Assembly (NCBI GenBank): GCA_963714015.1
Contig: OY970223.1
Location: 2,272,001 to 2,336,000, forward strand
Length of the DNA: 64,000 bases
From: Vulcanimicrobiota bacterium
GTDB taxonomy: Bacteria; Vulcanimicrobiota; Vulcanimicrobiia; Vulcanimicrobiales; Vulcanimicrobiaceae
Reading direction: 5' to 3'
Part shown: positions 1 through 64,000 of the stretch, one piece after another
Position numbering within the stretch: the first letter of the stretch is position 1
Layout of the letters: each line of letters starts with the position of its first letter
Program-made: the position numbers and the translations under genes
The notes under the pieces: generated by a model
Databases searched by the model: none
What the model was told of the DNA's origin: nothing
The model's input: the letters and a program-made list of their open reading frames with translations, nothing else

Positions 1-1
1 T

Positions 2-1698
2 AGCGCTCCGCAAGCTCCGGCACGATCGTACGATGCGCCCCAACCGCAGCAAAACCCGGTCTATCGGGCGAACACTGCGCCTCCGCGCCCGCAGCGCTCG
101 TACGAAAGCGCGCAGCCGCAGGTGCATAAGATTGCTCCGGCGCGGCCCGCGCGGTTAGAGAGCCCTCTGCAAACAGAAGTCCATACATACACGACGCCGC
201 GTGCAGCGGTTCGCACCTACACGGCCCCGCGCGCAGCGGTTCGCACCTACACGGCCCCGCGCGCAGCGGTTCGCACCTACACGGCCCCGCGCGCAGCGGT
301 TCGCACGTACGCGTCCCCGCGCGCAGCGGTTCGCACGTACGCGGCGCCGCGTGCAGCGGTTCGCACCTACACGACGCCGCGAGCAGCGGTTCGCACCTAC
401 ACGACGCCGCGTGCAGCGGTTCGCACCTACACGACGCCGCGTGCAGCGGTTCGCACCTACACGGCCCCGCGTGCAGCGGTTCGCACGTACACGGCCCCGC
501 GAGCTTCATTTATACAGCGCGTTCGGGTGAACACGCCGCAGCGGGTTGTGGTGAAGCCTCGCGTGCAAGCTCGTACGACGCCGTTCGTGCAATACGTTCG
601 CGTGAATGCGCCGCGGGTGCGCACGGTCCGGGAGTTGCCTTCAGTGTCGTATCGGCCGGCCGTACTTACGGGACGCGTGGTTCGCGTCGTGCGTAACAAC
701 TATGTCGTGCTGGCTCCTCCGGCCGGACGTGAGGTGTTCGTCCGCTGCATGTGCGGAACGCAGGTTCGTGCGAACCAGTACGTGACGATTCCGGCAAACT
801 ACAGCAACGGAAGTTACTATGCATCGGCACCGATGCAGTACTATCCGCAGGTGGCGCAGTGGTACCAAAACAACGGCGGCTACTATTCCGGGTATTCTAC
901 CAGCTATCCGTCTCAGCTATTACGGCGGCGGTTCGCCGTACTACAACAACGCAGGATACTCATATTACGGAAACACGTCTCCCTATTATAACGGCTATCC
1001 GTACGGTAACAGTGCGTATTACGGCAATGCCCCGAATTACGGCAGCACTCCATATTACGGGACCGCGCCGTACTACGGCACCACTCCGTACAGTCCCAGC
1101 GGATATCCGTACTACGACGCGTCGACTGCATATCCGTACTACACTCCGGGCTACTACGGATCCGGCCCTTCGCTCGTCGAAGAGCTCGCCATCGGATTGC
1201 TCCCGGAGCTGATTCCTAATCTTCCTCCGCAGTACGCAGGTCTTCTCGGAGCGCTGACGGGATCGTACGGCGGTTCTGTACAGGGCGGTTCCGTACACGG
1301 GCGGATTGCCGTACACGGGCGGATTGCCGTACACGGGCGGAACCCCGTACTACGGCGGCAACACCGGTTACTATAACAACGGTTACAGCAACACGTCGCC
1401 GTATCCGAGCAACGGCTACAATGCAAGCCCGTATTACGGAAATCAATACTCCGCCGCCCCGTATGCCGGATACAACGCCGGCGGCTTGCAGCTGGCTCAG
1501 CAGCAGGTGCAGGGAGTCGTGCTCGCGCGCGACGGCAATGTGCTGATGGTGCAGAGCGGCCTGACGCCCGTGCTGGTCGATGCAAGTCCGGCTTTCCAAA
1601 ACGGCAACGCGCTCAGCGGGCCGATCGCGGCCGGCCAAGTCGTCCAGGCAATGGGTTACTACAACGGCAGCACGTTCATGGCAACAGCGCTCGAATAA
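2..1698 (+). CDS. Low-complexity repeat protein (5' end outside window; decapeptide repeats, then Tyr/Gly/Asn/Pro-rich region); two apparent +1 frameshifts near ~910 and ~1290
   Basis: Frame open from base 2; ORFs 122-991, 819-1376 and 1306-1698 continue the same Y/G/N/P-rich composition in successive +1 frames. Confidence 0.6.
185..505 (+). repeat. 30-bp coding tandem repeat, ~10.7 units encoding TY(T/A)(T/A/S)PRAAVR
   Basis: Unit like acctacacggccccgcgcgcagcggttcgc repeated head-to-tail with no spacers. Confidence 0.95.
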
Positions 1699-1848
1699 GC
1701 CGCCGAGACATCCATCGCACCGCAAGGGGCCCTGCGTCGGGCAGCGCAGAGCCCCTTGTCACATTCCGGGAACCTGATTCGATCCCAAAGATGGCGCGAC
1801 CGTGCCCGGCAAAAGTGCTACAATGGTCGTTAAAGCGGAGGTCTTCGC

Positions 1849-2383
1849 GATGCGCTTTCTCCCATCAATCCTGCTTATTGCGCTCTGTTTCTCGAGCAGC
1901 GGCGTCGCGCTTGCCATAACGGGCTCCGGATCGAACTGCCCCTCGCTTTCCAACCAGCGCAACAAGCAATTGCCGGCGGTTCAACCTATGAACCAGCCCA
2001 CGTATTTGTGTAACAATGCGCAATATGCGACGGACCCGCCCAAACTGGGCGATCTTTCTTCGCAAGGACAGATGCTCAACGCGCAGGTCTGCAACACCAA
2101 CTGCAATTACCGCGCGCTCTTTCCCGACGACCCGGATAGCCCGCTCATTCCGACTCAGTGCGGTCGCGGGCAGAACGTGGATCCTCCGTATGCCATAAAC
2201 GGTAACGCGGCGAGCCAGTCGGCCAACACCGGGCCGCCCGCGCCCTATATGGGCACCGGCGGAAACTGTATGCCGCTGATGATCCCGCAGGCCCCAATCA
2301 ACCTTGAGGACCAAAAGCCGCCTACCGTTAAGCAGAGTAAGCCGAGCGCTTCGCCCGCTCCGAGCCCGCCCCCGGGCTCGTAG
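1849..2383 (+). CDS. Hypothetical secreted Cys/Pro-rich protein
   Basis: GGAGG RBS before ATG 1849; signal-peptide-like N-terminus MRFLPSILLIALCFSSSGVALA. Confidence 0.6.
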
Positions 2384-2407
2384 CTCCGCGGGTTACGGGC
2401 TCGGTGC

Positions 2408-2436
2408 TTGACGCCCAGCCCCGTCCCTGGTAGTAT
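2408..2436 (+). promoter_or_regulatory. Sigma70-type promoter of the rplC operon
   Basis: TTGACG (2408-2413), 17 nt, TAGTAT (2431-2436) with extended -10 TG. Confidence 0.75.
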
Positions 2437-2536
2437 GCCGAAGTTGTGGTCCACGCCGGCCGCGCCCTTTTCGCGCGTCCGGCCGAAGAACTTACTAAGT
2501 ACGCGTGGGCCCGTGTACTATTGGACGAGGATAAAC

Positions 2537-3193
2537 ATGAAGAACATCCTTGGCCGCAAGGTTGGGATGACGAGCGTCTTCACCGATGACGGACGGCACG
2601 TGCCGGTCACGGTGATCGAAGCCGGTCCCTGCACGGTGGTCGAGCGCAGAACGAAGGACAAGCACGGCTACGAGGCCGTCGCTTTGGCTTTCGGCGACGT
2701 GAAAAAGTCGCGCGTCTCGCGTGCCCTTGCCGGACATTATAAGAAGAACGACGCCGAACCCAAGCGCTGGGTTCGCGAATTTCGCATCGACATCGAGGGC
2801 GTCGAAGCGGGTCAGACCGTCACGGTCTCGCAATTCGAGCCCGGCGATCGCGTGGACGTCGTCGGAATCTCGAAGGGCCACGGGTTCGCCGGCGGCATCA
2901 AACGCCATAATTTTTCGGGGGGCGGCGCAAGCCACGGATCGATGATTCACCGCCAGCCCGCCTCCAACGGTGACACGAACGCGGGGCGCACCGTCAAAGG
3001 CAGCCGGCGTCCCGGTCACTTCGGCGTCGATCGCACGACGCACCAGAACCTCGAGATCGTAAAGGCGGACGCCGAGCGCAATTTGCTGCTCATCCGCGGT
3101 CCGGTTCCGGGCGCCAAAAATTCACTCGTAATGGTTCGAAAGAGCCGTTCCGCGAGCGCGCGTCATGCTCAGAGGACGGTGGCGAATGCCTAA
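2537..3193 (+). CDS. rplC: 50S ribosomal protein L3
   Basis: MKNILGRKVGMT...PVTVIEAGP...SKGHGFAG motifs; GAGG RBS. Confidence 0.97.
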   Translation: MKNILGRKVGMTSVFTDDGRHVPVTVIEAGPCTVVERRTKDKHGYEAVALAFGDVKKSRVSRALAGHYKKNDAEPKRWVREFRIDIEGVEAGQTVTVSQFEPGDRVDVVGISKGHGFAGGIKRHNFSGGGASHGSMIHRQPASNGDTNAGRTVKGSRRPGHFGVDRTTHQNLEIVKADAERNLLLIRGPVPGAKNSLVMVRKSRSASARHAQRTVANA

Positions 3194-3878
3194 CGTGATA
3201 GACGCCACCGGAAAGGTTCTGCGCGAAGAGCAGACACCGGAGATCTTCTCGCAAGAGCATGGGAACAAAACGCACGCGATCTATCGCGCCGTACACCGTG
3301 AACTCGCGAATCCCCGCGCCGGCACCGCTTCTACCAAGAAGCGCGACGAAGTCAGCGGGGGCGGCCGCAAGCCGTGGCGCCAAAAAGGAACCGGACGCGC
3401 CCGCCAAGGGTCGATCCGTTCGCCGCAATGGACGCACGGCGGCGTCGTGTTCGGCCCGCAGCCGCGCACGTACGTGACCGATCTCAACAAAAAGGAGCGG
3501 CGCGCCGCCTTCGTGGCCGCGCTTGCCGATCGTTTCGGCGGCGATGCGGTCACGGTGCTCGAAGCATCGGATTTTGCGATCGAAAAAACCGCCGATTTCG
3601 CCAAGCTTCTGTTCGGCAGCGCGAAAGACGCGAGAAAAGGTCCGTCCACGCTGGTGGTCTTCGGCCGCGACGAGCGCGCGGGCCGGCAGCTGGAGCGCGT
3701 GGGGCGTAATCTTGCCAAAGTCGGCGTCACGCACGCCGGTGCGCTGGACGTGAAAGACGTTTTGCGTTTCAACCGCATCGTCTTCACGGCCGAAGCGTAC
3801 GCGCAAGTCGTCAATTCGCTTACCGGCAAGAAGGCCGCGGCGTCAGAACAGGCTCCGCTTGAAAAGGAGCGCGCTTAA
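3186..3878 (+). CDS. rplD: 50S ribosomal protein L4
   Basis: GGGRKPWRQKGTGRARQGSIRSPQW motif. Confidence 0.97.
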   Translation: MPNVIDATGKVLREEQTPEIFSQEHGNKTHAIYRAVHRELANPRAGTASTKKRDEVSGGGRKPWRQKGTGRARQGSIRSPQWTHGGVVFGPQPRTYVTDLNKKERRAAFVAALADRFGGDAVTVLEASDFAIEKTADFAKLLFGSAKDARKGPSTLVVFGRDERAGRQLERVGRNLAKVGVTHAGALDVKDVLRFNRIVFTAEAYAQVVNSLTGKKAAASEQAPLEKERA

Positions 3879-3879
3879 A

Positions 3880-4188
3880 ATGGACGCACGGGACGTCATC
3901 GTTTCGCCGCGCATCACCGAGAAATCGATGGCCAATGCGCTCGGTCAGCAGTACAGCTTCGTCGTTCACCCGGATGCGACCAAGACGCAGATCCGTCACG
4001 CCGTCGAAGAGATTTTCGGCGTGAACGTAATCAAAGTCAATACGGTCAACGTCGGCGGTAAGACGAAGACGTTTGCGCGCCGCGGTGCGCGAACCGCGGG
4101 CCGCACCAAGGATTACAAGAAAGCCGTCGTCACCGTCAAGCCCGGTCAGAAGATCGAACTGGGCGGCGTCAACTATTTCGAGCAATAA
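3880..4188 (+). CDS. rplW: 50S ribosomal protein L23
   Basis: PRITEKS...ATKTQIRHAVEEIFGV...YKKAVV; synteny. Confidence 0.96.
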   Translation: MDARDVIVSPRITEKSMANALGQQYSFVVHPDATKTQIRHAVEEIFGVNVIKVNTVNVGGKTKTFARRGARTAGRTKDYKKAVVTVKPGQKIELGGVNYFEQ

Positions 4189-4242
4189 CGCCATGCATGA
4201 AGCAGTCCGGACGATTATTGCCGTAGCAACGCGGAGACTATG

Positions 4243-5070
4243 ATGCCAGTCAAAAAATACAAGCCGACCAGTCCCGGCAGACGCTTCGTGACGACGATGG
4301 ATTTCTCGGACCTGAGCAAGGTCGAGCCGGAGAAATCGCTCATCGAAGTGCGCAAGAAGCACTCGGGCCGTAACTTCAACGGGCACATTACCGTACGCCA
4401 CAAAGGCGGCGGGACGCGCAAGATGTACCGCATCATCGACTTCAAACGGACCAAAGACGCCGTTCCGGCCAAGGTGGCAACGATCGAATACGATCCGAAC
4501 CGCTCGGCTCGCATCGCGCTGGTGAACTATCGCGACGGCGAGAAGCGCTACATCCTCGCGCCGCTCGGTCTGAAGGTCGGCGACGTCGTCGAGTCCGGCG
4601 CCGCGGCCGACATCAAGATCGGCAACTGCCTTCCGATCAAAAACATCCCCGTCGGCACGGTCATTCACAACATCGAACTGCGGCCCGGACAAGGCGGCAA
4701 GCTCGTTCGCAGCGCCGGCGGCTCCGCACAGCTCATGGCCAAGGAAGGCGAATACGCCCAGGTACGTATGCCTTCGGGCGAGGTGCGCAAGGTGCTCGTG
4801 GTGTGCCGCGCGACGATCGGTCAGCTCGGCAACGTCGAGCACGAAAACGAAGTGGTAGGGAAAGCAGGTCGTCAGCGTCATCGCGGAAAGCGGCCGTCCG
4901 TTCGAGGCATTGCGATGAACCCGGTCGATCACCCGCACGGCGGCGGTGAAGCGCGTTCCACGTCCGGACGTCCGCCCACGACGCCTTGGGGCCAGATGAC
5001 GATGGGCAAGAAGACGCGCCGCAACAAGCGCACGCAAAACATGATCGTCCGTAAGAGAGGATCGAAATGA
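4243..5070 (+). CDS. rplB: 50S ribosomal protein L2
   Basis: [24 protein letters not shown] motifs (alternative ATG at 4240). Confidence 0.98.
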
Positions 5071-5095
5071 TTCGAGTTCTGTTAGCCGTATGCGA

Positions 5096-5141
5096 GCCGC
5101 GCGATTCAGCGCGGCGGGCGCGCAGCTCAGAGTGGAGCGCC
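5096..5141 (+). repeat. Junction repeat element, copy A (3' half)
   Basis: Hairpin GCCGCGC/GCGCGGC followed by GGGCGCGCAGCTCAGAGTGGAGCGCC, matching the 3' end of copies B-G. Confidence 0.75.
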
Positions 5142-5148
5142 TTCTAAA

Positions 5149-5424
5149 ATGGGGCGCAGCCTTAAAAAGGGACCGTTCGTCGCGGATCGCTTGATTCAAA
5201 AAATCGAGGGCCTGAACGAGCGCCGTGAAAAGCGTGTCGTGAAAACGTGGAGTCGCGCCTCCACGATCGTGCCGGCCATGGTCGGCCATACAATCGGCGT
5301 GCACAACGGTAAGGCGCACGTTCCGGTATTCGTCACCGAAAATATGGTCGGGCACAAGCTCGGCGAGTTCGCGCCGACCCGGAACTTCCGCGGCCACGGC
5401 GGCGACAAAGCGGCGGTGAAGTAA
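5149..5424 (+). CDS. rpsS: 30S ribosomal protein S19
   Basis: [11 protein letters not shown]...[13 protein letters not shown]. Confidence 0.98.
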
Positions 5425-5933
5425 TGGAGGCCGTCGCGCATCTCAAGTTCGCCCGAATGGGTCCGCGCAAACTGCGCCGGGTTGCCGACGCCATTCGCGG
5501 CAAGAGCGTGAAAGAAGCGCTCGTGCTGCTGCAATTTGCCGGCGTCTTCGCGGCCGAGCCGATGGAAAAACTGCTGCGCAGCGCCGTCGCGAACGCTGAA
5601 AACAATCACGACATGAATGCCGACGCACTTTACGTTGCGCGGGTGACGGTGGACGGCGGGCCGGGCGGACGATTTACCAAACGCCTGGATCCGCGTGCAC
5701 AAGGGCGCGCGGCGTTCAAGCGCAAGCGCCTCGCGCACGTGACGATCGCCGTCGCAGAGCAGGCGCCCGTCAAAAAGCGCAAGCTCCTGGGCGGTGCTTC
5801 GGTTGCGCTCAAGCGCGCGACCACTCGCAAAACTAAAGCGGCGTCGGCGGCGCCGGCCGCCGGCGGCTCGCCTTCGAAGAAGGCCAGAACTTCAAAGAAA
5901 CCTTCTCGCCGGAATAAGGCGGAGGCGATTTAA
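5424..5933 (+). CDS. rplV: 50S ribosomal protein L22 with Lys/Ala-rich C-terminal extension
   Basis: [14 protein letters not shown]...[10 protein letters not shown]...PRAQGRA. Confidence 0.96.
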
Positions 5934-6829
5934 TGGGACAAAAGATTCATCCGATTGGGTTGCGTCTGGGCATCACGCGCACGTGGGACAGCCGCTGGTT
6001 CGAGAAAAAGCATTATAAGGACTGGCTGCACGAAGACGTCAAGATCCGCAGATACTTCACGCGATGGATGCGTCCGGCGGCCATCTCGAAGATCGAGATC
6101 GAGCGCCGCGCCAATCAAGCGCGCGTGATCGTGAATACGGGCAAGCCCGGCATCATCATCGGCAAGCGCGGCGTCGGCATCGAAGACATTCGCAAGAATC
6201 TCGAGAAGCTGACCGGCAAAGCGGTGCAAGTAAACGTGATGGAGATCAAGCATCCGGAACTGGATGCGCGTCTCGTCGCGCAGAATATCGTCGACCAGCT
6301 CGAAAAGCGCATTGCGTTCCGCCGCGCCATGAAGCAGGCCATCATGCGTACGATGAAGTCGGGCGCGCGCGGGATCAAAGTGCAGGTTTCGGGACGGTTG
6401 GGCGGCGCCGAAATCGCTCGCACCGAGCGCAATGCCGACGGCAAGGTTCCGCTGCACACGCTGCGAGCCGACATCGACTACGCGCACGTCGAAGCTTTCA
6501 CGACCTTCGGACGCATCGGCGTCAAAGTATGGATCTACCGCGGCGAAGTGCTGCCGGATCACGCACGTCAATCCGAGCGCGAAGGACGCCCCGAGCGTCC
6601 GCAATTCCGCGATCGTCGCGATCGCGGCGGACGCAGCCGCCGCGGCGGTCCCGGCACGGGAACTCCGCGTTCGCCGCAGACTGAAGCGCTTTCGCCCGTC
6701 GAAGCGCCCGTCGGCGAAGCGCCGGCCTTTGAGCCGACCGCGCCGCCGGTAGACTCTGCGCCCATTGCCGATGCGGCAGAGGCTCAAACCATCGTACCGC
6801 AATCCGAACCGACCGGAGAACAGGCGTAA
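5933..6829 (+). CDS. rpsC: 30S ribosomal protein S3 with disordered C-terminal tail
   Basis: [13 protein letters not shown]...[10 protein letters not shown]...[11 protein letters not shown]. Confidence 0.98.
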
Positions 6830-7251
6830 TGCTTACACCAAAACGCGTCAAATGGCGCAAAGTTCACCGTGGACGGATGACCGGCAAAGCCTTGCGCGGC
6901 AGTACCTTGACGTTCGGCGAGTACGGACTTCAAGCGCTCGAGCCGTGCTGGATGACCAACCGCCAGATTGAAGCTGCGCGTATTGCTATGACGCGCCACA
7001 TCAAACGCGGCGGCAAGGTCTGGATCAAGGTGTTTCCGGACAAGTCGGTTACCAAGAAACCCGCTGAGGTGCGCATGGGCGCCGGTAAAGGCAACCCGGA
7101 GTTCTGGGTAGCCGTGGTGCGTCCCGGGCGGGTGCTGTTCGAGCTTTCAGGTGTTGAGCCGGACGTAGCCAAACGCGCGCTTCAACTCGCCGCTTCAAAG
7201 CTGCCGATCGGAACGAAGTTGATTACCCGCGGCGAGGAGGCCCCGGCATGA
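6829..7251 (+). CDS. rplP: 50S ribosomal protein L16
   Basis: [27 protein letters not shown]...RMGAGKG. Confidence 0.98.
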
Positions 7252-7469
7252 TCTCGAGAGAGTTCAAAGAGCTGCGCAACCTCACCATCGGAGAGCTCCA
7301 GCAAAAGGCGAAAGAGACGAAGGAAGAGCTCTTCAATCTTCGCTTTGCGCTGCGCACCGGGCACCTTTCGGACTTCAGCAAAGTCCGGGCGATGCGGCGC
7401 ACCTACGCACAGATTCAAACCGTCATCTCCGAGAAACGGATCGCTGAGGCTAAGAATGGAGCAGCTTAA
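7248..7469 (+). CDS. rpmC: 50S ribosomal protein L29
   Basis: KELRNLT..EL...KEELFNLRF; synteny. Confidence 0.93.
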
Positions 7470-7728
7470 TACCGTCCGGCGCCGGGCACGGCGCCTTAAA
7501 CAAGGCCGCGTCGTCTCGGACAAGATGGACAAGACCATCGTCGTCCTTTCCGAGACGCGGGTTCCGCATCCGGTTTACGGCAAGATCGTCCGCAAGTCGG
7601 TAAAGTTCAAAGCGCACGACGAGCAAAACGACGCCAAGATCGGCGACACCGTTCGCATCATGGAATCGCGTCCGATGTCCAAAGACAAGCGCTGGCGCCT
7701 GGTCGAGATCGTGGAGCGTGCCAAATGA
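7456..7728 (+). CDS. rpsQ: 30S ribosomal protein S17
   Basis: [14 protein letters not shown]...HPVYGK...AHDE...[11 protein letters not shown]. Confidence 0.97.
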
Positions 7729-7739
7729 AGACTTTGATT

Positions 7740-7785
7740 GGGGCGCATCGCGTTATGGGGCGCGCGGAGCTCAGAGCGGAGCGCC
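7740..7785 (+). repeat. Junction repeat element, copy B (internally deleted)
   Basis: 5' GGCGC and 3' GCGCGGAGCTCAGAGCGGAGCGCC termini shared with copies C-G. Confidence 0.75.
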
Positions 7786-7792
7786 TTTTCAA

Positions 7793-8170
7793 ATGATTCA
7801 GCAAGAAACGCGTTTAAAGGTGGCTGACAATTCCGGCGCGCGCGAGCTGCTGTGCATTCACGTGAGCGGCGGCAGCCGTCATCCATACGCACACGTGGGC
7901 GATATCATCGTGGGCACGGTCAAGAGCGCTATTCCCGGCGCGGCGGTCAAGAAAGGCCAAGTCGTCAAAGCGGTTATCGTCCGTACGTCCTCGCCGATTC
8001 GCCGGCCGGACGGATCGGTCGTCAAATGCGACGACAACGCCTGCGTGATCATCAAAGGCGAAAAGGACAATTTAGATCCGCGCGGGACGCGCGTCTTCGG
8101 CCCGGTCATGCGCGAATTGCGGGATCGCGGCTTTTTGAAGATCGCCTCGCTCGCGCCCGAGGTACTCTAA
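7793..8170 (+). CDS. rplN: 50S ribosomal protein L14
   Basis: [16 protein letters not shown]...[10 protein letters not shown]...SLAPEVL. Confidence 0.98.
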
Positions 8171-8173
8171 CAG

Positions 8174-8524
8174 ATGGCGAACATCGTCAGAGGCGACACC
8201 GTCATGATCCGGCGCGGCAAGGAAAAAGGCAAGCGCGGCACGGTCAAGGCCGTATTTCCGAAAGACGGAACGGCGACGGTCGAGGGCCTGAACATCGTCA
8301 AACGGCACACCAAGCAGGGCACGCAGTCGCAAAACATGGGCGGCTCTGCGCAGACCGGCGGCATCATCGAGAAGGAGGCTCCGCTTCCACTCTCCGTGCT
8401 GATGTACGTGTGCGAGAAGTGCAAAGCACCTTCTCGGCTTCGTCATCACGAGACGGCCGAAGGTACGCATCGGGTCTGCGCGCGCTGCGGCGAACCCGCT
8501 CGTCTCTCCGCAAAGGGCGCATGA
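8174..8524 (+). CDS. rplX: 50S ribosomal protein L24
   Basis: GDTV...GKEKGKRG...VEGLNIVKRHTK...GGIIEKEAP. Confidence 0.96.
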   Translation: MANIVRGDTVMIRRGKEKGKRGTVKAVFPKDGTATVEGLNIVKRHTKQGTQSQNMGGSAQTGGIIEKEAPLPLSVLMYVCEKCKAPSRLRHHETAEGTHRVCARCGEPARLSAKGA

Positions 8525-8539
8525 TGGCAGTATCATTGT

Positions 8540-8644
8540 GGGCTTCCTCGGGGAGGTTTCAAGTTGCAACAAAGTTCGCGCGCCCTGCGGTAGCGGGGAC
8601 CCCGGCGCTTGCGCTGGGTGGGGCGGAGGTTAGACCGGAGCGCC
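8540..8644 (+). repeat. Junction repeat element, copy C (full length)
   Basis: CCTCGGGGAGG...GCAACAAAG...GCGCCCTGCGG...GGCGGAGGTTAGACCGGAGCGCC directly before rplE ATG. Confidence 0.85.
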
Positions 8645-9196
8645 ATGCTTAGATTGAAAGAAAAATACGATAAGGAAGTCCGCAAGCAGCTTCAGGAACG
8701 CTTCGGATATAAGAACGCTCACCAGATCCCGAAGCTGGAGAAGGTCGTCATCAACATGAGCGTGGGCGAAGCGATCAGCAACGGCAAGGCACTCGACGCG
8801 GCGGTCTCGGAGCTCCAGGCGATTAGCGGGCAAAAGCCGGTAATCACCAAAGCGAAGAAGTCGATAGCCGCCTTTAAGCTGCGCGAAGGCATGAACATCG
8901 GCACGAAAGTCACGCTCCGCGGCGAGCGCATGTACGTGTTCTTGGACAAGCTCTTCAACATCGTGCTGCCGCGCATCCGCGACTTCCGCGGTCTGCCCCG
9001 CAAATCGTTCGACGGACGCGGCAATTACAATCTGGGTCTTCGCGAGCAGATCGTCTTCCCGGAGATCAACTTCGACAAGGTCGACAAGATGCGCGGGATG
9101 GACATCGTCATCGTAACGTCGGCAAAGAACGACGAAGAAGCGACGGAATTTCTCACGGCAATGGGTTTGCCGCTTCAGAAAACGGGAGCCCGCTAA
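8645..9196 (+). CDS. rplE: 50S ribosomal protein L5
   Basis: [11 protein letters not shown]...[21 protein letters not shown]...LPRIRDFRG. Confidence 0.98.
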
Positions 9197-9381
9197 TGGC
9201 GAAAACTTCTCTCATCGAAAAATCCAAGCGCACGCCAAAGTTCAAGGTGCGCGCCCACAACCGGTGCCAGCTGTGCGGACGTCCGCGCAGCGTGTACCGC
9301 CGTTTCGGGCTGTGCCGCATCTGCTTCCGGGAGAACGCCCACAAAGGCAACATCCCGGGCGTGACCAAGGCGTCGTGGTGA
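9196..9381 (+). CDS. rpsZ: 30S ribosomal protein S14, Zn-binding type Z
   Basis: 61 aa, RCQLCGRPR...LCRICFRE. Confidence 0.96.
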
Positions 9382-9388
9382 TCCGGTA

Positions 9389-9790
9389 ATGGCTGTAATT
9401 ACCGATCCTATCGCCGATCTGCTGACGCGCATTCGCAATGCCAATACGGCCAGCCATGAGGTCGTTGAAATTCCTGCGTCGCGCATGAAACAAGCTGTGG
9501 CTCAAATCCTCAAGGACGAGGGCTTCATCAAGGACTTCGAGCGCGTCGACGAGGGGCCGCAAGGCAGGATCAAGATCACTCTCAAGTACGGCCCGGACAA
9601 AGAGAAAGTCATCACCGGTCTGCGGCGCATCTCGCGTCCCGGTCTGCGCGTATATACGAGCAAGACCGAGATACCTCGGGTTTTAGGCGGACTGGGCCTG
9701 GTCATCATGTCCACTTCCAAGGGCATCATGTCGGGCAAACGCGCGAAAAAAGAAGGATGCGGAGGCGAAGTTTTGGCGTATGTGTGGTGA
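9389..9790 (+). CDS. rpsH: 30S ribosomal protein S8
   Basis: [13 protein letters not shown]...[10 protein letters not shown]...GGEVLAYVW. Confidence 0.98.
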
Positions 9791-9807
9791 TGAACAAAGC
9801 GACAATC

Positions 9808-9911
9808 GGGGCGCCCTCGGGGAGGCTTCAAATTACAACGCATCTTCCGCGCCCTGCGGCGGGGGGCCCCATTGGTTGCAATGGGGGGCGCGGAGCTTAG
9901 AGCGGAGCGCC
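9808..9911 (+). repeat. Junction repeat element, copy D (full length)
   Basis: GGCGCCCTCGGGGAGGCTT...GCGCCCTGCGG...CCCCATTG/CAATGGGG...GCGCGGAGCTTAGAGCGGAGCGCC. Confidence 0.85.
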
Positions 9912-9918
9912 ACTTAAA

Positions 9919-10467
9919 ATGTCTAGAATTGGAAAGCTTCCCGTAACTGTTCCGAACGGCGTCAATGTGAACGTCGAAGGAGACGAAGTCGCGGTCAAGG
10001 GGCCAAAGGGCGAGTTGCGGCAGCGCGTGCTTTCACACGTCACCGTCGCGGTCGAAGACGGCAAGGTCGTCATCACGCGGAACGGTGAGGCGAAGGAACA
10101 TCGCGCGGCGCACGGTCTGACGCGAACGATCGTCAACAACATGGTCGAAGGCGTCAGCAAGGGCTTCCGCAAGAGCCTGGAGATTCAGGGTGTCGGTTAC
10201 CGAGCCTCAAAGTCCGGCGAGAAGATCAATCTGACGCTGGGGTACTCGCATCCGGTGAGCTACGATCCGCCGAAGGGCATCGCGCTTTCCGTCGAGGGCA
10301 CCAACAAGATCCACGTCGAGGGCATCGACAAGCAGCAAGTCGGACAGGTTGCCGCCGAAATTCGCAATCTGCGTCCGCCCGAGCCGTACAAGGGTAAAGG
10401 CGTGCGCTACGAAGGCGAAGTGGTGCGTAAGAAGCTCGGCAAGGCCGGAAAGGCTGGTAAGAAGTAA
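9919..10467 (+). CDS. rplF: 50S ribosomal protein L6
   Basis: MSRIGKLPV...[13 protein letters not shown]. Confidence 0.98.
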
Positions 10468-10832
10468 TGCCGCGTATTTCCAAAGATCTGAGCCGCCGCA
10501 AGCGCCACGAGCGTCTGCGCCGCAAAGTCGTGGGAAGCTCGGAGCGCCCTCGCTTGCTGATCCGCCGTACGCTGCATCACATCTACGCGACGGTCGTCGA
10601 CGACGCTAAGGGGCATACCGTCGTGGCCGCCTCGACGCGCGAGAAGGATCTTACGGACGGTTTGGATTCCACGACGAACGTCGCCGCAGCCGAGAAGATC
10701 GGCGCGGCAATCGCCGCTAAGGCAAAGCAGGCCGGCATCACGCAGGTCGTCTTCGATCGCAGCGGTTTGAAATATCACGGCCGCGTCAAAGCACTCGCCG
10801 ACGCAGCTCGCCAAGCAGGCTTGGAGTTTTAA
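10467..10832 (+). CDS. rplR: 50S ribosomal protein L18
   Basis: RPRL...HIYA...[28 protein letters not shown]. Confidence 0.97.
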
Positions 10833-11344
10833 TGCAGTATCGTGGTGGTCGCGATCGCGACAATTCGGGATTCGAAGAGACAGTCGTCCGAGTGAACCGC
10901 GTCGCCAAAGTGGTCAAGGGCGGTAAGCGCTTCAGCTTCAGCGCTTTGGTCGTTGTCGGCGATCGCAAAGGCAAGGTCGGTTTCGCTATCGGCAAGGCCG
11001 GCGAAGTCCCCGAAGCAATCCGCAAAGCCGTTGAGGCGGCCAAGAAAAACCTCGTCTCCGTGCCGATGGTCGAGAAGACGATCCCGCATCAGGTCAATCA
11101 TTCGATCGGTGCGGCGCGCGTGCTCCTCAAACCCGCGGCGCCCGGTACCGGGGTCATTGCGGGCGGCGCTATGCGCGCGGTGCTGGAGCTCGCGGGCATT
11201 CACGACATTCTGACCAAGTCGCTCGGAACGAACAATCCGATCAACGTCGTCTACGCGACGGTAGAAGCGCTGCGTTCGCTCAAGACGGCGGAGCAAGTTG
11301 CATCGATGCGCGGCAAGAACGTCGGCGAAATCTTCGCGGCATAA
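10832..11344 (+). CDS. rpsE: 30S ribosomal protein S5
   Basis: [23 protein letters not shown]...PGTGVIAGG. Confidence 0.98.
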
Positions 11345-11358
11345 GAAAGCACACGAAC

Positions 11359-11961
11359 ATGGCAGAGAAGAAAACGTCCAAAGCCGCAACCTCGCGCAAG
11401 AAGGCTCCGGCGGCAAAGGCGGCAGCAAAGAAGCGAAGCACGGCAAGTGCCGTCACCGCCGCCGCGATTGCGTCCGGGAGCGGCTCGATGTCGCTTGGAA
11501 AGCTCAAACCGGCCGAAGGCAGCTGGCCCAAGCGCACGCGCGTGGGCCGCGGTCACGGTTCCGGAATGGTTAAGACCGGCGGCGAAGGCGGCAAAGGTCA
11601 GACGGTGCGTTCCGGCGGCGGTAAAGGTCCGGCGTTCGAAGGCGGACAGACACCTTGGCAGCGCCGTCTTCCGCATCGTCGCGGCTACTCGCAAAAAGCC
11701 CGCGACATCGGTCATTTCCGGACCGAGCTCGCGGTTGTAAATCTGCATGACCTTGCGGACTGGGACGCCTCGGTCGAAGTGACGCCGCAGACGCTCAAGG
11801 TCGCGAAGAAGATCAAAGCCGTGCGCGACGGCGTGAAGGTCCTCGGCGGTAGCAAGGCGGGGAAGACGCTTCCGAACGGCCTTCGTTTCCGCGACGTTTT
11901 ATTCTCGACCAGCGCAAAGGAAGCACTGCAAGCCGCCGGCGCCACCTTCGATGCTGAATAA
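11359..11961 (+). CDS. rplO: 50S ribosomal protein L15 with Lys/Ala-rich N-terminal extension
   Basis: RVGRGHGSG..KT.G.G.KGQ..RSG...FEGGQTP..RRLP. Confidence 0.95.
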   Translation: MAEKKTSKAATSRKKAPAAKAAAKKRSTASAVTAAAIASGSGSMSLGKLKPAEGSWPKRTRVGRGHGSGMVKTGGEGGKGQTVRSGGGKGPAFEGGQTPWQRRLPHRRGYSQKARDIGHFRTELAVVNLHDLADWDASVEVTPQTLKVAKKIKAVRDGVKVLGGSKAGKTLPNGLRFRDVLFSTSAKEALQAAGATFDAE

Positions 11962-13255
11962 TCTTCGCGCAGCTCTGCTCGTACCGGACATCCGCAAGCG
12001 GGTGCTCTTCGTGTTCGGCGCGTTCGCGACGTTCGTCTTTATGATCCACGTGCAGCTGCCGAACATCGATGAAAAAGTTTGGCAGCAGGTGCTCTCGCAG
12101 GGCGCGTTCTTCAACCTGCTCGGCTTTCTGTCGGGCGGCGCACTGCAGAAGCTCTCCATCATTGCGATGGGCATCACCCCGTACATCAACGCGTCGATCA
12201 TCATGCAGCTCATGACGGTGGTGCTGCCGCAACTCGAAGAGATGGCCAAGAAAGGCGGCGAGGAAGGCCGCAAGAAGATCGGTCAGTACACTCGCTGGCT
12301 AACGATTGTGCTCGCTGCACTCCAATCGTTTTTCATGGCCAATCTGATGCGCAACTCCGGCGTGTTCTACGACCGGAGCATCTGGTTTCTGCTCTTCGCG
12401 ATGCTGGCGTTCGTCGCCGGTACGCTGTTCCTGATGTGGCTCGGCGAGCAGGTCACCGACAAGGGCATCGGCAACGGCGTCTCGCTGATCATCTTCATCG
12501 GTATCGTGCTGCGCTATCCGCAGTACGTAGCCCAAACGTTCGCCTCGACCTCCAAAGGCGGCGAGTCCGTTTTCAACATCCTCATTTACGTCCTGATAGC
12601 GATAGGCGTAATCATCTCGATCGTCTTCCTTTATCAAGGGCAGCGCCGCATTCCGGTGCAGCAGGCGCGCCGCGTCGTGGGCCGCAAGATGTTCGCGGGC
12701 CGCTCCACGTATATTCCGTTGCGGCTGAACAACGCGGGCGTCATCTCGATCATCTTCGCAATCTCGCTGCTGCTGCTTCCCCAGCAAGTTCTCTCGTGGG
12801 TCAACAAGGCGCAGAACGGCGGCTCGTCCAGCGGATTCATGGGCGGCCTCTCGACGTTCTTCCAGGTCTACTTCCACCCGCAGTCGGCGCTGTACAACAT
12901 CGTCTATTTCGTGCTGGTCGTCGTCTTCACGTTCTTCTACAGCGCGATCGTCATCAACACCAAAGACATCGCGGACAACCTGAAAAAGAGCGGGTCGTTC
13001 ATCCCGGGAATCCGTCCGGGTCAACCGACGGTCGACTACATCAATCGCATCTTGCTGCGAATCACGACGGCCGCCGCGATCTATCTCGGATTGCTCGCGG
13101 TCGTGCCCAGCATTGCCCAGCAAGGACTCTCCGTTACTACGTTCTACTTGGGTTCAACGTCACTGCTGATCGTGGTCGGCGTGGCGCTGGATACGATCAC
13201 GCAGATCGAGGCGCGCCTGGCGATGCGCGACTACAAGGGATTCATCCGCAGGTAG
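11951..13255 (+). CDS. secY: Preprotein translocase subunit SecY
   Basis: SIIAMGITPYINASII, GIGNGVSLIIF, FIPGIRPG, GSTSLLIVVGVALD; multiple TM segments. Confidence 0.98.
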   Translation: MLNNLRAALLVPDIRKRVLFVFGAFATFVFMIHVQLPNIDEKVWQQVLSQGAFFNLLGFLSGGALQKLSIIAMGITPYINASIIMQLMTVVLPQLEEMAKKGGEEGRKKIGQYTRWLTIVLAALQSFFMANLMRNSGVFYDRSIWFLLFAMLAFVAGTLFLMWLGEQVTDKGIGNGVSLIIFIGIVLRYPQYVAQTFASTSKGGESVFNILIYVLIAIGVIISIVFLYQGQRRIPVQQARRVVGRKMFAGRSTYIPLRLNNAGVISIIFAISLLLLPQQVLSWVNKAQNGGSSSGFMGGLSTFFQVYFHPQSALYNIVYFVLVVVFTFFYSAIVINTKDIADNLKKSGSFIPGIRPGQPTVDYINRILLRITTAAAIYLGLLAVVPSIAQQGLSVTTFYLGSTSLLIVVGVALDTITQIEARLAMRDYKGFIRR

Positions 13256-13262
13256 GGGCGTA

Positions 13263-13928
13263 GTGCGGTTGATCTTCATCGGTCCGCCCGGCGCGGGCAA
13301 GGGCACGCAGGCAAAGATTCTGCAAGAGCGCTTCGGCGCCAAGCAGATCTCGACCGGCGACATCTTGCGTGAGAATCGGGAGCAAGGAACGGAGCTCGGC
13401 AAGCTCGCGGCGAGCTTCATGCAGAGCGGCGCGCTGGTTCCGGACGAGGTCATCATCAAGATGATCGAAGCGGAGCTCGACAAGCTCGACGGCGGTTTCA
13501 TCATGGACGGTTTTCCACGAACGGTCGCGCAGGCGGAAGCGTTCGACTGTTTATTGCAGGGCAAGAACCTCGTCCTCGACGGCGTGGTTCACTTCAACGC
13601 GGACCGCGCAACGCTGCTTACGCGTCTGACGGCGCGCTGGACGAACCCGCGCAACGGCCAAACCTACAACACCGTGACCAATCCGCCGCGCGTTTCGGGT
13701 GTGGACGACGAAGACGGCGGCCCGCTCGTGCAGCGTGAGGACGACAAACCGGAAACCGTTACGAAGCGTCTGGACGTGTACGAGGAGCAAACCGCGCCGC
13801 TTGTCTCCTACTATCGCGGGACGGGAAAACTCGTCGAAGTGAACGCGCTTGCGCCGGTTCCTGCGGTCACCGAAGAGATCGTTTCGAAGATCGGTGTGCA
13901 CGCCGCCGGGCGCAACGCGGCGCAATGA
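13263..13928 (+). CDS. adk: Adenylate kinase
   Basis: GPPGAGKGTQ P-loop, STGDILR, DGFPRT. Confidence 0.97.
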   Translation: MRLIFIGPPGAGKGTQAKILQERFGAKQISTGDILRENREQGTELGKLAASFMQSGALVPDEVIIKMIEAELDKLDGGFIMDGFPRTVAQAEAFDCLLQGKNLVLDGVVHFNADRATLLTRLTARWTNPRNGQTYNTVTNPPRVSGVDDEDGGPLVQREDDKPETVTKRLDVYEEQTAPLVSYYRGTGKLVEVNALAPVPAVTEEIVSKIGVHAAGRNAAQ

Positions 13929-14728
13929 TCACGATCAAGTCGGCCCGTGAAATCGAGGTGATGCGGCGCAGCGGAAAGGTCAACGCCAAGGTGCTGGCCG
14001 ATCTGATGCGCGCGGCCAAGCCCGGCATGACGACGCGCGATCTCGACAAGATGGCCGAGCAAGGCATTCGATCGCTGGGCGCTGAGCCGACGTTCAAAGG
14101 TTATCACGGGTATACGTGTTCGATCTGCACGTCGGCGAACGATCAAGTCGTGCACGGAATTCCCGGCGACTACGCTTTGAAGGAAGGCGACCTGCTCTCG
14201 ATCGACATCGGGGCGACGCTCGAGGGCTACGTCAGCGACTCGGCTGTAACGATTCCGATCGGCAAAGTCTCCGAGGACGCTCAGCGGCTGATGCACGTGA
14301 CGCAGGAGTGCTTAATGATTGGAATCGCGCAGATGTATCGGGGCAAGCATTTGGGCGACATCGGCCACGCGGTTCAAAAGCACGCCGAATCGCACGGATA
14401 CGGCGTGGTCCGCGAACTAGTCGGGCACGGCGTCGGAACGAAAATGCACGAGGAGCCGCAAGTCCCGAACTACGGCAAGGCAGGCGGGGGGTTGGAGCTT
14501 CGGTCGGGGCTTGTCCTGGCCATCGAGCCCATGATAACGCAAGGCCACTACGCCGTGGAAACGCTCAAGGACGGCTGGACAGTGGTGACCGCAGATGGTA
14601 AACTCGCAGCGCACTTCGAGCACACCATCGCCATCACCGACGACGGCCCCAAGATTCTTACCTTGCGCGAAATCGGGGAGCATCCCGACGTCGCGAAGTA
14701 CCGGCCAAAGGAAGAGATGGCCGCATGA
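13925..14728 (+). CDS. map: Type I methionine aminopeptidase
   Basis: VVHGIP, IDIG, GHGVG..MHEEP, AIEPMI, AHFEHT. Confidence 0.97.
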   Translation: MITIKSAREIEVMRRSGKVNAKVLADLMRAAKPGMTTRDLDKMAEQGIRSLGAEPTFKGYHGYTCSICTSANDQVVHGIPGDYALKEGDLLSIDIGATLEGYVSDSAVTIPIGKVSEDAQRLMHVTQECLMIGIAQMYRGKHLGDIGHAVQKHAESHGYGVVRELVGHGVGTKMHEEPQVPNYGKAGGGLELRSGLVLAIEPMITQGHYAVETLKDGWTVVTADGKLAAHFEHTIAITDDGPKILTLREIGEHPDVAKYRPKEEMAA

Positions 14729-14731
14729 GGT

Positions 14732-15007
14732 GGTGCTCGATGGGGCGCGGAGGCTAGGCCGAAGCGCCGTTAGAAATCGTCCCGGCGCCCCTCGGGGAGG
14801 CTTGGACCGGCAACAAAGCACTAGGGCGCCTGAGGAATCGGGGGCCCCATGAAATGGGGGGCGCGGAGGCTAGGCCGAAGCGCCGCTAGATCGAGCAAAA
14901 TCGTCCCGGCGCCCCTCGGGGAGGCTTGGACGGCAACAAAGCACTAGGGCGCCTGAGGAATCGGGGGCCCCATGAAATGGGGGGCGCGGAGGCTAGGCCG
15001 AAGCGCC
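14732..15007 (+). repeat. Junction repeat elements E (short, 14732-14768), F (14784-14884) and G (14908-15007); F and G near-identical tandem copies
   Basis: Direct repeat with ~124-nt period differing by one indel in the element; shared termini GGCGC...GAAGCGCC. Confidence 0.9.
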
Positions 15008-15014
15008 GTTAGAT

Positions 15015-15131
15015 ATGAAAGTCAGACCGTCAGTAAAACGAATCTGTGAAAAATGCAAAATCATTCGCCGCGAAGGTAAAGTGCGCGTGATCTGCGAGGT
15101 CAATCCCAAGCACAAGCAAGTGCAGGGTTAG
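15015..15131 (+). CDS. rpmJ: 50S ribosomal protein L36
   Basis: Read from sequence: [38 protein letters not shown] (below ORF-track cutoff). Confidence 0.97.
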
Positions 15132-15185
15132 GCTTATAAACGCTACCCTTCGACCAGCTCAGGATCATAAGGAAGAATTTAAAAA

Positions 15186-15572
15186 ATGGCACGTATAGCC
15201 GGTATCGACCTTCCCCGCGACAAGCGCATCGAGATCGCGCTTACGTACATCTACGGGATCGGTCTGAGGACCTCGCAGAAGCTGCTCGCGCACGCGGGAA
15301 TCAGCCCGGATCTGCGCGTCAAAGAGTTGAGCGAAGATCACGAGAAGAAGCTGCGCGACGCGATCGACGCGGTCGGGATAAAAGTCGAAGGCGATCTGCG
15401 GCGCGAGGTCGGCTCGCACATCAAGCGGCTGATGGATATCGGCTGCTATCGCGGCATTCGGCACCGGCGCGGCCTTCCGGTCCGCGGCCAGCGTACCAAG
15501 ACCAACGCGCGCACGCGGAAGGGCCCGAAGAAAACGGTCGGCAACCGGAAAAAAGCGGCCGCTAAGAAGTAG
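15186..15572 (+). CDS. rpsM: 30S ribosomal protein S13
   Basis: [10 protein letters not shown]...[26 protein letters not shown]. Confidence 0.98.
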
Positions 15573-15597
15573 CATTTTCGACGGAACGGACTTTCGG

Positions 15598-15626
15598 AGC
15601 AGGCTCGATATCGAGCCTGCTTTCTT
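15598..15626 (+). terminator. Putative intrinsic terminator after rpsM
   Basis: Perfect palindrome AGCAGGCTCGATATCGAGCCTGCT followed by TTCTT. Confidence 0.65.
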
Positions 15627-15769
15627 AATAAGGAACGCAGGGAAGATCTACGAAGATAGCGCGCCGCTTCATGGAACGGTATTCGTCCATGAACGCAGTA
15701 TACGCCGGCGTTCGCAGAGCCGGCAGCGCCGGCCCGGCCGCAAAACGGACACTCTGAACCGCATACGGG

Positions 15770-16621
15770 ATGATTTACGTCGGGACGTGCGGTTATTCGT
15801 ACAAGGACTGGATGGGGCCGTTCTATCCGGGAACCGCCCGCAGGAACGAGATGCTGGCCTTTTATGCCGCTCACTTCCGCGCCGTCGAGATCGACGCGTC
15901 GTTTTACGGCGTTCTCGCCCCACGAATAGTTTCGCGAATGCATGCCGTCACGCCGGACGGCTTCCGGTTCTGTTTCAAGGTTCCGCGCACGCTCACGCAC
16001 GAGCCCGACCTCGTGACCCCGCACGTGCATCCGGATGCAAAAGCGTTTAGCGAAAGCGTGATGCCGCTTCGGCAGGATGGGAAACTGGGTGCCGCGCTGC
16101 TGCAGTTTCCGAACGGCTTCAAACCGGTTGATGATGCCGTTGCGTACATACGGCGTTTGGCGGCAGCTCTCGATCGGTTGCCGCTGGTTGCCGAATTTCG
16201 CAATCGTGAATGGCAGAACGGCCGCACATTGGAAATGCTGGCCGACCTTGGCATCGGCTGGTGCAACGTCGACATGCCGCAGTACGAGTCGCTGATGTTG
16301 CCGGCTTCGGACGTCACGAGCAGCATCGGTTACGTGCGCTTTCACGGACGCAATGCTGCGCAATGGTGGACCGGCAACAACACGACGCGCTACGACTATC
16401 TCTATGCGCCGGATGAACTGGTGCCCTGGAGCGATCGCGTCGCTGAAATCGAAGAGAGCGTCGAGCAAACGTACGCGTTTTTCAATAATCACGCACGCGG
16501 TAACGCCGTTCGCAACGCGGAGATGTTTGCCCAGATTCTGAGCGAGCGTTACGGCGAGGCCGCCGCGGGAATACTTCCGGAACGTGGGGGCGGCCCCATG
16601 CAAAGATCGCTTTTCGACTAA
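15770..16621 (+). CDS. DUF72 (YecE-like) family protein
   Basis: IYVGTCGYSYKDW.G.FYP, VEIDASFY, LLQFP, AEFRN.EW, YVRFHGRN, YAFFNNH. Confidence 0.9.
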   Translation: MIYVGTCGYSYKDWMGPFYPGTARRNEMLAFYAAHFRAVEIDASFYGVLAPRIVSRMHAVTPDGFRFCFKVPRTLTHEPDLVTPHVHPDAKAFSESVMPLRQDGKLGAALLQFPNGFKPVDDAVAYIRRLAAALDRLPLVAEFRNREWQNGRTLEMLADLGIGWCNVDMPQYESLMLPASDVTSSIGYVRFHGRNAAQWWTGNNTTRYDYLYAPDELVPWSDRVAEIEESVEQTYAFFNNHARGNAVRNAEMFAQILSERYGEAAAGILPERGGGPMQRSLFD

Positions 16622-18757
16622 CGCGAAGGCTCGAGCACGAGCCGCGACCGGGCGGCGCGCAGAATCGCCGCGCGCGAAAACGGCAACTGCTGCATTACGC
16701 CGCGCACCCATTGGTTGCGCAGATCGTCATAATGCGGTGATGCGCGCTCTCCGGACTCGCCGCCGGGAATGCTTAAGCCGCCGGCATCCCAAGCTCCGGC
16801 TTCCCAGACGGATCGAAAACTCTGCGAAAGGTCGGGCGTCTGCACGCGTATGGTGAATTCGTCACCGTCACCGGGGAGCGGCACCCCGTTCAAAAACGGA
16901 AAGCCGATCGGCCCGAAGGGATGCAGGGCCGGAATGCTTCCGGCCCGCGACCACGGTTGCGGCGTCGCGAACTGAGCGGCAGTGCGCAGCGAATCTAGCG
17001 TCGTTTCCGGCAGATCGTTCGAACGAACGGCATCCAAGGCCGAATAGGGAGAGGGTTCGGAATCTTCCGCGGCAGTGCGCAGCCGGTGCTCCAACGTCGC
17101 TGTCATGGAGCGAGGAAAAAAGGATCCGTTCCAGCGTGAAAGCGCTGCTTGCTGCGTGCTCGATAGGATCCCGGCGTGCCTTCGCGCGTATGCAGCCAAA
17201 CGATGCGCGAATTCCGCATCCGCCGGCGAAACCGCGTCCAGCTGCATCCGTTCGAAATATGCGGCATCGTACGAAGAGCGCGTGCGAAGAAGCTGCGCGA
17301 TGCGGTACGCGCGGTACGGCGGCGCAAACATCGCAGAAAGGCGGTACGGGTATGCCGGCCGGTACATTTTGTTGTTCGCGCTGATCGAGATCAGATCGCG
17401 CGAAGGCCTCGCGTTCGGCAATCGATCGAACGGCACGTCGCCGTACGTCTTGGAAATATCGCTCGCGGGGTGCACGTACCGGCCCCACGCCGGATCGTTC
17501 GCGATCGGTCCCGCCAAATGATACGCGACGCGCCCGTCGGAGGCGGCAAGCAAGAAATTCTGCGGGGGGCCCGCGTACGAGCGCAGCGCCTTCAGAGCAT
17601 GAGCGAGATCGGGCGCGCGGTCCAGCGCCAGCACGGTGGTAAGCGCCGATCGGGAATCGGCGTACGGCGCCCAGCGCACGAGCATCGGGCCTTGCTGCAG
17701 CTGCGGCACGAGTTCGAAATCGCGGCGGGTTCCGCAATAACGCCGCAGGCGATCGCGTGCGAAGCGGACGTGAAAGAGCTCCATGCGGCAGCGCGAGGCG
17801 CGTGCGCCGCCGCGGAACACGCTGAGGGTTGCGGCCATTGCGTTTGTCGCGGCCCAGGCGAGTCGATCGTTGTGTCCGAGCACGACGCCGGGAATACCCG
17901 GAATGGTAACGCCGGCAACGTGAAGGGCAGGCGAATGCATCTCGACCAGATACCAGATTCCCGGTAGTTCCGGTGTAAGGTGCGGATCGTTCGCGATGAG
18001 CGCGTGACCGTCGACACTATGAGCGGCGCCGGCGGCCCAGGCATTGCTCCCGAATGCCACGTCGTAGCGATCGTCGGAGAGCGGAAACAATCGGGCGTAC
18101 TGAGGATGCGTCGTGCTGCGCCAAAGCGCGTCCCGAGCGATCACGTTAGCCGGCGTGTCGCCGACCGATATCGAGATGGCGAGAGCAACCGCAAGCGAGT
18201 CGCGCGGATCCCAAGGGCGCGGCTGGTACATGAGGAGCCGGAATTCGAGTGGACGCGGCTGCGAGCGCATCGCCGCGTTGACGCCGTTGCCGAACGCCGA
18301 CAGTGCGCGCCGATCTTCGGGCCCCAGTGCACGCCATTCACGGTCCACGACGTCGCGCACGTCGTACGCCCGCATCTGCTCGTCGGTGGAAAATTGGATG
18401 GAACCGAGTACTTCGGAGAGCTCGCCCGTACACGTAGCGGCGAAACAGGTCCATTTGGAAGAGACGATCCGACGCTTGAGCAAAACCTTCGGCGAAGAAG
18501 GCCGCGCCTTCACTGTCCGCCTGGATGTACGGAACCCCGCGATCGTCGCGAAGAATCGCTGCCGGCGCTCCGAGCAGCGGAACCCGCAACGTCCCCGTCG
18601 TCTGCGACGTGCGCACTAAGGCGCCTCCCGAGTAGAGTGCGTACGCCGTGCCGCATCCGGCGATAACGACCGCCCAGGCTTGGACGTGCCGCAGTAAGAT
18701 GCGGGCGACTCCGCCGCGAGCCGCGCGCACGGCTTTCTCCTTGTCCGCTAAATCCAT
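16618..18757 (-). CDS. Penicillin acylase family (Ntn hydrolase, peptidase S45) protein; +1 frameshift near ~18425
   Basis: RDDRGVPYI...GFAQASDRLFQMDL in ORF 18338-18979; GSNAW nucleophile and ANDPHL in ORF 16618-18513. Confidence 0.85.
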
Positions 18758-18832
18758 TCCGGCGTCCCCTCGTGCAGTAATTCTATCGCCCCCCGCCTCA
18801 ACCGGTGACGGGGAAGCACCGAATACTGGACT

Positions 18833-21246
18833 ATGGTCTTGCCAGGGCTCGCGAAAGCGCCGCCTCTGCGACTGCTTGAGCGCAAGCGGCTGACGGAGCT
18901 CTTCGAACGCGCCTCGCAGGCCCGGATTGTTCTTTGCGTGGCGCCTCCCGGTCACGGCAAGACGGTCGCGCTGGAGCAATTCCTCGACGCTCGAGGCACC
19001 GAAGCAATACGAATCGTTCCGGACGAGGCGTACGGCGGTCTCTTCTCGTTCGTGCGTTCGCTGGCGAGCGAGCTCTCCCGGGCCCTCGACCGGCCCGAGC
19101 TCTCGTTCTCCGCTGTCTACGACCGGGTCGCCGCGTCCGTTGCGCCGGAGGCCGAACTGGCGCGCTGGCTACGATCGCAGATCCCCTCGCACGAACTCTG
19201 CATCACCATCGACAATCTGGAGCGCGCTGCCGCGGATGGCCGCACCGTCCGGTTTCTAGACTCCATCGTGCGCGAGACGCCTCAGTTCAAATGGCATCTC
19301 CTCTCGCGGACGGCGGGGTCGCTTCCGGTCCCCAACTGGATGGCGGACGGGCTGATGGACTTTCCCATCGACCAGGATGCTCTGGCGTTCGACACGGCCG
19401 AGACCTTGCAGCTTGGAGCGCTTTACGGCAAGGATCTTTCCCCTGAAAATGCGGCCGCGCTCGACTCGCAGCTTGGCGGGTGGGCGCTGGGCCTCTGCTC
19501 GCGTTTTCGCTATGGTTCGCCTTTCGAGGACGTCCGGTACGACCAGCGCAATCCCGCCGAAGCCTACCGCTCGCTGCTGGAACGATGCTATCGAGCCTGC
19601 AGCGATGCCGAATCCGATCTGCTGCTCGACACGGCATTGATGCATCGGCTGCATCCCGCTGCACTGCAAGTGCTCGGCTGGAAAAACGCCGAGCGCAAGC
19701 TGCGGGCGCTCCGGGCGCACTTTCCGCATTTCTTCAACTCGGCATGCGACGTGCTGACCTACGGCGATCTCACACGAGCCTATCTTGTCGACCGCTTGCG
19801 CGATCGAGGGGCCCAGGCTTGTTCTTCTGCGGTAGAACGGTGCGGCGGCGCTCTCGAGCGAGCCGGCCAACCCGGCGAGGCGCTTTCATTATATGTCGAG
19901 CACGCGGCCGCGGGTGCGATCGGCGCGCTCTTGGAACGGCACGGCTTTCCGCTGGTGGACGGAGGTTACGGCGATCTCGTCAACGCCGCGCTGCGAATAT
20001 TGCCCGGAGAGCCCGGAATTGCGCGGCCGGTGACGCTCGCGCTGCGCGGATCGTACGAAGCAAGTCTGGGGCGCAGCGACGTTGCCGAAGCCTGGTTCGT
20101 GCACGCACTCCGTCAGTCCGGCGGCGCGATTCACGACGAAATTACTTACCGCCACGCGTGTGATTTGCTTCGGCGGCAGCGGGTCGGACTGCATCGGATT
20201 CTTTGAGGGCCTGGTGACGCGCGCGCAGGATGCGGAGATGCTGGCGAATGCGCGATCGGCTCTGGCCCAGGCATATTTCTTGGAAGACCGCGTCGACGAG
20301 GCGCGTCGATGCATGCACGAAGCAGTTTCGGGCTTACAAGGGATTTCCAACGAGGAGGTCGTGGCGCGTACGCTGGGACGAGCCGCTTACGTCTGCTTGT
20401 ATTCCGAGGACTTGAAGGCCGCCGAGCATTTTGCACGGCGAGCACTCGATCTCGCCGGACCGGCCCATCAGTACGTGACCGCGATCGGGGCGCTCTCGGT
20501 GCTTTACAGCGTTGCATGCGAGCGCGGAAGAGTAGACGATGCGCTCGAGCATTTGCTTCGTTTGGGAGAGTACAGCACCTACACCGGAAATCTCGATTTT
20601 CAGCTCTACGCGTTGACGGGGAGTTACGAGCTCTACGCGGAGCGCTACGATCTCCAAGGCATCTCGCGCTGCGAGTCCGCGCTCGCCTCGTTCGATCTGC
20701 ATTATGACACGAACACGACCCTCGAGGCGCTGCTGCCGGCTCGCGCCCTGCAATGTGCGTGGCGCGGCGAATTCGACCGTGCGTACGCGCTGCTTGCGCC
20801 GAGCGCCTCGCAACAACGCGGCGCCGATTGGAAGGCCCAGCGGCATGCCGAGCTTGCTCTGTACGCAGCAGCGTCGGAGCGCGATGCCGACGCGTCCTCG
20901 CATTTGGACTCTGCGGAAGAAGCGCTCGGAGAATGCGCGTCCGGGACGCACGCATGGACGCAGACTCACGTTTTGATCGGCCTGGCGTACAGTCTGAAAC
21001 GCAGAACTGCCGAAGCGGAGCGATGCTTTGAAAGTGCACGCAGTTCTACCGCACAATACCAGCGGCTGGCAAAATTCGTCGACGCGGCGCGCGAGCTCCA
21101 TCGCCGCTTGAACGGCGCCGTCAATCATGCCGCGCTCTTTGACGCTTTGCATGAGCTCATACGGCTCGCAGCTCGGGGGCTACTCGAAGATGCTCGAGCA
21201 GATTCCGGCTCCGGACCACCGCAGTCCGGTGAGGCTGGCCGGATGA
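18833..21246 (+). CDS. MalT-like P-loop ATPase plus helical/TPR-like repeats, no obvious LuxR HTH; +1 frameshifts near ~20180 and ~21165
   Basis: LERKRL...VAPPGHGKT Walker A, TIDNLE Walker B, LAFDTAE, GGWALGL; corrected C-terminus ...LGGYSKMLEQIPAP...RLAG* ends in an ATGA overlap at 21243-21246. Confidence 0.7.
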
Positions 21247-22205
21247 ACGCGCAACCTTCGCAACCCGGAGCCGTGAGTCGCGACTGCGCGGCGCTCGAAC
21301 GCGTTCGCCGCGAGGCTGCTGCCGAAATTCTGTGCAAGAGCGCAACGCCGGGAGAACGCACCGTCTTGGCCGGCGCCTTCATCGACATGACAATCGATTG
21401 TCTGATCGAGTCCCGCCTGCAAGGTGACTCGGGATTTCTGTCCTCGTGGCTCGATCGCGCCTTTGCCCAGACGCTTCCCGCGCCGCCTTTCGTAATCGTG
21501 CAAGACACGTGTGCCGTACTCGAAGCGATGCTGCTGCGCGAAGGAGTCTTGGACCCTGCGCTTCGTGCCGTGCTGCGATCCGGTGCCGACAAAGCGGCGC
21601 GCCGCCGACGCGCGGAACGCAAAATCGAAGATACGCGCGCGATCGACGAAACGGACGCGCGCATCAACGACCTCATCGCAAAGTTGGAGTCGGCGGACGT
21701 GCTGACCGCCGAACATTGCCGAGCGGTGGCTTCCTGGTGTTCGCGCATAGCGCGACGATTGGGCTTGAACGAGAAAGACGTAACGCTCCTGACGCGCAGC
21801 GGCCTGCTGCACGACATCGGCAAGCTGAAAATACCGAAGGACGTTCTGAATGCGCCGCGCGCGTTGAACGCAGCCGAATGGAGGCTGATTCGCGGCCATG
21901 CCGCGGCCGGAGAGGCTTTGGCCAAAAAGGAACCGCTGCTTCGCGAAACGCTTCCGGCGATTCGAAGCCATCACGAGCGCTTTGACGGCGGCGGCTATCC
22001 GGACGGCCTGCGCGGCGAGGCGATTCCGTTCATCGCTCGAGTCGTCACGGTAGCAGACTGTTTCAATGCCATGATCGGGCGGCGTCCTTACCGCCCGCCG
22101 CTTCCGCCGTCCGTCGCCCTCGAGGAATTGCGCAGAAATCGCGGCCGGCAATTCGACCCCGAAGTGGTTGAGGCCATGGAGGACGTCGTCCTACGCGGCC
22201 GCTAG
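21243..22205 (+). CDS. HD-GYP domain protein (putative cyclic-dinucleotide phosphodiesterase) with helical N-terminal domain
   Basis: TAEHCRAV, LLHDIGK, HHERFDGGGYPDGL, VADCFNAM..RRPY, QFDP. Confidence 0.88.
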   Translation: MNAQPSQPGAVSRDCAALERVRREAAAEILCKSATPGERTVLAGAFIDMTIDCLIESRLQGDSGFLSSWLDRAFAQTLPAPPFVIVQDTCAVLEAMLLREGVLDPALRAVLRSGADKAARRRRAERKIEDTRAIDETDARINDLIAKLESADVLTAEHCRAVASWCSRIARRLGLNEKDVTLLTRSGLLHDIGKLKIPKDVLNAPRALNAAEWRLIRGHAAAGEALAKKEPLLRETLPAIRSHHERFDGGGYPDGLRGEAIPFIARVVTVADCFNAMIGRRPYRPPLPPSVALEELRRNRGRQFDPEVVEAMEDVVLRGR

Positions 22206-22324
22206 CGGTTAAGAAACCGTTAACTAACGTACAAAATCAGGTGATGTTTGTTAAACTTACCCCACGGTCGCTTCCTCGGCAGGCAGTTTAGAGGTGGCGC
22301 GCCCGATCTGTGGGGGACGAGACC

Positions 22325-23578
22325 ATGCGGCTTTCAGCGATATCACTGGTGACTCTGGGCCTCTTGGCCGCCGGCTGTTCCGGCGGCGGAACATTCAACG
22401 CACCGCAAAGCGCTTCCGACCATGCTATCGTCGCGCGCGAGCCGATGCGCTTGCACGCCTTGGCCGTCGCCGTCTGCAGTACGCCGGCTCCGGCGTCCCC
22501 AACCAGCACCACGAGCGTCCAGTCCAGGTGTCCCTCGCAGCAGCGCGTCGATTTGCCGCCTTTGCCGAATTCTCGCGGTTTAACCGCGGCACAGATCCCC
22601 GGCTATGAGCCTTCCGAACTGCGGGCTGCGTATGATTTGCCTTCAAGCGGCGCCGGCGTCGGAAAAACCATCGCGATCGTGATCCCTTACGACAATCCGA
22701 ACGCCCAGTCCGATCTGGCGATTTATCGTGCCATGTTCGGACTGCGTCCGTGTTTATCGCAAACCGGGTGTTTCCACAAGTACGGCCAGAACGGCTCCAG
22801 CGCTCTTCCCGCCGGCAACCAGACGTGGGGCGCCGAGATGTCGATCGATCTCGACATGGTTTCGGCAATCTGCCCCAACTGCAACATCGACGTCGTCGAA
22901 GCCAACAGCAACGATCCCAGTAATCTGCTGCAAGCGATGGTAACCGCCTCGAGCAACCTTCACGCTTCGGTCGTCAGCAATAGCTGGGTCACGCCGGAAT
23001 ACGCGGGCGAGCGCGGCGCCGCCGTTCAGCTCGCCAAACTTTCGGCAACGGTCGTCGCCGCGGCGGGCGATGAAGGCTACGGTCCGGCGTGGCCCGCGGC
23101 CGCTGCCACCGTCGTTGCCGTCGGCGGCACAACACTGATGCCGAATTCGAGCGCACGCGGCTATACGGAGTCGGTGTGGAGCGGAACCGGCGGCGGATGC
23201 AGCGCGTACATCGCCAAGCCCGCGTGGCAGCACGATGCAGGCTGCGCAAACCGCACCATCAACGACGTAGCGGCGGTTGCCGATCCGAACCCGGGCGTTG
23301 CAGTTTACGATACGTACTTACCCGCGCGCTACGGCGGATGGCTCGTCTTCGGCGGCACCAGCGTGGCTACGCCGATCGTCGCTGCGGCGATCGCGCTTTC
23401 GTCGACTTCGACGGCGGTCAGCGGATCGTTCATTTCACAACACTCGGCATTGCTCAATCCGATAACGGAAGGTGCGGACGGGACGTGCGCGCCCTCACAC
23501 GCGTACCTTTGCACGGCCGTTCGAGGATACAGCGGGCCTGCGGGTTACGGCTCGCCAAACGGGGTCGGCGCACTCTAA
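22325..23578 (+). CDS. S53 (sedolisin/kumamolisin)-type serine protease, lipoprotein
   Basis: LAAGC lipobox; E-x3-D (EMSIDLD), SNSW, AAGD.G, GGTS.ATP. Confidence 0.85.
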   Translation: MRLSAISLVTLGLLAAGCSGGGTFNAPQSASDHAIVAREPMRLHALAVAVCSTPAPASPTSTTSVQSRCPSQQRVDLPPLPNSRGLTAAQIPGYEPSELRAAYDLPSSGAGVGKTIAIVIPYDNPNAQSDLAIYRAMFGLRPCLSQTGCFHKYGQNGSSALPAGNQTWGAEMSIDLDMVSAICPNCNIDVVEANSNDPSNLLQAMVTASSNLHASVVSNSWVTPEYAGERGAAVQLAKLSATVVAAAGDEGYGPAWPAAAATVVAVGGTTLMPNSSARGYTESVWSGTGGGCSAYIAKPAWQHDAGCANRTINDVAAVADPNPGVAVYDTYLPARYGGWLVFGGTSVATPIVAAAIALSSTSTAVSGSFISQHSALLNPITEGADGTCAPSHAYLCTAVRGYSGPAGYGSPNGVGAL

Positions 23579-23595
23579 TCTCGTAATGACCGCGC

Positions 23596-24324
23596 ATGGA
23601 CGCGGTCATAACCGCCGGCGGACGCGTCGACGGCCCGCTCGCCGAAGCGATGCAAACTCCGATCAAAGCGTTGGCTCGCATCGGCGGCGTCACGATGCTG
23701 GATAGCACGATAAATGCGGTGCGCGGCATCGGCATCGAACGCATCGCAGTCGTCGGCGGCAGCGAGATACGCTCGCACGTGAATGGCGGCGTGCGCGTCG
23801 TCGGCGAAGCGGAAAGCGGCTCGGAGAACCTGCGTAGAGCGCTGCGCGCGTGGGAAAACACGTCGCCTCTGCTTTATCTTACCAGCGACATGCCGTTCGT
23901 GAGCGCCGCCGCACTCAGATCGTTCATCGACGCCGCGCCTTCCGGAGCATTGGCGCTGCCCCTCACCGAATATGCCGAGTTCCAGCGGCGATTCCCGGGC
24001 GCTCCGCCGTTCGGCATAACGCTTGCGGGCGAGCGGGTCGTAAACGGCGGCGCTTTTGTGATCCCGGCAGCGGGCGCGAATGCGATCGAACGGCTTGCTT
24101 CCGACTTTTTCAACGCCCGAAAAAGCCGGGTGCGCATGGCACGGCTCGCCGGAGCGGGTCTCCTGCTGCGTTTTTTGTTCCGGCGTTTGAGCGTGGCGAC
24201 ACTCGAATCGCGAGCCCGCGCTTTGCTGGGGTTTGCTGCGGTCGCGGTTCGCGGCGCGCCGCCCGAGCTGGCTTACGACGTCGACGTTTTGGAGGAGTAT
24301 CAGTATGCGCTCACGCGAGCCTAA
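23596..24324 (+). CDS. MobA-like NTP transferase domain protein
   Basis: AVITAGG...KAL, TSDMPF, DVD motifs. Confidence 0.8.
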   Translation: MDAVITAGGRVDGPLAEAMQTPIKALARIGGVTMLDSTINAVRGIGIERIAVVGGSEIRSHVNGGVRVVGEAESGSENLRRALRAWENTSPLLYLTSDMPFVSAAALRSFIDAAPSGALALPLTEYAEFQRRFPGAPPFGITLAGERVVNGGAFVIPAAGANAIERLASDFFNARKSRVRMARLAGAGLLLRFLFRRLSVATLESRARALLGFAAVAVRGAPPELAYDVDVLEEYQYALTRA

Positions 24325-25516
24325 CGCCGCGCTGCTGGGACTGTTCTGGTTCGGAATTCAAGCCGTTTGGGGAGCACTGCTCGCAATCTCTCTGCAGGTG
24401 CGCGCCACGCAGCTCGCGCCGCATGATGCGCTGCGGCTTTACGGTCTGCTGGCGGGTGCAGGCGCAGCTCTTGCCGCGGTGACGCAGATCGCAGCCGGAA
24501 TGTTTTCGGACCTGCGACGCACGCACGGCAGCCGCCGGACGGAATTTTACGTAACGGGCGCGCTCGTTGCCTGCGCCGGCTTATTCTGGTTTTACCTAGC
24601 CCCTTCCATCGCGCAGCTCGTCGCGTCGCTCTTGCTCGTGCAACTCGCCATGAACGTGGCGATTGGACCGTATCAAGCGGTCATTCCCGACTTTGTGCGC
24701 GACGAAGATCTGGGGACGGCTTCATCTTGGATGGCAGCACTGCAGAGTTTGGGCAATGCTGCAGGCGCGATCGCGGCGTTCGCGATATCTCAGGCGCGAT
24801 TCGTCGCGGCCGCGCTTGCAGCAATGCTGCTTTGCACGTGCGCTGCGACCGTGCGCCATGTCCGCCATTTGACGCCGCTGCAAGTCACAAGCGAGCCGCT
24901 TCGCCTCTCGCGCGCGTTCGTCGATCTCTTTATCTCTCGAGCGTTCGTGTATCTGGGCTTTTACACGCTGCTGGGCTATCTTTTCTTCTACGTCGCCGCA
25001 ACGATCGGCGGCAGCGCGAAAGAAATGACGGGATTCGTGGTCCTGGTCGTCACGTTGACCGGTGCGATCGGCGCATGGCTGAGCGCTGCACCAGCCAATC
25101 GCATGGATCGGCGCGCAGTCGCAACGGCGGGCGGCGCCGGGTTCATAACGGCGCTTGCCGCATTCCTGATTTCGCATTCGGCCGTATCGATTTTTGCCAG
25201 CGCGGCGATTGCCGGCGGAGTCTGGGGAGTGTTCCTGACCGCGGATTGGGCGCTGGGATGTGCGTTCTTACCACGTTTTGCATTGGCCACCGCAATGGGT
25301 ATATGGAACCTTGCGCTGCTGATCCCGCAAATTGCCGCACCGCTGATCGCAACGGCGATATTGTCAGGGCTGGGAATCATGCAAAAAAGCAGCGCCCCCA
25401 GAATCGCATTCGTTCTGGCGGCGGTAGAAGTGCTCGCCGGAATCGCCTGGATCTGGCGCTTGCCTGCCTCGTCGCGCCCCGCGGTTGAGTCCGCATTTGG
25501 TGGGAATACTCCCTAA
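24305..25516 (+). CDS. MFS transporter
   Basis: ~12 hydrophobic segments; GMFSD...GSRR and PYQAVIPD motifs. Confidence 0.85.
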   Translation: MRSREPNAALLGLFWFGIQAVWGALLAISLQVRATQLAPHDALRLYGLLAGAGAALAAVTQIAAGMFSDLRRTHGSRRTEFYVTGALVACAGLFWFYLAPSIAQLVASLLLVQLAMNVAIGPYQAVIPDFVRDEDLGTASSWMAALQSLGNAAGAIAAFAISQARFVAAALAAMLLCTCAATVRHVRHLTPLQVTSEPLRLSRAFVDLFISRAFVYLGFYTLLGYLFFYVAATIGGSAKEMTGFVVLVVTLTGAIGAWLSAAPANRMDRRAVATAGGAGFITALAAFLISHSAVSIFASAAIAGGVWGVFLTADWALGCAFLPRFALATAMGIWNLALLIPQIAAPLIATAILSGLGIMQKSSAPRIAFVLAAVEVLAGIAWIWRLPASSRPAVESAFGGNTP

Positions 25517-25643
25517 GGCTGTCGGGCAGGTGGAACTTCAAGGCCACCCTTGCCCGTTAAAGCAGTATGGAGACCGGGCGCCAGCGTGCCTTTGTGCTCA
25601 AAGCAAGTGCGACGGTTTCTAAACTCGAGTTTAGGAGGCAATT

Positions 25644-27156
25644 TTGAAACGACTGAGCACCGGAGTCCTGACTTCGCTCGTTATAGCAAGTCTGGGGCTT
25701 ACTGCGGTCGCCGCTCCGTCGGGCCATGCATCACCGGGCAACATTGGATCCAAAGTGATCGCACAGGCCACGCCGTCAGCATCGCCTGCAGCGTCGACAG
25801 CTCCGGCTGCGACGCCGATGGCGTCGCCGTCGGCAGGAACTGCGACGCCCTCGGCCGGGACTGCGACACCATCGGCCGGTACTGCAACGCCGATGGCTTC
25901 GCCGGCCGCTCCCGCGGGCGGAACGGCACCTTCCACTCCGGCGAACATGCCGCCGATGCAATTCGGATCTCCACCTTCGGGTGAGATTCCGATTCTCTTC
26001 AACGACCACCACGTTTACTCGAAACCGGACGTCCTAAAACAAGGACGCGTTCTTTCTGCGCTCGTTCGCGGCGGAACGATTCTCGTGCCGTTGCGCTCGA
26101 TGTTCGAGCAAATGGGCGCGACGGTTTCTTACGATCCGGGAAGCAAAACGGTCGATGTGACCAAGCCGGGTTCCGACGTAAAAGTTACCGTCGGAAGCCC
26201 GCAAGTAACGATTAACGGCGAAACGCGTCCGCTGGACGTGCCGCCGATGATGTATCACGGTCAGATCCTCGTTCCGGTTCGTGTGATCTCCGAGGGCATG
26301 GGAGCGTACGTGCAATGGGTGCCCGATAAGCGCCTTGTCGTCGTGCGTTATCTGCCGCCCACGCCGCCGCCGCCGCCCGCTCCGCCGCCGCCGCCGTCAA
26401 GTGCTGCGCCGGCCGCGACGCCGGCTCCGGCTCCCAAGAAAGTAACGAACGAAGTGTTCGTCGCCGGCGATTACCTGCTCGGACCGAAGGTGTACAACGA
26501 GTTCGATCCGGGCGTCAAACAGCCGAATGATTCATCTTATGCAGCGCGCGGCGCGTTCGAGTTCAACGCGTTGAGTCTGCCGTGGATGGTCGAAGGCGAG
26601 TATCGCCAGTGGGGCTATCAGCATAACGCAACCGTCATACCGACGATTCCGGGAAGCTGCGCCGTCAACGGCGTTCCCGCAGGCGAACCGGGCTGCGTCA
26701 CCATCATTGGTGGAGGCGGCCAGACGTGGGTTGCGCCGTTCAGTCCGAAGGACAATGACGTCGATGGACGTCTGGGTCTGAAGGTTCTGGATCCGCGCGT
26801 CTACATCGGCGTGAGCTATCTGGGACGGTGGACCAACTACGGTTACCCGCGCCAGAGCGGCGTAGGCTTCGGGCTGGAGAAACTGCCCGACCTCGACCGT
26901 CCGCTCTCGATCTACGGCAGCGCGTACTACTACCCGCAGGTCAAGGGTACGTGCGACACGGGCGTATGCCCGACTGGTCCGTTCTCGCTCGAATACCGCA
27001 TCTTCCGGTACGAGATCGGCGCGGACTACAGTATCCCCGGCACCCCGGTCTTCGTTGAAGGAGGCTGGATTGGCGACAACGGCAAGAACAAGACTGAACG
27101 CGCCTTCCGACTTCTCGCACAACGCAGGATACGTCGGTATCGGCATACACTTCTAG
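25644..27156 (+). CDS. Secreted protein with copper amine oxidase N-terminal (stalk) domain and C-terminal beta-barrel-like region; +1 frameshift near ~27097
   Basis: Signal peptide, A/P/T/S linker, LVPLRSMFEQMGATVSYD and LVPVRVISEGMGAYVQW; corrected end NAPSDFSHNAGYVGIGIHF* immediately before a terminator. Confidence 0.8.
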
Positions 27157-27167
27157 GAATCCGTCCT

Positions 27168-27209
27168 AATAGAAAAAGGCCCTCGGGGTTCCGAGGGTCT
27201 TTTTCTATT
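27168..27209. terminator. Intrinsic terminator (bidirectional-type)
   Basis: AATAGAAAAAGGCCCTCGG-GGTT-CCGAGGGTCTTTTTCTATT inverted repeat with A/T tracts. Confidence 0.85.
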
Positions 27210-27340
27210 GCGGACGGTTCCTACGGTTGGATGGGGCCCCCACGTACCTACCATCGCGGCGAATCCGATGCCGAGCAACCGTCGCTGTAGGGTGAGCAAG
27301 CGTGAAGAGGCCTGGAGGCGGCGGCGCGCGACTCGGCGGC

Positions 27341-27369
27341 TTGACCGTAAACGGCAGGTCCGGTAGAAT
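27341..27369 (+). promoter_or_regulatory. Sigma70-type promoter of rpsK-rpsD-rpoA-rplQ
   Basis: TTGACC, 17 nt, TAGAAT. Confidence 0.75.
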
Positions 27370-27543
27370 AGCCTCTTGGTGCCGGACCATCTCTCCCGGC
27401 CCTGCTTCGGGGTGCTTAGCCCACTGCCGAAGCCGGACGCGTTCGCCGCGCGCTCGGGATCAGATCGCACAATGCCCACGGCATCGTTGCGGTCGAGGCG
27501 ACGACACCGCGATCGTTTCGCGGATAGGAAAAGCACGGAGTCA

Positions 27544-27940
27544 ATGGCAGCTGAAAAAGCAGGCGAAGTCGCGCAAGAAGCGTGAGTTCAAGAATGTTCA
27601 ATCGGGCGTCGCGCACATTCATGCGTCGTTCAACAACACCGTCGTGACGATCTCCGACAATCTCGGAAACGTCATCGCGTGGGCATCCGCCGGGAACCTG
27701 GGATTCAAGGGTTCCAAGAAGTCGACACCGTTCGCGGCGCAGATGGCTGCCGAGGCGGTCGCGCGCAAGGCGATGGAGCACGGCATGAAGTCGACCGAGG
27801 TTTTGGTTAAGGGTCCGGGCGCCGGACGCGAAGCCGCAATCCGTTCACTGCAAGCCGCCGGGCTGGAGATCACGCTCATCAAAGACGTGACGCCGATTCC
27901 GCACAACGGCTGCCGGCCGCCCAAGCGGCGCCGCGTCTAA
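27544..27940 (+). CDS. rpsK: 30S ribosomal protein S11; apparent +1 frameshift after codon 3
   Basis: GGAG RBS and ATG 27544 are out of frame by one base with KKQAKSRKK...ASFNNT...KKSTPFAAQ...[16 protein letters not shown]. Confidence 0.95.
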
Positions 27941-27966
27941 CGAAAGCGCAAGAGAGAGTTTAACAG

Positions 27967-28623
27967 ATGTCGAGATATACCGGACCCGTGTGCCGCCTAT
28001 GCCGCCGCGAAACCGCGGCGAGCAAGACCGGCGAAAAGATCAAGTTGTTTCTCAAGGGCGATCGCTGCCTTTCGAAAAAATGCGCCGTCGAGCGCCGCGG
28101 CACCGCGCCGGGTCAGAAGACGCAGGGCAAGCAGCGTCAGAAGGTCAGCGAGTACGGACGCCAGCTGCGCGAGAAGCAGAAGATGCGCCGCTACTACGGC
28201 GTTCACGAAACGCAATTCGAAAACTACTTCCGCGAAGCCGCGCGCGTTCCGGGTCAGACCGGCCGCACTTTCCTGCAACTTCTGGAGCGGCGGTTGGACA
28301 ACGTCGTTTACCGTTTGAATTTGGCGAACAGCCGCGCGCAGGCGCGCCAGCTGGTTACCCATCGCCATTTTCGCGTGAACGGGAAGCTGGTCAACATTCC
28401 GTCGTACATCGTCAAGGCGGGCGACGTCATCACGATCGGCGAGCGCAGCAAAAAGTCGCCGGTTTTCGAAGCGAACTTCGAAGTCGCGAAGAATCGGCGC
28501 GCGCCCGAATGGCTGGACTGGAGTGAGACGGATCAGAGCGCTAAGGTGCTCCAGGTCCCCAGCCGCGAACAAATCGACACCCCCGTCGACGAACAACTGA
28601 TCGTCGAATACTACTCGAGATAA
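27967..28623 (+). CDS. rpsD: 30S ribosomal protein S4 (Cys-containing type)
   Basis: [15 protein letters not shown]...[11 protein letters not shown]...ARQLVTHRH...LIVEYYSR. Confidence 0.98.
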
Positions 28624-28719
28624 TGTAACCACGAGAAGCCGCTGCTAGGCGTGGGATCGCTTGTAACTGGGTTACGGCGGATAACGTAAGCAGCAACAAA
28701 GGAAGCCCAAAGTAAAACC

Positions 28720-29643
28720 ATGACCGTATTGGACACACCCCAAGGCGCCGGCATTGAGGTTCGCGAGCGCCACGACAACTACGCGAAGTTCGTCATCGAG
28801 CCGCTGGAACGCGGTTTCGGCATAACGCTCGGAAATGCGCTGCGGCGCATCCTGCTCAGCTCGATTCCGGGCGCGGCCGTCACTTACATGAAGATCGACG
28901 GCGTGCTGCACGAGTTCTCGACCATCCCGGGCATCGTGGAAGACACGATTGCTCTAATGCTCAACCTCAAGGGTCTCCCCGTCAAGCTGAATACCGACGA
29001 ACCCAAGGTGCTCACGCTCAACGCATCGGGTCCGAAAGACGTTACGGCCGCAGACATCACGCCGGACGCCGACGTCGAGGTTCTCGATCCGAACTACCAT
29101 CTCGCGACGCTCTCCGCCAAAACGGCGAAGCTCTCGATGGAGATCGGCATCGAAAAAGGACGCGGGTACGTTACCGCAGACCGCCAGCGCAACGTCGAGC
29201 ACATGATTGGCCTGATCCCGCTCGATTCGATCTTCTCGCCGATTCGCAAGTGTAACTTTACCGTCGACGACACGCGCGTCGGCCAAAACGTCGACTTCGA
29301 TCGCCTGACTATCGAGATCGAAACCAACGGTTCCGTTACGCCGGACGAAGCGCTCTCTACGGCCGCGATCATCATGCAAGAGCAGCTCGACTTGTTCGTC
29401 AACTTTACGAACGAAGAGAAGCCGCTCCCGCAGGCGCCGGCCAGCGAGTGGGACATCCCGGTCGAAACGCTCAATCTCTCCGTGCGTTCGTTCAATTGCC
29501 TCAAGCGCGCAGGCATTTCGAAGGTCTCGGAGCTGCTCGACATGACCGAAGACGAGATCATCAAGATGCGCAACTTCGGTAAGAAGTCGCTGGACGAGAT
29601 CAAACAGGTATTAGAAGAAAGGGGACTCTCGCTCCGCCAGTAA
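28720..29643 (+). CDS. rpoA: DNA-directed RNA polymerase subunit alpha
   Basis: EPLERGFGITLGNALRRILLSSIPG, HEFSTIPG, LSVRSFNCLKRAG, RNFGKKSL. Confidence 0.98.
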   Translation: MTVLDTPQGAGIEVRERHDNYAKFVIEPLERGFGITLGNALRRILLSSIPGAAVTYMKIDGVLHEFSTIPGIVEDTIALMLNLKGLPVKLNTDEPKVLTLNASGPKDVTAADITPDADVEVLDPNYHLATLSAKTAKLSMEIGIEKGRGYVTADRQRNVEHMIGLIPLDSIFSPIRKCNFTVDDTRVGQNVDFDRLTIEIETNGSVTPDEALSTAAIIMQEQLDLFVNFTNEEKPLPQAPASEWDIPVETLNLSVRSFNCLKRAGISKVSELLDMTEDEIIKMRNFGKKSLDEIKQVLEERGLSLRQ

Positions 29644-29684
29644 TCGTCGCCCTTTGAACGATTATTGGTAGACGGGAAATACAT

Positions 29685-30038
29685 ATGCCGCATCAGATAG
29701 CATATAAGAGGCTCTCGCGCACGGATGGCCACCGCAAGGCGCTTCTGCGCAATCTGGCTACGTCGTTTTTCAAGCACGAAAAGATCGAGACGACGTCGAC
29801 GAAGGCCAAAGAGGTCAGCAAGGTCGTCGAGCGGTTAATCACCACAGCTGCGCGCGGAGATCTGCATTCGCGCCGTCTGGTGGCCGAGTATCTCACCGAA
29901 CCGGCGGTCGTAAAGAAGCTCGTCGAACAGATCGCCCCGGCGCTGAAAGATCGCAGTGGAGGCTACACGCGCATCACGAAGACGCGCGTTCGTTCGGGCG
30001 ATTCGGCCGAGCTGTCCATCATCGAGCTCGTTCGCTAG
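29685..30038 (+). CDS. rplQ: 50S ribosomal protein L17
   Basis: HRKALLRNLA...IETT..KAKE...GGYTRI. Confidence 0.97.
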   Translation: MPHQIAYKRLSRTDGHRKALLRNLATSFFKHEKIETTSTKAKEVSKVVERLITTAARGDLHSRRLVAEYLTEPAVVKKLVEQIAPALKDRSGGYTRITKTRVRSGDSAELSIIELVR

Positions 30039-30077
30039 CGAACGCGCTCGAGGCCCGGAAATGCGTATAAGGGGCGC

Positions 30078-31086
30078 GTGCTAGTGCAGTACGCGTCCCT
30101 TTTGCGTCGTCTCATCGGGGGAGGAAACCTCACCGGGGACGAGGCGGCCGCCATGATCGGCGAGATTATGGACGGTGCCTTTACCTCCGCCCAGGCCGCC
30201 GGTCTGCTGACGGCGCTTGCAATGAAGGGTGAGGCTATCGACGAGGTTGTGGGCGCCGCTCGCGCGATGCGCGACCGCAGCCTGCATGTCGAACACAGCC
30301 TGCCGATGGTAGTGGACGTCGTCGGGACCGGCGGCGACAACGCAAATACGATCAACATCTCGACGATGACGGCGCTCGTCGTTGCCGCCGGCGGCGTGGC
30401 CGTTGCTAAGCATGGCAACCGGGCAGCCTCGAGCGCGTGCGGAAGCGCGGACGTGTTGGAGGCGGCCGGCATGACGATCGACGTCGAGCCCGAGCGAGCC
30501 GCACACATGCTTCATGAATCCGGCTTCACCTTCATGTTCGCGCCGCGCTACCACCCGGCGATGAAAAACGTCGCGCCGGTGCGCCGCGAGCTGGGTGTCC
30601 GCACGATCTTCAATGTCCTCGGGCCTTTGACGAATCCGGCACGCGCCACGCATCAAGTCGTCGGTGTCGCGCAGGAGGCTCACATCGAACTGATGGGCGA
30701 GGTGCTGCGCGGGTTGGGTGTGCGCGGCGGCGCAATCGTGCACGCTTCGAGCGGTATCGACGAGGTCAGCGGCGAAGGGCCGACGACCGTGTACACGTTC
30801 GGCGAGGGCGAGAGTAAACGCTGGACCCTCGATCCTGCACGCTTTGGAATTCACGCAAACCTCGATGCACTGCGCGGAGGTTCGGTTGAAGCGTGCAAGG
30901 ACGCTTTCGAGAGCATCCTTTCCGGCGAGCATTCACCGCGGTCGGACGTCATTGCACTCAATGCCGGACTCGTTTTCTCCACTTGCGGCAAAACGCGGGA
31001 CCTCGAGGAGGGTCTGGAATTGGCGCGCACGCTTCTGAAAGAGGGCCGCGCCGCGGCGCTGTTCGAGCGCGCGAAACACCTTTCAC

Positions 31087-31094
<8 letters not shown>
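30078..31094 (+). CDS. trpD: Anthranilate phosphoribosyltransferase
   Basis: DVVGTGGD..NTINIST, KHGNRAASS.CGSADVLE, RTIFNVLGPLTNPA. Confidence 0.96.
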
Positions 31095-31883
<789 letters not shown>

Positions 31884-31887
<4 letters not shown>

Positions 31888-32516
31888 GGACGCGGATCAA
31901 ATTCTGCGGCTGCACCTCCGTCGCCGACGTCATGCTCGCGGTGGAAACCGGAGCCGACGCAGTCGGTCTGATCTTCGCGCCTTCGCCGCGCCGCATCAGC
32001 GCGCAGGACGCGAAAGAGATTGCACGGCATTTGCCTCCGTTCATCACTCCGGTCGGCGTCTTCGTCAACCCAAGCTATGACGAGCTCGCCGGTGCTCGAG
32101 CGATCTTTCCCGACTTGGTGTATCAGCTGCATGGATGCGAGCCGGCGCCGTTCGTGTCTTCCGTCGACGGCAAGATCATCAAGACGGTGCATGTGCGGCC
32201 GGACGGCGACGACGCGCAGGAATTGGAGAGGCGCGCATTCGAGCACCCGCGCGCGATCGTTCTTTTTGACACGCGCGTCGAAGGTGCTGCCGGCGGCACG
32301 GGCATCGCTTTCTCCTGGCGCGACGTCTCGCAGATTGCTCGAAAGCGGCCGGTGATGATTGGCGGAGGCTTGACCCCGGAAAACGTGTCCAACTGCGTAC
32401 GCACGGTTCGGCCGTACGGCGTCGACGTTCGAAGTGGAATCGAGACCGGCGCAAAGAAGGATCCGCTCAAGATGCGGATGTTCGTGCAGGCGGTAAAGGA
32501 AACCGATGCGTCCTGA
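31884..32516 (+). CDS. trpF: Phosphoribosylanthranilate isomerase
   Basis: [42 protein letters not shown]. Confidence 0.95.
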
Positions 32517-33684
32517 CGATCGCGGGTATTTCGGCGAATTCGGGGGCAGGTTCGTTCCCGAGGTGTTGATCGCCGCGCTCTCGGAGCTCGAACGTGAAGT
32601 AGAAGTCGCGTTCGATTCGCCGCAGTTTTGGGCCGAATACGAATCCATTCTCCGCGAGTTCGTCGGACGGCCCAGCCCCATCTACAGTGCGGAGCGATAC
32701 GCCGCGGACCTCTCCGGCGTTCGATTTGTAATAAAACGCGAAGACCTGAATCACACGGGCGCGCATAAAATCAACAACACGGTCGGTCAAGCATTGCTTG
32801 CGCGGCGAATGGGCAAGACGCACCTAATCGCGGAAACCGGCGCCGGACAGCATGGAGTCGCAACGGCAACGGTCGGCGCAAAGTTCGGAATTCCGGTCGA
32901 CGTCTACATGGGGACGCTCGACGTGGAGCGTCAGGCGCTGAACGTCTACATCATGAAGTTGCTCGGCGCGGCCGTTCATCCGGTGGCCGGAGGAACGCAG
33001 ACGCTAAAGGATGCGACGAATGAAGCGTTCCGGCAATGGGCGGCTCGCGTGGACGACACGTTTTACGTCATCGGGAGCGTGGTCGGTGCGCATCCGTACC
33101 CGTACATGGTGCGCGAGTTCCAGAAAGTCATCGGCGTGGAATCCCGGCGGCAGTGTCTGGAGCGCTTCGGCTGCCTCCCGACCGATGTCGTCGCTTGCGT
33201 CGGCGGCGGAAGCAACGCAATGGGAATTTTCGCCGGCTTCATCGACGACCCGGACGTGCGTCTGTGGGGCGTCGAAGCCGCCGGGGAAGGAATTCAAAGC
33301 GGGCGCACCGCGGCAGCGATTACCGCCGGAAGCATCGGCGTGCTTCACGGTTCTCGTTCCTACGTTCTGCAGACTCCGCAAGGGCAAGTCGTAGAGACTC
33401 ATTCGATCAGCGCCGGACTCGATTATCCCGGTGTGGGCCCCGAGCACGCACACCTCAAACACACCGGACGTGCAACGTACGTTCCGGTGACGGACGCGGA
33501 AGCATTGGAGGCGTTCTTCGCTTTTGCCCGCGCCGAAGGAATTATTCCGGCGCTTGAAAGCGCGCACGCGATCGCGTTCGCGCGCCAACTTGCGGCGGAG
33601 CGTACGGCCGACGACCTCATCCTAGTGAACTTGAGCGGGCGCGGCGACAAAGACATCGCCCAAGTCCGCGCATTTGCGGGCTGA
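32506..33684 (+). CDS. trpB: Tryptophan synthase beta chain
   Basis: [47 protein letters not shown]. Confidence 0.98.
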
Positions 33685-33686
33685 GA

Positions 33687-34487
33687 TTGCCGAAGCCGCA
33701 AATGGTTGAGGAGATCTTCAAGCCCGGAAAACTTGCCTTCATCCCCTATCTGATGGCCGGCGATCCCGATTTGGAGACGACCGCTCGAGTGATGCGCGCG
33801 TTGGCACGGGCCGGCGCAAATGCGATCGAGCTGGGGATTCCCTACGGAGATCCGCTCGCCGACGGTCCGACAATCGCGGCGGCGGCCGGTCGAGCATTGC
33901 GCCGCGGCGTGGGGATAGCCGAGGTGCTTGATTTGGTTCGCGAGCAGGCTCGAACGTTGCCGCCCATTCTGCTCTTCACCTATTTCAATCCCGTTTACCA
34001 ATACGGAGCCCAAAGATTCGCGCGCGAGGCCGCCGCCGCCGGTGCCGCCGGTGCCATCGTTCCCGACGTCGCGCTGGAGGAGGGCACCGCGCTTCGTGAA
34101 GCACTCGCGGCAGCGAATTTGGCCATGCCGCTGCTGGTAACTCCATCGACGCCTCCCGAACGCGCTGCGCGCATCGCGGCCGAATCGACCGGTTTCGTCT
34201 ACGTTGTTTCGCGTTTAGGCGTTACCGGCGCGGGTTCTGCGCCGGACTTCACGCTGATGCGCGGACAGATTGCCGCGCTGCGTGAGGTTACGAAGAAGCC
34301 TTTAGCCGTCGGGTTCGGCATGAGCTGCGCCGCGCACGTCGACCAAGTGCGGGGTTTGGTCGACGGCATCATCGTCGGAAGCGCCATCATTGACGCCTAC
34401 GCGGGGCGCCGGGGCGAGAATGCTGCAAAGAGCGTCGCGGACTTCGCGGCGTCCCTTCGGATCGATGCAACGAGCGGCGTGTCATGA
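33687..34487 (+). CDS. trpA: Tryptophan synthase alpha chain
   Basis: YLMAGDP, ELGIPYGDPLADGPTI, VSRLGVTG, VGFG. Confidence 0.96.
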   Translation: MPKPQMVEEIFKPGKLAFIPYLMAGDPDLETTARVMRALARAGANAIELGIPYGDPLADGPTIAAAAGRALRRGVGIAEVLDLVREQARTLPPILLFTYFNPVYQYGAQRFAREAAAAGAAGAIVPDVALEEGTALREALAAANLAMPLLVTPSTPPERAARIAAESTGFVYVVSRLGVTGAGSAPDFTLMRGQIAALREVTKKPLAVGFGMSCAAHVDQVRGLVDGIIVGSAIIDAYAGRRGENAAKSVADFAASLRIDATSGVS

Positions 34488-34700
34488 CAAGACCTTCGTC
34501 ATCAGTATCGTGTCCCAGACTCTCACCGTTTTGACGCACGGCGTCGCGTGCATAATACTCGCGACGCTCGAAACCTGCTTTTCGGTAAAGCGCGAGGGCG
34601 GCCGTATTTCCAACTGCGGGGCTCCTCAAGCATGGATGCTGTCTGACGCCCGCTTTCTTTTAGGGCCGGCGCGACGCTTGCCGTAACCCCCCGCCGGAAC
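34482..34700 (-). pseudogene. Degraded GNAT acetyltransferase remnant
   Basis: Fragments in different frames: GGYGKR, GNTAALALYRKAGF, WDTILMTKVLS*. Confidence 0.5.
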
Positions 34701-34784
34701 CATGAGTTAAAATAGAGCGGCGCCCGGCCGGCGCCCACCGTATACCCTCGCTGCAGCGCCGCCTTTTGAACAGGAGAGAATTGA

Positions 34785-36356
34785 TTGAGCACCACGCTTG
34801 AGCGCATTGCGCCCTTCACCAACGAGCCCATCAAGACGTTCGCCGATCCGGCGGACGCTGCGGCGATGCAGGCCGCGCTTGCCTCAGTCAAATCCGGATT
34901 CGGCAAGAAGTATCCGCTGCTCATCGACGGCGAGCGAATAGAGAGCAAGAATCACATCCCCTCAATCAATCCCTCACAGCCCGAGGAAATAGTCGGCGAC
35001 GTGGCTGCGGCCTCCTTGGAGCAGGCAAATCGCGCAATCGAGATCGCTCACGAGCGCTTCGACAGTTGGAAACGCACGACCGCGCAAGAGCGCGCGGATT
35101 TGATCCTGCGGGCCGCAGCGATGATACGCGAGCGCCGGTTCCACTTCAACGCATTGCTCGTGTATGAAGTCGGAAAGAGCTGGGTCGAAGCCGATGCGGA
35201 CACCGCCGAAGCGATCGACTTTCTCGAGTTTTACGCTCGCGAGTCGCTGCGCTACGCCGGCAAACAGCCCGTGACGCCGATACCCGGCGAAGAAAACGAA
35301 CTGCGATACATTCCGCTGGGCGTGGGCGTTGTGATTCCGCCGTGGAACTTTGCGTTCGCAATCATGGCCGGCATGACGTCGGCCGCGGTCGTGACCGGTA
35401 ACACCGTCGTGCTGAAACCCTCCAGTGATTCGGCGGTCATTGCGGCGTGGTTCGTGGATCTGCTGCATGAGGCCGGGTTGCCGCCTGGCGTCGTGAATTT
35501 CGTTCCGGGAAACGGCAGCGTTATCGGCGATGCGATCGTCGAGCACCCGCTCACGCGCTTTATCTCATTCACCGGCAGCAAAGAAGTCGGTCTGCGCGTC
35601 AACGAGCGCGCCGCTAAAACGGCCAAGGGCCAGAAATGGATCAAACGCGTCGTCGCCGAGATGGGCGGCAAGGACTCGATCATCGTCGCAGCCGACGCGG
35701 ACATCGACAAGGCAGTCGACGGCGTTGCAGTCTCGGCGTTCGGATTCCAAGGCCAGAAATGTTCTGCATGTTCTCGCGCAATCGTCGACGAGAGTATCTA
35801 CGACGACTTCCTCGATAAACTCAAAGCGCGCGTGGCGAAGATCACCGTCGGCGATCCTTCGGACAAGTCTAATTACATGGGGCCGGTGATCAACGAGCGC
35901 GCCATGAAAACGATTCAGCAGTACATCGAGACCGGCAAAAAAGAAGGGCGGCTCATCGCCGGAGGAAACCGGACGAACGCGGGCGGCTACTTTCTCGAGC
36001 CGACGGTTATCGCCGACGTCGCGCCGGACGCCGCGATCGCTCAGGAAGAGATTTTCGGGCCGGTGCTGGCCGTCATCAAGGCTCGCGGTTACGATCATGC
36101 CCTTGCAATCGCGAACAACACCGAGTTCGGTTTGACGGGCGCCCTATATTCGGCGGACGAGCAGAAACTCGAACGCGCGAAGGAAGAATTCTTCGTCGGC
36201 AATCTCTATCTGAACCGCAAATGCACAGGCGCCCTGGTGGGCGCAAATCCCTTCGGCGGATTCAACATGTCCGGCACGGACAGCAAAGCGGGCGGCCAGG
36301 ACTATCTGCTGCTCTTCCTTCAGGCGAAATCGATCTCTCGCAAAGTAAAAGCATAA
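34785..36356 (+). CDS. pruA: 1-pyrroline-5-carboxylate (L-glutamate gamma-semialdehyde) dehydrogenase
   Basis: PFTNEP, EADADTAEAIDF, PPWNF, AEMGGK, GQKCSACSR, EEIFGP, NRKCTGA. Confidence 0.92.
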   Translation: MSTTLERIAPFTNEPIKTFADPADAAAMQAALASVKSGFGKKYPLLIDGERIESKNHIPSINPSQPEEIVGDVAAASLEQANRAIEIAHERFDSWKRTTAQERADLILRAAAMIRERRFHFNALLVYEVGKSWVEADADTAEAIDFLEFYARESLRYAGKQPVTPIPGEENELRYIPLGVGVVIPPWNFAFAIMAGMTSAAVVTGNTVVLKPSSDSAVIAAWFVDLLHEAGLPPGVVNFVPGNGSVIGDAIVEHPLTRFISFTGSKEVGLRVNERAAKTAKGQKWIKRVVAEMGGKDSIIVAADADIDKAVDGVAVSAFGFQGQKCSACSRAIVDESIYDDFLDKLKARVAKITVGDPSDKSNYMGPVINERAMKTIQQYIETGKKEGRLIAGGNRTNAGGYFLEPTVIADVAPDAAIAQEEIFGPVLAVIKARGYDHALAIANNTEFGLTGALYSADEQKLERAKEEFFVGNLYLNRKCTGALVGANPFGGFNMSGTDSKAGGQDYLLLFLQAKSISRKVKA

Positions 36357-36363
36357 GCTGCTC

Positions 36364-37533
36364 GTGCAAGAACTGCGCCTGCTGCCCAAGGCGGATCGCC
36401 GCGTCCGCCTCGGGCACGCGTGGATCTTCAGCAACGAAGTCGACATCGCCAAGACGCCGCTCACCGCATTCGAACCAGGTACGCTGACGGTCGTTCGTGA
36501 TGCTTTGGGCAAGCCGGTCGGCACGGCATACGTCAATCCGGGCGCGCTTATTTGTGCGCGCATTCTCACCAGCGATGCCAAAGCGGTCATCGATGCAGCA
36601 TGGTGGACTGCAAGAATTCGTCGCGCGGTCGAGCTACGCGAGCGGCTGTATCCGACGCCGCATTATCGTGCGGTTTACGGCGAGTCCGACGGCTGTCCGG
36701 GGCTGGTCGTGGATCGCTACGGCAGCGTGCTCGTTGCCCAGCTCAACACCGCCGGCATCGTACGGATGCGCGACGACGTCCTGGGAGCACTTCAGGCGGT
36801 GCTTGAACCCTCCGGGATACTCCTCCGCAGTACCGCTTCCGTACGGCAATTTGAAGGTATCGCCGAGTTCGACGAAGCGATCGGCAACGTCCCCGAACTT
36901 GCCGGCGTCGTAGAAGAGAACGCGGAGTTTTCGGCACCGCTGCGCGCGGGACAGAAGACGGGCTATTTTTTCGATCAGCGCGACAACCGCTCGCGCTTAG
37001 CGCGGTATGCACGCGGTGCGAGCGTATTAGACCTCTATTCGTACATCGGCGCCTGGGGCATTCGCGCAGCAAAGTTCGGTGCCGCTTGCGTTACGTGCGT
37101 CGACAGCTCGGCGCCTGCCTTGGAGTACGCTCGCGAAAACGCGCAGCGCAACGGCGTTGCGATCGAAACGCAACAGGCGGACGCGCTGGAGTGCCTCTCG
37201 GCGTTCGCAAATGCGGGGCGGCGTTTCGACGTCGTCGTCGTGGATCCGCCGGCCTTGATCAAGCGGCGCAAGGACATTGCGGCCGGGCAAGGGTTGTACG
37301 AACGGCTCAACCGTCTGGCATTCGCAGTCGTCGAACCCGGCGGACTCCTGATCTCTTGTTCGTGCTCGCACCACCTTACTGCGGAGATGCTGCAGCGCGT
37401 GCTTCTGGGAGCCGCTAAGGACGCGGGCCGCCGTATCCAGATTCTGGAGCGGCATGCTCACGCGCCGGATCATCCCATTCATCCGGCGATGCCGGAAACC
37501 GAGTACCTAAAGGCGTTCTTCGTTCGCGCCTAG
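36364..37533 (+). CDS. RlmI/YccW-like class I SAM-dependent rRNA methyltransferase with PUA domain
   Basis: GHAWIFSNE, GESDGCPGLVVDRY, GQKTGYFFDQRDNR, VVDPP, CSCS, ETEYLK. Confidence 0.88.
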   Translation: MQELRLLPKADRRVRLGHAWIFSNEVDIAKTPLTAFEPGTLTVVRDALGKPVGTAYVNPGALICARILTSDAKAVIDAAWWTARIRRAVELRERLYPTPHYRAVYGESDGCPGLVVDRYGSVLVAQLNTAGIVRMRDDVLGALQAVLEPSGILLRSTASVRQFEGIAEFDEAIGNVPELAGVVEENAEFSAPLRAGQKTGYFFDQRDNRSRLARYARGASVLDLYSYIGAWGIRAAKFGAACVTCVDSSAPALEYARENAQRNGVAIETQQADALECLSAFANAGRRFDVVVVDPPALIKRRKDIAAGQGLYERLNRLAFAVVEPGGLLISCSCSHHLTAEMLQRVLLGAAKDAGRRIQILERHAHAPDHPIHPAMPETEYLKAFFVRA

Positions 37534-37916
37534 TCTTCGCGATAACAGATCTCGAGCTTGTTGCCGTCGGCGTCTTCGAAGAACGTCGCGTAATACCATG
37601 GATACTCGGCGCTATAATTTTCGGGCGGTTCGAACGCCGGCGCGCCTGCTTTGTGCGCTATTGCAGCTAAACGATCGACCTCGTCGCGGCTGCTCGCGCG
37701 GAATGCGATCCGGGAGCGGTCCGGCCGGTGATCGCGATCCAGCATCAAACCGAAGAACGGCCGGGATCGCTGCTTGCCCGGTTCGTGGTAATTGATCTCT
37801 TCGGCGCCGTCTTCGATCAACGTAAAACCTAGGGCCGGCAGCAGCGCATCGTAGAGCGCGCGAACTTTGCGCAAATCGGTTACGCGGAGATCGACGTGAT
37901 CGTACAGCATGTTCAT
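37530..37916 (-). CDS. VOC/glyoxalase family protein
   Basis: DHVDLRVTDL...IAFRA.SR..VD...YYATFFEDADGNKLE. Confidence 0.88.
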   Translation of the reverse strand: MNMLYDHVDLRVTDLRKVRALYDALLPALGFTLIEDGAEEINYHEPGKQRSRPFFGLMLDRDHRPDRSRIAFRASSRDEVDRLAAIAHKAGAPAFEPPENYSAEYPWYYATFFEDADGNKLEICYRED

Positions 37917-38211
37917 TCACCTCGTAGTGCTCGACGTATTCGGGAAATTCCAAGAAAAAGCGCGCGTCCTCCGGATAGTGCATTGCCTTCGCAACCCCCG
38001 CTTCGGCGTCGCCTTCCGGCGCGCCGCGGCGGCGCCGGCCGAATACGGCCTCGCCAAAATTCGCGCAGTCATCACCTCAGAGCAGCCGGCTGAACGGCAG
38101 CGCCAAACCGGCGTCTCGGACGTGCGAGTCGTCCGCGCACCTAACCGGCATCCGCAGGCGCAGCTCGATGTAGTCGAAGACCAGCGGCAGGCAGCGATTG
38201 CTTTGAACCAT
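37910..38211 (-). pseudogene. Possible remnant of an ABM-like (dimeric alpha-beta barrel) protein
   Basis: C-terminal KAMHYPEDARFFLEFPEYVEHYEV resembles this family; upstream part interrupted by a stop. Confidence 0.3.
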
Positions 38212-38297
38212 TTGTAACCTCCTAAAGTAACCTGCAAACATCATATATTGGTTAGGGTAACTTGTCAACAGAGTTTGGTGGTGCTAGACTTGAGGGC

Positions 38298-38858
38298 GTG
38301 AGCGAAAAAGCTCCGGCGGGGCTGGACATGGTTCGGCGGTTTTTGAACACCGTAAGCTTCAGCGGCGGCGGCGATGGCCTGCACGGTCCGGACCGCTTGG
38401 CGGAGTGGTGCGCCGCCGAGGGCCTTCCTTGCGAGGACTCGCAGGAGGCGTTCGATCGCCTGCGGTCTTTTCGGGAGGCGCTGCGGCAAACCGCGTTTGC
38501 GAACGCCGGGCATGGCGACCGCCTGGAAAGCTGGCGACAGATCGAACCTTACGCACGGAGCAGCCGCTTCCGAGTCGCGATCGATCAGGCGGGCAACCCC
38601 AAGCTGGCCGCGGCAGGCGAAGGGATCGATCGGACGGTCGCAAGCGTATTGGCAAGCGTGTACGACGCAGTGCGCAGCGGCGACTGGCAGCGCTTCAAGG
38701 CTTGCCGAGCGGACGATTGCCGTTGGGCATTCTACGATCGATCGAAAAATGGTTCGGGAACGTGGTGCAGTATGGCCGAATGCGGCAACCGTATGAAGGC
38801 CCGCCGTCGCCGGCGGCGCACGTCGAATACGGGTAAAGTCGCATCCGAGCAAGCGTAA
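38298..38858 (+). CDS. CGNR zinc-finger (ABATE-like) protein
   Basis: FLNT...RFKACRADDCRWAFYDRSKNGSGTWCSMAECGNRMK. Confidence 0.9.
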   Translation: MSEKAPAGLDMVRRFLNTVSFSGGGDGLHGPDRLAEWCAAEGLPCEDSQEAFDRLRSFREALRQTAFANAGHGDRLESWRQIEPYARSSRFRVAIDQAGNPKLAAAGEGIDRTVASVLASVYDAVRSGDWQRFKACRADDCRWAFYDRSKNGSGTWCSMAECGNRMKARRRRRRTSNTGKVASEQA

Positions 38859-38878
38859 AAATACTTTCGGATTCGCGC

Positions 38879-38907
38879 TTGACTTCAGTAGATGCCCGCG
38901 GTATGAT
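38879..38907 (+). promoter_or_regulatory. rRNA operon promoter
   Basis: TTGACT, 17 nt, TATGAT. Confidence 0.8.
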
Positions 38908-39007
38908 GCTCGTCGTGACTCTGACGCCTATGCGCAGCGGTGCCGTCCAGAAATGGTATGTCATCCTGAGCGTGTCGAAGGGCGGCCCGATCGGGCCCGG
39001 CGTCGGC

Positions 39008-39039
39008 GTTCGTTCCTTGAAAACTGAACAGTGCAGTAG
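39008..39039 (+). other. 16S processing-stem 5' arm (pairs with ITS ~41190-41220)
   Basis: GTTCGTTCCTTGAAAACTGAACAGTGCAGTA is near-complementary to TACTGCACTGTTCAGCTTTGAGGGAACGAAC. Confidence 0.75.
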
Positions 39040-39323
39040 CGCATAAGTCTGTGGGTCTCTAAATCAGTAGATAGAGGCGCCGAAAGGCGTTTTTTGTTTG
39101 CCGGTTTCTGAGAATTTTGGTTGGATACGCGACGTTCCCGTTCCACCGGGGACTTCGAACGGTCCGACCGTACAAACTTTATGGCTAATTCTTCGTGAAC
39201 CTCAGGATGATCAGGGCGCAAGCCTTGCTCGCCGGCGGTCGCGAGGGGTGGATAGATTCGCAATCTATCCTTATATAGTCAGCGAATATTTGAGAGCCAA
39301 CTAAAGACGGCTCCATAAAATTT

Positions 39324-40832
<1,509 letters not shown>

Positions 40833-42051
40833 AGTACATGCAGTTGGTTCACGCCTAGCGTGAATGCAACTGCGGAGTACATTCTAAGTCGACCACAGAC
40901 GATGCCATCGAAAACGCGACCATGACTTGCCGGCAACGGTAAGGGAAGTCGCGGACCAGGGGTCTACCGAGCATCTCGCTCGTATGGCTGAGGTTCATGG
41001 CCGTTATTGTCATCCGTTGTCGCCCTATGGGTTGTCAAGGGATTACAGTTGACGATGCGCGGCTCTCTTAAAAAGAGGGTTTATCATTTCCGTCCGGCCG
41101 CTCTTGTCTGGTTAGGCCGCTTGAAGCCGTCCTGATGTTCGCATCACAAGGTTCCAAGCAACGACACCAGTCAAGGCGGAGGATCAAGATACTGCACTGT
41201 TCAGCTTTGAGGGAACGAACCTCGCTGCAGTTGACCATTTCGGTGTGTCACTGATTTGCGAAAGTTCCACTCAAGGCCCGATCGAGGCTATCGCTCTCGG
41301 CACGCGTTTTCAAGGAAATCGTGTCCCGAGCGCAAGGCAGTTTTCGGCCGCCGTTTACTTTGGTAAACAAGGTCGAAAACAACGCAGCGATCGGACACGA
41401 GATCCTTGAAAACTGCATAGAGAAGAACTTTCATGTGTCAAACATGAAGCGGCCCGCAGCGGCTTATTTCCGTAATCGCTGTGGGTGCAATTTCAATTTA
41501 TATTGAGAATCAGTCAAAAATTAATAAGAGCACGAGGTGGATACCTTGGCTCCACAGGCGATGAAGGACGTACCAAGCTGCGATAAGCCAGGAGAAGCTG
41601 CTAAGAAGCGAAGATCCCTGGATTTCCGAATGGGGCAACCCCCGAGCCGTCATGGGCTCGGACTCCACGATGAATTCAATAGTCGTGAGAGAGCGCACCC
41701 GGTGAACTGAAACATCTAAGTAGCCGGAGGAATAGACATCAACCGAGATTCCCCTAGTAGTGGCGAGCGAACAGGGAACAGCCTAAACCGCGTATGTGCA
41801 AGCGATCAGGCGTTGCATGCGCGGGGTTGTACGGCAACCATCTCAGCACTGATCTGCTGAGCGCAAGTTACAAAATCGATCGATAGCGGAAGCCGGCTGG
41901 AAAGCCGCACCACAGAAGGTGATAGTCCTGTATGCGAAATCAATCGATCTTGCGGAGTTGTTCGTGAGTAAGGCGGGGCACGGGAAACCCTGTCTGAAGC
42001 TGGGAGGACCATCTTCCAAGGCTAAATATTCTGTGGAGACCGATAGCGCAT

Positions 42052-42084
<33 letters not shown>

Positions 42085-42564
42085 GAGGGGAGTGAAATAG
42101 AACATGAAACCGCGTGCTTACAAACCGTGAAAGCACTATTTTTATATGTGTGATTGCGTGCCTATTGAAGAATGAACCTGCGAGTTACTTGGTACGGGCT
42201 AGGTTAAGGTGTTGAGCCGGAGCCGTAGCGAAAGCGAGTCTGAATAGGGCGCTTTGTCCGTATCAGTAGACCCGAAACCAAGCGATCTATCCATGAGCAG
42301 GGTGAAGCATGATTAACCTCATGTGGAGGCCCGAACCTGTTGTTGTTGAAAAAACATTGGATGACTTGTGGATAGGGGTGAAAAGCCAATCGAGCTTGGA
42401 GATAGCTGGTTCTCCCCGAAATAGTTTGAGGACTAGCGTTACGATTTAACCCTTGGGGGTAGAGCACTGACAGGGCTAGGGGGCTTACCGGCTTACCGAA
42501 CCCCATCAAACTCCGAATACCGAGGCGAACATCGTAGCAGTCAGACGGTGGGGGATAAGCTCCA

Positions 42565-42605
<41 letters not shown>

Positions 42606-43015
42606 TAATATATGCTCAGTGGTAAAGGAAGTCTCGTCGCACAGACAACTAGGAGGTTGGCTTAGAAGCAGCCACCCTTGAAAGAGTGCGTAATCAGCTC
42701 ACTAGTCGAGTGATGGGGCGCCGAAAATGTAACGGGGCTCAAGCATATAACCGAAGCTTTGGGATTATGTCAAACATGATCGGTAGGGGAGCGTTGTAGC
42801 GTAGGCAGAAGGTCGACCGCGAGGACGGCTGGACGAACTACAAGTGCGAATGCAGGTATAAGTAGCGAGAAAAGAGAGTGAGAACCTCTCTCGCCGGAAG
42901 TCTAAGGTTTCCTGAGCAACGTCAATCGTCTCAGGGTGAGTCGGGAGCTAAGCCGAGGCAGAGATGCGTAGGCGATGCACAAGCAGTTCATATTCTGCTA
43001 CCACCGATGACCGTT

Positions 43016-43198
43016 TGATTACTTCCGAACAATGTTAAGTCGTATCGCCTCTTCGTCTTTTGTTAGACGAAGCGGCTCTTGATTTTCTCTCGAGCGCTAT
43101 GCCGGCGCCGGCGCCGCAATCTACTGGATTGCAAGCCGATCGACGGCGACGCGATCGAAGAAAACCAAAGACGGCTTACCATCGTTCGTAGGTAATCA
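43016..43198 (+). other. ~183-nt intervening sequence / expansion segment in 23S domain III (near E. coli ~1415-1420)
   Basis: 28-bp imperfect closing stem 43016-43043 / 43171-43198 enclosing several hairpins, between canonical flanks. Confidence 0.8.
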
Positions 43199-43711
43199 TG
43201 AATCGAAGGGATGACGGAGGAAGATATGCCAGCGCACCGATGGATGCGTGCGTTTAAGCTGGTAGGGGGTCACGTAGGCAAATCCGCGTGGCTAACCCCG
43301 AGAAGCGAATACGAGGATCTTCGGATCTGAAGTGGCAGACTCTACGCTTCCAAGAAAAGTCTCTAGATAGGATCATAGGTGCCCGTACCGTACACCGACA
43401 CAGGTAGACTGGCAGAGCATGCTAAGGCGACGGGAGAACCCCTGTTAAGGAACTCGGCAAATTGACCCCGTAACTTAGGGAGAAGGGGTGCCTTCTTCGG
43501 TCTAGTTTTTACAACGAAAGCTGAGGGAGGTCGCAGAAAATAGGTCCAAGCGACTGTTTAACAAAAACACAGGTCTCTGCGAACGCGAAAGCGGACGTAT
43601 AGGGGCTGACTCCTGCCCGGTGCTGGAAGGTTAAAGGGAGAGGTTAGCGCAAGCGAAGCTTTGATCTGAAGCCCCAGTAAACGGCGGCGGTAACTATAAC
43701 CGTCCTAAGGT

Positions 43712-44019
43712 AACAACTTTATCGTTGCCTCATCGCGCGGTAACGCGCGAACGAAAACATCACTATATGCGGGAACATCCTTAGAGCCCGGCCTACTCAT
43801 CGGCGACTCTAGCACCATCGTGGTGCGTCGCCGGAAGTAAAAATGGTCCGGGATTGGACAATCCGCAGGAAACCTTACGGTCGTAAGGGATCCTCAGAGA
43901 CTACACGTGATGCTCCGGCTTTTCAAAAAACTGCAGACGCGTATGCGCTGCGGGATTTTGTCTAGGTTGCCGGATGAAGATATAGTCCACTCTTGCGTGA
44001 AAGCGCCGGAAAAAAAGTG
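43712..44019 (+). ncRNA. Group I intron at 23S position L1931, 308 nt, no ORF
   Basis: Interrupts CCTAAGGT|AGCGAAATTCC; P1 with U.G, P3 CATCAC/GTGATG, P4 TGCGGG/TCCGCA, P7 GACTA/TAGTC, terminal G. Confidence 0.93.
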
Positions 44020-44061
<42 letters not shown>

Positions 44062-44317
44062 AGTAACGACTTGGACACTGTCTCAATGGGGGGCCCGGCG
44101 AAATTGCAGTACCAGTGAAGATGCTGGTTACCCGCGGCAGGACGGAAAGACCCCATGAAGCTTTACTGTACCCTGATGTTGGGGTCTGAGATTTTCTGTA
44201 CAGGATAGGTGGGAGGCGATGATCTGTGGGCGCTAACTCACAGGGAGCCAACCTTGGGATACCACCCTGAAAATCTTGGGCTTCTAACTAGCTGCCGTAA
44301 TCCGGTAGTAGGACAGC

Positions 44318-44387
<70 letters not shown>

Positions 44388-44590
44388 AACGGTCAGAAAC
44401 CGTTCGTTTAGAGTGCATAGGCAAAAGGGAGCTTGACTGCGAGACGGACAGGTCGAGCAGGTGCGAAAGCAGGGCTAAGTGATCCGGCGGTACCGAATGG
44501 AAGGGCCGTCGCTTATCGGATAAAAGCTACTCTGGGGATAACAGGCTTATCTCCCCCAAGAGTCCACATCGACGGGGAGGTTTGGCACCT

Positions 44591-44880
44591 CAACATCAGG
44601 GGTGTTGCGCTGGAAACAGCGGCAAAAGTTCCGGCTTATAACGGTGAACTCCAATCGGTCTAGGACTGGACCGAGGACAATACCGTGGGAAGTCCACGCG
44701 AGAGCGATCTGCGTGTGACCCCGTAACGACTGATTCGTTCGCAAGAACGATGAGATAGTGACTGCTGCGCGATGCGTCGCGCAAATTTATCAGCGCTATC
44801 AGACGCCGGCCCTTAACTCGAGAATCGCTCGAGAAAGGTGAAGATATAGTCTGCGCCATCGGGAACGATGGAATTACGCG
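44591..44880 (+). ncRNA. Group I intron at 23S position L2500, 290 nt, no ORF
   Basis: Interrupts GGCACCT|CGATGTCGG; IGS GGGTGT, P10 ACATC/GATGT, P7 GACTG/TAGTC, AAGATATAGTC S element, terminal G. Confidence 0.92.
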
Positions 44881-44913
44881 CGATGTCGGATCGTCGCATC
44901 CTGGGGCTGTAGT

Positions 44914-44950
<37 letters not shown>

Positions 44951-44958
44951 TACGCGAT

Positions 44959-45007
<49 letters not shown>

Positions 45008-45373
45008 TTAGAGATTTGAGGAGTGTCGACCCTAGTACGAGAGGACCGGGTTGAACGAACCGCTGGTGAACCGGTTGTCCCGCCAGGGGCATAGCCGGGT
45101 AGCTATGTTCGGACCAGATAAACGCTGAAAGCATATAAGCGTGAAACTGACTTCAAGATGAGATCTCGATCACGTAAGTGTGAAGGGTCGTGGTAGACTA
45201 CCACGTTGATAGGCCGGAGGTGGAAGCACTGCAAGGTGTGGAGCTGACCGGTACTAATCGCCCGGAAATTTTTGACTCGTCTTCCTCTGTCTGGCACTGA
45301 AAGTTCTTCTGTATGCAGCTTTCTCATCGTCACAGCCTGGAGCTCCGGCTCGGCGTGACGGTGAGGATCAAGT

Positions 45374-45491
45374 TTCTGGCGCTCATAGCGGCGGGGTCCC
45401 ACCCGTTCCCATCCCGAACACGGCAGTTAAGCCCGCCAGCGCCGATGATAGTCGGACCGCAGGGTCCCTCGAAAGTAGGTCGGCGCCAGAT
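45374..45491 (+). rRNA. rrf: 5S rRNA
   Basis: TCTGGCGC/GCGCCAGA terminal helix, CCCATCCCGAAC, GAAAGTAGG. Confidence 0.95.
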
Positions 45492-45503
45492 TAATTCCAA
45501 ACG

Positions 45504-45535
45504 AAAAAGCCCGCGGTTTAGCCGCGGGCTTTTTT
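45504..45535 (+). terminator. rRNA operon intrinsic terminator
   Basis: AAAAAGCCCGCGG-TTTAG-CCGCGGGCTTTTTT. Confidence 0.9.
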
Positions 45536-45558
45536 GCATTGCGGCGAACGACCCTCGC

Positions 45559-46239
45559 ATGACGTTCGTGGCGGCGATCGTGGCATCAATGCTCTTTGCG
45601 GCCGCGCCGAAGCCGGCGCCGACCGAGAACCCGGACTGCTTGCAGTACTTCCACAGCGCCTGCAGCGAAGCCATCGGCGCATGGCTGCCGGACTACAGTG
45701 CTTTCGGCAGCGATTTCGAGCGCCGCGCGACGCACGTTTCGCTGCGCGACGGCTTCGTTTACGAGCATGAAAAGGTGCAGCCCGGTCAAGGTCTGGGATT
45801 TGTCGGTCCGGACGACGGCACGTTCTTCGTCTACGGTAATGCCGGACCGCCGAAAGGTCACGTCGTCTACGATTACGCGCACCGAATTGCATTTTTCGAC
45901 CAAGGGTGCTGCGCATGGCATGACGTCGTGGAAGCCTATGCGCCGCCGCCGCCCAAGCGCGTGGTCGACCGCGACCTGACCGCACTGAGGACGGTGCGCG
46001 GCGCATATTTGGGGATCACCGAATCGATGGTGCGCAGCATCTATGGCAACGCGCGATCGCAAGCCGTGCCGAGCCACTCCGGCCTAACCGTGTTGTCGTA
46101 CAGCACCTGGACGCTCGACAAAAACGGCAGCTTCGTACCGAATAGGCATGGGCAGTTCCAAGATTATTGCGGGCAATCTCAAGATTTTTACTTCCGAGGC
46201 GGCCGGCTGGCGATCATTCAGATCGGGAACGCCTGCTAA
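45559..46239 (+). CDS. Hypothetical secreted Cys-containing protein (paralog 1)
   Basis: Signal-like N-terminus; strong similarity to the next gene. Confidence 0.7.
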   Translation: MTFVAAIVASMLFAAAPKPAPTENPDCLQYFHSACSEAIGAWLPDYSAFGSDFERRATHVSLRDGFVYEHEKVQPGQGLGFVGPDDGTFFVYGNAGPPKGHVVYDYAHRIAFFDQGCCAWHDVVEAYAPPPPKRVVDRDLTALRTVRGAYLGITESMVRSIYGNARSQAVPSHSGLTVLSYSTWTLDKNGSFVPNRHGQFQDYCGQSQDFYFRGGRLAIIQIGNAC

Positions 46240-46314
46240 CCGCGACGGCTGCGGCATGCCGGCTTCGTTCGGGCCGGAGAGCGGCGTGCACGAGAAGAAG
46301 ACGCCCGCGTGCGA

Positions 46315-47008
46315 ATGATCCAAGCGCTTCGCTTTCTCGTCCCGCTCCTGGCGCTTGCGAGCAGCGCGGTTTGGGCAACTGCGGGCTCGGTCACGTTCAT
46401 CAAATACAGGCTGCCGGACATGGATTTTCAGCGCCCTGAAGGCTGTCCGAAGGACAACGTTGCTTGCTCGAATGCGGCACTAGGTCGCTGGCTGCCGGTG
46501 CTGATCGACAATTCGGATAAGCAAGGGCTGGGCCAAGTCCGGATCGTGGATTTCACGGACAGCTTTGCGTACGAAGGGCCGGCAAAACCGGTGCGTTACT
46601 GGGGCGACATCGGCGGATATCCGCAAGACGGAACGGGCATCATCTACTCGCGCGCCGTCGTGAAAGCCGACGCTGTCTACGATTACGCGCACCATATTGC
46701 GTATTACGACCAAGGCTGCTGTGATTGGCGCGACGTTGTTCTGGCCGGCGACGTTGCGCCTCCACCGCTTCGCGTCGTCAACCGCAACCTGCAATCCTTA
46801 AGCACCGGGCGCGGCGTGCATTTGGGCGACGAGCTCTCGCAGGTCCGTGCAGCATACGGCGCGGCAGCGCTGCATGCGGTTCCTCACTACCCGGACCTGC
46901 GCATGCTTTCGTACTATCCATCCGTTCAACCCAGACTGCGGCCAAGCGATGACCTTTGCGTTTCGCGCGGGACGGCTGATCTACGTCGATCTGGAAACGG
47001 CGTGCTGA
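46315..47008 (+). CDS. Hypothetical secreted Cys-containing protein (paralog 2); +1 frameshift near ~46917
   Basis: VYDYAHHIAYYDQGCC shared with paralog 1; corrected end DCGQAMTFAFRAGRLIYVDLETAC* parallels YCGQSQDFYFRGGRLAIIQIGNAC*. Confidence 0.72.
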
Positions 47009-47016
47009 GCGGGATG

Positions 47017-49423
47017 CTATTTCCCATAGACGGCGGCGAAGTCTAGGAACTCCTCGGCCGGCAGCGGCCGGCAGTAGTAGTAGCCTTGGAAAACGTGGCA
47101 TCCCAGTTCGCGTAAAATGCTCACCTGTGCGGCGGACTCGACACCTTCGGCAACGACCGTAAGGTTCGTCGCGGCGGCAAGGTGCACGACGGCGGTGACA
47201 ATCTCGCGATCCTGACGATCCGTGGCGACGTCTTGCAGCAGTTTTCGATCGATCTTCAGCGAGTCGATTGGGAACGATTTCAAGTGTCCGAGCGAGCTGT
47301 AACCGGTGCCGAAGTCGTCTAAAGCGATTCCCACGCCGAGTGCGCGTAGCGACTGCATGACGCGAATGGACCGCGTGACGTCGCGCATGATGCCGGTCTC
47401 GGTAATCTCGGCAGTCAGTGCGCGCGGATCGGTGTCGCTGCGGGCGAGCGCGCGGTCGATCGAGTTCAGCACGTGACCGTACTCGAACTCTTTGCTCGAC
47501 ACGTTAACGGCAATCGGAAGCGCAAAACCCCGTTTTCCGAAGGCCTGGGACAAGCGGCAAGCCTCGCCCATGACCCATTCGCCGATTTGCACGATCAATC
47601 CCGATTGCTCTGCGATCTCGATGAACTCCGCCGGCAGACGAAGGCCCCACGACGGATCTTTCCAGCGGATGAGCGCCTCGGCACCGGCGATTCCGCCGTC
47701 CACGGAGATAAGCGGCTGAAGATACAATGCGAATTGCTTGAGGCGAAGCGCCTGATGCAATCCATTCTGAATCTCCAGCCGGTGCCTTGCAGCATCGTAC
47801 ATTCGTGGATGGAAGACGGCGCTGCTGTTGCGCTGGCGTTTGGCGGCGTACATCGCGGTGTCGGCGTTGCGAATCAGTTCGTCCGCGGAATTTCCGTGCC
47901 GCGGAAAACAGGCAACGCCGATGCTCGCCGTAATGAACAGACTCTCTGCCGCCGAATTCGTAGGCCGGCTCGAGCACCTTTTGAAACTCTTCCAGCGCCA
48001 CGGCGTGGGCAGAGTCGGTTTCCTCTTCGACCGGAACGATAACGACGAACTCGTCGCCTCCCCAGCGGCAGACCTGTCCGTTTTTGCCTATTGCTTTTGT
48101 CAAGCGCTGCGCGATCGCGCGCAGAACCGAATCGCCGAACACGTGGCCGAAGGTGTCGTTGACCTCGCTAAATCCGTCAAAATCGATGTAAAATAGCGCA
48201 AACGCTCCCTCCTGCATCGCGCGCTGCAACAGCGAGGCAACGGAAGAACGGTTCGGCAGTTCGGTCAGCGGATCGTGAAAAGCCAGGAACCGGAGTTCAC
48301 GTTCGGCCGCTTTGCGATCCGTTACGTCGAGCATGGTGCCGGTTACGGTGAGCGGCCGTCGCGAATTCTTGAAATATGTCCCTTTTGCGCGAACGCTGAT
48401 CCAACGCGTCGAACCTTCCGGCCGCAGGACGCGAGCTTCCACGGTATAATCCCCGCCCGGCCATGCCGAGCGAATCACCGAATTGATAGCGGGGCGATCG
48501 TCCGGATGGAAAAAGTTGAGCAAATTGGCCTCGAATGCCGGCGCGGTTTCGGGCCTCAGTCCCAAAATTCGCATGGCTTCCGCCGATAAGTACAGCCGCT
48601 GCGTGCGGAAATTGTGTTCGAAACTGCCCAGGTGCGCGATTTCCTGCGCTTCTTCAAGCCGGCGGCGCGAGAGTTCCGCATCCTTTTCGAGCATGACTTT
48701 CTCGGTCACGTTCTTTGCGACCACGAGGCGGGCGCGCTCGCTGCCGCCGAACGGGATGCTGTCGGATTCGATCTCCACCATAAGGGTCGAACCGTCTTTG
48801 CGCACGTGCTCGTAAATGCCAAACAGATACCGCGCCGTATCGACCTCGAGCCGACTGAACGATTCGGCGGCGGAAGGCGTAGCGAGCCGCGCTATCGGCA
48901 TCTCCAAGAATTCTTCGCGCGAGTATCCGTAGGTTGCAACGGCGGCGCGGTTCACATCCAAGAAGCGCAACTGGATCGGATCGTAGACCCACATCGGCAA
49001 CGGAAAATTATCGAAGATGCTCCGATTGCGCTCTTGCGCATGGATGCGCTCGGTGACGTCGGTGAGGATGCTGATGCCGACGAGCGTGCCCTCGCGGATC
49101 GCCGGAATCGCGACGTTCTCGACGAGCACGATTTTGCCGTCTTTGGTGAGATGACGGGCGGGACTGAAGTACTGAGATTTATCCGAAGCAAAGGACTGAG
49201 CTCGTCGCCGGATCTCTTCGTGATCCTCGGGCGGCGTCATGTCGTAGACCGTCATGCGCAAAAACTCGTCGCGCGTAAATCCGAATCTATCGACGGCGCT
49301 CTGATTGACGTCTAGAATTCGCAGTGTCGCAGGGTCGAGAACGGCAACGGGATTGGGGAGCTCGCGCAGCAACGCGACAGCCGTATCGTACCACTGACCG
49401 GTGGCGTCCGGTATCGCGCTCAC
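47017..49423 (-). CDS. PAS-PAS-PAS-GGDEF-EAL diguanylate cyclase/phosphodiesterase; +1 frameshift near ~47935
   Basis: Three PAS/PAC repeats, HDPLTELPNR, RWGGDEF, AEALIRW, DDFGTGYSSL, AEGVE. Confidence 0.9.
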
Positions 49424-49525
49424 ATGTGCTACCTGATAAGGATAGCAGGTGAACCGCGAGGCATCACCGCGGAAGCTGCCATGGCTGAATATTCAGCGAA
49501 ACGCGGGGGCGACCTACCCGCCGCC

Positions 49526-49922
49526 ATGGGATCGACCGGACGGCTGAACGGCGGCCGCCGATGTGCCGTGGAAGCCTTTGCCGCGGCTGGGTATATCAAT
49601 CGGAGTGGACCAACGGCAAGCACGCAGCATCTACCAAGAAATCGTAACCCGCGGAAAACAGACCGGCGCCGTGGCGGACGAGCAAGAAGGCAGCCTCCCC
49701 GTCGCAACGTTCGCGAACGGACACGAACTGGGAGAAGTCAAGATCATCCGCACCGAGCCGGCCGACTATCACGTGATTTGGTATCCTCCGGAGGTTCACG
49801 TGGGTCAAGATCTCATCGAACAGCAGGCGACTGACGAAGAAGACGTCGTCGACGTCGGCGCACTGCCGCCCCGGCAAACGGTCGCGAGAATACTGGCGTT
49901 CGGCGAAAAAATGAGCCGTTAG
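49526..49922 (+). CDS. Hypothetical protein (start uncertain; possible +1 frameshift near ~49547)
   Basis: Protein-like ORF 49563-49922; no recognised motif. Confidence 0.4.
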
Positions 49923-49988
49923 CCCCAATGACGCGGAACGGATTCCCTGCCGATAAACGTAATAAAGAGTGGGGAATATCGTAAAGAG

Positions 49989-50633
49989 ATGCACGCACTG
50001 CAACGGCCCCTTCCGCAGCCTGCACCCATAACGATGGCCGTTTTGGGCGACAGCTTAGCGTTCGGCTTGGGAGCCAGCTGCGCGGAGAAAGGCTTGGCTT
50101 ACCTCATCTTCCGCCGGGTACGCGAGGGCCGGTCCGCGAGCACGTATTCGAATTTTGCCGTCCCCCATTCAACGATGGGGGACGTTTTACGTCACCAGCT
50201 TCCTGCGCTCCATGGTTCGAGGGTAAACTTCGTCCTGTTGATTGCGGGCGCAAACGATCTGCGGTTCACGCGAGACCCGGCCCTCGTCAAGCGCCGGTTT
50301 CGAAAGTTGTTGGAGGGCGTCCACGAACTCGCCCCTCAAGCCGCCGTCGTCGCCGGTGGAATGCCCGACGTAACGCAAACGATCGGCGTCCCCGCTTTTC
50401 TCAAACCTGCTGCCGCGCGCTTATGCCGGCGCATCAACGAAGGCATGCGCGAATCGACCGCTCAGTTTGGTGACGAGTTCATCGACATGTTCGAGTTCAC
50501 GGCGGCGCCGCTCGTCGAGGGAATGCAATACCTATGCGACGACGGCTACCATCCGTCGGACTTCGGACATGCGGAGATTGCCGAACGTTGTTATCCCGCA
50601 ATTGAACGGGCGCTGCTGCGTCTGGACTCTTAA
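49989..50633 (+). CDS. SGNH/GDSL hydrolase
   Basis: LGDSL, AGAND, DGYHPS blocks. Confidence 0.9.
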   Translation: MHALQRPLPQPAPITMAVLGDSLAFGLGASCAEKGLAYLIFRRVREGRSASTYSNFAVPHSTMGDVLRHQLPALHGSRVNFVLLIAGANDLRFTRDPALVKRRFRKLLEGVHELAPQAAVVAGGMPDVTQTIGVPAFLKPAAARLCRRINEGMRESTAQFGDEFIDMFEFTAAPLVEGMQYLCDDGYHPSDFGHAEIAERCYPAIERALLRLDS

Positions 50634-50639
50634 CCGCGG

Positions 50640-50825
50640 TTAGCTCTGCACTTGCGAGGCGGGAAGCTCCTCGGTTGCTTGATAGAGCGTCCAGGGTTTC
50701 TGCGCGTGGTGGTCGGGCGGAAACGTTCCGCCTTTTTCGAACTTTTCACGGTGACCGCATTCCGAGCACTCATAAAAGCCGCCAACCGTAACCTGCTCGC
50801 CGCCGTTTCCGTATATCTCTGCCAT
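50640..50825 (-). CDS. Small zinc-ribbon (YjzC-like) protein
   Basis: GAGG RBS; MAEIYGNGGEQV..GGFYECSECG......GGTFPP.....W, 61 aa. Confidence 0.6.
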   Translation of the reverse strand: MAEIYGNGGEQVTVGGFYECSECGHREKFEKGGTFPPDHHAQKPWTLYQATEELPASQVQS

Positions 50826-50854
50826 AACACCCTCGTACCCGTGCAGCGTCGAAC

Positions 50855-52120
50855 CTACGGGCGGATGCGATAGATAGAGCCGGTAAGGTCGTCCGCCACG
50901 AAGAGGTCGCCTTGCGGCCCGATTGCAATGCCGGTCGGCCTCCCAATGCGCGTGTCGCAGCTCGGCTGGAATCCGGTGATGAAATCGTTCCACTGCTTCG
51001 TGGGATCGCTCCAATCGACCGCCGTAAGCGGCGTGTCGCCGTTCATCGGGACAAAGGCAACGCGCGGCGAAACGTAGCAGCCGCCGGGCTGATGCCAGGA
51101 ACCGTGCATGGCAACGAACGCGCCGCCGCGATACTGCGCGGGAAAGGCGTACGGGCCGGACGCGGATTTCGGGTACATTACCGCGCCGATGATGGTGCTA
51201 TAGGCTAAGAACTCGACCCGCGGAGCGATCGTGGCCGTGCAGTTGGCGCCCGAACCGAACGGGTTGTGATTCTCTTCACATTCCGGCCAGCCGTAGTCTG
51301 CAATGCCCGGATGCAGTGTAACGGGATCGAAGAATTCGTAGGGATGCAGCGACGGCAGATAGTCTTGTCCGGCCCCTCCGGCCCAAAGTACGTTCGTTTG
51401 CGGATCGACGGCAAGCGCCATAGCGTTACGAATACGAATTGCCCGCGTGGCCATGCCGGAACCGTCGAGGTTCATCTGTTGGATCGTCGCGCGTGTGGGG
51501 TCGATCTCCGTGCAAGCGTTGCAAGAAGAACCCACTGACGCGTAAAGCGTCGTTCCCACGACTGCGACGGACGTCGTGCGGTGAACGTCGCCGTCGCTTC
51601 CGGGCGGCGGCGAACCGCTGCGAATGGAAGCGATTTTGGCAGGCGCGCTTTTCGCGGCGGTATCGCCGATCGTGTACGCAATGCGGTACACACCGTGCTG
51701 CGCACCCACGTAGAGCGCGCAACTCTGCAGCGAAATCGCAACTCCGGCGGCCGGAGGATCGTCGATGCTCGCAAAGACTTCGGGCGTTGCCGCCTGATTC
51801 TCCGCATTACGCACGATGTAAATGCTGCTCGAACCGGTTCCGACGAAAAGGTCACCGTTGGGCGCGAATGTCAGTTCCCGCGCCTGTGATACTTTTGCGA
51901 CGACCTCTATCGTAAACGGACTTGGAACGGAGAGACCCGTTGCGGGTGCCGGAGTGGGCCCAGACGGCGTGGGCGTCGGTGCCGGCGTTGAATTCGGCAT
52001 GCAGCCGGCGCTTTGCGCTGCTTGCGTCGGCGTCGAGGAAGGGGTAGCAGTTGCTGAGGTGCCGCCGCCGCAGCCGGCGAGCAGCAGCGAACCGAAGATT
52101 GCCGCGGGCCACCTAGACAT
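50855..52120 (-). CDS. PQQ-dependent sugar/sorbosone dehydrogenase family lipoprotein (beta-propeller)
   Basis: LLAGC lipobox, LYASVGSSCNAC.E, IRNAMAL, DYGWP.C, HGSW, GRPTGI. Confidence 0.85.
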   Translation of the reverse strand: MSRWPAAIFGSLLLAGCGGGTSATATPSSTPTQAAQSAGCMPNSTPAPTPTPSGPTPAPATGLSVPSPFTIEVVAKVSQARELTFAPNGDLFVGTGSSSIYIVRNAENQAATPEVFASIDDPPAAGVAISLQSCALYVGAQHGVYRIAYTIGDTAAKSAPAKIASIRSGSPPPGSDGDVHRTTSVAVVGTTLYASVGSSCNACTEIDPTRATIQQMNLDGSGMATRAIRIRNAMALAVDPQTNVLWAGGAGQDYLPSLHPYEFFDPVTLHPGIADYGWPECEENHNPFGSGANCTATIAPRVEFLAYSTIIGAVMYPKSASGPYAFPAQYRGGAFVAMHGSWHQPGGCYVSPRVAFVPMNGDTPLTAVDWSDPTKQWNDFITGFQPSCDTRIGRPTGIAIGPQGDLFVADDLTGSIYRIRP

Positions 52121-53366
52121 GTCCGTTAAGCGCTACCCCTTCGAAACGGTCGCGAAACTCCTTGGCGCCGAGATTGCTCTGTGCGGCAAGCCGCGAAAGG
52201 CGGGGTTCCTCAAAGTCGGAATTCTCCAGACGCGTCATGTAATTGCGCCCGACGCGATACGATTCGGTGGTGATATCCACCATTCGAACCCTCACGCGGC
52301 CCGTCTGCGCGTCGGCGAGTTCCGAAAGTTGAACGGGAACGACTTGTCCGCCCGACAACGCAATCAGGGCGCCGCTGCCGCCCTCGAGCAGATATCGCAC
52401 CGCACCATAACCAAGCGTTCGCGTGTACTCGACGTCGAACGGAACAGGCTTCGCGCAGCGCAACTCGTAACCGATGTCTTTGTTTACGACGGTCGCGCGC
52501 ACGCCCAGTTCGTTCAAACGGTCGCGAACCGCATCGCGCAGCACGGCGCCGATCGGAATGTCCGCCAAGCGAATGTGTCCGTATGCGTCGCGCGGCGCGT
52601 GCTCGTACGCCGCGAGCTGCTCCTGCGAGAGCCGTTCAGCGATGCCTTCCGCCACGATCGCCACACCGTTGTCATGGCCGGCGGCTTTGCGCTTGACGAT
52701 AGAGCCGACGATCGTGTCGACGACCGCATTGAGGTCGAGAAGTTCACCCGGGAATTCCTCGGGGATTACCGCCAGATCGGCTCCTGCGGCTTTGCACATT
52801 CCGAGCGCCAGCGCGCCGGATTTGCGACCCATACTCACCACCAAATACCAGCGCGCCGTGGTGCGCGCGTCTACCATTAGGCTCTCGATGATGGCGGTTC
52901 CTACGGAGCGCGCCGTCTCGAAACCGAACGTCGGCGCATTGTCCGGCAGCGGTAGATCGTTGTCTATGGTCTTCGGGACGGTGACAACGCCGATCCGGCC
53001 TTGCGCGAGTGCAGCGATGCGAGTCGCGCCGTAGGTCGTGTCGTCCCCGCCTATTGCAATGAGATACCGAACGCCGAGATGCGTGAGGGCGCGCACGCAA
53101 TTTTCCAGTATCTTTTCGTCTTTGGCCGGATTCGTCCGCGAAGTGCGAAGTATCGACCCGCCGGTCGTATGAATCAGCGAGACGTCGTCGAGGCGCAGCT
53201 CGGCGACGTGCGATGTATCTCCTTGGGCAATGTGATAGTAGCCGTCGTACAATCCGATCACGCGAAGGCCGTTATTGATTGCTTCGATCGTTGCCGAGGC
53301 GATGACGCCGTTGATTCCGGGCGCCGGGCCGCCGCCCACCAAAATTGCCGCAGTTTCGCCGCTCAT
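52113..53366 (-). CDS. pfp: 6-phosphofructokinase, probably PPi-dependent
   Basis: GGGPAPGINGVI, GGDDT (Asp typical of PPi-type), PKTIDND, MGR, GYELRC. Confidence 0.88.
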   Translation of the reverse strand: MSGETAAILVGGGPAPGINGVIASATIEAINNGLRVIGLYDGYYHIAQGDTSHVAELRLDDVSLIHTTGGSILRTSRTNPAKDEKILENCVRALTHLGVRYLIAIGGDDTTYGATRIAALAQGRIGVVTVPKTIDNDLPLPDNAPTFGFETARSVGTAIIESLMVDARTTARWYLVVSMGRKSGALALGMCKAAGADLAVIPEEFPGELLDLNAVVDTIVGSIVKRKAAGHDNGVAIVAEGIAERLSQEQLAAYEHAPRDAYGHIRLADIPIGAVLRDAVRDRLNELGVRATVVNKDIGYELRCAKPVPFDVEYTRTLGYGAVRYLLEGGSGALIALSGGQVVPVQLSELADAQTGRVRVRMVDITTESYRVGRNYMTRLENSDFEEPRLSRLAAQSNLGAKEFRDRFEGVALNGHV

Positions 53367-53423
53367 TCGGGAGCGATACGCGAAGCTTGAAGACAACTCT
53401 TGCGCGCGGGAGAAAAGGAGGTC

Positions 53424-53852
53424 ATGGAAACGTACCAGGCCGTCCTCTTCGATCTGTTCGGAACGCTCGTGAACGAGCGAGGCGATGCGGTGGATGGCGC
53501 GCGCGAAATCCTCACACGTCTTCCACTTTCGCACTGGGGCATCGTCACGTCATGCCCGGCGCGCTTGGCCCGGCAGCTCGTCGCACGAGCCGAGCTTCCG
53601 CAACCGGAAGTCCTCGTGACTTCGGACGACGTCATTCACGGAAAACCGGCGCCCGACTGCTATTTGCTGGCCGCAGGACGCTTGCACGTAGAACCGGAGG
53701 CGTGCCTGGTGGTAGAGGACAGTTTGGGCGGCCTTGCCGCCGGTAGAGCGGCGGGGATGCGCGTCTGGAACGTGCGCGAGGTCGCATTGCGCGACCTCGC
53801 CTTGGAGTTCGATTCGGCCCAAGACGTCATCTTGGGCGGTAAGTCCGGTTAG
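53424..53852 (+). CDS. HAD-family phosphatase
   Basis: AGGAGG RBS; FDLFGTL, GKPAPD, VEDS. Confidence 0.85.
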
Positions 53853-54210
53853 TAACCGCCGTTACGCCGTTGCTGACGCTCGCTTTGAAGTTGGCTCGCT
53901 GCTGCGGCGTGAGGACGTTCATAATCTGCTGGCGGAGCTGCGCGCGTTGGGCCGGCGTAGCGCCCTGGCCGCAGGGATGCGCCGCCCGGAACTGCTGGTG
54001 AATTTGCTTGAGCTGCGCCTTTTGGGCGGGGCTCAGATTGAGGGCGGCCATCATGTTGGGACCGTGGTGCTCGCCGCGCACCATGTTCGCGCACGGGGCC
54101 GCCGCGTTGGTCATCGGTGCCGTGGCGGCAGTCTGTGCAAAGGCACCCGCCGGAAGAACGGTTGCCGCCGCAAAAGCCGCCGGCACGAGAAGAGTACGTA
54201 AAATGTTCAC
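53827..54210 (-). CDS. Spy/CpxP-like (LTXXQ) periplasmic protein
   Basis: Signal peptide; LNLSPAQK and VLTPQQR motifs. Confidence 0.75.
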
Positions 54211-54288
54211 AAATTGGCTCCTTGGAGTCGGGATACGTCTACCTTAGCGCATCTCATGCTGCCGTCTTGCTAAGAAAAGATTAGAGAA

Positions 54289-54714
54289 ATGCTCGCTTTC
54301 ACCGAACACCAGACCATCCGGACAGCCAAGCGTTACGAGATTTTGGATATCACCGGGATGGTGGAGGATTTTCTCGGGCGTTCCGGCCTCCGGGACGGTT
54401 TCATTCTGGTCTCGACGATGCACATAACCGCATCGATATTCGTCAACGATCGCGAATCCGGACTATGGCACGATATCATGACGTGGCTGGAAGGCCTCGC
54501 GCCACGCGGTGAGGATTACAAGCACCATCTTACCGGTGAAGACAACGCCGACGCTCACCTCAAACGCATGCTGCTCGGGCACCAAGTTCTGGTTCCGGTC
54601 ACGGATGGAGCCTTAGATCTCGGGACCTGGGAACGCGTTCACTACGGCGAGTTCGACGGTCAGCGGTCGAAGCGCATTTTATTCAAAGCGGTCGGTATCG
54701 GACGAGAAACATGA
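54289..54714 (+). CDS. YjbQ/UPF0047 family protein
   Basis: HITASIFVND, HH..GEDNADAHLK, LDLGTW...EFDG. Confidence 0.9.
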   Translation: MLAFTEHQTIRTAKRYEILDITGMVEDFLGRSGLRDGFILVSTMHITASIFVNDRESGLWHDIMTWLEGLAPRGEDYKHHLTGEDNADAHLKRMLLGHQVLVPVTDGALDLGTWERVHYGEFDGQRSKRILFKAVGIGRET

Positions 54715-54724
54715 CGCCATGACG

Positions 54725-56290
54725 TCAGGGTTTGATCGCTGCCGCTTTTACGCCCTCTGAGGCGTGAGCTTCGAATTTGCGGAAATTCTCGGCGAAAAGC
54801 GCGGCAAGCTTCTTGGCTTGTGCGTCATATGCTTTTCCGTCGAGCCACACGTTGCGCGGGTCGAGCACTTCGCCCGGCACGCCCGGAACTTGCAGCGGAA
54901 TGGAAAGTCCGAAGAACGGCTCCGTTTGAAATTCGACGCCCGCGAGCGCTCCTTCGATTGCGGCGTTCACCATTGCGCGCGTATATCCGATGGCCATGCG
55001 TTTACCGACGCCGTAGGGGCCGCCGCTCCAGCCGGTGTTGACCAGCCAGCACGCGACGTTGTGCTCGTCGATGCGCTTGCCTAGAAGCTTCGAGTAGACC
55101 GTGGGGTGGTGAACCATGAACGGCGCGCCAAAACACGTCGAAAACGTTGCTTGAGGCTCCGTAACGCCCCGTTCCGTCCCGGCCACTTTCGCCGTGTAGC
55201 CGGAGAGAAAGTGATACATCGCCTGCTCTTTGGTCAGCTTCGCAATCGGCGGCAGAACGCCGAAGGCGTCGGCGGTGAGCATGATAATCGTCTTCGCGTG
55301 ACCGCCTCGGCTGCCCGGGACGACGTTGGGAATGTACTCGATCGGATAGGCGGAGCGCGTATTCTCCGTGATCGAATCGGAATCCAAATTCAGCGCGCGC
55401 GTGCGCGGATCGTAGACGACGTTTTCCAGAACGCATCCGAAGCGATGCGATGCTGCCCAAATTTCCGGCTCCGCGTCCTTTGAGAGCCGGATGACCTTCG
55501 CGTAGCATCCGCCTTCGAAATTAAAGACGCCGTCGGCCGACCACCCATGTTCGTCGTCGCCGATCAGCGGCCGGTGAGAATCCGCGGAGAGCGTTGTTTT
55601 GCCGGTTCCGGAAAGACCGAAGAAGATCGCCACGTCTTGCTGCGCGCCGACGTTCGCGGAGCAGTGCATCGGCAGCGTGCTGCGCAGCGGCAGCAGATAA
55701 TTCATGATCGTGAAGACCGACTTCTTTATCTCACCGGCGTACCGCGTGCCCCCGATCAGAACGATTCGTTTTTCAAAGTTGACGAGCACGAACGTCGAGG
55801 AGTTCGTCCCGTCGCGCTCGGGGTCGGCTTGGAAGAGCGCCGCATCGACGACCGTAAATTCCGGTGCGAAGTCCGCCGGAGCATCCTCGGGAAGTATGAA
55901 CAAATCGCGCGCAAAAAGACTATGCCAGGCAAATTCCGTGACGACGCGGACCGCAAGCCGGTAGCGTTCGTCCGCGCCGACGTAGCAATCCAGCGAATAA
56001 AGTTCCCGTTCGGAAAGGTATGCGGTAACGCGGTCCCAGAGCGCGTCGAAGATCGCCGGTTCGATTGCGCGGTTCGTTTCGCCCCAATCGATGTGGCCTT
56101 CGCTCGAGGCTTCCTTGACGAAGAACTTGTCTTTAGGCGACCGGCCGGTGTGCGGACGTGTGTCCACGATCAGCTGACCGTCGTTGCCTAGGACGCCTTC
56201 CCCCCGGCGCAAGGCATGTTCGACGAGTTCGGGTGCCGAGAGGTTCTCGTACAGACACGCCGCTTTGATCTTTTGCGGTACCGTTAGAAT
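54725..56290 (-). CDS. pckA: Phosphoenolpyruvate carboxykinase (ATP); start codon uncertain (TTG 56311 or ATT 56290)
   Basis: [49 protein letters not shown]. Confidence 0.96.
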
Positions 56291-56386
56291 CGTAAAATCT
56301 CCACAGGACAATTATAAAGTTGACTTAGGTGCGGCGGCAGAGCGAGCCTGCAGGGCCTCCGTAGCCGATAGTCCTAATCTGGCCCG

Positions 56387-57544
56387 ATGGGACGCGCCGT
56401 ACTTGCGATGCTCTGTCTATTGCTTGCGGCCGCAGCAGGTGCCTCGGCCGCGATCCCCTTCCGGTTCGGCTTTTACCCTGCCGGACCACTCGACGGAATC
56501 ACCGATGTTCCCGGTGTCCGCGTCGCCAATTTGACAAAGGTCGAAGGCGCTTCGATCCGAACCGGCGCGACCGCGATTCTTCCGAATGCCGATCCTTGGA
56601 ACCACAAGGTCGCTGCTGCGGCGGTGCCGTTCAACGGCAACGGCGAAATGACGGGATCGCATTGGGTCAACGAGGCGGGGTATCTGGAAACGCCGATCGT
56701 GCTTACCGACACGTTGGATATCGGAAGGGCGGACGACGGCGTCGTGAGTTGGATGATCCGGCAGCATCCGCAGATCGGCCGGACCGACGACGTCCCGCTT
56801 CCGGTAGTCGCCGAGTGCGACGATCAACTCTTGAACGACATACAAGCGCGAGCCGTTTCCGCCGCCGATATCGTAACGCTTTTGGACCAATCTCGTCCGG
56901 CGCAGTTTGCGCGCGGCAGCGTAGGCGCCGGCACGGGCATGAAAGCCTTCGGGTTCAAAGCCGGAATCGGTTCTGCATCGCGCGTGCTTCCCAAGAATTT
57001 GGGCGGCTACACGATCGGCGTATTGGTAAACGACAATACCGGTTCGACGCGCGAGCAGCTCACGATCGACGGCGTGCACGTCGGCGAACGTCTCAAGGAT
57101 CAGTACCGCATGCAATTCCCGAAACGCGTTTCGATGCACGGCCGCATGGCTTCCGGAAGCATTATCATCGTCATCGCGACGGACGCGCCGCTCGACTCCC
57201 GGCAATTGCGCGCTGTGGCGTATAGAGCCGGGCTGGGCATGGCTCGAACCGGACTGACCAGCGACATCGGAAGCGGCGATCTCTTTCTGGCATTCAGCAC
57301 CGGGTACGTTTTCAACCGCGCCGGCAACTTCGACATACGCGCACCGGCAAAGGCGATTACCGAGGATGAGGATACGCTCAACGCGATCTACCGCGCGACT
57401 GCAGAGGCGACGGAGGCCGCTATCTACGACGCCCTGTTCAACGCCAAGACGATGACCGGACAGGGAGGCGCGACGGTCTACGGGCTGCCGGTCGATCGCG
57501 TTTTGCCGATGCTGCGCACCGCCGGAATAAGCGGAGCGCAATGA
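56387..57544 (+). CDS. P1/S58 (DmpA-like) aminopeptidase, secreted
   Basis: ITDVPGVRV, NGNGEMTG, GSVGAGTGM, KAGIGSASR, GSIIIVIATDAP, GSGD. Confidence 0.88.
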   Translation: MGRAVLAMLCLLLAAAAGASAAIPFRFGFYPAGPLDGITDVPGVRVANLTKVEGASIRTGATAILPNADPWNHKVAAAAVPFNGNGEMTGSHWVNEAGYLETPIVLTDTLDIGRADDGVVSWMIRQHPQIGRTDDVPLPVVAECDDQLLNDIQARAVSAADIVTLLDQSRPAQFARGSVGAGTGMKAFGFKAGIGSASRVLPKNLGGYTIGVLVNDNTGSTREQLTIDGVHVGERLKDQYRMQFPKRVSMHGRMASGSIIIVIATDAPLDSRQLRAVAYRAGLGMARTGLTSDIGSGDLFLAFSTGYVFNRAGNFDIRAPAKAITEDEDTLNAIYRATAEATEAAIYDALFNAKTMTGQGGATVYGLPVDRVLPMLRTAGISGAQ

Positions 57545-57558
57545 AGATATAGGTTCGA

Positions 57559-59203
57559 TTAACCGCGCAGCGCGAGAGCCGCGACGCGCAGCGCGTCGGC
57601 CGGCGCACGCGTAAATTCGAAGTCGCAGAGTGCGCGTCCAATCTCCGCCTGTACGCGGTTCGTAACGAACCACGGCGGCTTGGGAAGCAGCGAAAACTCT
57701 CCGGTGCGCAGACTTCGCGGGAACGGCGCGAACGGAGCGCGCACGACGGTTTTTTCAGTTTTTTCAAGCAAGTACGCGTTGTGCACGACGCCGATGCCGC
57801 TTTGTATGTCGCCGAGTGTGTGTCCGGGATAAGCGCCCCACGGCGCCTCGGTAATGAAGTAGCCGACACCGGTCCAAGCGTTGACGCCGATGCACCCATA
57901 CCGTAACGCCGCGACAGCGGCATCGATCTCCCTCGGGTAGCCGCGAAGCGTCGCCGGATCCGCGATAATGTTTGCGCCGAGCGTGCCGCGAAGAACGTCG
58001 TTTGAAAAGCCCACCGCTCGTGACAGAAACTCCGAAAGATCGCCGTCGAGCTCGAACGCAGGCGAGCACGCCGCAGAATGCCTCCGTCGAAAACGCCGGA
58101 TTGGTGACGTCCGACGCATCGACCTGGACAATCGGGCGCAGGGGCGAGGCCGCCCCCGCAATCGCAATACGGCGTTCGGCGGAGCCGGGATAATACTCCG
58201 GCCGCGGTTCCATGCGCGCGAACACCTGCGCGATCGCATCCAGCAGCGGTTCGCTCTGCTTCCAGCGCTTGGGCAAGATGAGCGTTTGCGCGGCAATGCA
58301 GTTGAACCCGGCGTTGTGCGCTTTCTGCGTTGCGACGTTTTCGGCTTGAAAGCGAATGTCGGCGTCACTCCAATCGCCCGGCACGACAATCGTTGGGCTG
58401 ACATTCCCCAGTTCGCTGGTGATTGGTTTTGCCGAGCCTACGCTCGCGGCGATGCGATCGTGCGTAGTCTCGCTGCCGGTGATGTGAATCTCGTCAACCG
58501 CCGCATGGCTGCACAAATACGCTCCTGCCGCGGCGTCTCCGTACGCGAAGCGCAAAAAGCCGTCATCGGCGAACGTCCGGAATGCGCGCTCCAAGATCGG
58601 TCCCAGGTACGCATTGACCGGGTTCATTTTGAGCATGCAAACGGCGCCGCCGGCGATGAGCTTGTAGAGTACGTCCAGCGGTGCAATGCTCGCGATGTTC
58701 CCCGCTCCCAATACCAGGGCGACGCGTCCCTCGGGCTGCGCCCGGCGGTAAAACGCCCCTGCTTGCGCCTGCGCGAGCTCCGCTGTAACGCCGGGCTGCA
58801 TCCAAACATCGGCCGTTATCCCACTGAGCAATAACCGATCGTACGCGTCGTGCGGAAAGACGCGCACGATGGTTCGGCCGCCGGCGCCGGCGCGCACCGC
58901 CGGCAACTGTGGTTCGCCCGCGACGTCAATCCAGCGGAGCGTGCGACGGTAGCGGTTCAACGCGTACAGCACGGCCCACGGCCCCGATATCCACTCCTCG
59001 CCCGCCGCCGCCGAATTGGGCAGCAGCCCCTTTGCATTGCAAGCCGAGTTCACCCAATCAGCTGCAAGTGCGTGGACGTTGCGCCGCACGTCGTCCAGCA
59101 TCGCGATCTTGCGGCCAATCGCGAGCCGCGCCCATGCGGTCTTTGCCGCCGTCAGCGTTTCGAGATCGCGATCCAACGATTCATACGCGCGCGCGGACTG
59201 CAT
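57559..59203 (-). CDS. Aldehyde dehydrogenase family protein; +1 frameshift near ~58060
   Basis: LGAGN, HITGS, SELGNVSP, NAGFNC, EAFCGVL; C-terminus LRYGCIGVNAW...PWGAYPGH in next frame. Confidence 0.85.
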
Positions 59204-59267
59204 GAAAGGCGCTTCTAATGCAACCGGCGCTCCCCTGGCAGGGTACTATCACGGTAGGAGGTCCGGC

Positions 59268-59492
59268 ATGAAACGAAAACGGCGCAAGCCCAAACTCGTG
59301 CCGCGCCTGGGGCCGGCGCAAAATTTACGGCCCGCGGGTGCCCACGAGTCAAGGAAACTCTACAACCGCAAACGACGGCATAAAGCCGCCCTCGAAGACT
59401 ACGTCGAGGACGGCTTTATCGTTTGTTGCGCGGGTCTTCTGCGGGCTAGCAGCGTCAGCAGCGCGAGCACTACGGCGGCCGCGATCATATAG
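59268..59492 (+). CDS. Small basic protein with internal terminator-like hairpin (candidate ArfA/BrfA-like)
   Basis: AGGAGG RBS; MKRKRRKPK...AGAHESRKLYNRKRRHK; hairpin 59380-59419 lies inside the ORF. Confidence 0.55.
   Translation: MKRKRRKPKLVPRLGPAQNLRPAGAHESRKLYNRKRRHKAALEDYVEDGFIVCCAGLLRASSVSSASTTAAAII
59380..59419. terminator. Hairpin with A/T flanks between convergent genes
   Basis: ATAAAGCCGcCCTCGA-agactacg-TCGAGGaCGGCTTTAT followed by CGTTTGTT. Confidence 0.65.
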
Positions 59493-59917
59493 ACTCGAAT
59501 CGATCCGAACGTGAAGATGCCTGGGCCTATCACCCGGTCCAGCGTGAAGCGCCCCATGCCGCCGAAATCGAGGGCCAGCGCGCCTCCGATCACCATTGCG
59601 GGGAGTTCCCAGCCGCCGTTGCTGCTGAAGAAGCCCTTGTTCAAGTGAACGGTAATGATCGCGACGAGCATCACCAGGATCACCAGGGCCGGTCCCAGCC
59701 CTCCCAGCAGCCCGAGCGCCAGCAAGAGACCGCCGATGAACTCGCCCAAACCTGCGGCGACCGCAAATACGACCCCCGGGTAGAATCCCAGGCTTTCCAT
59801 GAATTTGCCGGTGCCGGAGGGGCCGTAACCTCCGAACCACCCAAAGAGTTTCTGCGCGCCGTGTGCAGCGACGCCCAGGCCGATTATCAGACGTGCAATG
59901 AGGACTGCAGCACTCAT
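59399..59917 (-). CDS. DoxX family membrane protein
   Basis: RLIIG....HGAQKLFGWFGG.G..GT, GEFIGGLLL, HLNKGFF...GGWE. Confidence 0.9.
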   Translation of the reverse strand: MSAAVLIARLIIGLGVAAHGAQKLFGWFGGYGPSGTGKFMESLGFYPGVVFAVAAGLGEFIGGLLLALGLLGGLGPALVILVMLVAIITVHLNKGFFSSNGGWELPAMVIGGALALDFGGMGRFTLDRVIGPGIFTFGSIRVYMIAAAVVLALLTLLARRRPAQQTIKPSST

Positions 59918-60040
59918 TTGACTCGCTCCCTCTGTTGCCTACGAAAAGTAGCCTGTGTTACTATACGACTTAAGCGAGCTCGCGGTGTGGGCCAAAGGTT
60001 GGGCGGGTATAAGCCAATCCGTCCCGCTAAGGAGCTGCAA

Positions 60041-60262
60041 GTGAGCCGATTCCCCGCCGAGCTCGTCGTAACTTTGACCGACGGCCGTTGCATGACCGAG
60101 TACTTCAACCAAGCCGAGATGGCGCAATTCACGCGAAAGAACATGTTGGATCGGCTGCGGCGCGGTGAACCGCTCGTGGTTTTCGACGGAGAGGCCGTAG
60201 AGCTTCCGGCATCGCGCGTGGCGTCCGTCCAGGTGATCGTCCAAGACCTGCTTACCGTATAA
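60041..60262 (+). CDS. Small hypothetical protein
   Basis: AAGGAG RBS before GTG 60041; 73 aa. Confidence 0.5.
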   Translation: MSRFPAELVVTLTDGRCMTEYFNQAEMAQFTRKNMLDRLRRGEPLVVFDGEAVELPASRVASVQVIVQDLLTV

Positions 60263-60307
60263 CGCGAGCGCCGGGAGCTGCCGGACGCGCCCGGAAACCT
60301 TCGTGGT

Positions 60308-61853
60308 ATGCGGTGCGCTCTCGCTGTGCTTTGCGCGCTTTTGGCGGCGTGTTCCGGTAAACTTTATGGACCGTCGAGCGGATCGGCGCACGTGCTGCGC
60401 ATTGCGGATCTCTCCGATCCTTCGTCGCTGAATCCGCTGCTGGCGCACGATCAAGCGACGATCGGCTACGACCTGCTCTTCTGTCAGACGCTGGTCGGAT
60501 TGGACGCGCAAAACCAGCTGACGCCCGTCCTCATTACGGAGATTCCCACGCAGCGCAACGGCGGCATTTCGGCGGACGGTAAGCGGATTGTGTACCATCT
60601 GCGCCGCGGCGTGCGCTTTGCCGACGGCATCGAACTCACGTCGGCGGACGTCGCGTTCACCTATCGAGCTATCCTCGATTCACGCAATCCGGTTCTCTCC
60701 CAGGACGCGTACCGGCGAATCGCTTCACTGCAGACGCCGGATCGATATACGGTCGTCCTGCGGCTCAAACACCGCTGGAACGCGGCCGTGAGCGAGCTCT
60801 TCGCGCAGTCCGATTTCGCGTTCGGCATTTTGCCCGCGCATGCGTTCAAAGACACCGAATTGCTGCAGGCGAGCTGGGAGAATCACGCGTTCGGAAGCGG
60901 ACCGTTCCGCGTCGTGCAGTGGCGGCGTGGGGATCGCATCATCCTGGAACCCAATCGCTACTATTCGCCGGCGCCTAAACTGAAGCGGATAGTTCTGCAG
61001 ATGATTCCGGACGTGAATGCCGGACTCGTTGCCCTTCAGGCGCATGATGTGGACGTCGCGCCGGTTTACCCGGACCAGCTGAACGTTGCATCGCACGCGC
61101 CGGGCGTAAAGATCTTACGCACGCCTGAAAATGCCACTGTCTGGCTCACCATGCAGACTTTCAGCGCCGCCCGCGAATGACATCACGGTCCGACGCGCAA
61201 TTTCCGCCGCAATCGATCTGCGCACGATTCACGACCTGTTCCACGGAGTCTACCCGCCCGCCGGCTCTTTTCTGCCGCCCGTCATGCAGCCTTGGTACGA
61301 CTCGCGGATACGCCCGTACCGCTTCGATCCCGAGCAAGCGCGATCGTTGCTCCATGGGAGAACGGTGAACGCGCTACTGGTTATCGCAAACAACGGCGTC
61401 GACATCAGAACGGCGACCATCATTCAAGCCCAACTCGCCCGCGCCGGAATCCATGCTTCGGTCAAGCAGTTTCCGACGACCTTGTATAATGCGCCGGACG
61501 GTCCCGTTCGCAACGCGCGCTTTACGCTAACTATCGACGGCTGGCTGGGCGGCGCCGATCCCGAGCAATCGATTATCTTTCTTTGCTCGCAGGCGAATGT
61601 GGACGGCGACAATACCGGACGATATTGCGATCCGCGCTTTGAGGCGCTCTTTGCGGATCAGCAGTCGACGGCGTCGAGCTCGCGGCGGCTTGCAGATTTT
61701 CGGCAGATGCAGCAGCGGATCCACGAGCGGCTGCCGGTTCTTCCGCTGTACTACGAAATTTATTTCGACGGCATGCGTGAAGACGTTCGGGGATTCGCAC
61801 GCAACATGCTGCGTTATCCCGTGGCGCCCGAAACGTGGGACGCCGGGCCCTAA
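60308..61853 (+). CDS. Peptide ABC transporter substrate-binding lipoprotein (family 5); +1 frameshift near ~61170
   Basis: LAAC lipobox, SLNPLL, LRRGVRFADG..LTSADV.FT, GSGPF, VRRAIS.AID. Confidence 0.88.
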
Positions 61854-61867
61854 CCAGACTGGAAAAA

Positions 61868-62818
61868 TTAAGCGATAAGGTCGCGTTCCACCATTACGGT
61901 GCGGGGGTCGATGAGGTGCTTGTTCAGCCCGAGTTTCTCCGCCGGCACGCCCAATGCCAAAGCGACGAGTTGCGGCAGATGGAACGTCGGCAGATCCGTG
62001 CGTCCCCAGCGTGCGGCGGCGTCCTGCTGGTAGCCGTCCAATGCAAGGTGACACAGGGGACACGGCGTGATCACCGCTTCGGCGCCCTTGTCCTTGGCCA
62101 TGCGCATGTTCTGGCCGACCATTGAGGTCGCGACGCCCTCTTTCTCGAGTTGAATGTGGAAGCCGCAGCAGCGTGTCTTCCCGGCGTAATCGACCGGCTC
62201 ACCGCCCAGTGCGGAAATGAGGTCCTCGAGCGAGTGGGGGTTGCGCGCGGATTCCCAGCCGTTGACCTTTTCGGGCCGGATGATGTGGCAGCCGTAAAAC
62301 GGCGCGACGCGCAAGCCGTTCAGCGGGCGCACGACCATCGAGCGCAGGTTGTCCAAGCCGATGTCGTCGATGAGCATCCACAGCAAATGACGCACGATGA
62401 CGCTGCCGCCGTACTTTGCGCCGAACTTGCCGAGGATCGCGTTGGCCTGCGTCATGCGCTCTTCGCTTTCCAGCAGCTCTTTGTTCGCCAGGCGCATGTG
62501 GCCGGTACAGGTCGAGCAAATGGTGATGACGTCGTCCAAACCGAGGGCCTCGGCTTGCGCGTAGGTTCGCGCATTGAGCACTCGTCCGATATCGCGGTTG
62601 GTATCGTTGACAACCGACGCGCCGCAGCACGAGGCCGCGGTAAGTTCGATCAGCTCGATTCCCAGTTTGTCGGCCAGCAGCATCGTCGAATTGAAGAGCT
62701 CTTTGCAGCTCTCCTTCGCGACGCAGCCGGGGAAGAAGCCGTAGCGTTTCGTTTCAGCGCTGTGCGAGCGTTTGTGCGCATCGAGCGGCTGCTCTTCAGG
62801 AAGTAACGTTGCAGTCAT
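61868..62818 (-). CDS. CCG-domain (HdrB-like / type-E SQR SdhE-like) protein
   Basis: FFPGC, SCCGA, CSTC, FYGC, RCCG, TPCPLC: two cysteine-rich CCG domains. Confidence 0.88.
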   Translation of the reverse strand: MTATLLPEEQPLDAHKRSHSAETKRYGFFPGCVAKESCKELFNSTMLLADKLGIELIELTAASCCGASVVNDTNRDIGRVLNARTYAQAEALGLDDVITICSTCTGHMRLANKELLESEERMTQANAILGKFGAKYGGSVIVRHLLWMLIDDIGLDNLRSMVVRPLNGLRVAPFYGCHIIRPEKVNGWESARNPHSLEDLISALGGEPVDYAGKTRCCGFHIQLEKEGVATSMVGQNMRMAKDKGAEAVITPCPLCHLALDGYQQDAAARWGRTDLPTFHLPQLVALALGVPAEKLGLNKHLIDPRTVMVERDLIA

Positions 62819-62819
62819 G

Positions 62820-63779
62820 TCAGTCTACCGGAACCTCCAACGCGTCGAATATGGTGCGCACTTCGTCGATCTTGGGAATGGGTTTGAGGAACGGGGGCGG
62901 CAGTTTGCCCTTGACCGCCATGCGCAGGCCGAGCGGTGCGACGCTCAGCAGACCGCGAAAGTTGAAACGGCCGACCGTTCCTTGTATGACTTCCGTCTCC
63001 GCCAGCATGCCGGTCTTCTTGATCGTCTTGTTCACGATCATGGCGTGCCGCGGTCCGCGCTCGTCCATCATGACGCGAGCTTGGACCGTCGCCCGCTTCA
63101 CGTCGATGATCCGGTCGTTCGGATCGACGTGCTTGGGGCAGTACGAACACGCGTAGCAGTGCGCGCACAGCCAGAGATAATCTTCGTTGATTTGTGCCAG
63201 GCGCTCTTCGCGTTTGGCGTCGCGCACGTCTTCGATGAACCGGTACGCGTAAGCGATCGCCGCAGGACCCGCAAATGACGGATCGACGCTGACTACAGGG
63301 CAGAGCGCATAGCACGTCGCGCACATGACGCAATTTGCCACGTCGACGAGCTTCTTCATGTCTTCCGGGCTCACGCGGCGTTCGCGCGGATGGTCCTCGT
63401 CGCGATCTTTCGGCTGCAGATAGGGCTTGAGGCGCGTGTACTTGTCCCAGAACGGATCCATGTGCACGACGAGGTCGCGCATCGGCTGAAAATTGGGCAT
63501 CGGATCGATTTTGATCGCACCGTCGGCGTTCATCACCGTGTTGCAAGGGGTTTTGCACGCCAGGCCCGTGACGCCGTTGATGTTCATCGAACAAGATCCG
63601 CAGATCGCCGACCGGCAGGAGCGCCGGAAGCTGATCGATCCGTCCACCTCCGCTTTGGCCGCTTCGAGCGCGTCCAGCACGGTAGTGGTCTCGGGCACAT
63701 CGACGGTGACGAGGTCGCGGTGCGGAACCGCGTCGACCGCCTCGTCGAACCGGAAGATGTCTAATTTGATTTCAGCCAT
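62820..63779 (-). CDS. sdhB: Succinate dehydrogenase/fumarate reductase iron-sulfur subunit (long form)
   Basis: FRRSCRSAICGSC, LACKT, CVMCATCYALCP, CAHCYACSYCP. Confidence 0.92.
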   Translation of the reverse strand: MAEIKLDIFRFDEAVDAVPHRDLVTVDVPETTTVLDALEAAKAEVDGSISFRRSCRSAICGSCSMNINGVTGLACKTPCNTVMNADGAIKIDPMPNFQPMRDLVVHMDPFWDKYTRLKPYLQPKDRDEDHPRERRVSPEDMKKLVDVANCVMCATCYALCPVVSVDPSFAGPAAIAYAYRFIEDVRDAKREERLAQINEDYLWLCAHCYACSYCPKHVDPNDRIIDVKRATVQARVMMDERGPRHAMIVNKTIKKTGMLAETEVIQGTVGRFNFRGLLSVAPLGLRMAVKGKLPPPFLKPIPKIDEVRTIFDALEVPVD

Positions 63780-63782
63780 TAT

Positions 63783-64000
63783 CTAGTAAGTCCGGACCTC
63801 CGGTTGCCACTTGGTGATGGTGACTTTGCGTGAATAATCCAGACGGGGATTGTTCCCGTCCTGACGCCAAGCCAACGTGTGTAGGAGCCAATTGCGGTCG
63901 TCGCGCTCCGGGTAATCCGTGCGAGCCTGCGCTCCGCGGGACTCTTTACGGGCCAGCGCACCGCTCGCCACGCACATCGCGGCGTCGATCAGATAGTCCG
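63783..64000 (-). CDS. sdhA: Succinate dehydrogenase/fumarate reductase flavoprotein subunit, C-terminal part (truncated by window)
   Basis: ALARKESRGA..R.DYPERDD.NWL.HT...R.Y. Confidence 0.88.
   Translation of the reverse strand, partial: DYLIDAAMCVASGALARKESRGAQARTDYPERDDRNWLLHTLAWRQDGNNPRLDYSRKVTITKWQPEVRTY

Follow-up and report, generated by a model that had tools for sequence, protein, structure and literature searches.

Small ORFs carried by a structured repeat at operon junctions of an Eremiobacterota family may pass ribosomes between genes

The REP/BIME and REPIN elements of proteobacteria are intergenic repeats of short length and high G+C content that form hairpins and often occur in clusters; they are mobilised by RAYT (Y1) transposases and can influence the fate of the mRNA. 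Rickettsia palindromic elements (RPE) are inserted within genes without breaking the frame, so that the protein includes them. The MIRUs of mycobacteria, according to the review PMC12548453, which summarises Supply et al. 1997, insert at start codons and carry an internal ORF coupled at −4 nt. The same review describes short upstream ORFs and bicistronic-design cassettes as delivering ribosomes to a coupled downstream gene (PMC12548453).

The window analysed here is a stretch of 64,000 nt from a Vulcanimicrobiota bacterium (GCA_963714015.1 OY970223.1:2272001-2336000), an uncultured soil bacterium. The inserts at its gene junctions were found to be copies or remnants of one repeat, of approximately 105-130 nt per unit, which was gained and lost at orthologous junctions among relatives, as the original prediction had anticipated in treating them as a single family. 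The six mini-ORFs reported at these junctions were recovered with the same coordinates and translations, including the one in the non-repeat spacer (4193-4243). The features were as follows.

4193..4243, + strand, mini-ORF of 16 aa in the rplW/rplB spacer; starts 4 nt past the rplW stop, ends ATGATG at rplB; conceptually translated
4243..5070, + strand, rplB; stop TGA within ATGA
5067..5147, + strand, mini-ORF of 26 aa; start overlapping the rplB stop (ATGA), end at TAA-A-ATG of rpsS; conceptually translated
5113..5142, + strand, 3′ module (P4) belonging to a truncated copy of the element, with the tail TTCTAAA-ATG behind it; nhmmer, E 0.0012
5149..5424, + strand, rpsS
7456..7728, + strand, rpsQ; stop TGA within CAAATGA
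7725..7796, + strand, mini-ORF of 23 aa; ATGA overlap at both ends (rpsQ stop, rplN start); conceptually translated
7755..7786, + strand, 3′ module (P4) belonging to a short copy of the element; nhmmer, E 3e-5
7793..8170, + strand, rplN
8174..8524, + strand, rplX; stop TGA within ATGATG
8521..8652, + strand, mini-ORF of 43 aa; start overlapping the rplX stop (ATGATG), stop TAG 5 nt inside rplE, over its first codons
8536..8645, + strand, full element unit (P1, P3, P4); covariance model R1, 89.2 bits, E 4e-18
8645..9196, + strand, rplE
9389..9790, + strand, rpsH; stop TGA within TGATG
9780..9917, + strand, second ORF, 45 aa; starts 10 nt inside the rpsH end, with TAA-A-ATG of rplF at its end
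9790..9900, + strand, mini-ORF of 36 aa; start at the rpsH stop (TGATG), stop TAG 18 nt short of rplF
9805..9912, + strand, full element unit; R1, 104.4 bits, E 1e-21
9919..10467, + strand, rplF
13925..14728, + strand, map; stop TGA within ATGA
14725..14757, + strand, ORF of 10 aa; start overlapping the map stop (ATGA), end at the TAG in a P4 loop; junction unbridged
14741..15008, + strand, element array between map and rpmJ; partial 3′ module 14741-14768, full units 14780-14885 and 14904-15008
15015..15131, + strand, rpmJ

The mini-ORFs had been proposed to bridge their junctions from stop to start, which was found for all but two: those at 9790-9900 and 14725 fall short of the next start. 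The former shares the frame of rplF and terminates at the TAG of the P4 loop, and the whole rpsH/rplF insert is spanned instead by the ORF at 9780..9917, which the original prediction lacked. In this insert, P3 and P4 of the unit 9805..9912 were present in the minimum-free-energy fold. The unit at 8536..8645 adjoins the rplE ATG without an A/U tail, and the array at 14741..15008 occupies the place of infA in relatives. Moreover, the rplB/rpsS junction of genome G001 has a full element of 126 nt, whose ORF uses the 3′ frame of the one at 5067..5147. The rplW/rplB spacer is not a repeat copy, and the ATGCAT that starts its ORF is common to the spacers of G002, G013 and G016.

Each unit consists, in order, of a short 5′ arm, frequently with ATG(A) at its beginning, the helices P1, P3 and P4, and a tail. 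P1 encloses an invariant CNCGGGGAG stretch, P4 reads GGCGC-GGA-NNN-TAG-NNN-GGA-GCGCC, and the tail TTTT(A/C)AAA leads into the ATG that follows, whether of a gene or of another unit, with the 3′ end of the repeat reading GGAGCGCC-TTTTAAA-ATG and the GGAG of P4 lying 11 nt upstream of the downstream start. The three helices are backed by covariation: 92% of cells pair, 20 of the 23 helix pairs show changes on both sides, and 251 double-changed cells were observed vs. 77 in shuffles (none of 500 reached the observed number) and 13-37 in slid controls. Tandem arrays contain 2-5 units with a period of 110-131 nt, and the copy number at rpsH/rplF varies (2.3 units in G007 vs. one in this genome). 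When the terminal inverted repeats and fixed-length target-site duplications of MITEs were considered, GGCGC...GCGCC was found at both unit ends but internally too, and the direct repeats of the start region varied from 7 to ~14 nt. Furthermore, no curated covariance model of known ribosomal-protein leaders or other Rfam families matched positions 1-20000 of the window.

Strong covariation in three helices, TTTT directly after P4 and a location between operon genes whose products are required in different amounts would suit a repeat acting mainly as a putative RNA device, that is, an intercistronic stabiliser or processing site or a weak attenuator, in which a G+C-rich hairpin followed by UUUU sets differing mRNA levels upstream and downstream, and the ORFs are incidental or relevant only as the translating ribosome blocks hairpin formation. 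However, such a role appears unlikely, as the terminator scan flagged none of the copies in the window, Rfam covariance models gave no matches at E up to 1 in positions 1-20000, and both the fixed spacing to start codons and the stop/start overlaps at the two ends would be left unexplained.

Approximately 24 repeat loci with 40 model matches were found in this genome. The repeat was also matched in 36 of 71 other genomes of the same family and in none of 79 genomes from 20 other families of the phylum; among the genomes searched, it is confined to one Eremiobacterota family, Baltobacteraceae. In nine genomes, 96 of 110 arrays lay directly before a start codon, with an offset of 5-8 in 75, and a co-directional upstream gene (GC3 test) was found at 52 of the arrays that also had a start codon. 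Likewise, a long ORF starts 0-23 nt past the last unit at 22 of the 24 loci of this genome, the distance being 6-8 nt at 18 of them. Thus placed, the arrays are mostly in sense orientation between co-oriented operon genes, which we infer to be co-transcribed; the partners identified by Pfam included fabZ>lpxA, dciA>gyrB, atpH>atpA, nifS>nifU, fliG>fliH, flgE>flbD, pbpA>pknB and T2SSE>T2SSF, and copies are also present within the S10/spc ribosomal-protein operon. At one locus, the coding sequence of the upstream gene extends 55 nt into the first unit. The repeat is apparently mobile and duplicates in tandem. The Y1 transposase family PF01797 gave no matches in this genome (89.6% complete by marker count), the same search matching 6 of 14 known genomes used as a control.

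The original prediction held that the element had inserted just after an overlapping start codon, so that the upstream ATG would be the ancestral start. Empty and duplicated sites agreed with this at several junctions. At rpsQ/rplN, this genome reads ...CAAATGA[insert]CAAATGA..., whereas 10 of 20 relatives have a 4-nt (A/G)TGA overlap at that place, so that the upstream ATG there is the old start; pbpA/pknB behaves in the same way, with a GTGA/TTGA overlap in G001 and G002, and the fabZ/lpxA insert of G009 is flanked on either side by a copy of the lpxA start region. The direct repeats of the start region are CAAATGA at rplN, ATGAnCGA at pknB, TAAAA(T)GATCAACG at atpA and ATGATCCACCC at lpxA of G009. 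Together, these empty orthologous sites and duplicated start regions show the upstream ATG to be, in many cases, the old start codon. The claim did not extend to the other three ribosomal-protein junctions, where element-free relatives mostly have TAATG (rplB/rpsS) or TAA or TAG plus 2-17 nt (rplX/rplE and rpsH/rplF), and where the ATGA or TGATG, together with the TGA stop, was brought by the insert. Nor did it extend to the G015 subfamily, in which the 5′ ATG belongs to the repeat consensus.

Start codons at upstream stops were frequent at element junctions. In the window, the five genes upstream of such junctions all have a TGA stop that an ATG overlaps or touches, a TGA stop being found in just 3 of the 18 other upstream genes of the operon. 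ATGA at the stop and an ATG within −10..+12 nt were observed at 21 and 38 of 49 element junctions from nine genomes, respectively, compared to 13% and 35% of 1217 proxy genes of this genome. Bridging ORFs start mostly at −1 (ATGA, 16 ORFs) or +2 (12 ORFs) relative to the upstream stop, and the stops of 42 single bridging ORFs were mostly at +1 (ATGA, 23), −4 (TAA-A-ATG, 12) or −3 (4) relative to the downstream start.

Taken singly, each of the four window ORFs is weak evidence, because dinucleotide shuffles of the gaps also bridged these junctions with probabilities of 0.14, 0.74-0.78, 0.60-0.64 and 0.49-0.53; rplW/rplB, scored as bridged, had a shuffle probability of 0.14. As a set, under generous criteria for bridging, such ORFs clearly outnumber those in each of the controls, in line with what the original prediction required of shuffled spacers. 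A total of 12 of 17 Pfam-checked junctions of this genome were bridged, compared to 3.3 in full shuffles, 5.2 in interior shuffles, 5.7 in phase-shifted versions of the same sequences and 1 of 17 in the reverse complement. In the nine genomes, 35 of 49 junctions were bridged, with upstream genes called by a GC3 heuristic, vs. 11.6 expected, 20.9 when the start-proximal 12 nt and the 14-nt tail were kept, and 5 of 49 with the insert reverse-complemented; the copies are related, so P-values overstate the case. Furthermore, all 13 element-derived, diverged ribosomal-protein junction copies (G000, G001, G007, G017 and G018) were bridged vs. 4.3 expected. Bridging ORFs were also kept in relatives despite large length changes, as had been predicted: the atpH/atpA insert measures 102, 58 and 27 nt in three congeneric genomes, and an ATGAAC...ATGA ORF remains in frame throughout. 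ATGA-linked ORF chains traverse arrays of 2-3 units, and even the antisense copy at fabZ/lpxA of G009 has a 48-codon ORF, from TAA-ATG to GTGA.

These ORFs might nevertheless be a by-product of a selfish repeat, with a relay neither needed nor selected: the upstream ATG would be merely a duplicated or relic start, the G+C-rich consensus would be poor in stops in two frames, and the downstream gene would be initiated afresh at the GGAG and A/U-rich tail of the repeat. In its favour, the stop codons of the unit cluster in one frame, the antisense strand is equally skewed (35, 126 and 54 per frame) and the total of 220 stops is not below that of shuffles (~193), so that the open frames are partly an inherited property of the consensus sequence. 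Single junctions being bridged in up to 0.78 of shuffles points the same way. Moreover, 5'-leader arrays, where a co-oriented upstream gene is lacking, have spanning ORFs as well (8/23 vs. 2.9 expected), a modest difference from intercistronic arrays, where one ORF spans 30 of 51. Unbridged junctions amounted to 14 of 49 overall and 5 of 17 here (nifS>nifU, fliG>fliH, flgE>flbD, map>rpmJ and rpmE>prfA), the genes at the latter five presumably being expressed, and decayed remnants retain the GGAGCGCC tail rather than the full ORF path. Finally, the start codon is unpaired in predicted folds, within an A/U-rich tail with its own GGAG, and for this reason initiation without a relay is plausible at the downstream start. 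On the other hand, the excess over the controls that keep the start-proximal and tail nucleotides or shift the phase, the frame held across the atpH/atpA variants and the ORF in every diverged ribosomal-protein copy all argue against a by-product, an explanation that we regard as possible but rather doubtful.

That the mini-ORFs encode functional small proteins of a repeat-encoded family is very improbable; the original prediction had likewise judged that the peptides were probably not under selection as products. ORFs of 129, 112 and 90 codons cross whole arrays and would be called genes, but lengths range from 9 to 129 codons, the frame differs between copies, with two frames used, compensatory changes in the stems alter the residues freely (e.g. 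E-P-R-A-E, E-A-R-P-E and E-L-R-A-E), and none of the six peptides tested had a Pfam family above the cut-off.

It seems somewhat better than an even chance, judging from the sequence patterns, that the repeat-borne mini-ORFs relay ribosomes from the upstream gene to the downstream start. The repeat would land around the start codon of a gene, or survive only there, in sense orientation, and its insertion would duplicate the start region, leaving an ATG, either a relic or borne by the element, at or next to the upstream stop (ATGA, TGATG or TAATG). A small ORF would then run from this ATG through the helices and terminate either in an overlap with the downstream start (ATGA) or a single base short of it (TAA-A-ATG). 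A ribosome ending the upstream gene would restart on the mini-ORF, melt the helices and reach the downstream start, where the GGAG of P4 and the A/U tail would assist a further restart. Operon coupling would outlive the insertion, and because of this the repeat would be tolerated even in the S10/spc operon.

Compared to known systems, the repeat resembles REP/BIME/REPIN in being short, G+C-rich, hairpin-forming, intergenic and often clustered, but its copies are in sense orientation immediately ahead of start codons instead of following stops or forming inverted pairs, and carry ORFs overlapping the flanking genes. It shares with RPE a structure open to translation, hence tolerated in translated regions; however, it lies between genes and would be read as a separate small ORF. 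As for upstream ORFs and bicistronic designs, the likeness is that the sole proposed role is to unfold structure and pass the ribosome to a start overlapping the ORF stop, while here the ORF is repeat-borne, occurs at dozens of loci and links two genes instead of a leader and a gene. With MIRU, as described in PMC12548453, it has in common short repeats between co-oriented genes, apparent mobility with insertion at start codons, and tandem copies; MIRUs are also read as inserting at little cost to expression, which may apply to this repeat as well. A position between co-oriented genes at the downstream start (96/110 arrays), an internal ORF whose stop overlaps that start by 4 nt (ATGA, 23/42) and tandem units of variable copy number were all found here. 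In contrast to MIRU, which belongs to Actinomycetota, this repeat belongs to Eremiobacterota, its units are longer (105-130 nt) with three covariation-backed helices, its CNCGGGGAG stretch is invariant, it brings its own GGAG and A/U tail, and its copies sit inside the S10/spc ribosomal-protein operon. It may thus be considered a MIRU-type variant in Eremiobacterota, likened by description and not by sequence, and an analogue rather than a member, because lineage and unit length differ. A repeat with an ORF from stop to start, much like MIRU as described there, may pass ribosomes on between the genes of an operon.

To begin with, the S10/spc-type ribosomal-protein operon was delimited from rplC to rpsM (window 2537-15572). 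Its tight junctions comprised TAATG (six), ATGA (two), longer overlaps (three) and gaps of 1-14 nt (five), and inserts of 64-286 nt were found at five junctions (rplB/rpsS, rpsQ/rplN, rplX/rplE, rpsH/rplF and map/rpmJ). The original prediction described six mini-ORFs (4193-4243, 5067-5147, 7725-7796, 8521-8652, 9790-9900 and 14725-14757), opening at or near the stop of the upstream gene and in most cases ending at the downstream start (18 nt short of it at 9790-9900), through which a ribosome relay would preserve coupling. Re-translation of the sequence reproduced the six peptides exactly, with the stop/start overlaps as described. Six mini-ORF peptides were searched against Pfam, and none had a match above cut-off (a NanE match reached 23 bits, below its 27-bit cut-off). 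One additional ORF was absent from that list:

9780-9917, + strand: ORF starting 10 nt within the end of rpsH, in another frame, and running through the whole insert to the TAA-A-ATG of rplF

Elsewhere in the operon, no ORF for rpmD (L30) was found between rpsE and rplO (window 11344-11961 region; gap of 14 nt), rplO was long (200 aa), and a hairpin followed rpsM at the operon end (window 15572-15630), with rpsK, rpsD, rpoA and rplQ not next to it. Furthermore, at window 114-564 a 30-nt unit occurred 11 times in tandem (GCG.GCAGCGGTTCGCAC.TAC.CG.C.CCG) within a long open frame (122-991), and probably encodes a 10-residue protein repeat.

The operon inserts had one repeat in common. A profile HMM of its 32-nt 3′ module gave 37 matches at about 24 loci of the 3.56-Mb genome, many of them tandem arrays of two to three units, and a covariance model gave 40 matches, including a five-unit array 5′ of mreB. 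The full unit measured 105-130 nt and consisted of the following parts:

Part 1: 5′ arm
Part 2: helix P1 (GGCGC...GCGCC), enclosing the invariant CNCGGGGAG
Part 3: helix P3 (CCCC-N4-loop-N4-GGGG)
Part 4: helix P4 (GGCGC-GGA-NNN-TAG-NNN-GGA-GCGCC)
Part 5: tail TTTT(A/C)AAA

The invariant CNCGGGGAG contained an exact GGAGG core, and the GGAG of P4 lay 11 nt upstream of the ATG. In an alignment of 93 copies drawn from nine genomes, pairing held in 92% of the cells and both sides had changed in 20 of the 23 pairs. The double-changed cells amounted to 251, compared to 77 when columns were shuffled (none of 500 shuffles reached 251) and 13-37 with slid partners; the alignment was fitted to the model and thereby leans towards structure, and the paralogues are kin, yet the gap to both controls is still large. 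The structure rests on this covariation, since the folding energies of four junctions (Z-scores of −1.67, −1.00, +0.31 and −0.18) were not distinct from those of shuffles. Moreover, an Rfam E-value scan of window 1-20000 returned no family, no copy in the window was called terminator-like in a terminator/promoter scan, and a search with the 16S 3′-end pattern gave no match. At the end of rplD (window 3865-3882), the sequence GGAGCGCGCTTAAAATG, continuing into rplW, matches the layout of the repeat tail (GGAGCGCC-N-TTAAAATG), which may be coincidental or due to an absorbed remnant.

The position of the repeat was nearly constant. A long ORF began 0-23 nt past the last unit at 22 of the 24 loci in this genome (6-8 nt at 18 of them), and in nine genomes a start codon directly followed 96 of 110 arrays, with an offset of 5-8 nt in 75 of those. 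The neighbours were identified by Pfam as operon partners at the following junctions:

fabZ>lpxA
dciA>gyrB, 3 units
atpH>atpA
type II/IV secretion ATPase>T2SSF, 2 units
HMGL-like gene>WYL regulator, 3 units
UPF0102>protein kinase
nifS>nifU
fliG>fliH
flgE>flbD
pbpA>pknB, 3 units
rpmE>prfA, 2 units, 3′ of a terminator-like hairpin

An autoregulatory leader of ribosomal proteins was ruled out by the presence of copies in so many unrelated operons, and an assembly artefact by that of the repeat in many independent assemblies. Two loci had no start codon after the repeat, one of them being an inverted pair (locus L063, 2740126-2740278 of contig C1), made up of a full unit and, ~100 nt away, a partial 3′ module; a terminator-like hairpin and, on the opposite strand, a tRNA-like sequence adjoin this pair. 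The five-unit array before mreB (798970-799517 of C1; positions 8971-9518 of locus L055) had a period of ~110 nt, and mreB started 16 nt past the last unit with its own GGAG; a bridging ORF was looked for in this array and none was found. At a two-unit array (locus L051, 161014-161255 of C1), the upstream gene, with a Shikimate_DH-like domain, extended ~55 nt into the first unit, so that the repeat supplies the last residues of the protein.

The bridging ORFs were then compared with chance. A junction was taken as bridged when an ATG or GTG within 10 nt of the upstream stop, on either side, opened an ORF that ended between 15 nt upstream and 10 nt downstream of the next start; a chain of as many as four ORFs also counted. 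Of the 17 junctions in this genome whose upstream genes were checked by Pfam, 12 were bridged, while 3.3 were expected from a dinucleotide shuffle of the full gap (Poisson-binomial P 1e−7) and 5.2 from a shuffle that left 12 nt at the start and 14 nt at the end of the gap in place (P 7e−6), all P-values overstating the case because the copies are kin. Inserting 1 or 2 nt gave 5.7, and reverse-complementing the gap gave 1/17. In nine genomes, where the upstream gene was assigned by a GC3-GC2 test, 35 of 49 junctions were bridged, compared to 11.6 and 20.9 in the same two shuffles and 5/49 after reverse-complementing. Bridging was above these controls when the junctions were taken together, while each of four single window junctions was bridged in 0.14-0.78 of the shuffles. 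The bridging ORFs started mostly at −1 (ATGA; 16) or +2 (TGATG/TAATG; 12) relative to the stop, and ended at +1 (ATGA; 23), −4 (TAA-A-ATG; 12) or −3 (4) relative to the next start. An ATGA at the stop was found in 13% of 1217 proxy genes vs. 21/49 element junctions, and an ATG within −10 to +12 nt of it in 35% vs. 38/49. The five unbridged junctions of the 17 were nifS>nifU, fliG>fliH, flgE>flbD, map>rpmJ and rpmE>prfA, although a 90-codon leader ORF spanned the array in the last of these.

The comparison of the operon with those of relatives took in 47 junctions whose gaps measured 40-450 nt; 15 map/rpmJ rows were excluded because the gap contains infA in relatives. The 13 element-derived junctions (8 flagged by the HMM and 5, by eye, by the GCGCC-tail) were all bridged, compared to 4.3 expected. 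The other 19, repeat-free spacers of at least 40 nt with some rough start calls, were bridged in 10 cases vs. 3.5 expected. As these include the rplW/rplB spacer family, home of the mini-ORF at 4193-4243, relay ORFs seem, from sequence comparison, to be a general habit of the operon spacers of this lineage. This second conserved family (window 4189-4242; loci L032, L034, L035 and L041) reads stop-TTCGC-ATGCAT..., followed in longer forms by AATCGCTTCGTTGCTC...; it measures 40-274 nt in G002, G013, G003 and G016, and its mini-ORF bridges in this genome, G002, G003 and G016.

The reading frames of the unit were also counted. Stops in phase with the downstream gene numbered 116, vs. 43 and 61 in the other frames, but the antisense strand was equally skewed (126 vs. 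35 and 54) and the total of 220 was not fewer than in shuffles (~193). For these reasons, two open frames and one closed frame were dropped as a sign of design, and the open frames come in part from the consensus sequence. The open frame of G015 and G017 was a different one. Where the upstream gene was co-directional, a single ORF spanned 30 of 51 arrays, and where the neighbour lay on the opposite strand, 8 of 23, a modest difference. The main rival reading takes the ORFs as a by-product, with initiation driven by the GGAG and A/U tail of the repeat itself. Remnants retaining only the tail favour a real ribosome-binding role; the relay and by-product readings are compatible, not exclusive.

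Bridging was conserved in relatives as insert lengths changed. At atpH/atpA, where the element or a remnant was present in all four relatives recovered, the insert measured 102, 58 and 27 nt in three genomes of the genus, and in all three an ATGAAC start 1-8 nt from the stop opened an ORF (35, 18 and 10 codons) whose frame ran on to the ATGA overlap; G013 carried a 34-nt remnant without ATG. The rplB/rpsS inserts of 78, 126, 164 and 123 nt were all bridged. Moreover, ATGA-linked ORF chains crossed arrays at pbpA>pknB and at position 161014, single ORFs of 129 codons (dciA>gyrB) and 112 codons (HMGL>WYL) did likewise, and an antisense copy in G009 contained a 48-codon ORF from TAA-ATG to GTGA. 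The suggestion that the peptides are not the selected product also held, because two frames are in use and compensatory changes within P4 lead to different residues.

The operon was compared across 20 relatives, and the junctions occupied by the repeat differed between genera:

rplB/rpsS: repeat in G001, G017 and G018
rpsQ/rplN: repeat in G007 and G017
rplV/rpsC: repeat in G017
rpsH/rplF: repeat in G007 (2.3 units) and G017; remnants in G001 and G018
before rpmJ: repeat in several genomes

The element-free forms of the junctions, followed by those of this genome, were as follows:

rpsQ/rplN: 10 of 20 relatives with an (A/G)TGA overlap, 7 with 1-7 nt gaps; here CAAATGA[insert]CAAATGA
rplB/rpsS: TAATG in 6, ATGA in 2, 0-2 nt gaps in 6; here ATGA ... 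TAA-A-ATG
rplX/rplE and rpsH/rplF: TAA/TAG (TGA rare) plus 0-17 nt; here a TGA stop within ATGATG and TGATG, respectively

The upstream ATG had been predicted to be the ancestral start. This was borne out at rpsQ/rplN, since the element-free relatives read (A/G)TGA there, but not at rplB/rpsS, rplX/rplE and rpsH/rplF, where, by comparison with element-free relatives, the TGA stop and the ATG arrived with the insert. Furthermore, pbpA/pknB showed a GTGA/TTGA overlap in G001 and G002 and ATGAnCGA at both ends of the insert here, and the empty dciA/gyrB sites read TAA or TAG, 0-11 nt and ATG. At fabZ/lpxA of G009 (locus L266), the lpxA start region occurred twice, once on each side of an antisense copy (TAA-ATGATCCACCCAG ... 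GTGATTCATCC). The junction facts fit an insertion at the start-codon region with a duplication of 7 to ~14 nt, variable in length. In the G015 subfamily, the 5′ ATG belonged to the repeat consensus ATGTTGTTAC. No transposase partner was found in the search made, that for Y1/RAYT (PF01797) in this genome. At fabZ/lpxA, an antisense remnant was also seen in G003 (locus L268), a sense copy in this genome and spacers of 7-27 nt in G001, G002 and G013, so that this junction was hit or rearranged more than once. In most relatives infA lies between map and rpmJ, where this genome has 2.3 repeat units instead (window 14729-15014). A similarity between the beginning of infA in relatives (ATGGCGCG.GGCAG.C...) and the first partial unit here (ATGGGGCGCGGAGGC...) suggests a deletion between look-alike stretches; a divergent homologue, 56% identical to the operon copy of G001, is located at 2604412-2604681 of C1, outside the window.

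Regarding its distribution, the repeat was found in 23 of 36 genomes of the host family, 0 of 5 of the sister family and 1 of 19 of a third family in the first sample, whose tallies include the unpublished genomes G010, G033, G035, G042 and G043. In a phylum-wide sample (E ≤ 1e−5), it was found in 36 of 71 genomes of the host family and 0 of 79 from 20 other families; these counts are samples under strict filters, absence meaning not found in those searched. The copy number reached ~40 per genome (this genome, G009 and G015).

Ribosomal-protein operon junctions are among the most conserved gene borders of bacteria and depend on translational coupling, and the repeat is present at at least five of them in this genome and at others in relatives. 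Under the relay reading, the repeat would carry or create a small ORF joined to both flanking genes by overlapping stop and start codons, and a terminating ribosome would restart on it, melt the helices and be passed to the next gene. In that case, dozens of natural variants (one to five units, two frames, remnants, an antisense copy) would be available for studying termination-reinitiation through structured RNA. A further proposal, which we consider unlikely, is that the repeat was co-opted as a portable coupling cassette: the helices would restrict the downstream start mainly to relay-delivered ribosomes, tying dozens of essential junctions (ribosomal proteins, gyrB, atpA, pknB and prfA among them) to translation of the preceding gene, CNCGGGGAG would act internally as a Shine-Dalgarno pause site, a standby site or a protein-binding site tuning the relay, and the efficiency of coupling would be set by the number of tandem copies. 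In annotation, the ORFs of 90-129 codons within arrays will appear as hypothetical proteins, and flanking starts and stops are easily misplaced.

Finally, no description of the repeat was found in the open-access literature searched (Eremiobacterota with repeat terms; MIRU). The best reading, by analogy, is that of a MIRU-like element, i.e. a repeat entering start-codon regions with a small ORF joined to both neighbours. A 2025 review describes MIRUs as mobile elements that insert at start codons and carry an ORF with −4 nt coupling, likely keeping the effect on expression to a minimum (PMC12548453). If the built-in ORF truly relays ribosomes, an uncultured soil phylum would have arrived independently at a second solution of the MIRU type, one that has a defined RNA fold. 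The likeness drawn is to the description of MIRUs, and the repeat is filed as their analogue because its phylum is different, its unit longer and its fold defined.

Follow-up and report, generated by a model that had tools for sequence, protein, structure and literature searches.

The original paper on the mycobacterial repeats called MIRUs is reportedly that of Supply et al. in 1997. As summarised in the passages of Delihas (2011; PMC3184786) that deal with them, MIRUs are units of about 40-100 bp, present in about 40-50 copies per genome, which lie within polycistronic operons, form tandem arrays, occupy sites that are filled in one relative and empty in another, contain GC-rich internal inverted repeats and carry ORFs whose ends overlap the adjacent genes. 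The element examined here, a repeat of about 115 bases belonging to one family in the uncultivated phylum Eremiobacterota, has a comparable copy number, an intra-operon location in the orientation of the genes, variable tandem arrays, filled and empty sites, GC-rich inverted repeats and ORFs that run through the repeat and overlap the flanking stop and start codons. Unlike MIRUs it is found in another phylum, is longer, and has a covarying three-helix fold, a near-invariant 3' module and a start spacing fixed at 6-7 nt. We read the two as analogous and not homologous, the likeness being drawn from published MIRU descriptions, not from sequence.

According to the corresponding passages of the same review (PMC3184786), Neisseria REP2 and Borrelia IR repeats sit directly upstream of genes and combine stem-loops with translation signals including an ATG, and REPs measure 21-65 bp. 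The Eremiobacterota element likewise stands directly upstream of genes and has internal stem-loops with translation signals; however, REP2 and the Borrelia repeats bear a promoter at gene heads, whereas no promoter-like site was found inside the elements on the sense strand and these lie mostly between co-transcribed genes. With REPs and BIMEs it shares the character of a GC-rich palindromic intercistronic repeat, some copies lying in operons, but those often form inverted pairs, whereas its units, about 110-130 nt long, are sense-oriented and no Y1 gene was found with them. REPs are tied to a Y1 transposase. The RPEs of Rickettsia are structured repeats tolerated through ribosome read-through, and the present element, with an open frame through a structured repeat, would be similarly readable by ribosomes; unlike RPEs, which are in-frame insertions inside coding sequence, it lies at gene borders, with a stop and then a restart. 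In TURBS, as in bacterial ATGA coupling, ribosomes terminate and restart at a stop/start overlap. Two reports (PMC3035654, PMC12548453) deal with TURBS, the termination-reinitiation signals of caliciviruses and influenza B. The element resembles these in having a structured stretch just upstream of a stop/start overlap, a likeness that concerns how it may work and not membership, and differs from TURBS in that no rRNA-complementary tether is shown for it.

A preliminary description of this DNA had reported seven sense-strand copies of a structured repeat at junctions of a ribosomal protein operon. In the window, that is, the whole analysed stretch of 64,000 nt of the genome under study (G000), a repeat search recovers the same seven copies, A to G, at the same coordinates and all on the + strand, as does nhmmer on the whole genome (Table 1); copies A, B and E are partial, as had been described. 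The last copy at each junction had been placed 0-7 nt before the ATG of rpsS, rplN, rplE, rplF or rpmJ, and the measured distances from the GCGCC end are 7, 7, 0, 7 and 7 nt (ATGs at 5149, 7793, 8645, 9919 and 15015), copy C being without a tail, its GCGCC directly adjoining the rplE ATG. Copies F and G are 99-100% identical, and copy B is flanked on both sides by CAAATGA. No further copy had been seen in the window, and the repeat search adds only a member of 66% identity at 1725-1765, which looks like chance. Nor had the repeat been recognised as a named family, which agrees with the Rfam scans: at the gathering threshold the window gave rRNAs and a group I intron only, leaving the element unmatched, and a permissive scan of 4900-15300 gave three chance-level matches, none on an element. 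No description of the family was found in the Eremiobacterota intergenic-repeat literature.

Table 1. Copies of the element, helices of copy D and bridging reading frames (positions in the window)
Feature	Position	Strand	Details
rplB/rpsS junction, partial copy A	5071..5148	+	hairpin and P5 module 5096-5141; tail TTCTAAA 5142-5148
rpsQ/rplN junction, internally deleted copy B	7729..7792	+	leader, 5' strand of P1, P5 module; tail TTTTCAA
Copy B extent	7735-7785	+	nhmmer on genome
rplX/rplE junction, full copy C	8525..8644	+	core 8535-8644
rpsH/rplF junction, full copy D	9791..9918	+	core 9804-9911; tail ACTTAAA 9912-9918
Copy D helix P1	9809..9854	+	GGGCGC 9809-9814 pairs with GCGCCC 9849-9854; covariation
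Copy D hairpin P4	9867..9886	+	CCCCATTG / CAATGGGG, loop GTTG; covariation
Copy D module P5	9887..9911	+	outer stem GGCGC/GCGCC, inner stem GCT/AGC, triloop TAG
map/rpmJ junction, tandem array E-F-G	14729..15014	+	tail GTTAGAT after G
map/rpmJ array members		+	E 3' partial, to 14768; F full, 14775-14884; G full, 14899-15007
Bridging ORF A	5067..5147	+	26 codons; ATG overlaps rplB stop (ATGA); TAA ends 1 nt before rpsS ATG
Bridging ORF B	7725..7796	+	23 codons; ATG overlaps rpsQ stop (ATGA); TGA overlaps rplN ATG (ATGA)
Bridging ORF C	8521..8652	+	43 codons; ATG overlaps rplX stop
Bridging ORF D	9780..9917	+	45 codons; TAA ends 1 nt before rplF ATG

Beyond the window, a covariance model matches G000 46 times, at about 26 loci, most of which lie between genes of conserved operons; at 21 of them the last copy ends 0-8 nt before an ATG or GTG on the same strand, which opens an ORF of 38-689 aa. 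Elsewhere in the same bacterial family, 42 of 71 sampled genomes carry the element; none of 79 genomes from 20 other families of the phylum does, and viral contigs gave no match to its pattern. When public genomes were scanned with that pattern, 62 of 131 matches had an open-frame start 5-8 nt past GCGCC, and 35 (about a quarter) had no nearby start under the criteria used. Elements occur head to tail on the sense strand in arrays of 1-5 near-identical units, and their orientation follows the genes, not one chromosome half. Measured from the upstream stop, elements lie anywhere between -43 and about +90 nt, whereas their spacing to the downstream start is fixed, usually at 6-7 nt. The flanking genes are operon partners (atpH/atpA, fabZ/lpxA, dciA/gyrB, sufS/iscU, fliG/fliH, PBP/pknB-like and others), and further junctions are occupied before flbD, nuoN, prfA and a WYL regulator. 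The proposed link to start codons thus stands, genome-wide and in related genomes, with strict gene co-orientation and none of the random placement that might have been met; the supposed preference for highly expressed operons does not, junctions at gyrB, lpxA, the pknB-like kinase, iscU and fliG/fliH also being hit.

Each unit consists, in order, of a leader, a helix P1 enclosing CCNNGGGGAR, a hairpin P4, a module P5 and an A/U-rich tail of 6-7 nt; in copy D, P1 encloses that motif (9815-9824) and a variable linker, and P5 holds a symmetric 3x3 loop, GGA/GGA, between its outer and inner stems. All three helices covary on the sense strand: P1 (helix 1) has changes on both sides in 7 of 8 pairs, P4 (helix 2) has 4 pairs with compensatory changes, and P5 (helix 4) also covaries, its outer stem being invariant partly because the search pattern imposed GGCGC/GCGCC. 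In the sense-strand alignment, 91.9% of the cells assigned to pairs are paired, against 82.3% after shuffling, and the covariation score of 0.176 is reached by none of 500 shuffles, which stand at 0.059, with slid controls at 0.010-0.041. In 85 of 99 copies, folding is better for the sense strand than for the antisense. The RNA folding energy of the copies does not go beyond composition (z = -0.92 for copy D; mean -0.83 over 30 copies), and the case for structure is therefore one of covariation, not of stability. The 3' module is nearly invariant across many genera, and it is exactly this module that the partial copies A, B and E retain.

The conserved pairing claimed in the preliminary description is accordingly real in its main lines, its variable hairpin corresponding to P4 and its 3' stem of 3 bp with a triloop to the inner stem of P5, both of which covary; other helices have to be redrawn. 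The CCTC-GGG-GAGG hairpin is not general, other copies reading CCCACGGGGAG, CCCCAGGGGAA or GACGUCGGGGAG, and only CCNNGGGGAR is conserved. Instead of a terminal GGCGC...GCGCC stem, the 5' GGCGC pairs with a mid-element GCGCC to give P1, with many compensatory changes, and the 3' terminal GCGCC pairs with the GGCGC directly after P4 as the P5 outer stem. The CCCTGC-GGTA-GCGGGG hairpin overlaps the 3' strand of P1 and is not maintained in the phylum-wide set.

Several familiar signals were considered and set aside. The 16S rRNA 3' end has the standard CCUCC anti-Shine-Dalgarno. The Shine-Dalgarno-like GNAG of P5 is not conserved as GGAG, its position 2 being G, A, C or U and mirroring the opposite strand of the symmetric loop; where the G000 copies have GGGGAGG, most other genera have GGGGAAU. 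An intrinsic terminator or attenuator was rejected: 11 terminator-like sites (a GC-rich hairpin, then 8 nt with 5 U or more) occur in 4900-15300, none of them an element, and the tails, with 2-4 U, are too U-poor for this criterion. HDV-like, tRNA-like and G-quadruplex readings, judged by eye, fitted poorly.

A previously unnoticed property concerns the reading frames, one of which is usually open through the element and ends in the tail, next to the following start codon or in overlap with it. At four of the five window junctions (A-D) one short ORF links the upstream stop with the downstream start, the TAG of ORF C beginning 5 nt downstream of the A of the rplE ATG and the ATG of ORF D standing 10 nt ahead of the last base of the rpsH stop; at map/rpmJ the ORF chain is broken under the criteria used. 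Among copies with a start 4-9 nt away, a stop lies in or overlaps the tail in 93 of 100, and in 92 of those 93 the frame that it closes is free of other stops over the preceding 100 nt or more. Across 105 nt, frames that close in the tail are open 94 times out of 107; the corresponding figures are 43 of 85 for the gene frame and 48 of 99 for the other frames. All these counts overstate independence, because the copies are related. Bridging is seen at 13 of 16 junctions in G000, where shuffled gaps would give 5.3, in a permissive test in which single junctions succeed in 12-79% of shuffles; the unbridged ones are EPSP-synthase-family/mreB, flgE/flbD and map/rpmJ. A single conserved frame or peptide was rejected, since tail stops occur in all three frames and copies use different ones, and an upstream ATG as a fixed part of the element likewise, a fixed leader position being seen in about 22 of 107 copies only, the leader ATG belonging to a UGUUGUU motif in one subfamily. 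The tail could also be A/U-rich merely to favour initiation, its stop codons then being a by-product. The preliminary description had missed the open frame with its stop at the next start codon.

Occupancy differs even within a genus and internally deleted remnants are common, from which it follows that the element is gained and lost. Such variable presence between close relatives was to be expected of the selfish or domesticated element previously suggested. At rplB/rpsS a full 126-nt copy stands in the same-genus G001, and G002 is empty, with a TAATG overlap. In 25 of 30 genomes the rpsQ/rplN gap lies between -4 and +9 nt, and only G000, G007, G017 and the element-negative G028 and G029 depart from this; rplX/rplE is filled only in G000, with 120 nt against 2-17 nt in 28 relatives (30 genomes examined, 29 resolved, G017 left out). 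The rpsH/rplF junction is also filled in G007, where a 3' fragment precedes two full copies, and in G017 and G010, with remnants in G001 and G018; at this junction and at rplB/rpsS some genera are filled and the same-genus G002 is empty. The same junctions are thus hit repeatedly among relatives, and insertion points vary by a few nucleotides.

On balance we lean, by no great measure, towards a lineage-specific proliferating intercistronic repeat that preserves translational coupling by means of an open bridging frame. The repeat would lodge at stop/start junctions inside operons, often amplifying into tandem arrays. The bridging frame often begins at an ATG overlapping or adjoining the upstream stop and closes at the tail stop (UAA, UAG or the UGA of AUGA), with the downstream start a few nucleotides away. 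Ribosomes that finish the upstream gene may then restart on the bridging frame, unwind the GC-rich hairpins, stop next to the following AUG and initiate again, a relay that would recreate the coupling formerly given by an ATGA or TAATG overlap, and we propose that the repeat is kept because translation suffers little from it. When folded, P5 stops 7 nt short of the AUG, within the span that a 30S subunit needs; it should hinder independent initiation, and may thereby keep the downstream gene dependent on the ribosome relay. It counts against this reading that the conserved 3' module and the covarying P1, P4 and P5 exceed what a mere spacer needs, so that the fold must serve something further.

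Among the other readings, it is possible, though we think it unlikely, that the element is a mobile unit which carries a stop-and-restart cassette of its own and recognises stop/start overlaps (ATGA, TAATG, TGATG) at operon junctions, inserting there with the help of an enzyme that belongs to none of the known Y1, IS110 and reverse-transcriptase families; the fold would be its recognition signal, and the element would then be a transposon specialised for life between translationally coupled genes. Many copies have ATG(A) at either border, but left and right borders paired at random agree just as often, so that these borders are not separable from a shared motif, and no locus-specific target duplications were found. 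For the MITE-like character suggested earlier, neither clear terminal inverted repeats nor a parent IS were found, two multicopy IS types having been delimited of the several in G000. The REP-like character was not borne out, REP/REPIN-RAYT being rejected for want of a Y1 gene in G000 and in 17 element-bearing relatives and for units of 110-130 nt set head to tail, versus short inverted pairs. Integron attC sites have paired RYYYAAC and GTTRRRY cores at their two ends and lie within cassette arrays; some tails read GTTAGAT or GTTAAAA, but complementary RYYYAAC is missing from the leaders and, unlike cassette arrays, the flanks are syntenic housekeeping operons. Of the earlier interpretation as a whole, then, the structured start-linked repeat survives, and the expression bias, the REP mobilisation and two of the pairings do not.

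Rather unlikely, in our estimation, is a cis-regulatory RNA, in which a shared protein, small RNA or ligand would bind P4 and P5 with its G.A-type internal loop, which make up the invariant 3' module, and control the AUG 7 nt away, roughly 20 junctions forming one translational regulon whose copies spread by duplication. The conservation of that module across many genera with covarying stems, its exact retention in A, B and E, the fixed AUG spacing and the sense-strand specificity of the fold would all suit such a role, and in the passages of PMC3184786 on Neisseria REP2 that repeat brings expression signals before co-regulated genes. Here, however, the downstream genes have no common function, occupancy varies between congeneric species and copies decay by deletion, arrays of up to five near-identical units fit poorly with a sensor role, no Rfam class matches, and nothing in this reading predicts that open frames should be enriched.

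We hold it improbable that the fold is a signal in single-stranded DNA, serving only the element's transposition or copying, with no role for the RNA and with open frames marking tolerated insertions. C-GNA-G triloops form unusually stable DNA mini-hairpins, and many P4 loops are of this kind; the unremarkable RNA z-scores, the variable presence among relatives and the repeated hits at the same junctions point the same way. Yet the hairpin-reading Y1 transposase (PF01797) was not found in G000 or in any of 17 element-bearing relatives, occurring among 24 family-f1 relatives in G016 only, itself without elements; G000 has neither a reverse transcriptase nor an IS110 family member; the ends of the two delimited IS types (TGATCTAACCCC..., TGTTGACGCCGG...) bear at most a weak TGTTG/GCGCC likeness to the leader; and orientation tracks genes instead of chromosome halves.

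About as improbable is an RNA processing or stability element, whose hairpins would be cut by or block host RNases and so segment mRNAs or protect flanking cistrons, as REP hairpins protect mRNA in enterobacteria. The intercistronic location, the GC-rich sense-strand hairpins and the A/U-rich single-stranded tail after a stable stem are what it would expect, but a 3' protector of the upstream cistron should keep a fixed distance to the upstream stop and a variable one to the downstream start, the opposite of what is seen, and the tail-ending open frames are left unexplained. That the element-spanning ORFs, of 23-129 codons, are real small-protein genes is scarcely credible, as copies within a genome use different frames and yield unrelated peptides (one of GARSLERSA type), the differing frames therefore leaving no conserved peptide, and substitutions preserve base pairs, not codons.

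The element adds a well-defined, structure-bearing repeat family to a phylum with almost no experimental genetics, and shows that an insertion of 100-400 nt can be tolerated in a tightly coupled ribosomal protein operon without breaking it. With its bridging start, hairpins and tail stop it may be regarded as a natural stop-and-restart spacer. For annotation, element junctions are a hazard, inviting false short ORFs, gene calls that run too long and wrongly placed starts, and the arrays, being variable in copy number, could mark strains in metagenomes, like MIRUs in mycobacteria. A single inverted pair of elements lies at 2740127-2740277 in G000, and at the copy before nuoN the frame is open for 1927 nt upstream, into the presumed upstream gene.

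The genome under study (G000) is a single contig of 3.56 Mb with 60.9% G+C, in which the S10/spc/alpha ribosomal protein cluster has the usual gene order and genes that mostly abut or overlap, five junctions being long instead (see table). The window covers positions 2272001-2336000 of this contig, C1. At these junctions a repeat search and a whole-genome nhmmer search recovered the seven element copies, A to G, that the preliminary description had placed there, all on the + strand, and bore out its statement that the window holds no other. Full-length copies are C, D, F and G; A, B and E keep the 3' part alone. An Rfam scan of the window elements gave no match at either the gathering or a permissive threshold. 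The full element profile was also aligned by nhmmer to the final ~70 nt of the map coding sequence, 5' of partial copy E; the C-terminal codons of map may be element-derived.

Features of the window and two outlying element loci (C1, contig coordinates outside the window)
Feature	Position	Length	Copies	GCGCC end to start codon	Bridging ORF or remark
S10/spc/alpha cluster	4240-15131
rplB–rpsS junction		78 nt	A	7 nt	ORF A: ATG overlapping rplB stop to TAA 1 nt before rpsS ATG
rpsQ–rplN junction		64 nt	B	7 nt	ORF B: ATGA at rpsQ stop to ATGA at rplN start
rplX–rplE junction		120 nt	C	0 nt	ORF C: ATG overlapping rplX stop to TAG just inside rplE
rpsH–rplF junction		128 nt	D	7 nt	ORF D: start 10 nt before end of rpsH stop to TAA 1 nt before rplF
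map–rpmJ junction		286 nt	E, F, G	7 nt	broken ORF chain only
map 3' end	14660-14728				aligned to whole element profile
rplO-position ORF	11359-11961	200 aa
rplV-position ORF	5424-5933	169 aa
rpsC-position ORF	5933-6829	298 aa
23S rRNA gene	41514-45277	3764 nt			model length 2925
Group I intron	43702-44009				Rfam RF00028, 79 bits
30-nt unit x11	114-564
ORF containing 30-nt units	122-991	289 aa
Array before mreB	C1:798966-799516			ATG 16 nt from last unit, after GGAG	five units
Inverted pair	C1:2740127-2740277				two copies

A covariance model built from 22 copies of this genome found 46 matches in it, at ~26 loci, as single copies or as head-to-tail arrays of at most five units. At 21 of the ~26 loci a same-strand ATG or GTG, opening an ORF of 38-689 aa, follows the end of the last copy by 0-8 nt (in most cases 7, the A/U-rich tail after GCGCC reading TTTYAAA). 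The flanking genes, named by Pfam, are of varied kinds: elements lie, among other places, at atpH–atpA, fabZ-like–lpxA, dciA–gyrB, class V aminotransferase (sufS-like)–iscU-like, fliG–fliH, flgE–flbD, PBP transpeptidase–PASTA kinase, T2SS E–F, EPSP-synthase-family gene–mreB and HMGL-like gene–WYL regulator, as well as before prfA and before nuoN. The sites are therefore operon junctions in general and not, as had been proposed, highly expressed ones in particular. In the array before mreB the first four units, with a period of ~110 nt, are without the 3' module, P5, and the last unit is followed, in place of the usual 7-nt tail, by GGAG and by an ATG at a distance of 16 nt. The sole inverted pair seen consists of two overlapping copies in opposite orientation, beside a flank that resembles a tRNA gene 3' end on the other strand.

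With the same model, the element was found in 17 of 24 relatives of the same family (1-44 matches each; 40 relatives searched) and in none of 16 genomes of two sister families, tallies that take in G010, G021, G023 or G036 resting on genomes marked unpublished. In a sample spread evenly over the phylum it occurs in 42 of 71 genomes of this family and in none of 79 from 20 other families. When one genome of each species was scanned for the exact pattern, at least 125 loci were found. Record titles for 80 of the 125 listed loci are, with few exceptions, those of Eremiobacterota/Vulcanimicrobiota (WPS-2) MAGs, among them Baltobacteraceae, Elarobacter and Lustribacter. A few of the matches listed bear other phylum labels, and one listed match, in Rhodosalinus, looks like chance. 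Many of the listed matches consist of the 3' module alone. In the listed set the tails read KTTARAA or TTTYAAA, and 62 of 131 matches are followed, 5-8 nt after GCGCC, by an open frame beginning with ATG, GTG or TTG. Viral contigs scanned with the pattern gave no match.

Comparison of orthologous junctions in 30 genomes documents gain and loss. The rplX–rplE junction measures 120 nt in G000 as against 2-17 nt in 28 of the 29 others, the exception being G017, in which it is unresolved. The rpsH–rplF junction is filled in G000, G007 (a 3' fragment, then two full tandem copies), G017 and G010 (a genome marked unpublished), holds remnants in G001 (30 nt: the leader, which precedes helix P1, with GGGGCGC and the tail) and G018 (a 3' piece of 41 nt), and is empty in G002, a relative of the same genus. 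At rplB–rpsS, a native TAATG overlap in G002 and eight others, G001, G017 and G018 have a full copy, G000 has a partial one, and G014 and G023 (the latter marked unpublished) retain remnants; the points of insertion in G017, in G018 and in G000/G001 lie a few nucleotides apart, suggesting that this junction was struck repeatedly. The remnants seem to have arisen by deletion between GC-rich direct repeats internal to the element. Conversely, sites filled in relatives are in G000 either empty (a site of G009) or occupied by remnants (a site of G018, and locus L031 of G023, again from a genome marked unpublished). In one element-free rplB–rpsS junction (L267, G006) the 18-nt gap reads TAAGATGAAGGGTCGCAGCTAATGGGTCGC; a short stretch of the rpsS start appears to have been duplicated there, and the gap may be the footprint of a lost copy. 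In two element-negative genomes of a sister family (L070 in G029, L079 in G028) rpsQ–rplN spans 100-148 nt of a different GC-rich, hairpin-like sequence, possibly another repeat.

A phylum-wide alignment of 103 matches (102 distinct) supports three helices: P1, the hairpin P4 and the inner stem of P5, which covaries as well. The terminal 5'-3' stem first envisaged is unsupported, the 5' GGCGC pairing instead with a mid-element GCGCC to form P1, and the CCUC/GAGG hairpin drawn with it finds no backing in alignments of the copies. In P1 whole helices are exchanged (GAGCCC/GGGCUC, GGGGGC/GCCCCC, GCGCCGC/GCGGCGC, GGGUGC/GCACCC). Overall, 91.9% of cells are paired as against 82.3% when shuffled, 166 are changed on both sides as against 50 expected, and the covariation score is 0.176 as against 0.059 for shuffles, none of 500 reaching it, and 0.010-0.041 for slid partners. 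The P5 outer stem and its G-N-A/G-N-A internal loop show no variation in this alignment, an invariance partly imposed by the search pattern; among copies found by the covariance model they are nearly as constant, a few differing in the outer stem. Since G.U pairs outnumber A.C pairs (56 vs 32), and the better fold is that of the sense rather than the antisense strand in 85 of 99 copies (mean difference 4.2 kcal/mol), the fold is a property of the sense strand, whether in the RNA or in the sense-strand DNA. Folding stability beyond that given by composition was not found.

Short reading frames often cross the elements from the upstream stop to the downstream start. In G000, 13 of 16 junctions are bridged where 5.3 would be expected from composition-preserving shuffles, the test being a permissive one, and the three-copy arrays at HMGL-like–WYL and dciA–gyrB are crossed by single stop-to-start ORFs of 112 and 129 codons. 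At the nuoN junction the frame that traverses the element stays open over 1927 nt on its upstream side and presumably continues the upstream gene. Among 100 start-abutting copies from the various genomes, 93 have a stop that lies within the tail or overlaps it, and in 92 of these 93 the frame closed by that stop has been open for 100 nt or more; tail-ending frames stay open through the element in 94 of 107 cases, as against 43 of 85 for the gene frame and 48 of 99 for the other frames. Because the frame used differs from copy to copy, it is openness that is kept rather than any peptide.

Several other readings were examined. DDE transposases are present in G000, and the ends of two multicopy IS types delimited there gave no convincing match to the element ends; searches of this genome likewise did not support a retroelement or IS110 link. 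A REP/RAYT system is not supported, a Y1 transposase being found neither in G000 nor in any of the 17 element-bearing relatives. Nor is there a conserved Shine-Dalgarno sequence, as the GNAG in P5 varies (the 16S rRNA end is the standard CCUCC), and a terminator or promoter is not supported, no such site having been found in the elements on the sense strand.

Termination-reinitiation at overlapping genes, and the effects of structured initiation regions, are established, and on this basis we infer a translational relay. Ribosomes completing the upstream gene would begin again on the bridging frame, melt P1, P4 and P5 on the way, terminate in the tail and initiate anew at the neighbouring AUG. 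The folded P5, ending 7 nt 5' of that AUG, would disfavour independent initiation. The coupling of a native ATGA or TAATG junction would thereby be preserved despite the insertion, and this may be why the element is tolerated even in a ribosomal protein operon.

According to PMC3184786, MIRUs are repeats of 40-100 bp that lie within polycistronic operons at sites both filled and empty, have internal inverted repeats rich in GC, and contain ORFs that overlap the neighbouring genes. The REP2 repeats of Neisseria and the IR repeats of Borrelia supply an RBS and ATG and also a promoter. By analogy, the mycobacterial MIRU is the closest functional counterpart of the element, REP/BIME and RPE having single features in common with it. 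What sets the element apart from these known kinds is the phylum in which it occurs, the greater length of the unit, a three-helix fold that covariation supports and whose 3' module is near-invariant, and a constant spacing of 6-7 nt to the start codon.

Elsewhere in the window, the long ORFs at the rplO, rplV and rpsC positions carry Lys/Ala/Pro-rich extensions, and the group I intron lies inside the 23S rRNA gene. The 30-nt units are arranged head-to-tail, have 63-100% identity with the reference copy, and would be translated into a protein repeat of 10 residues.
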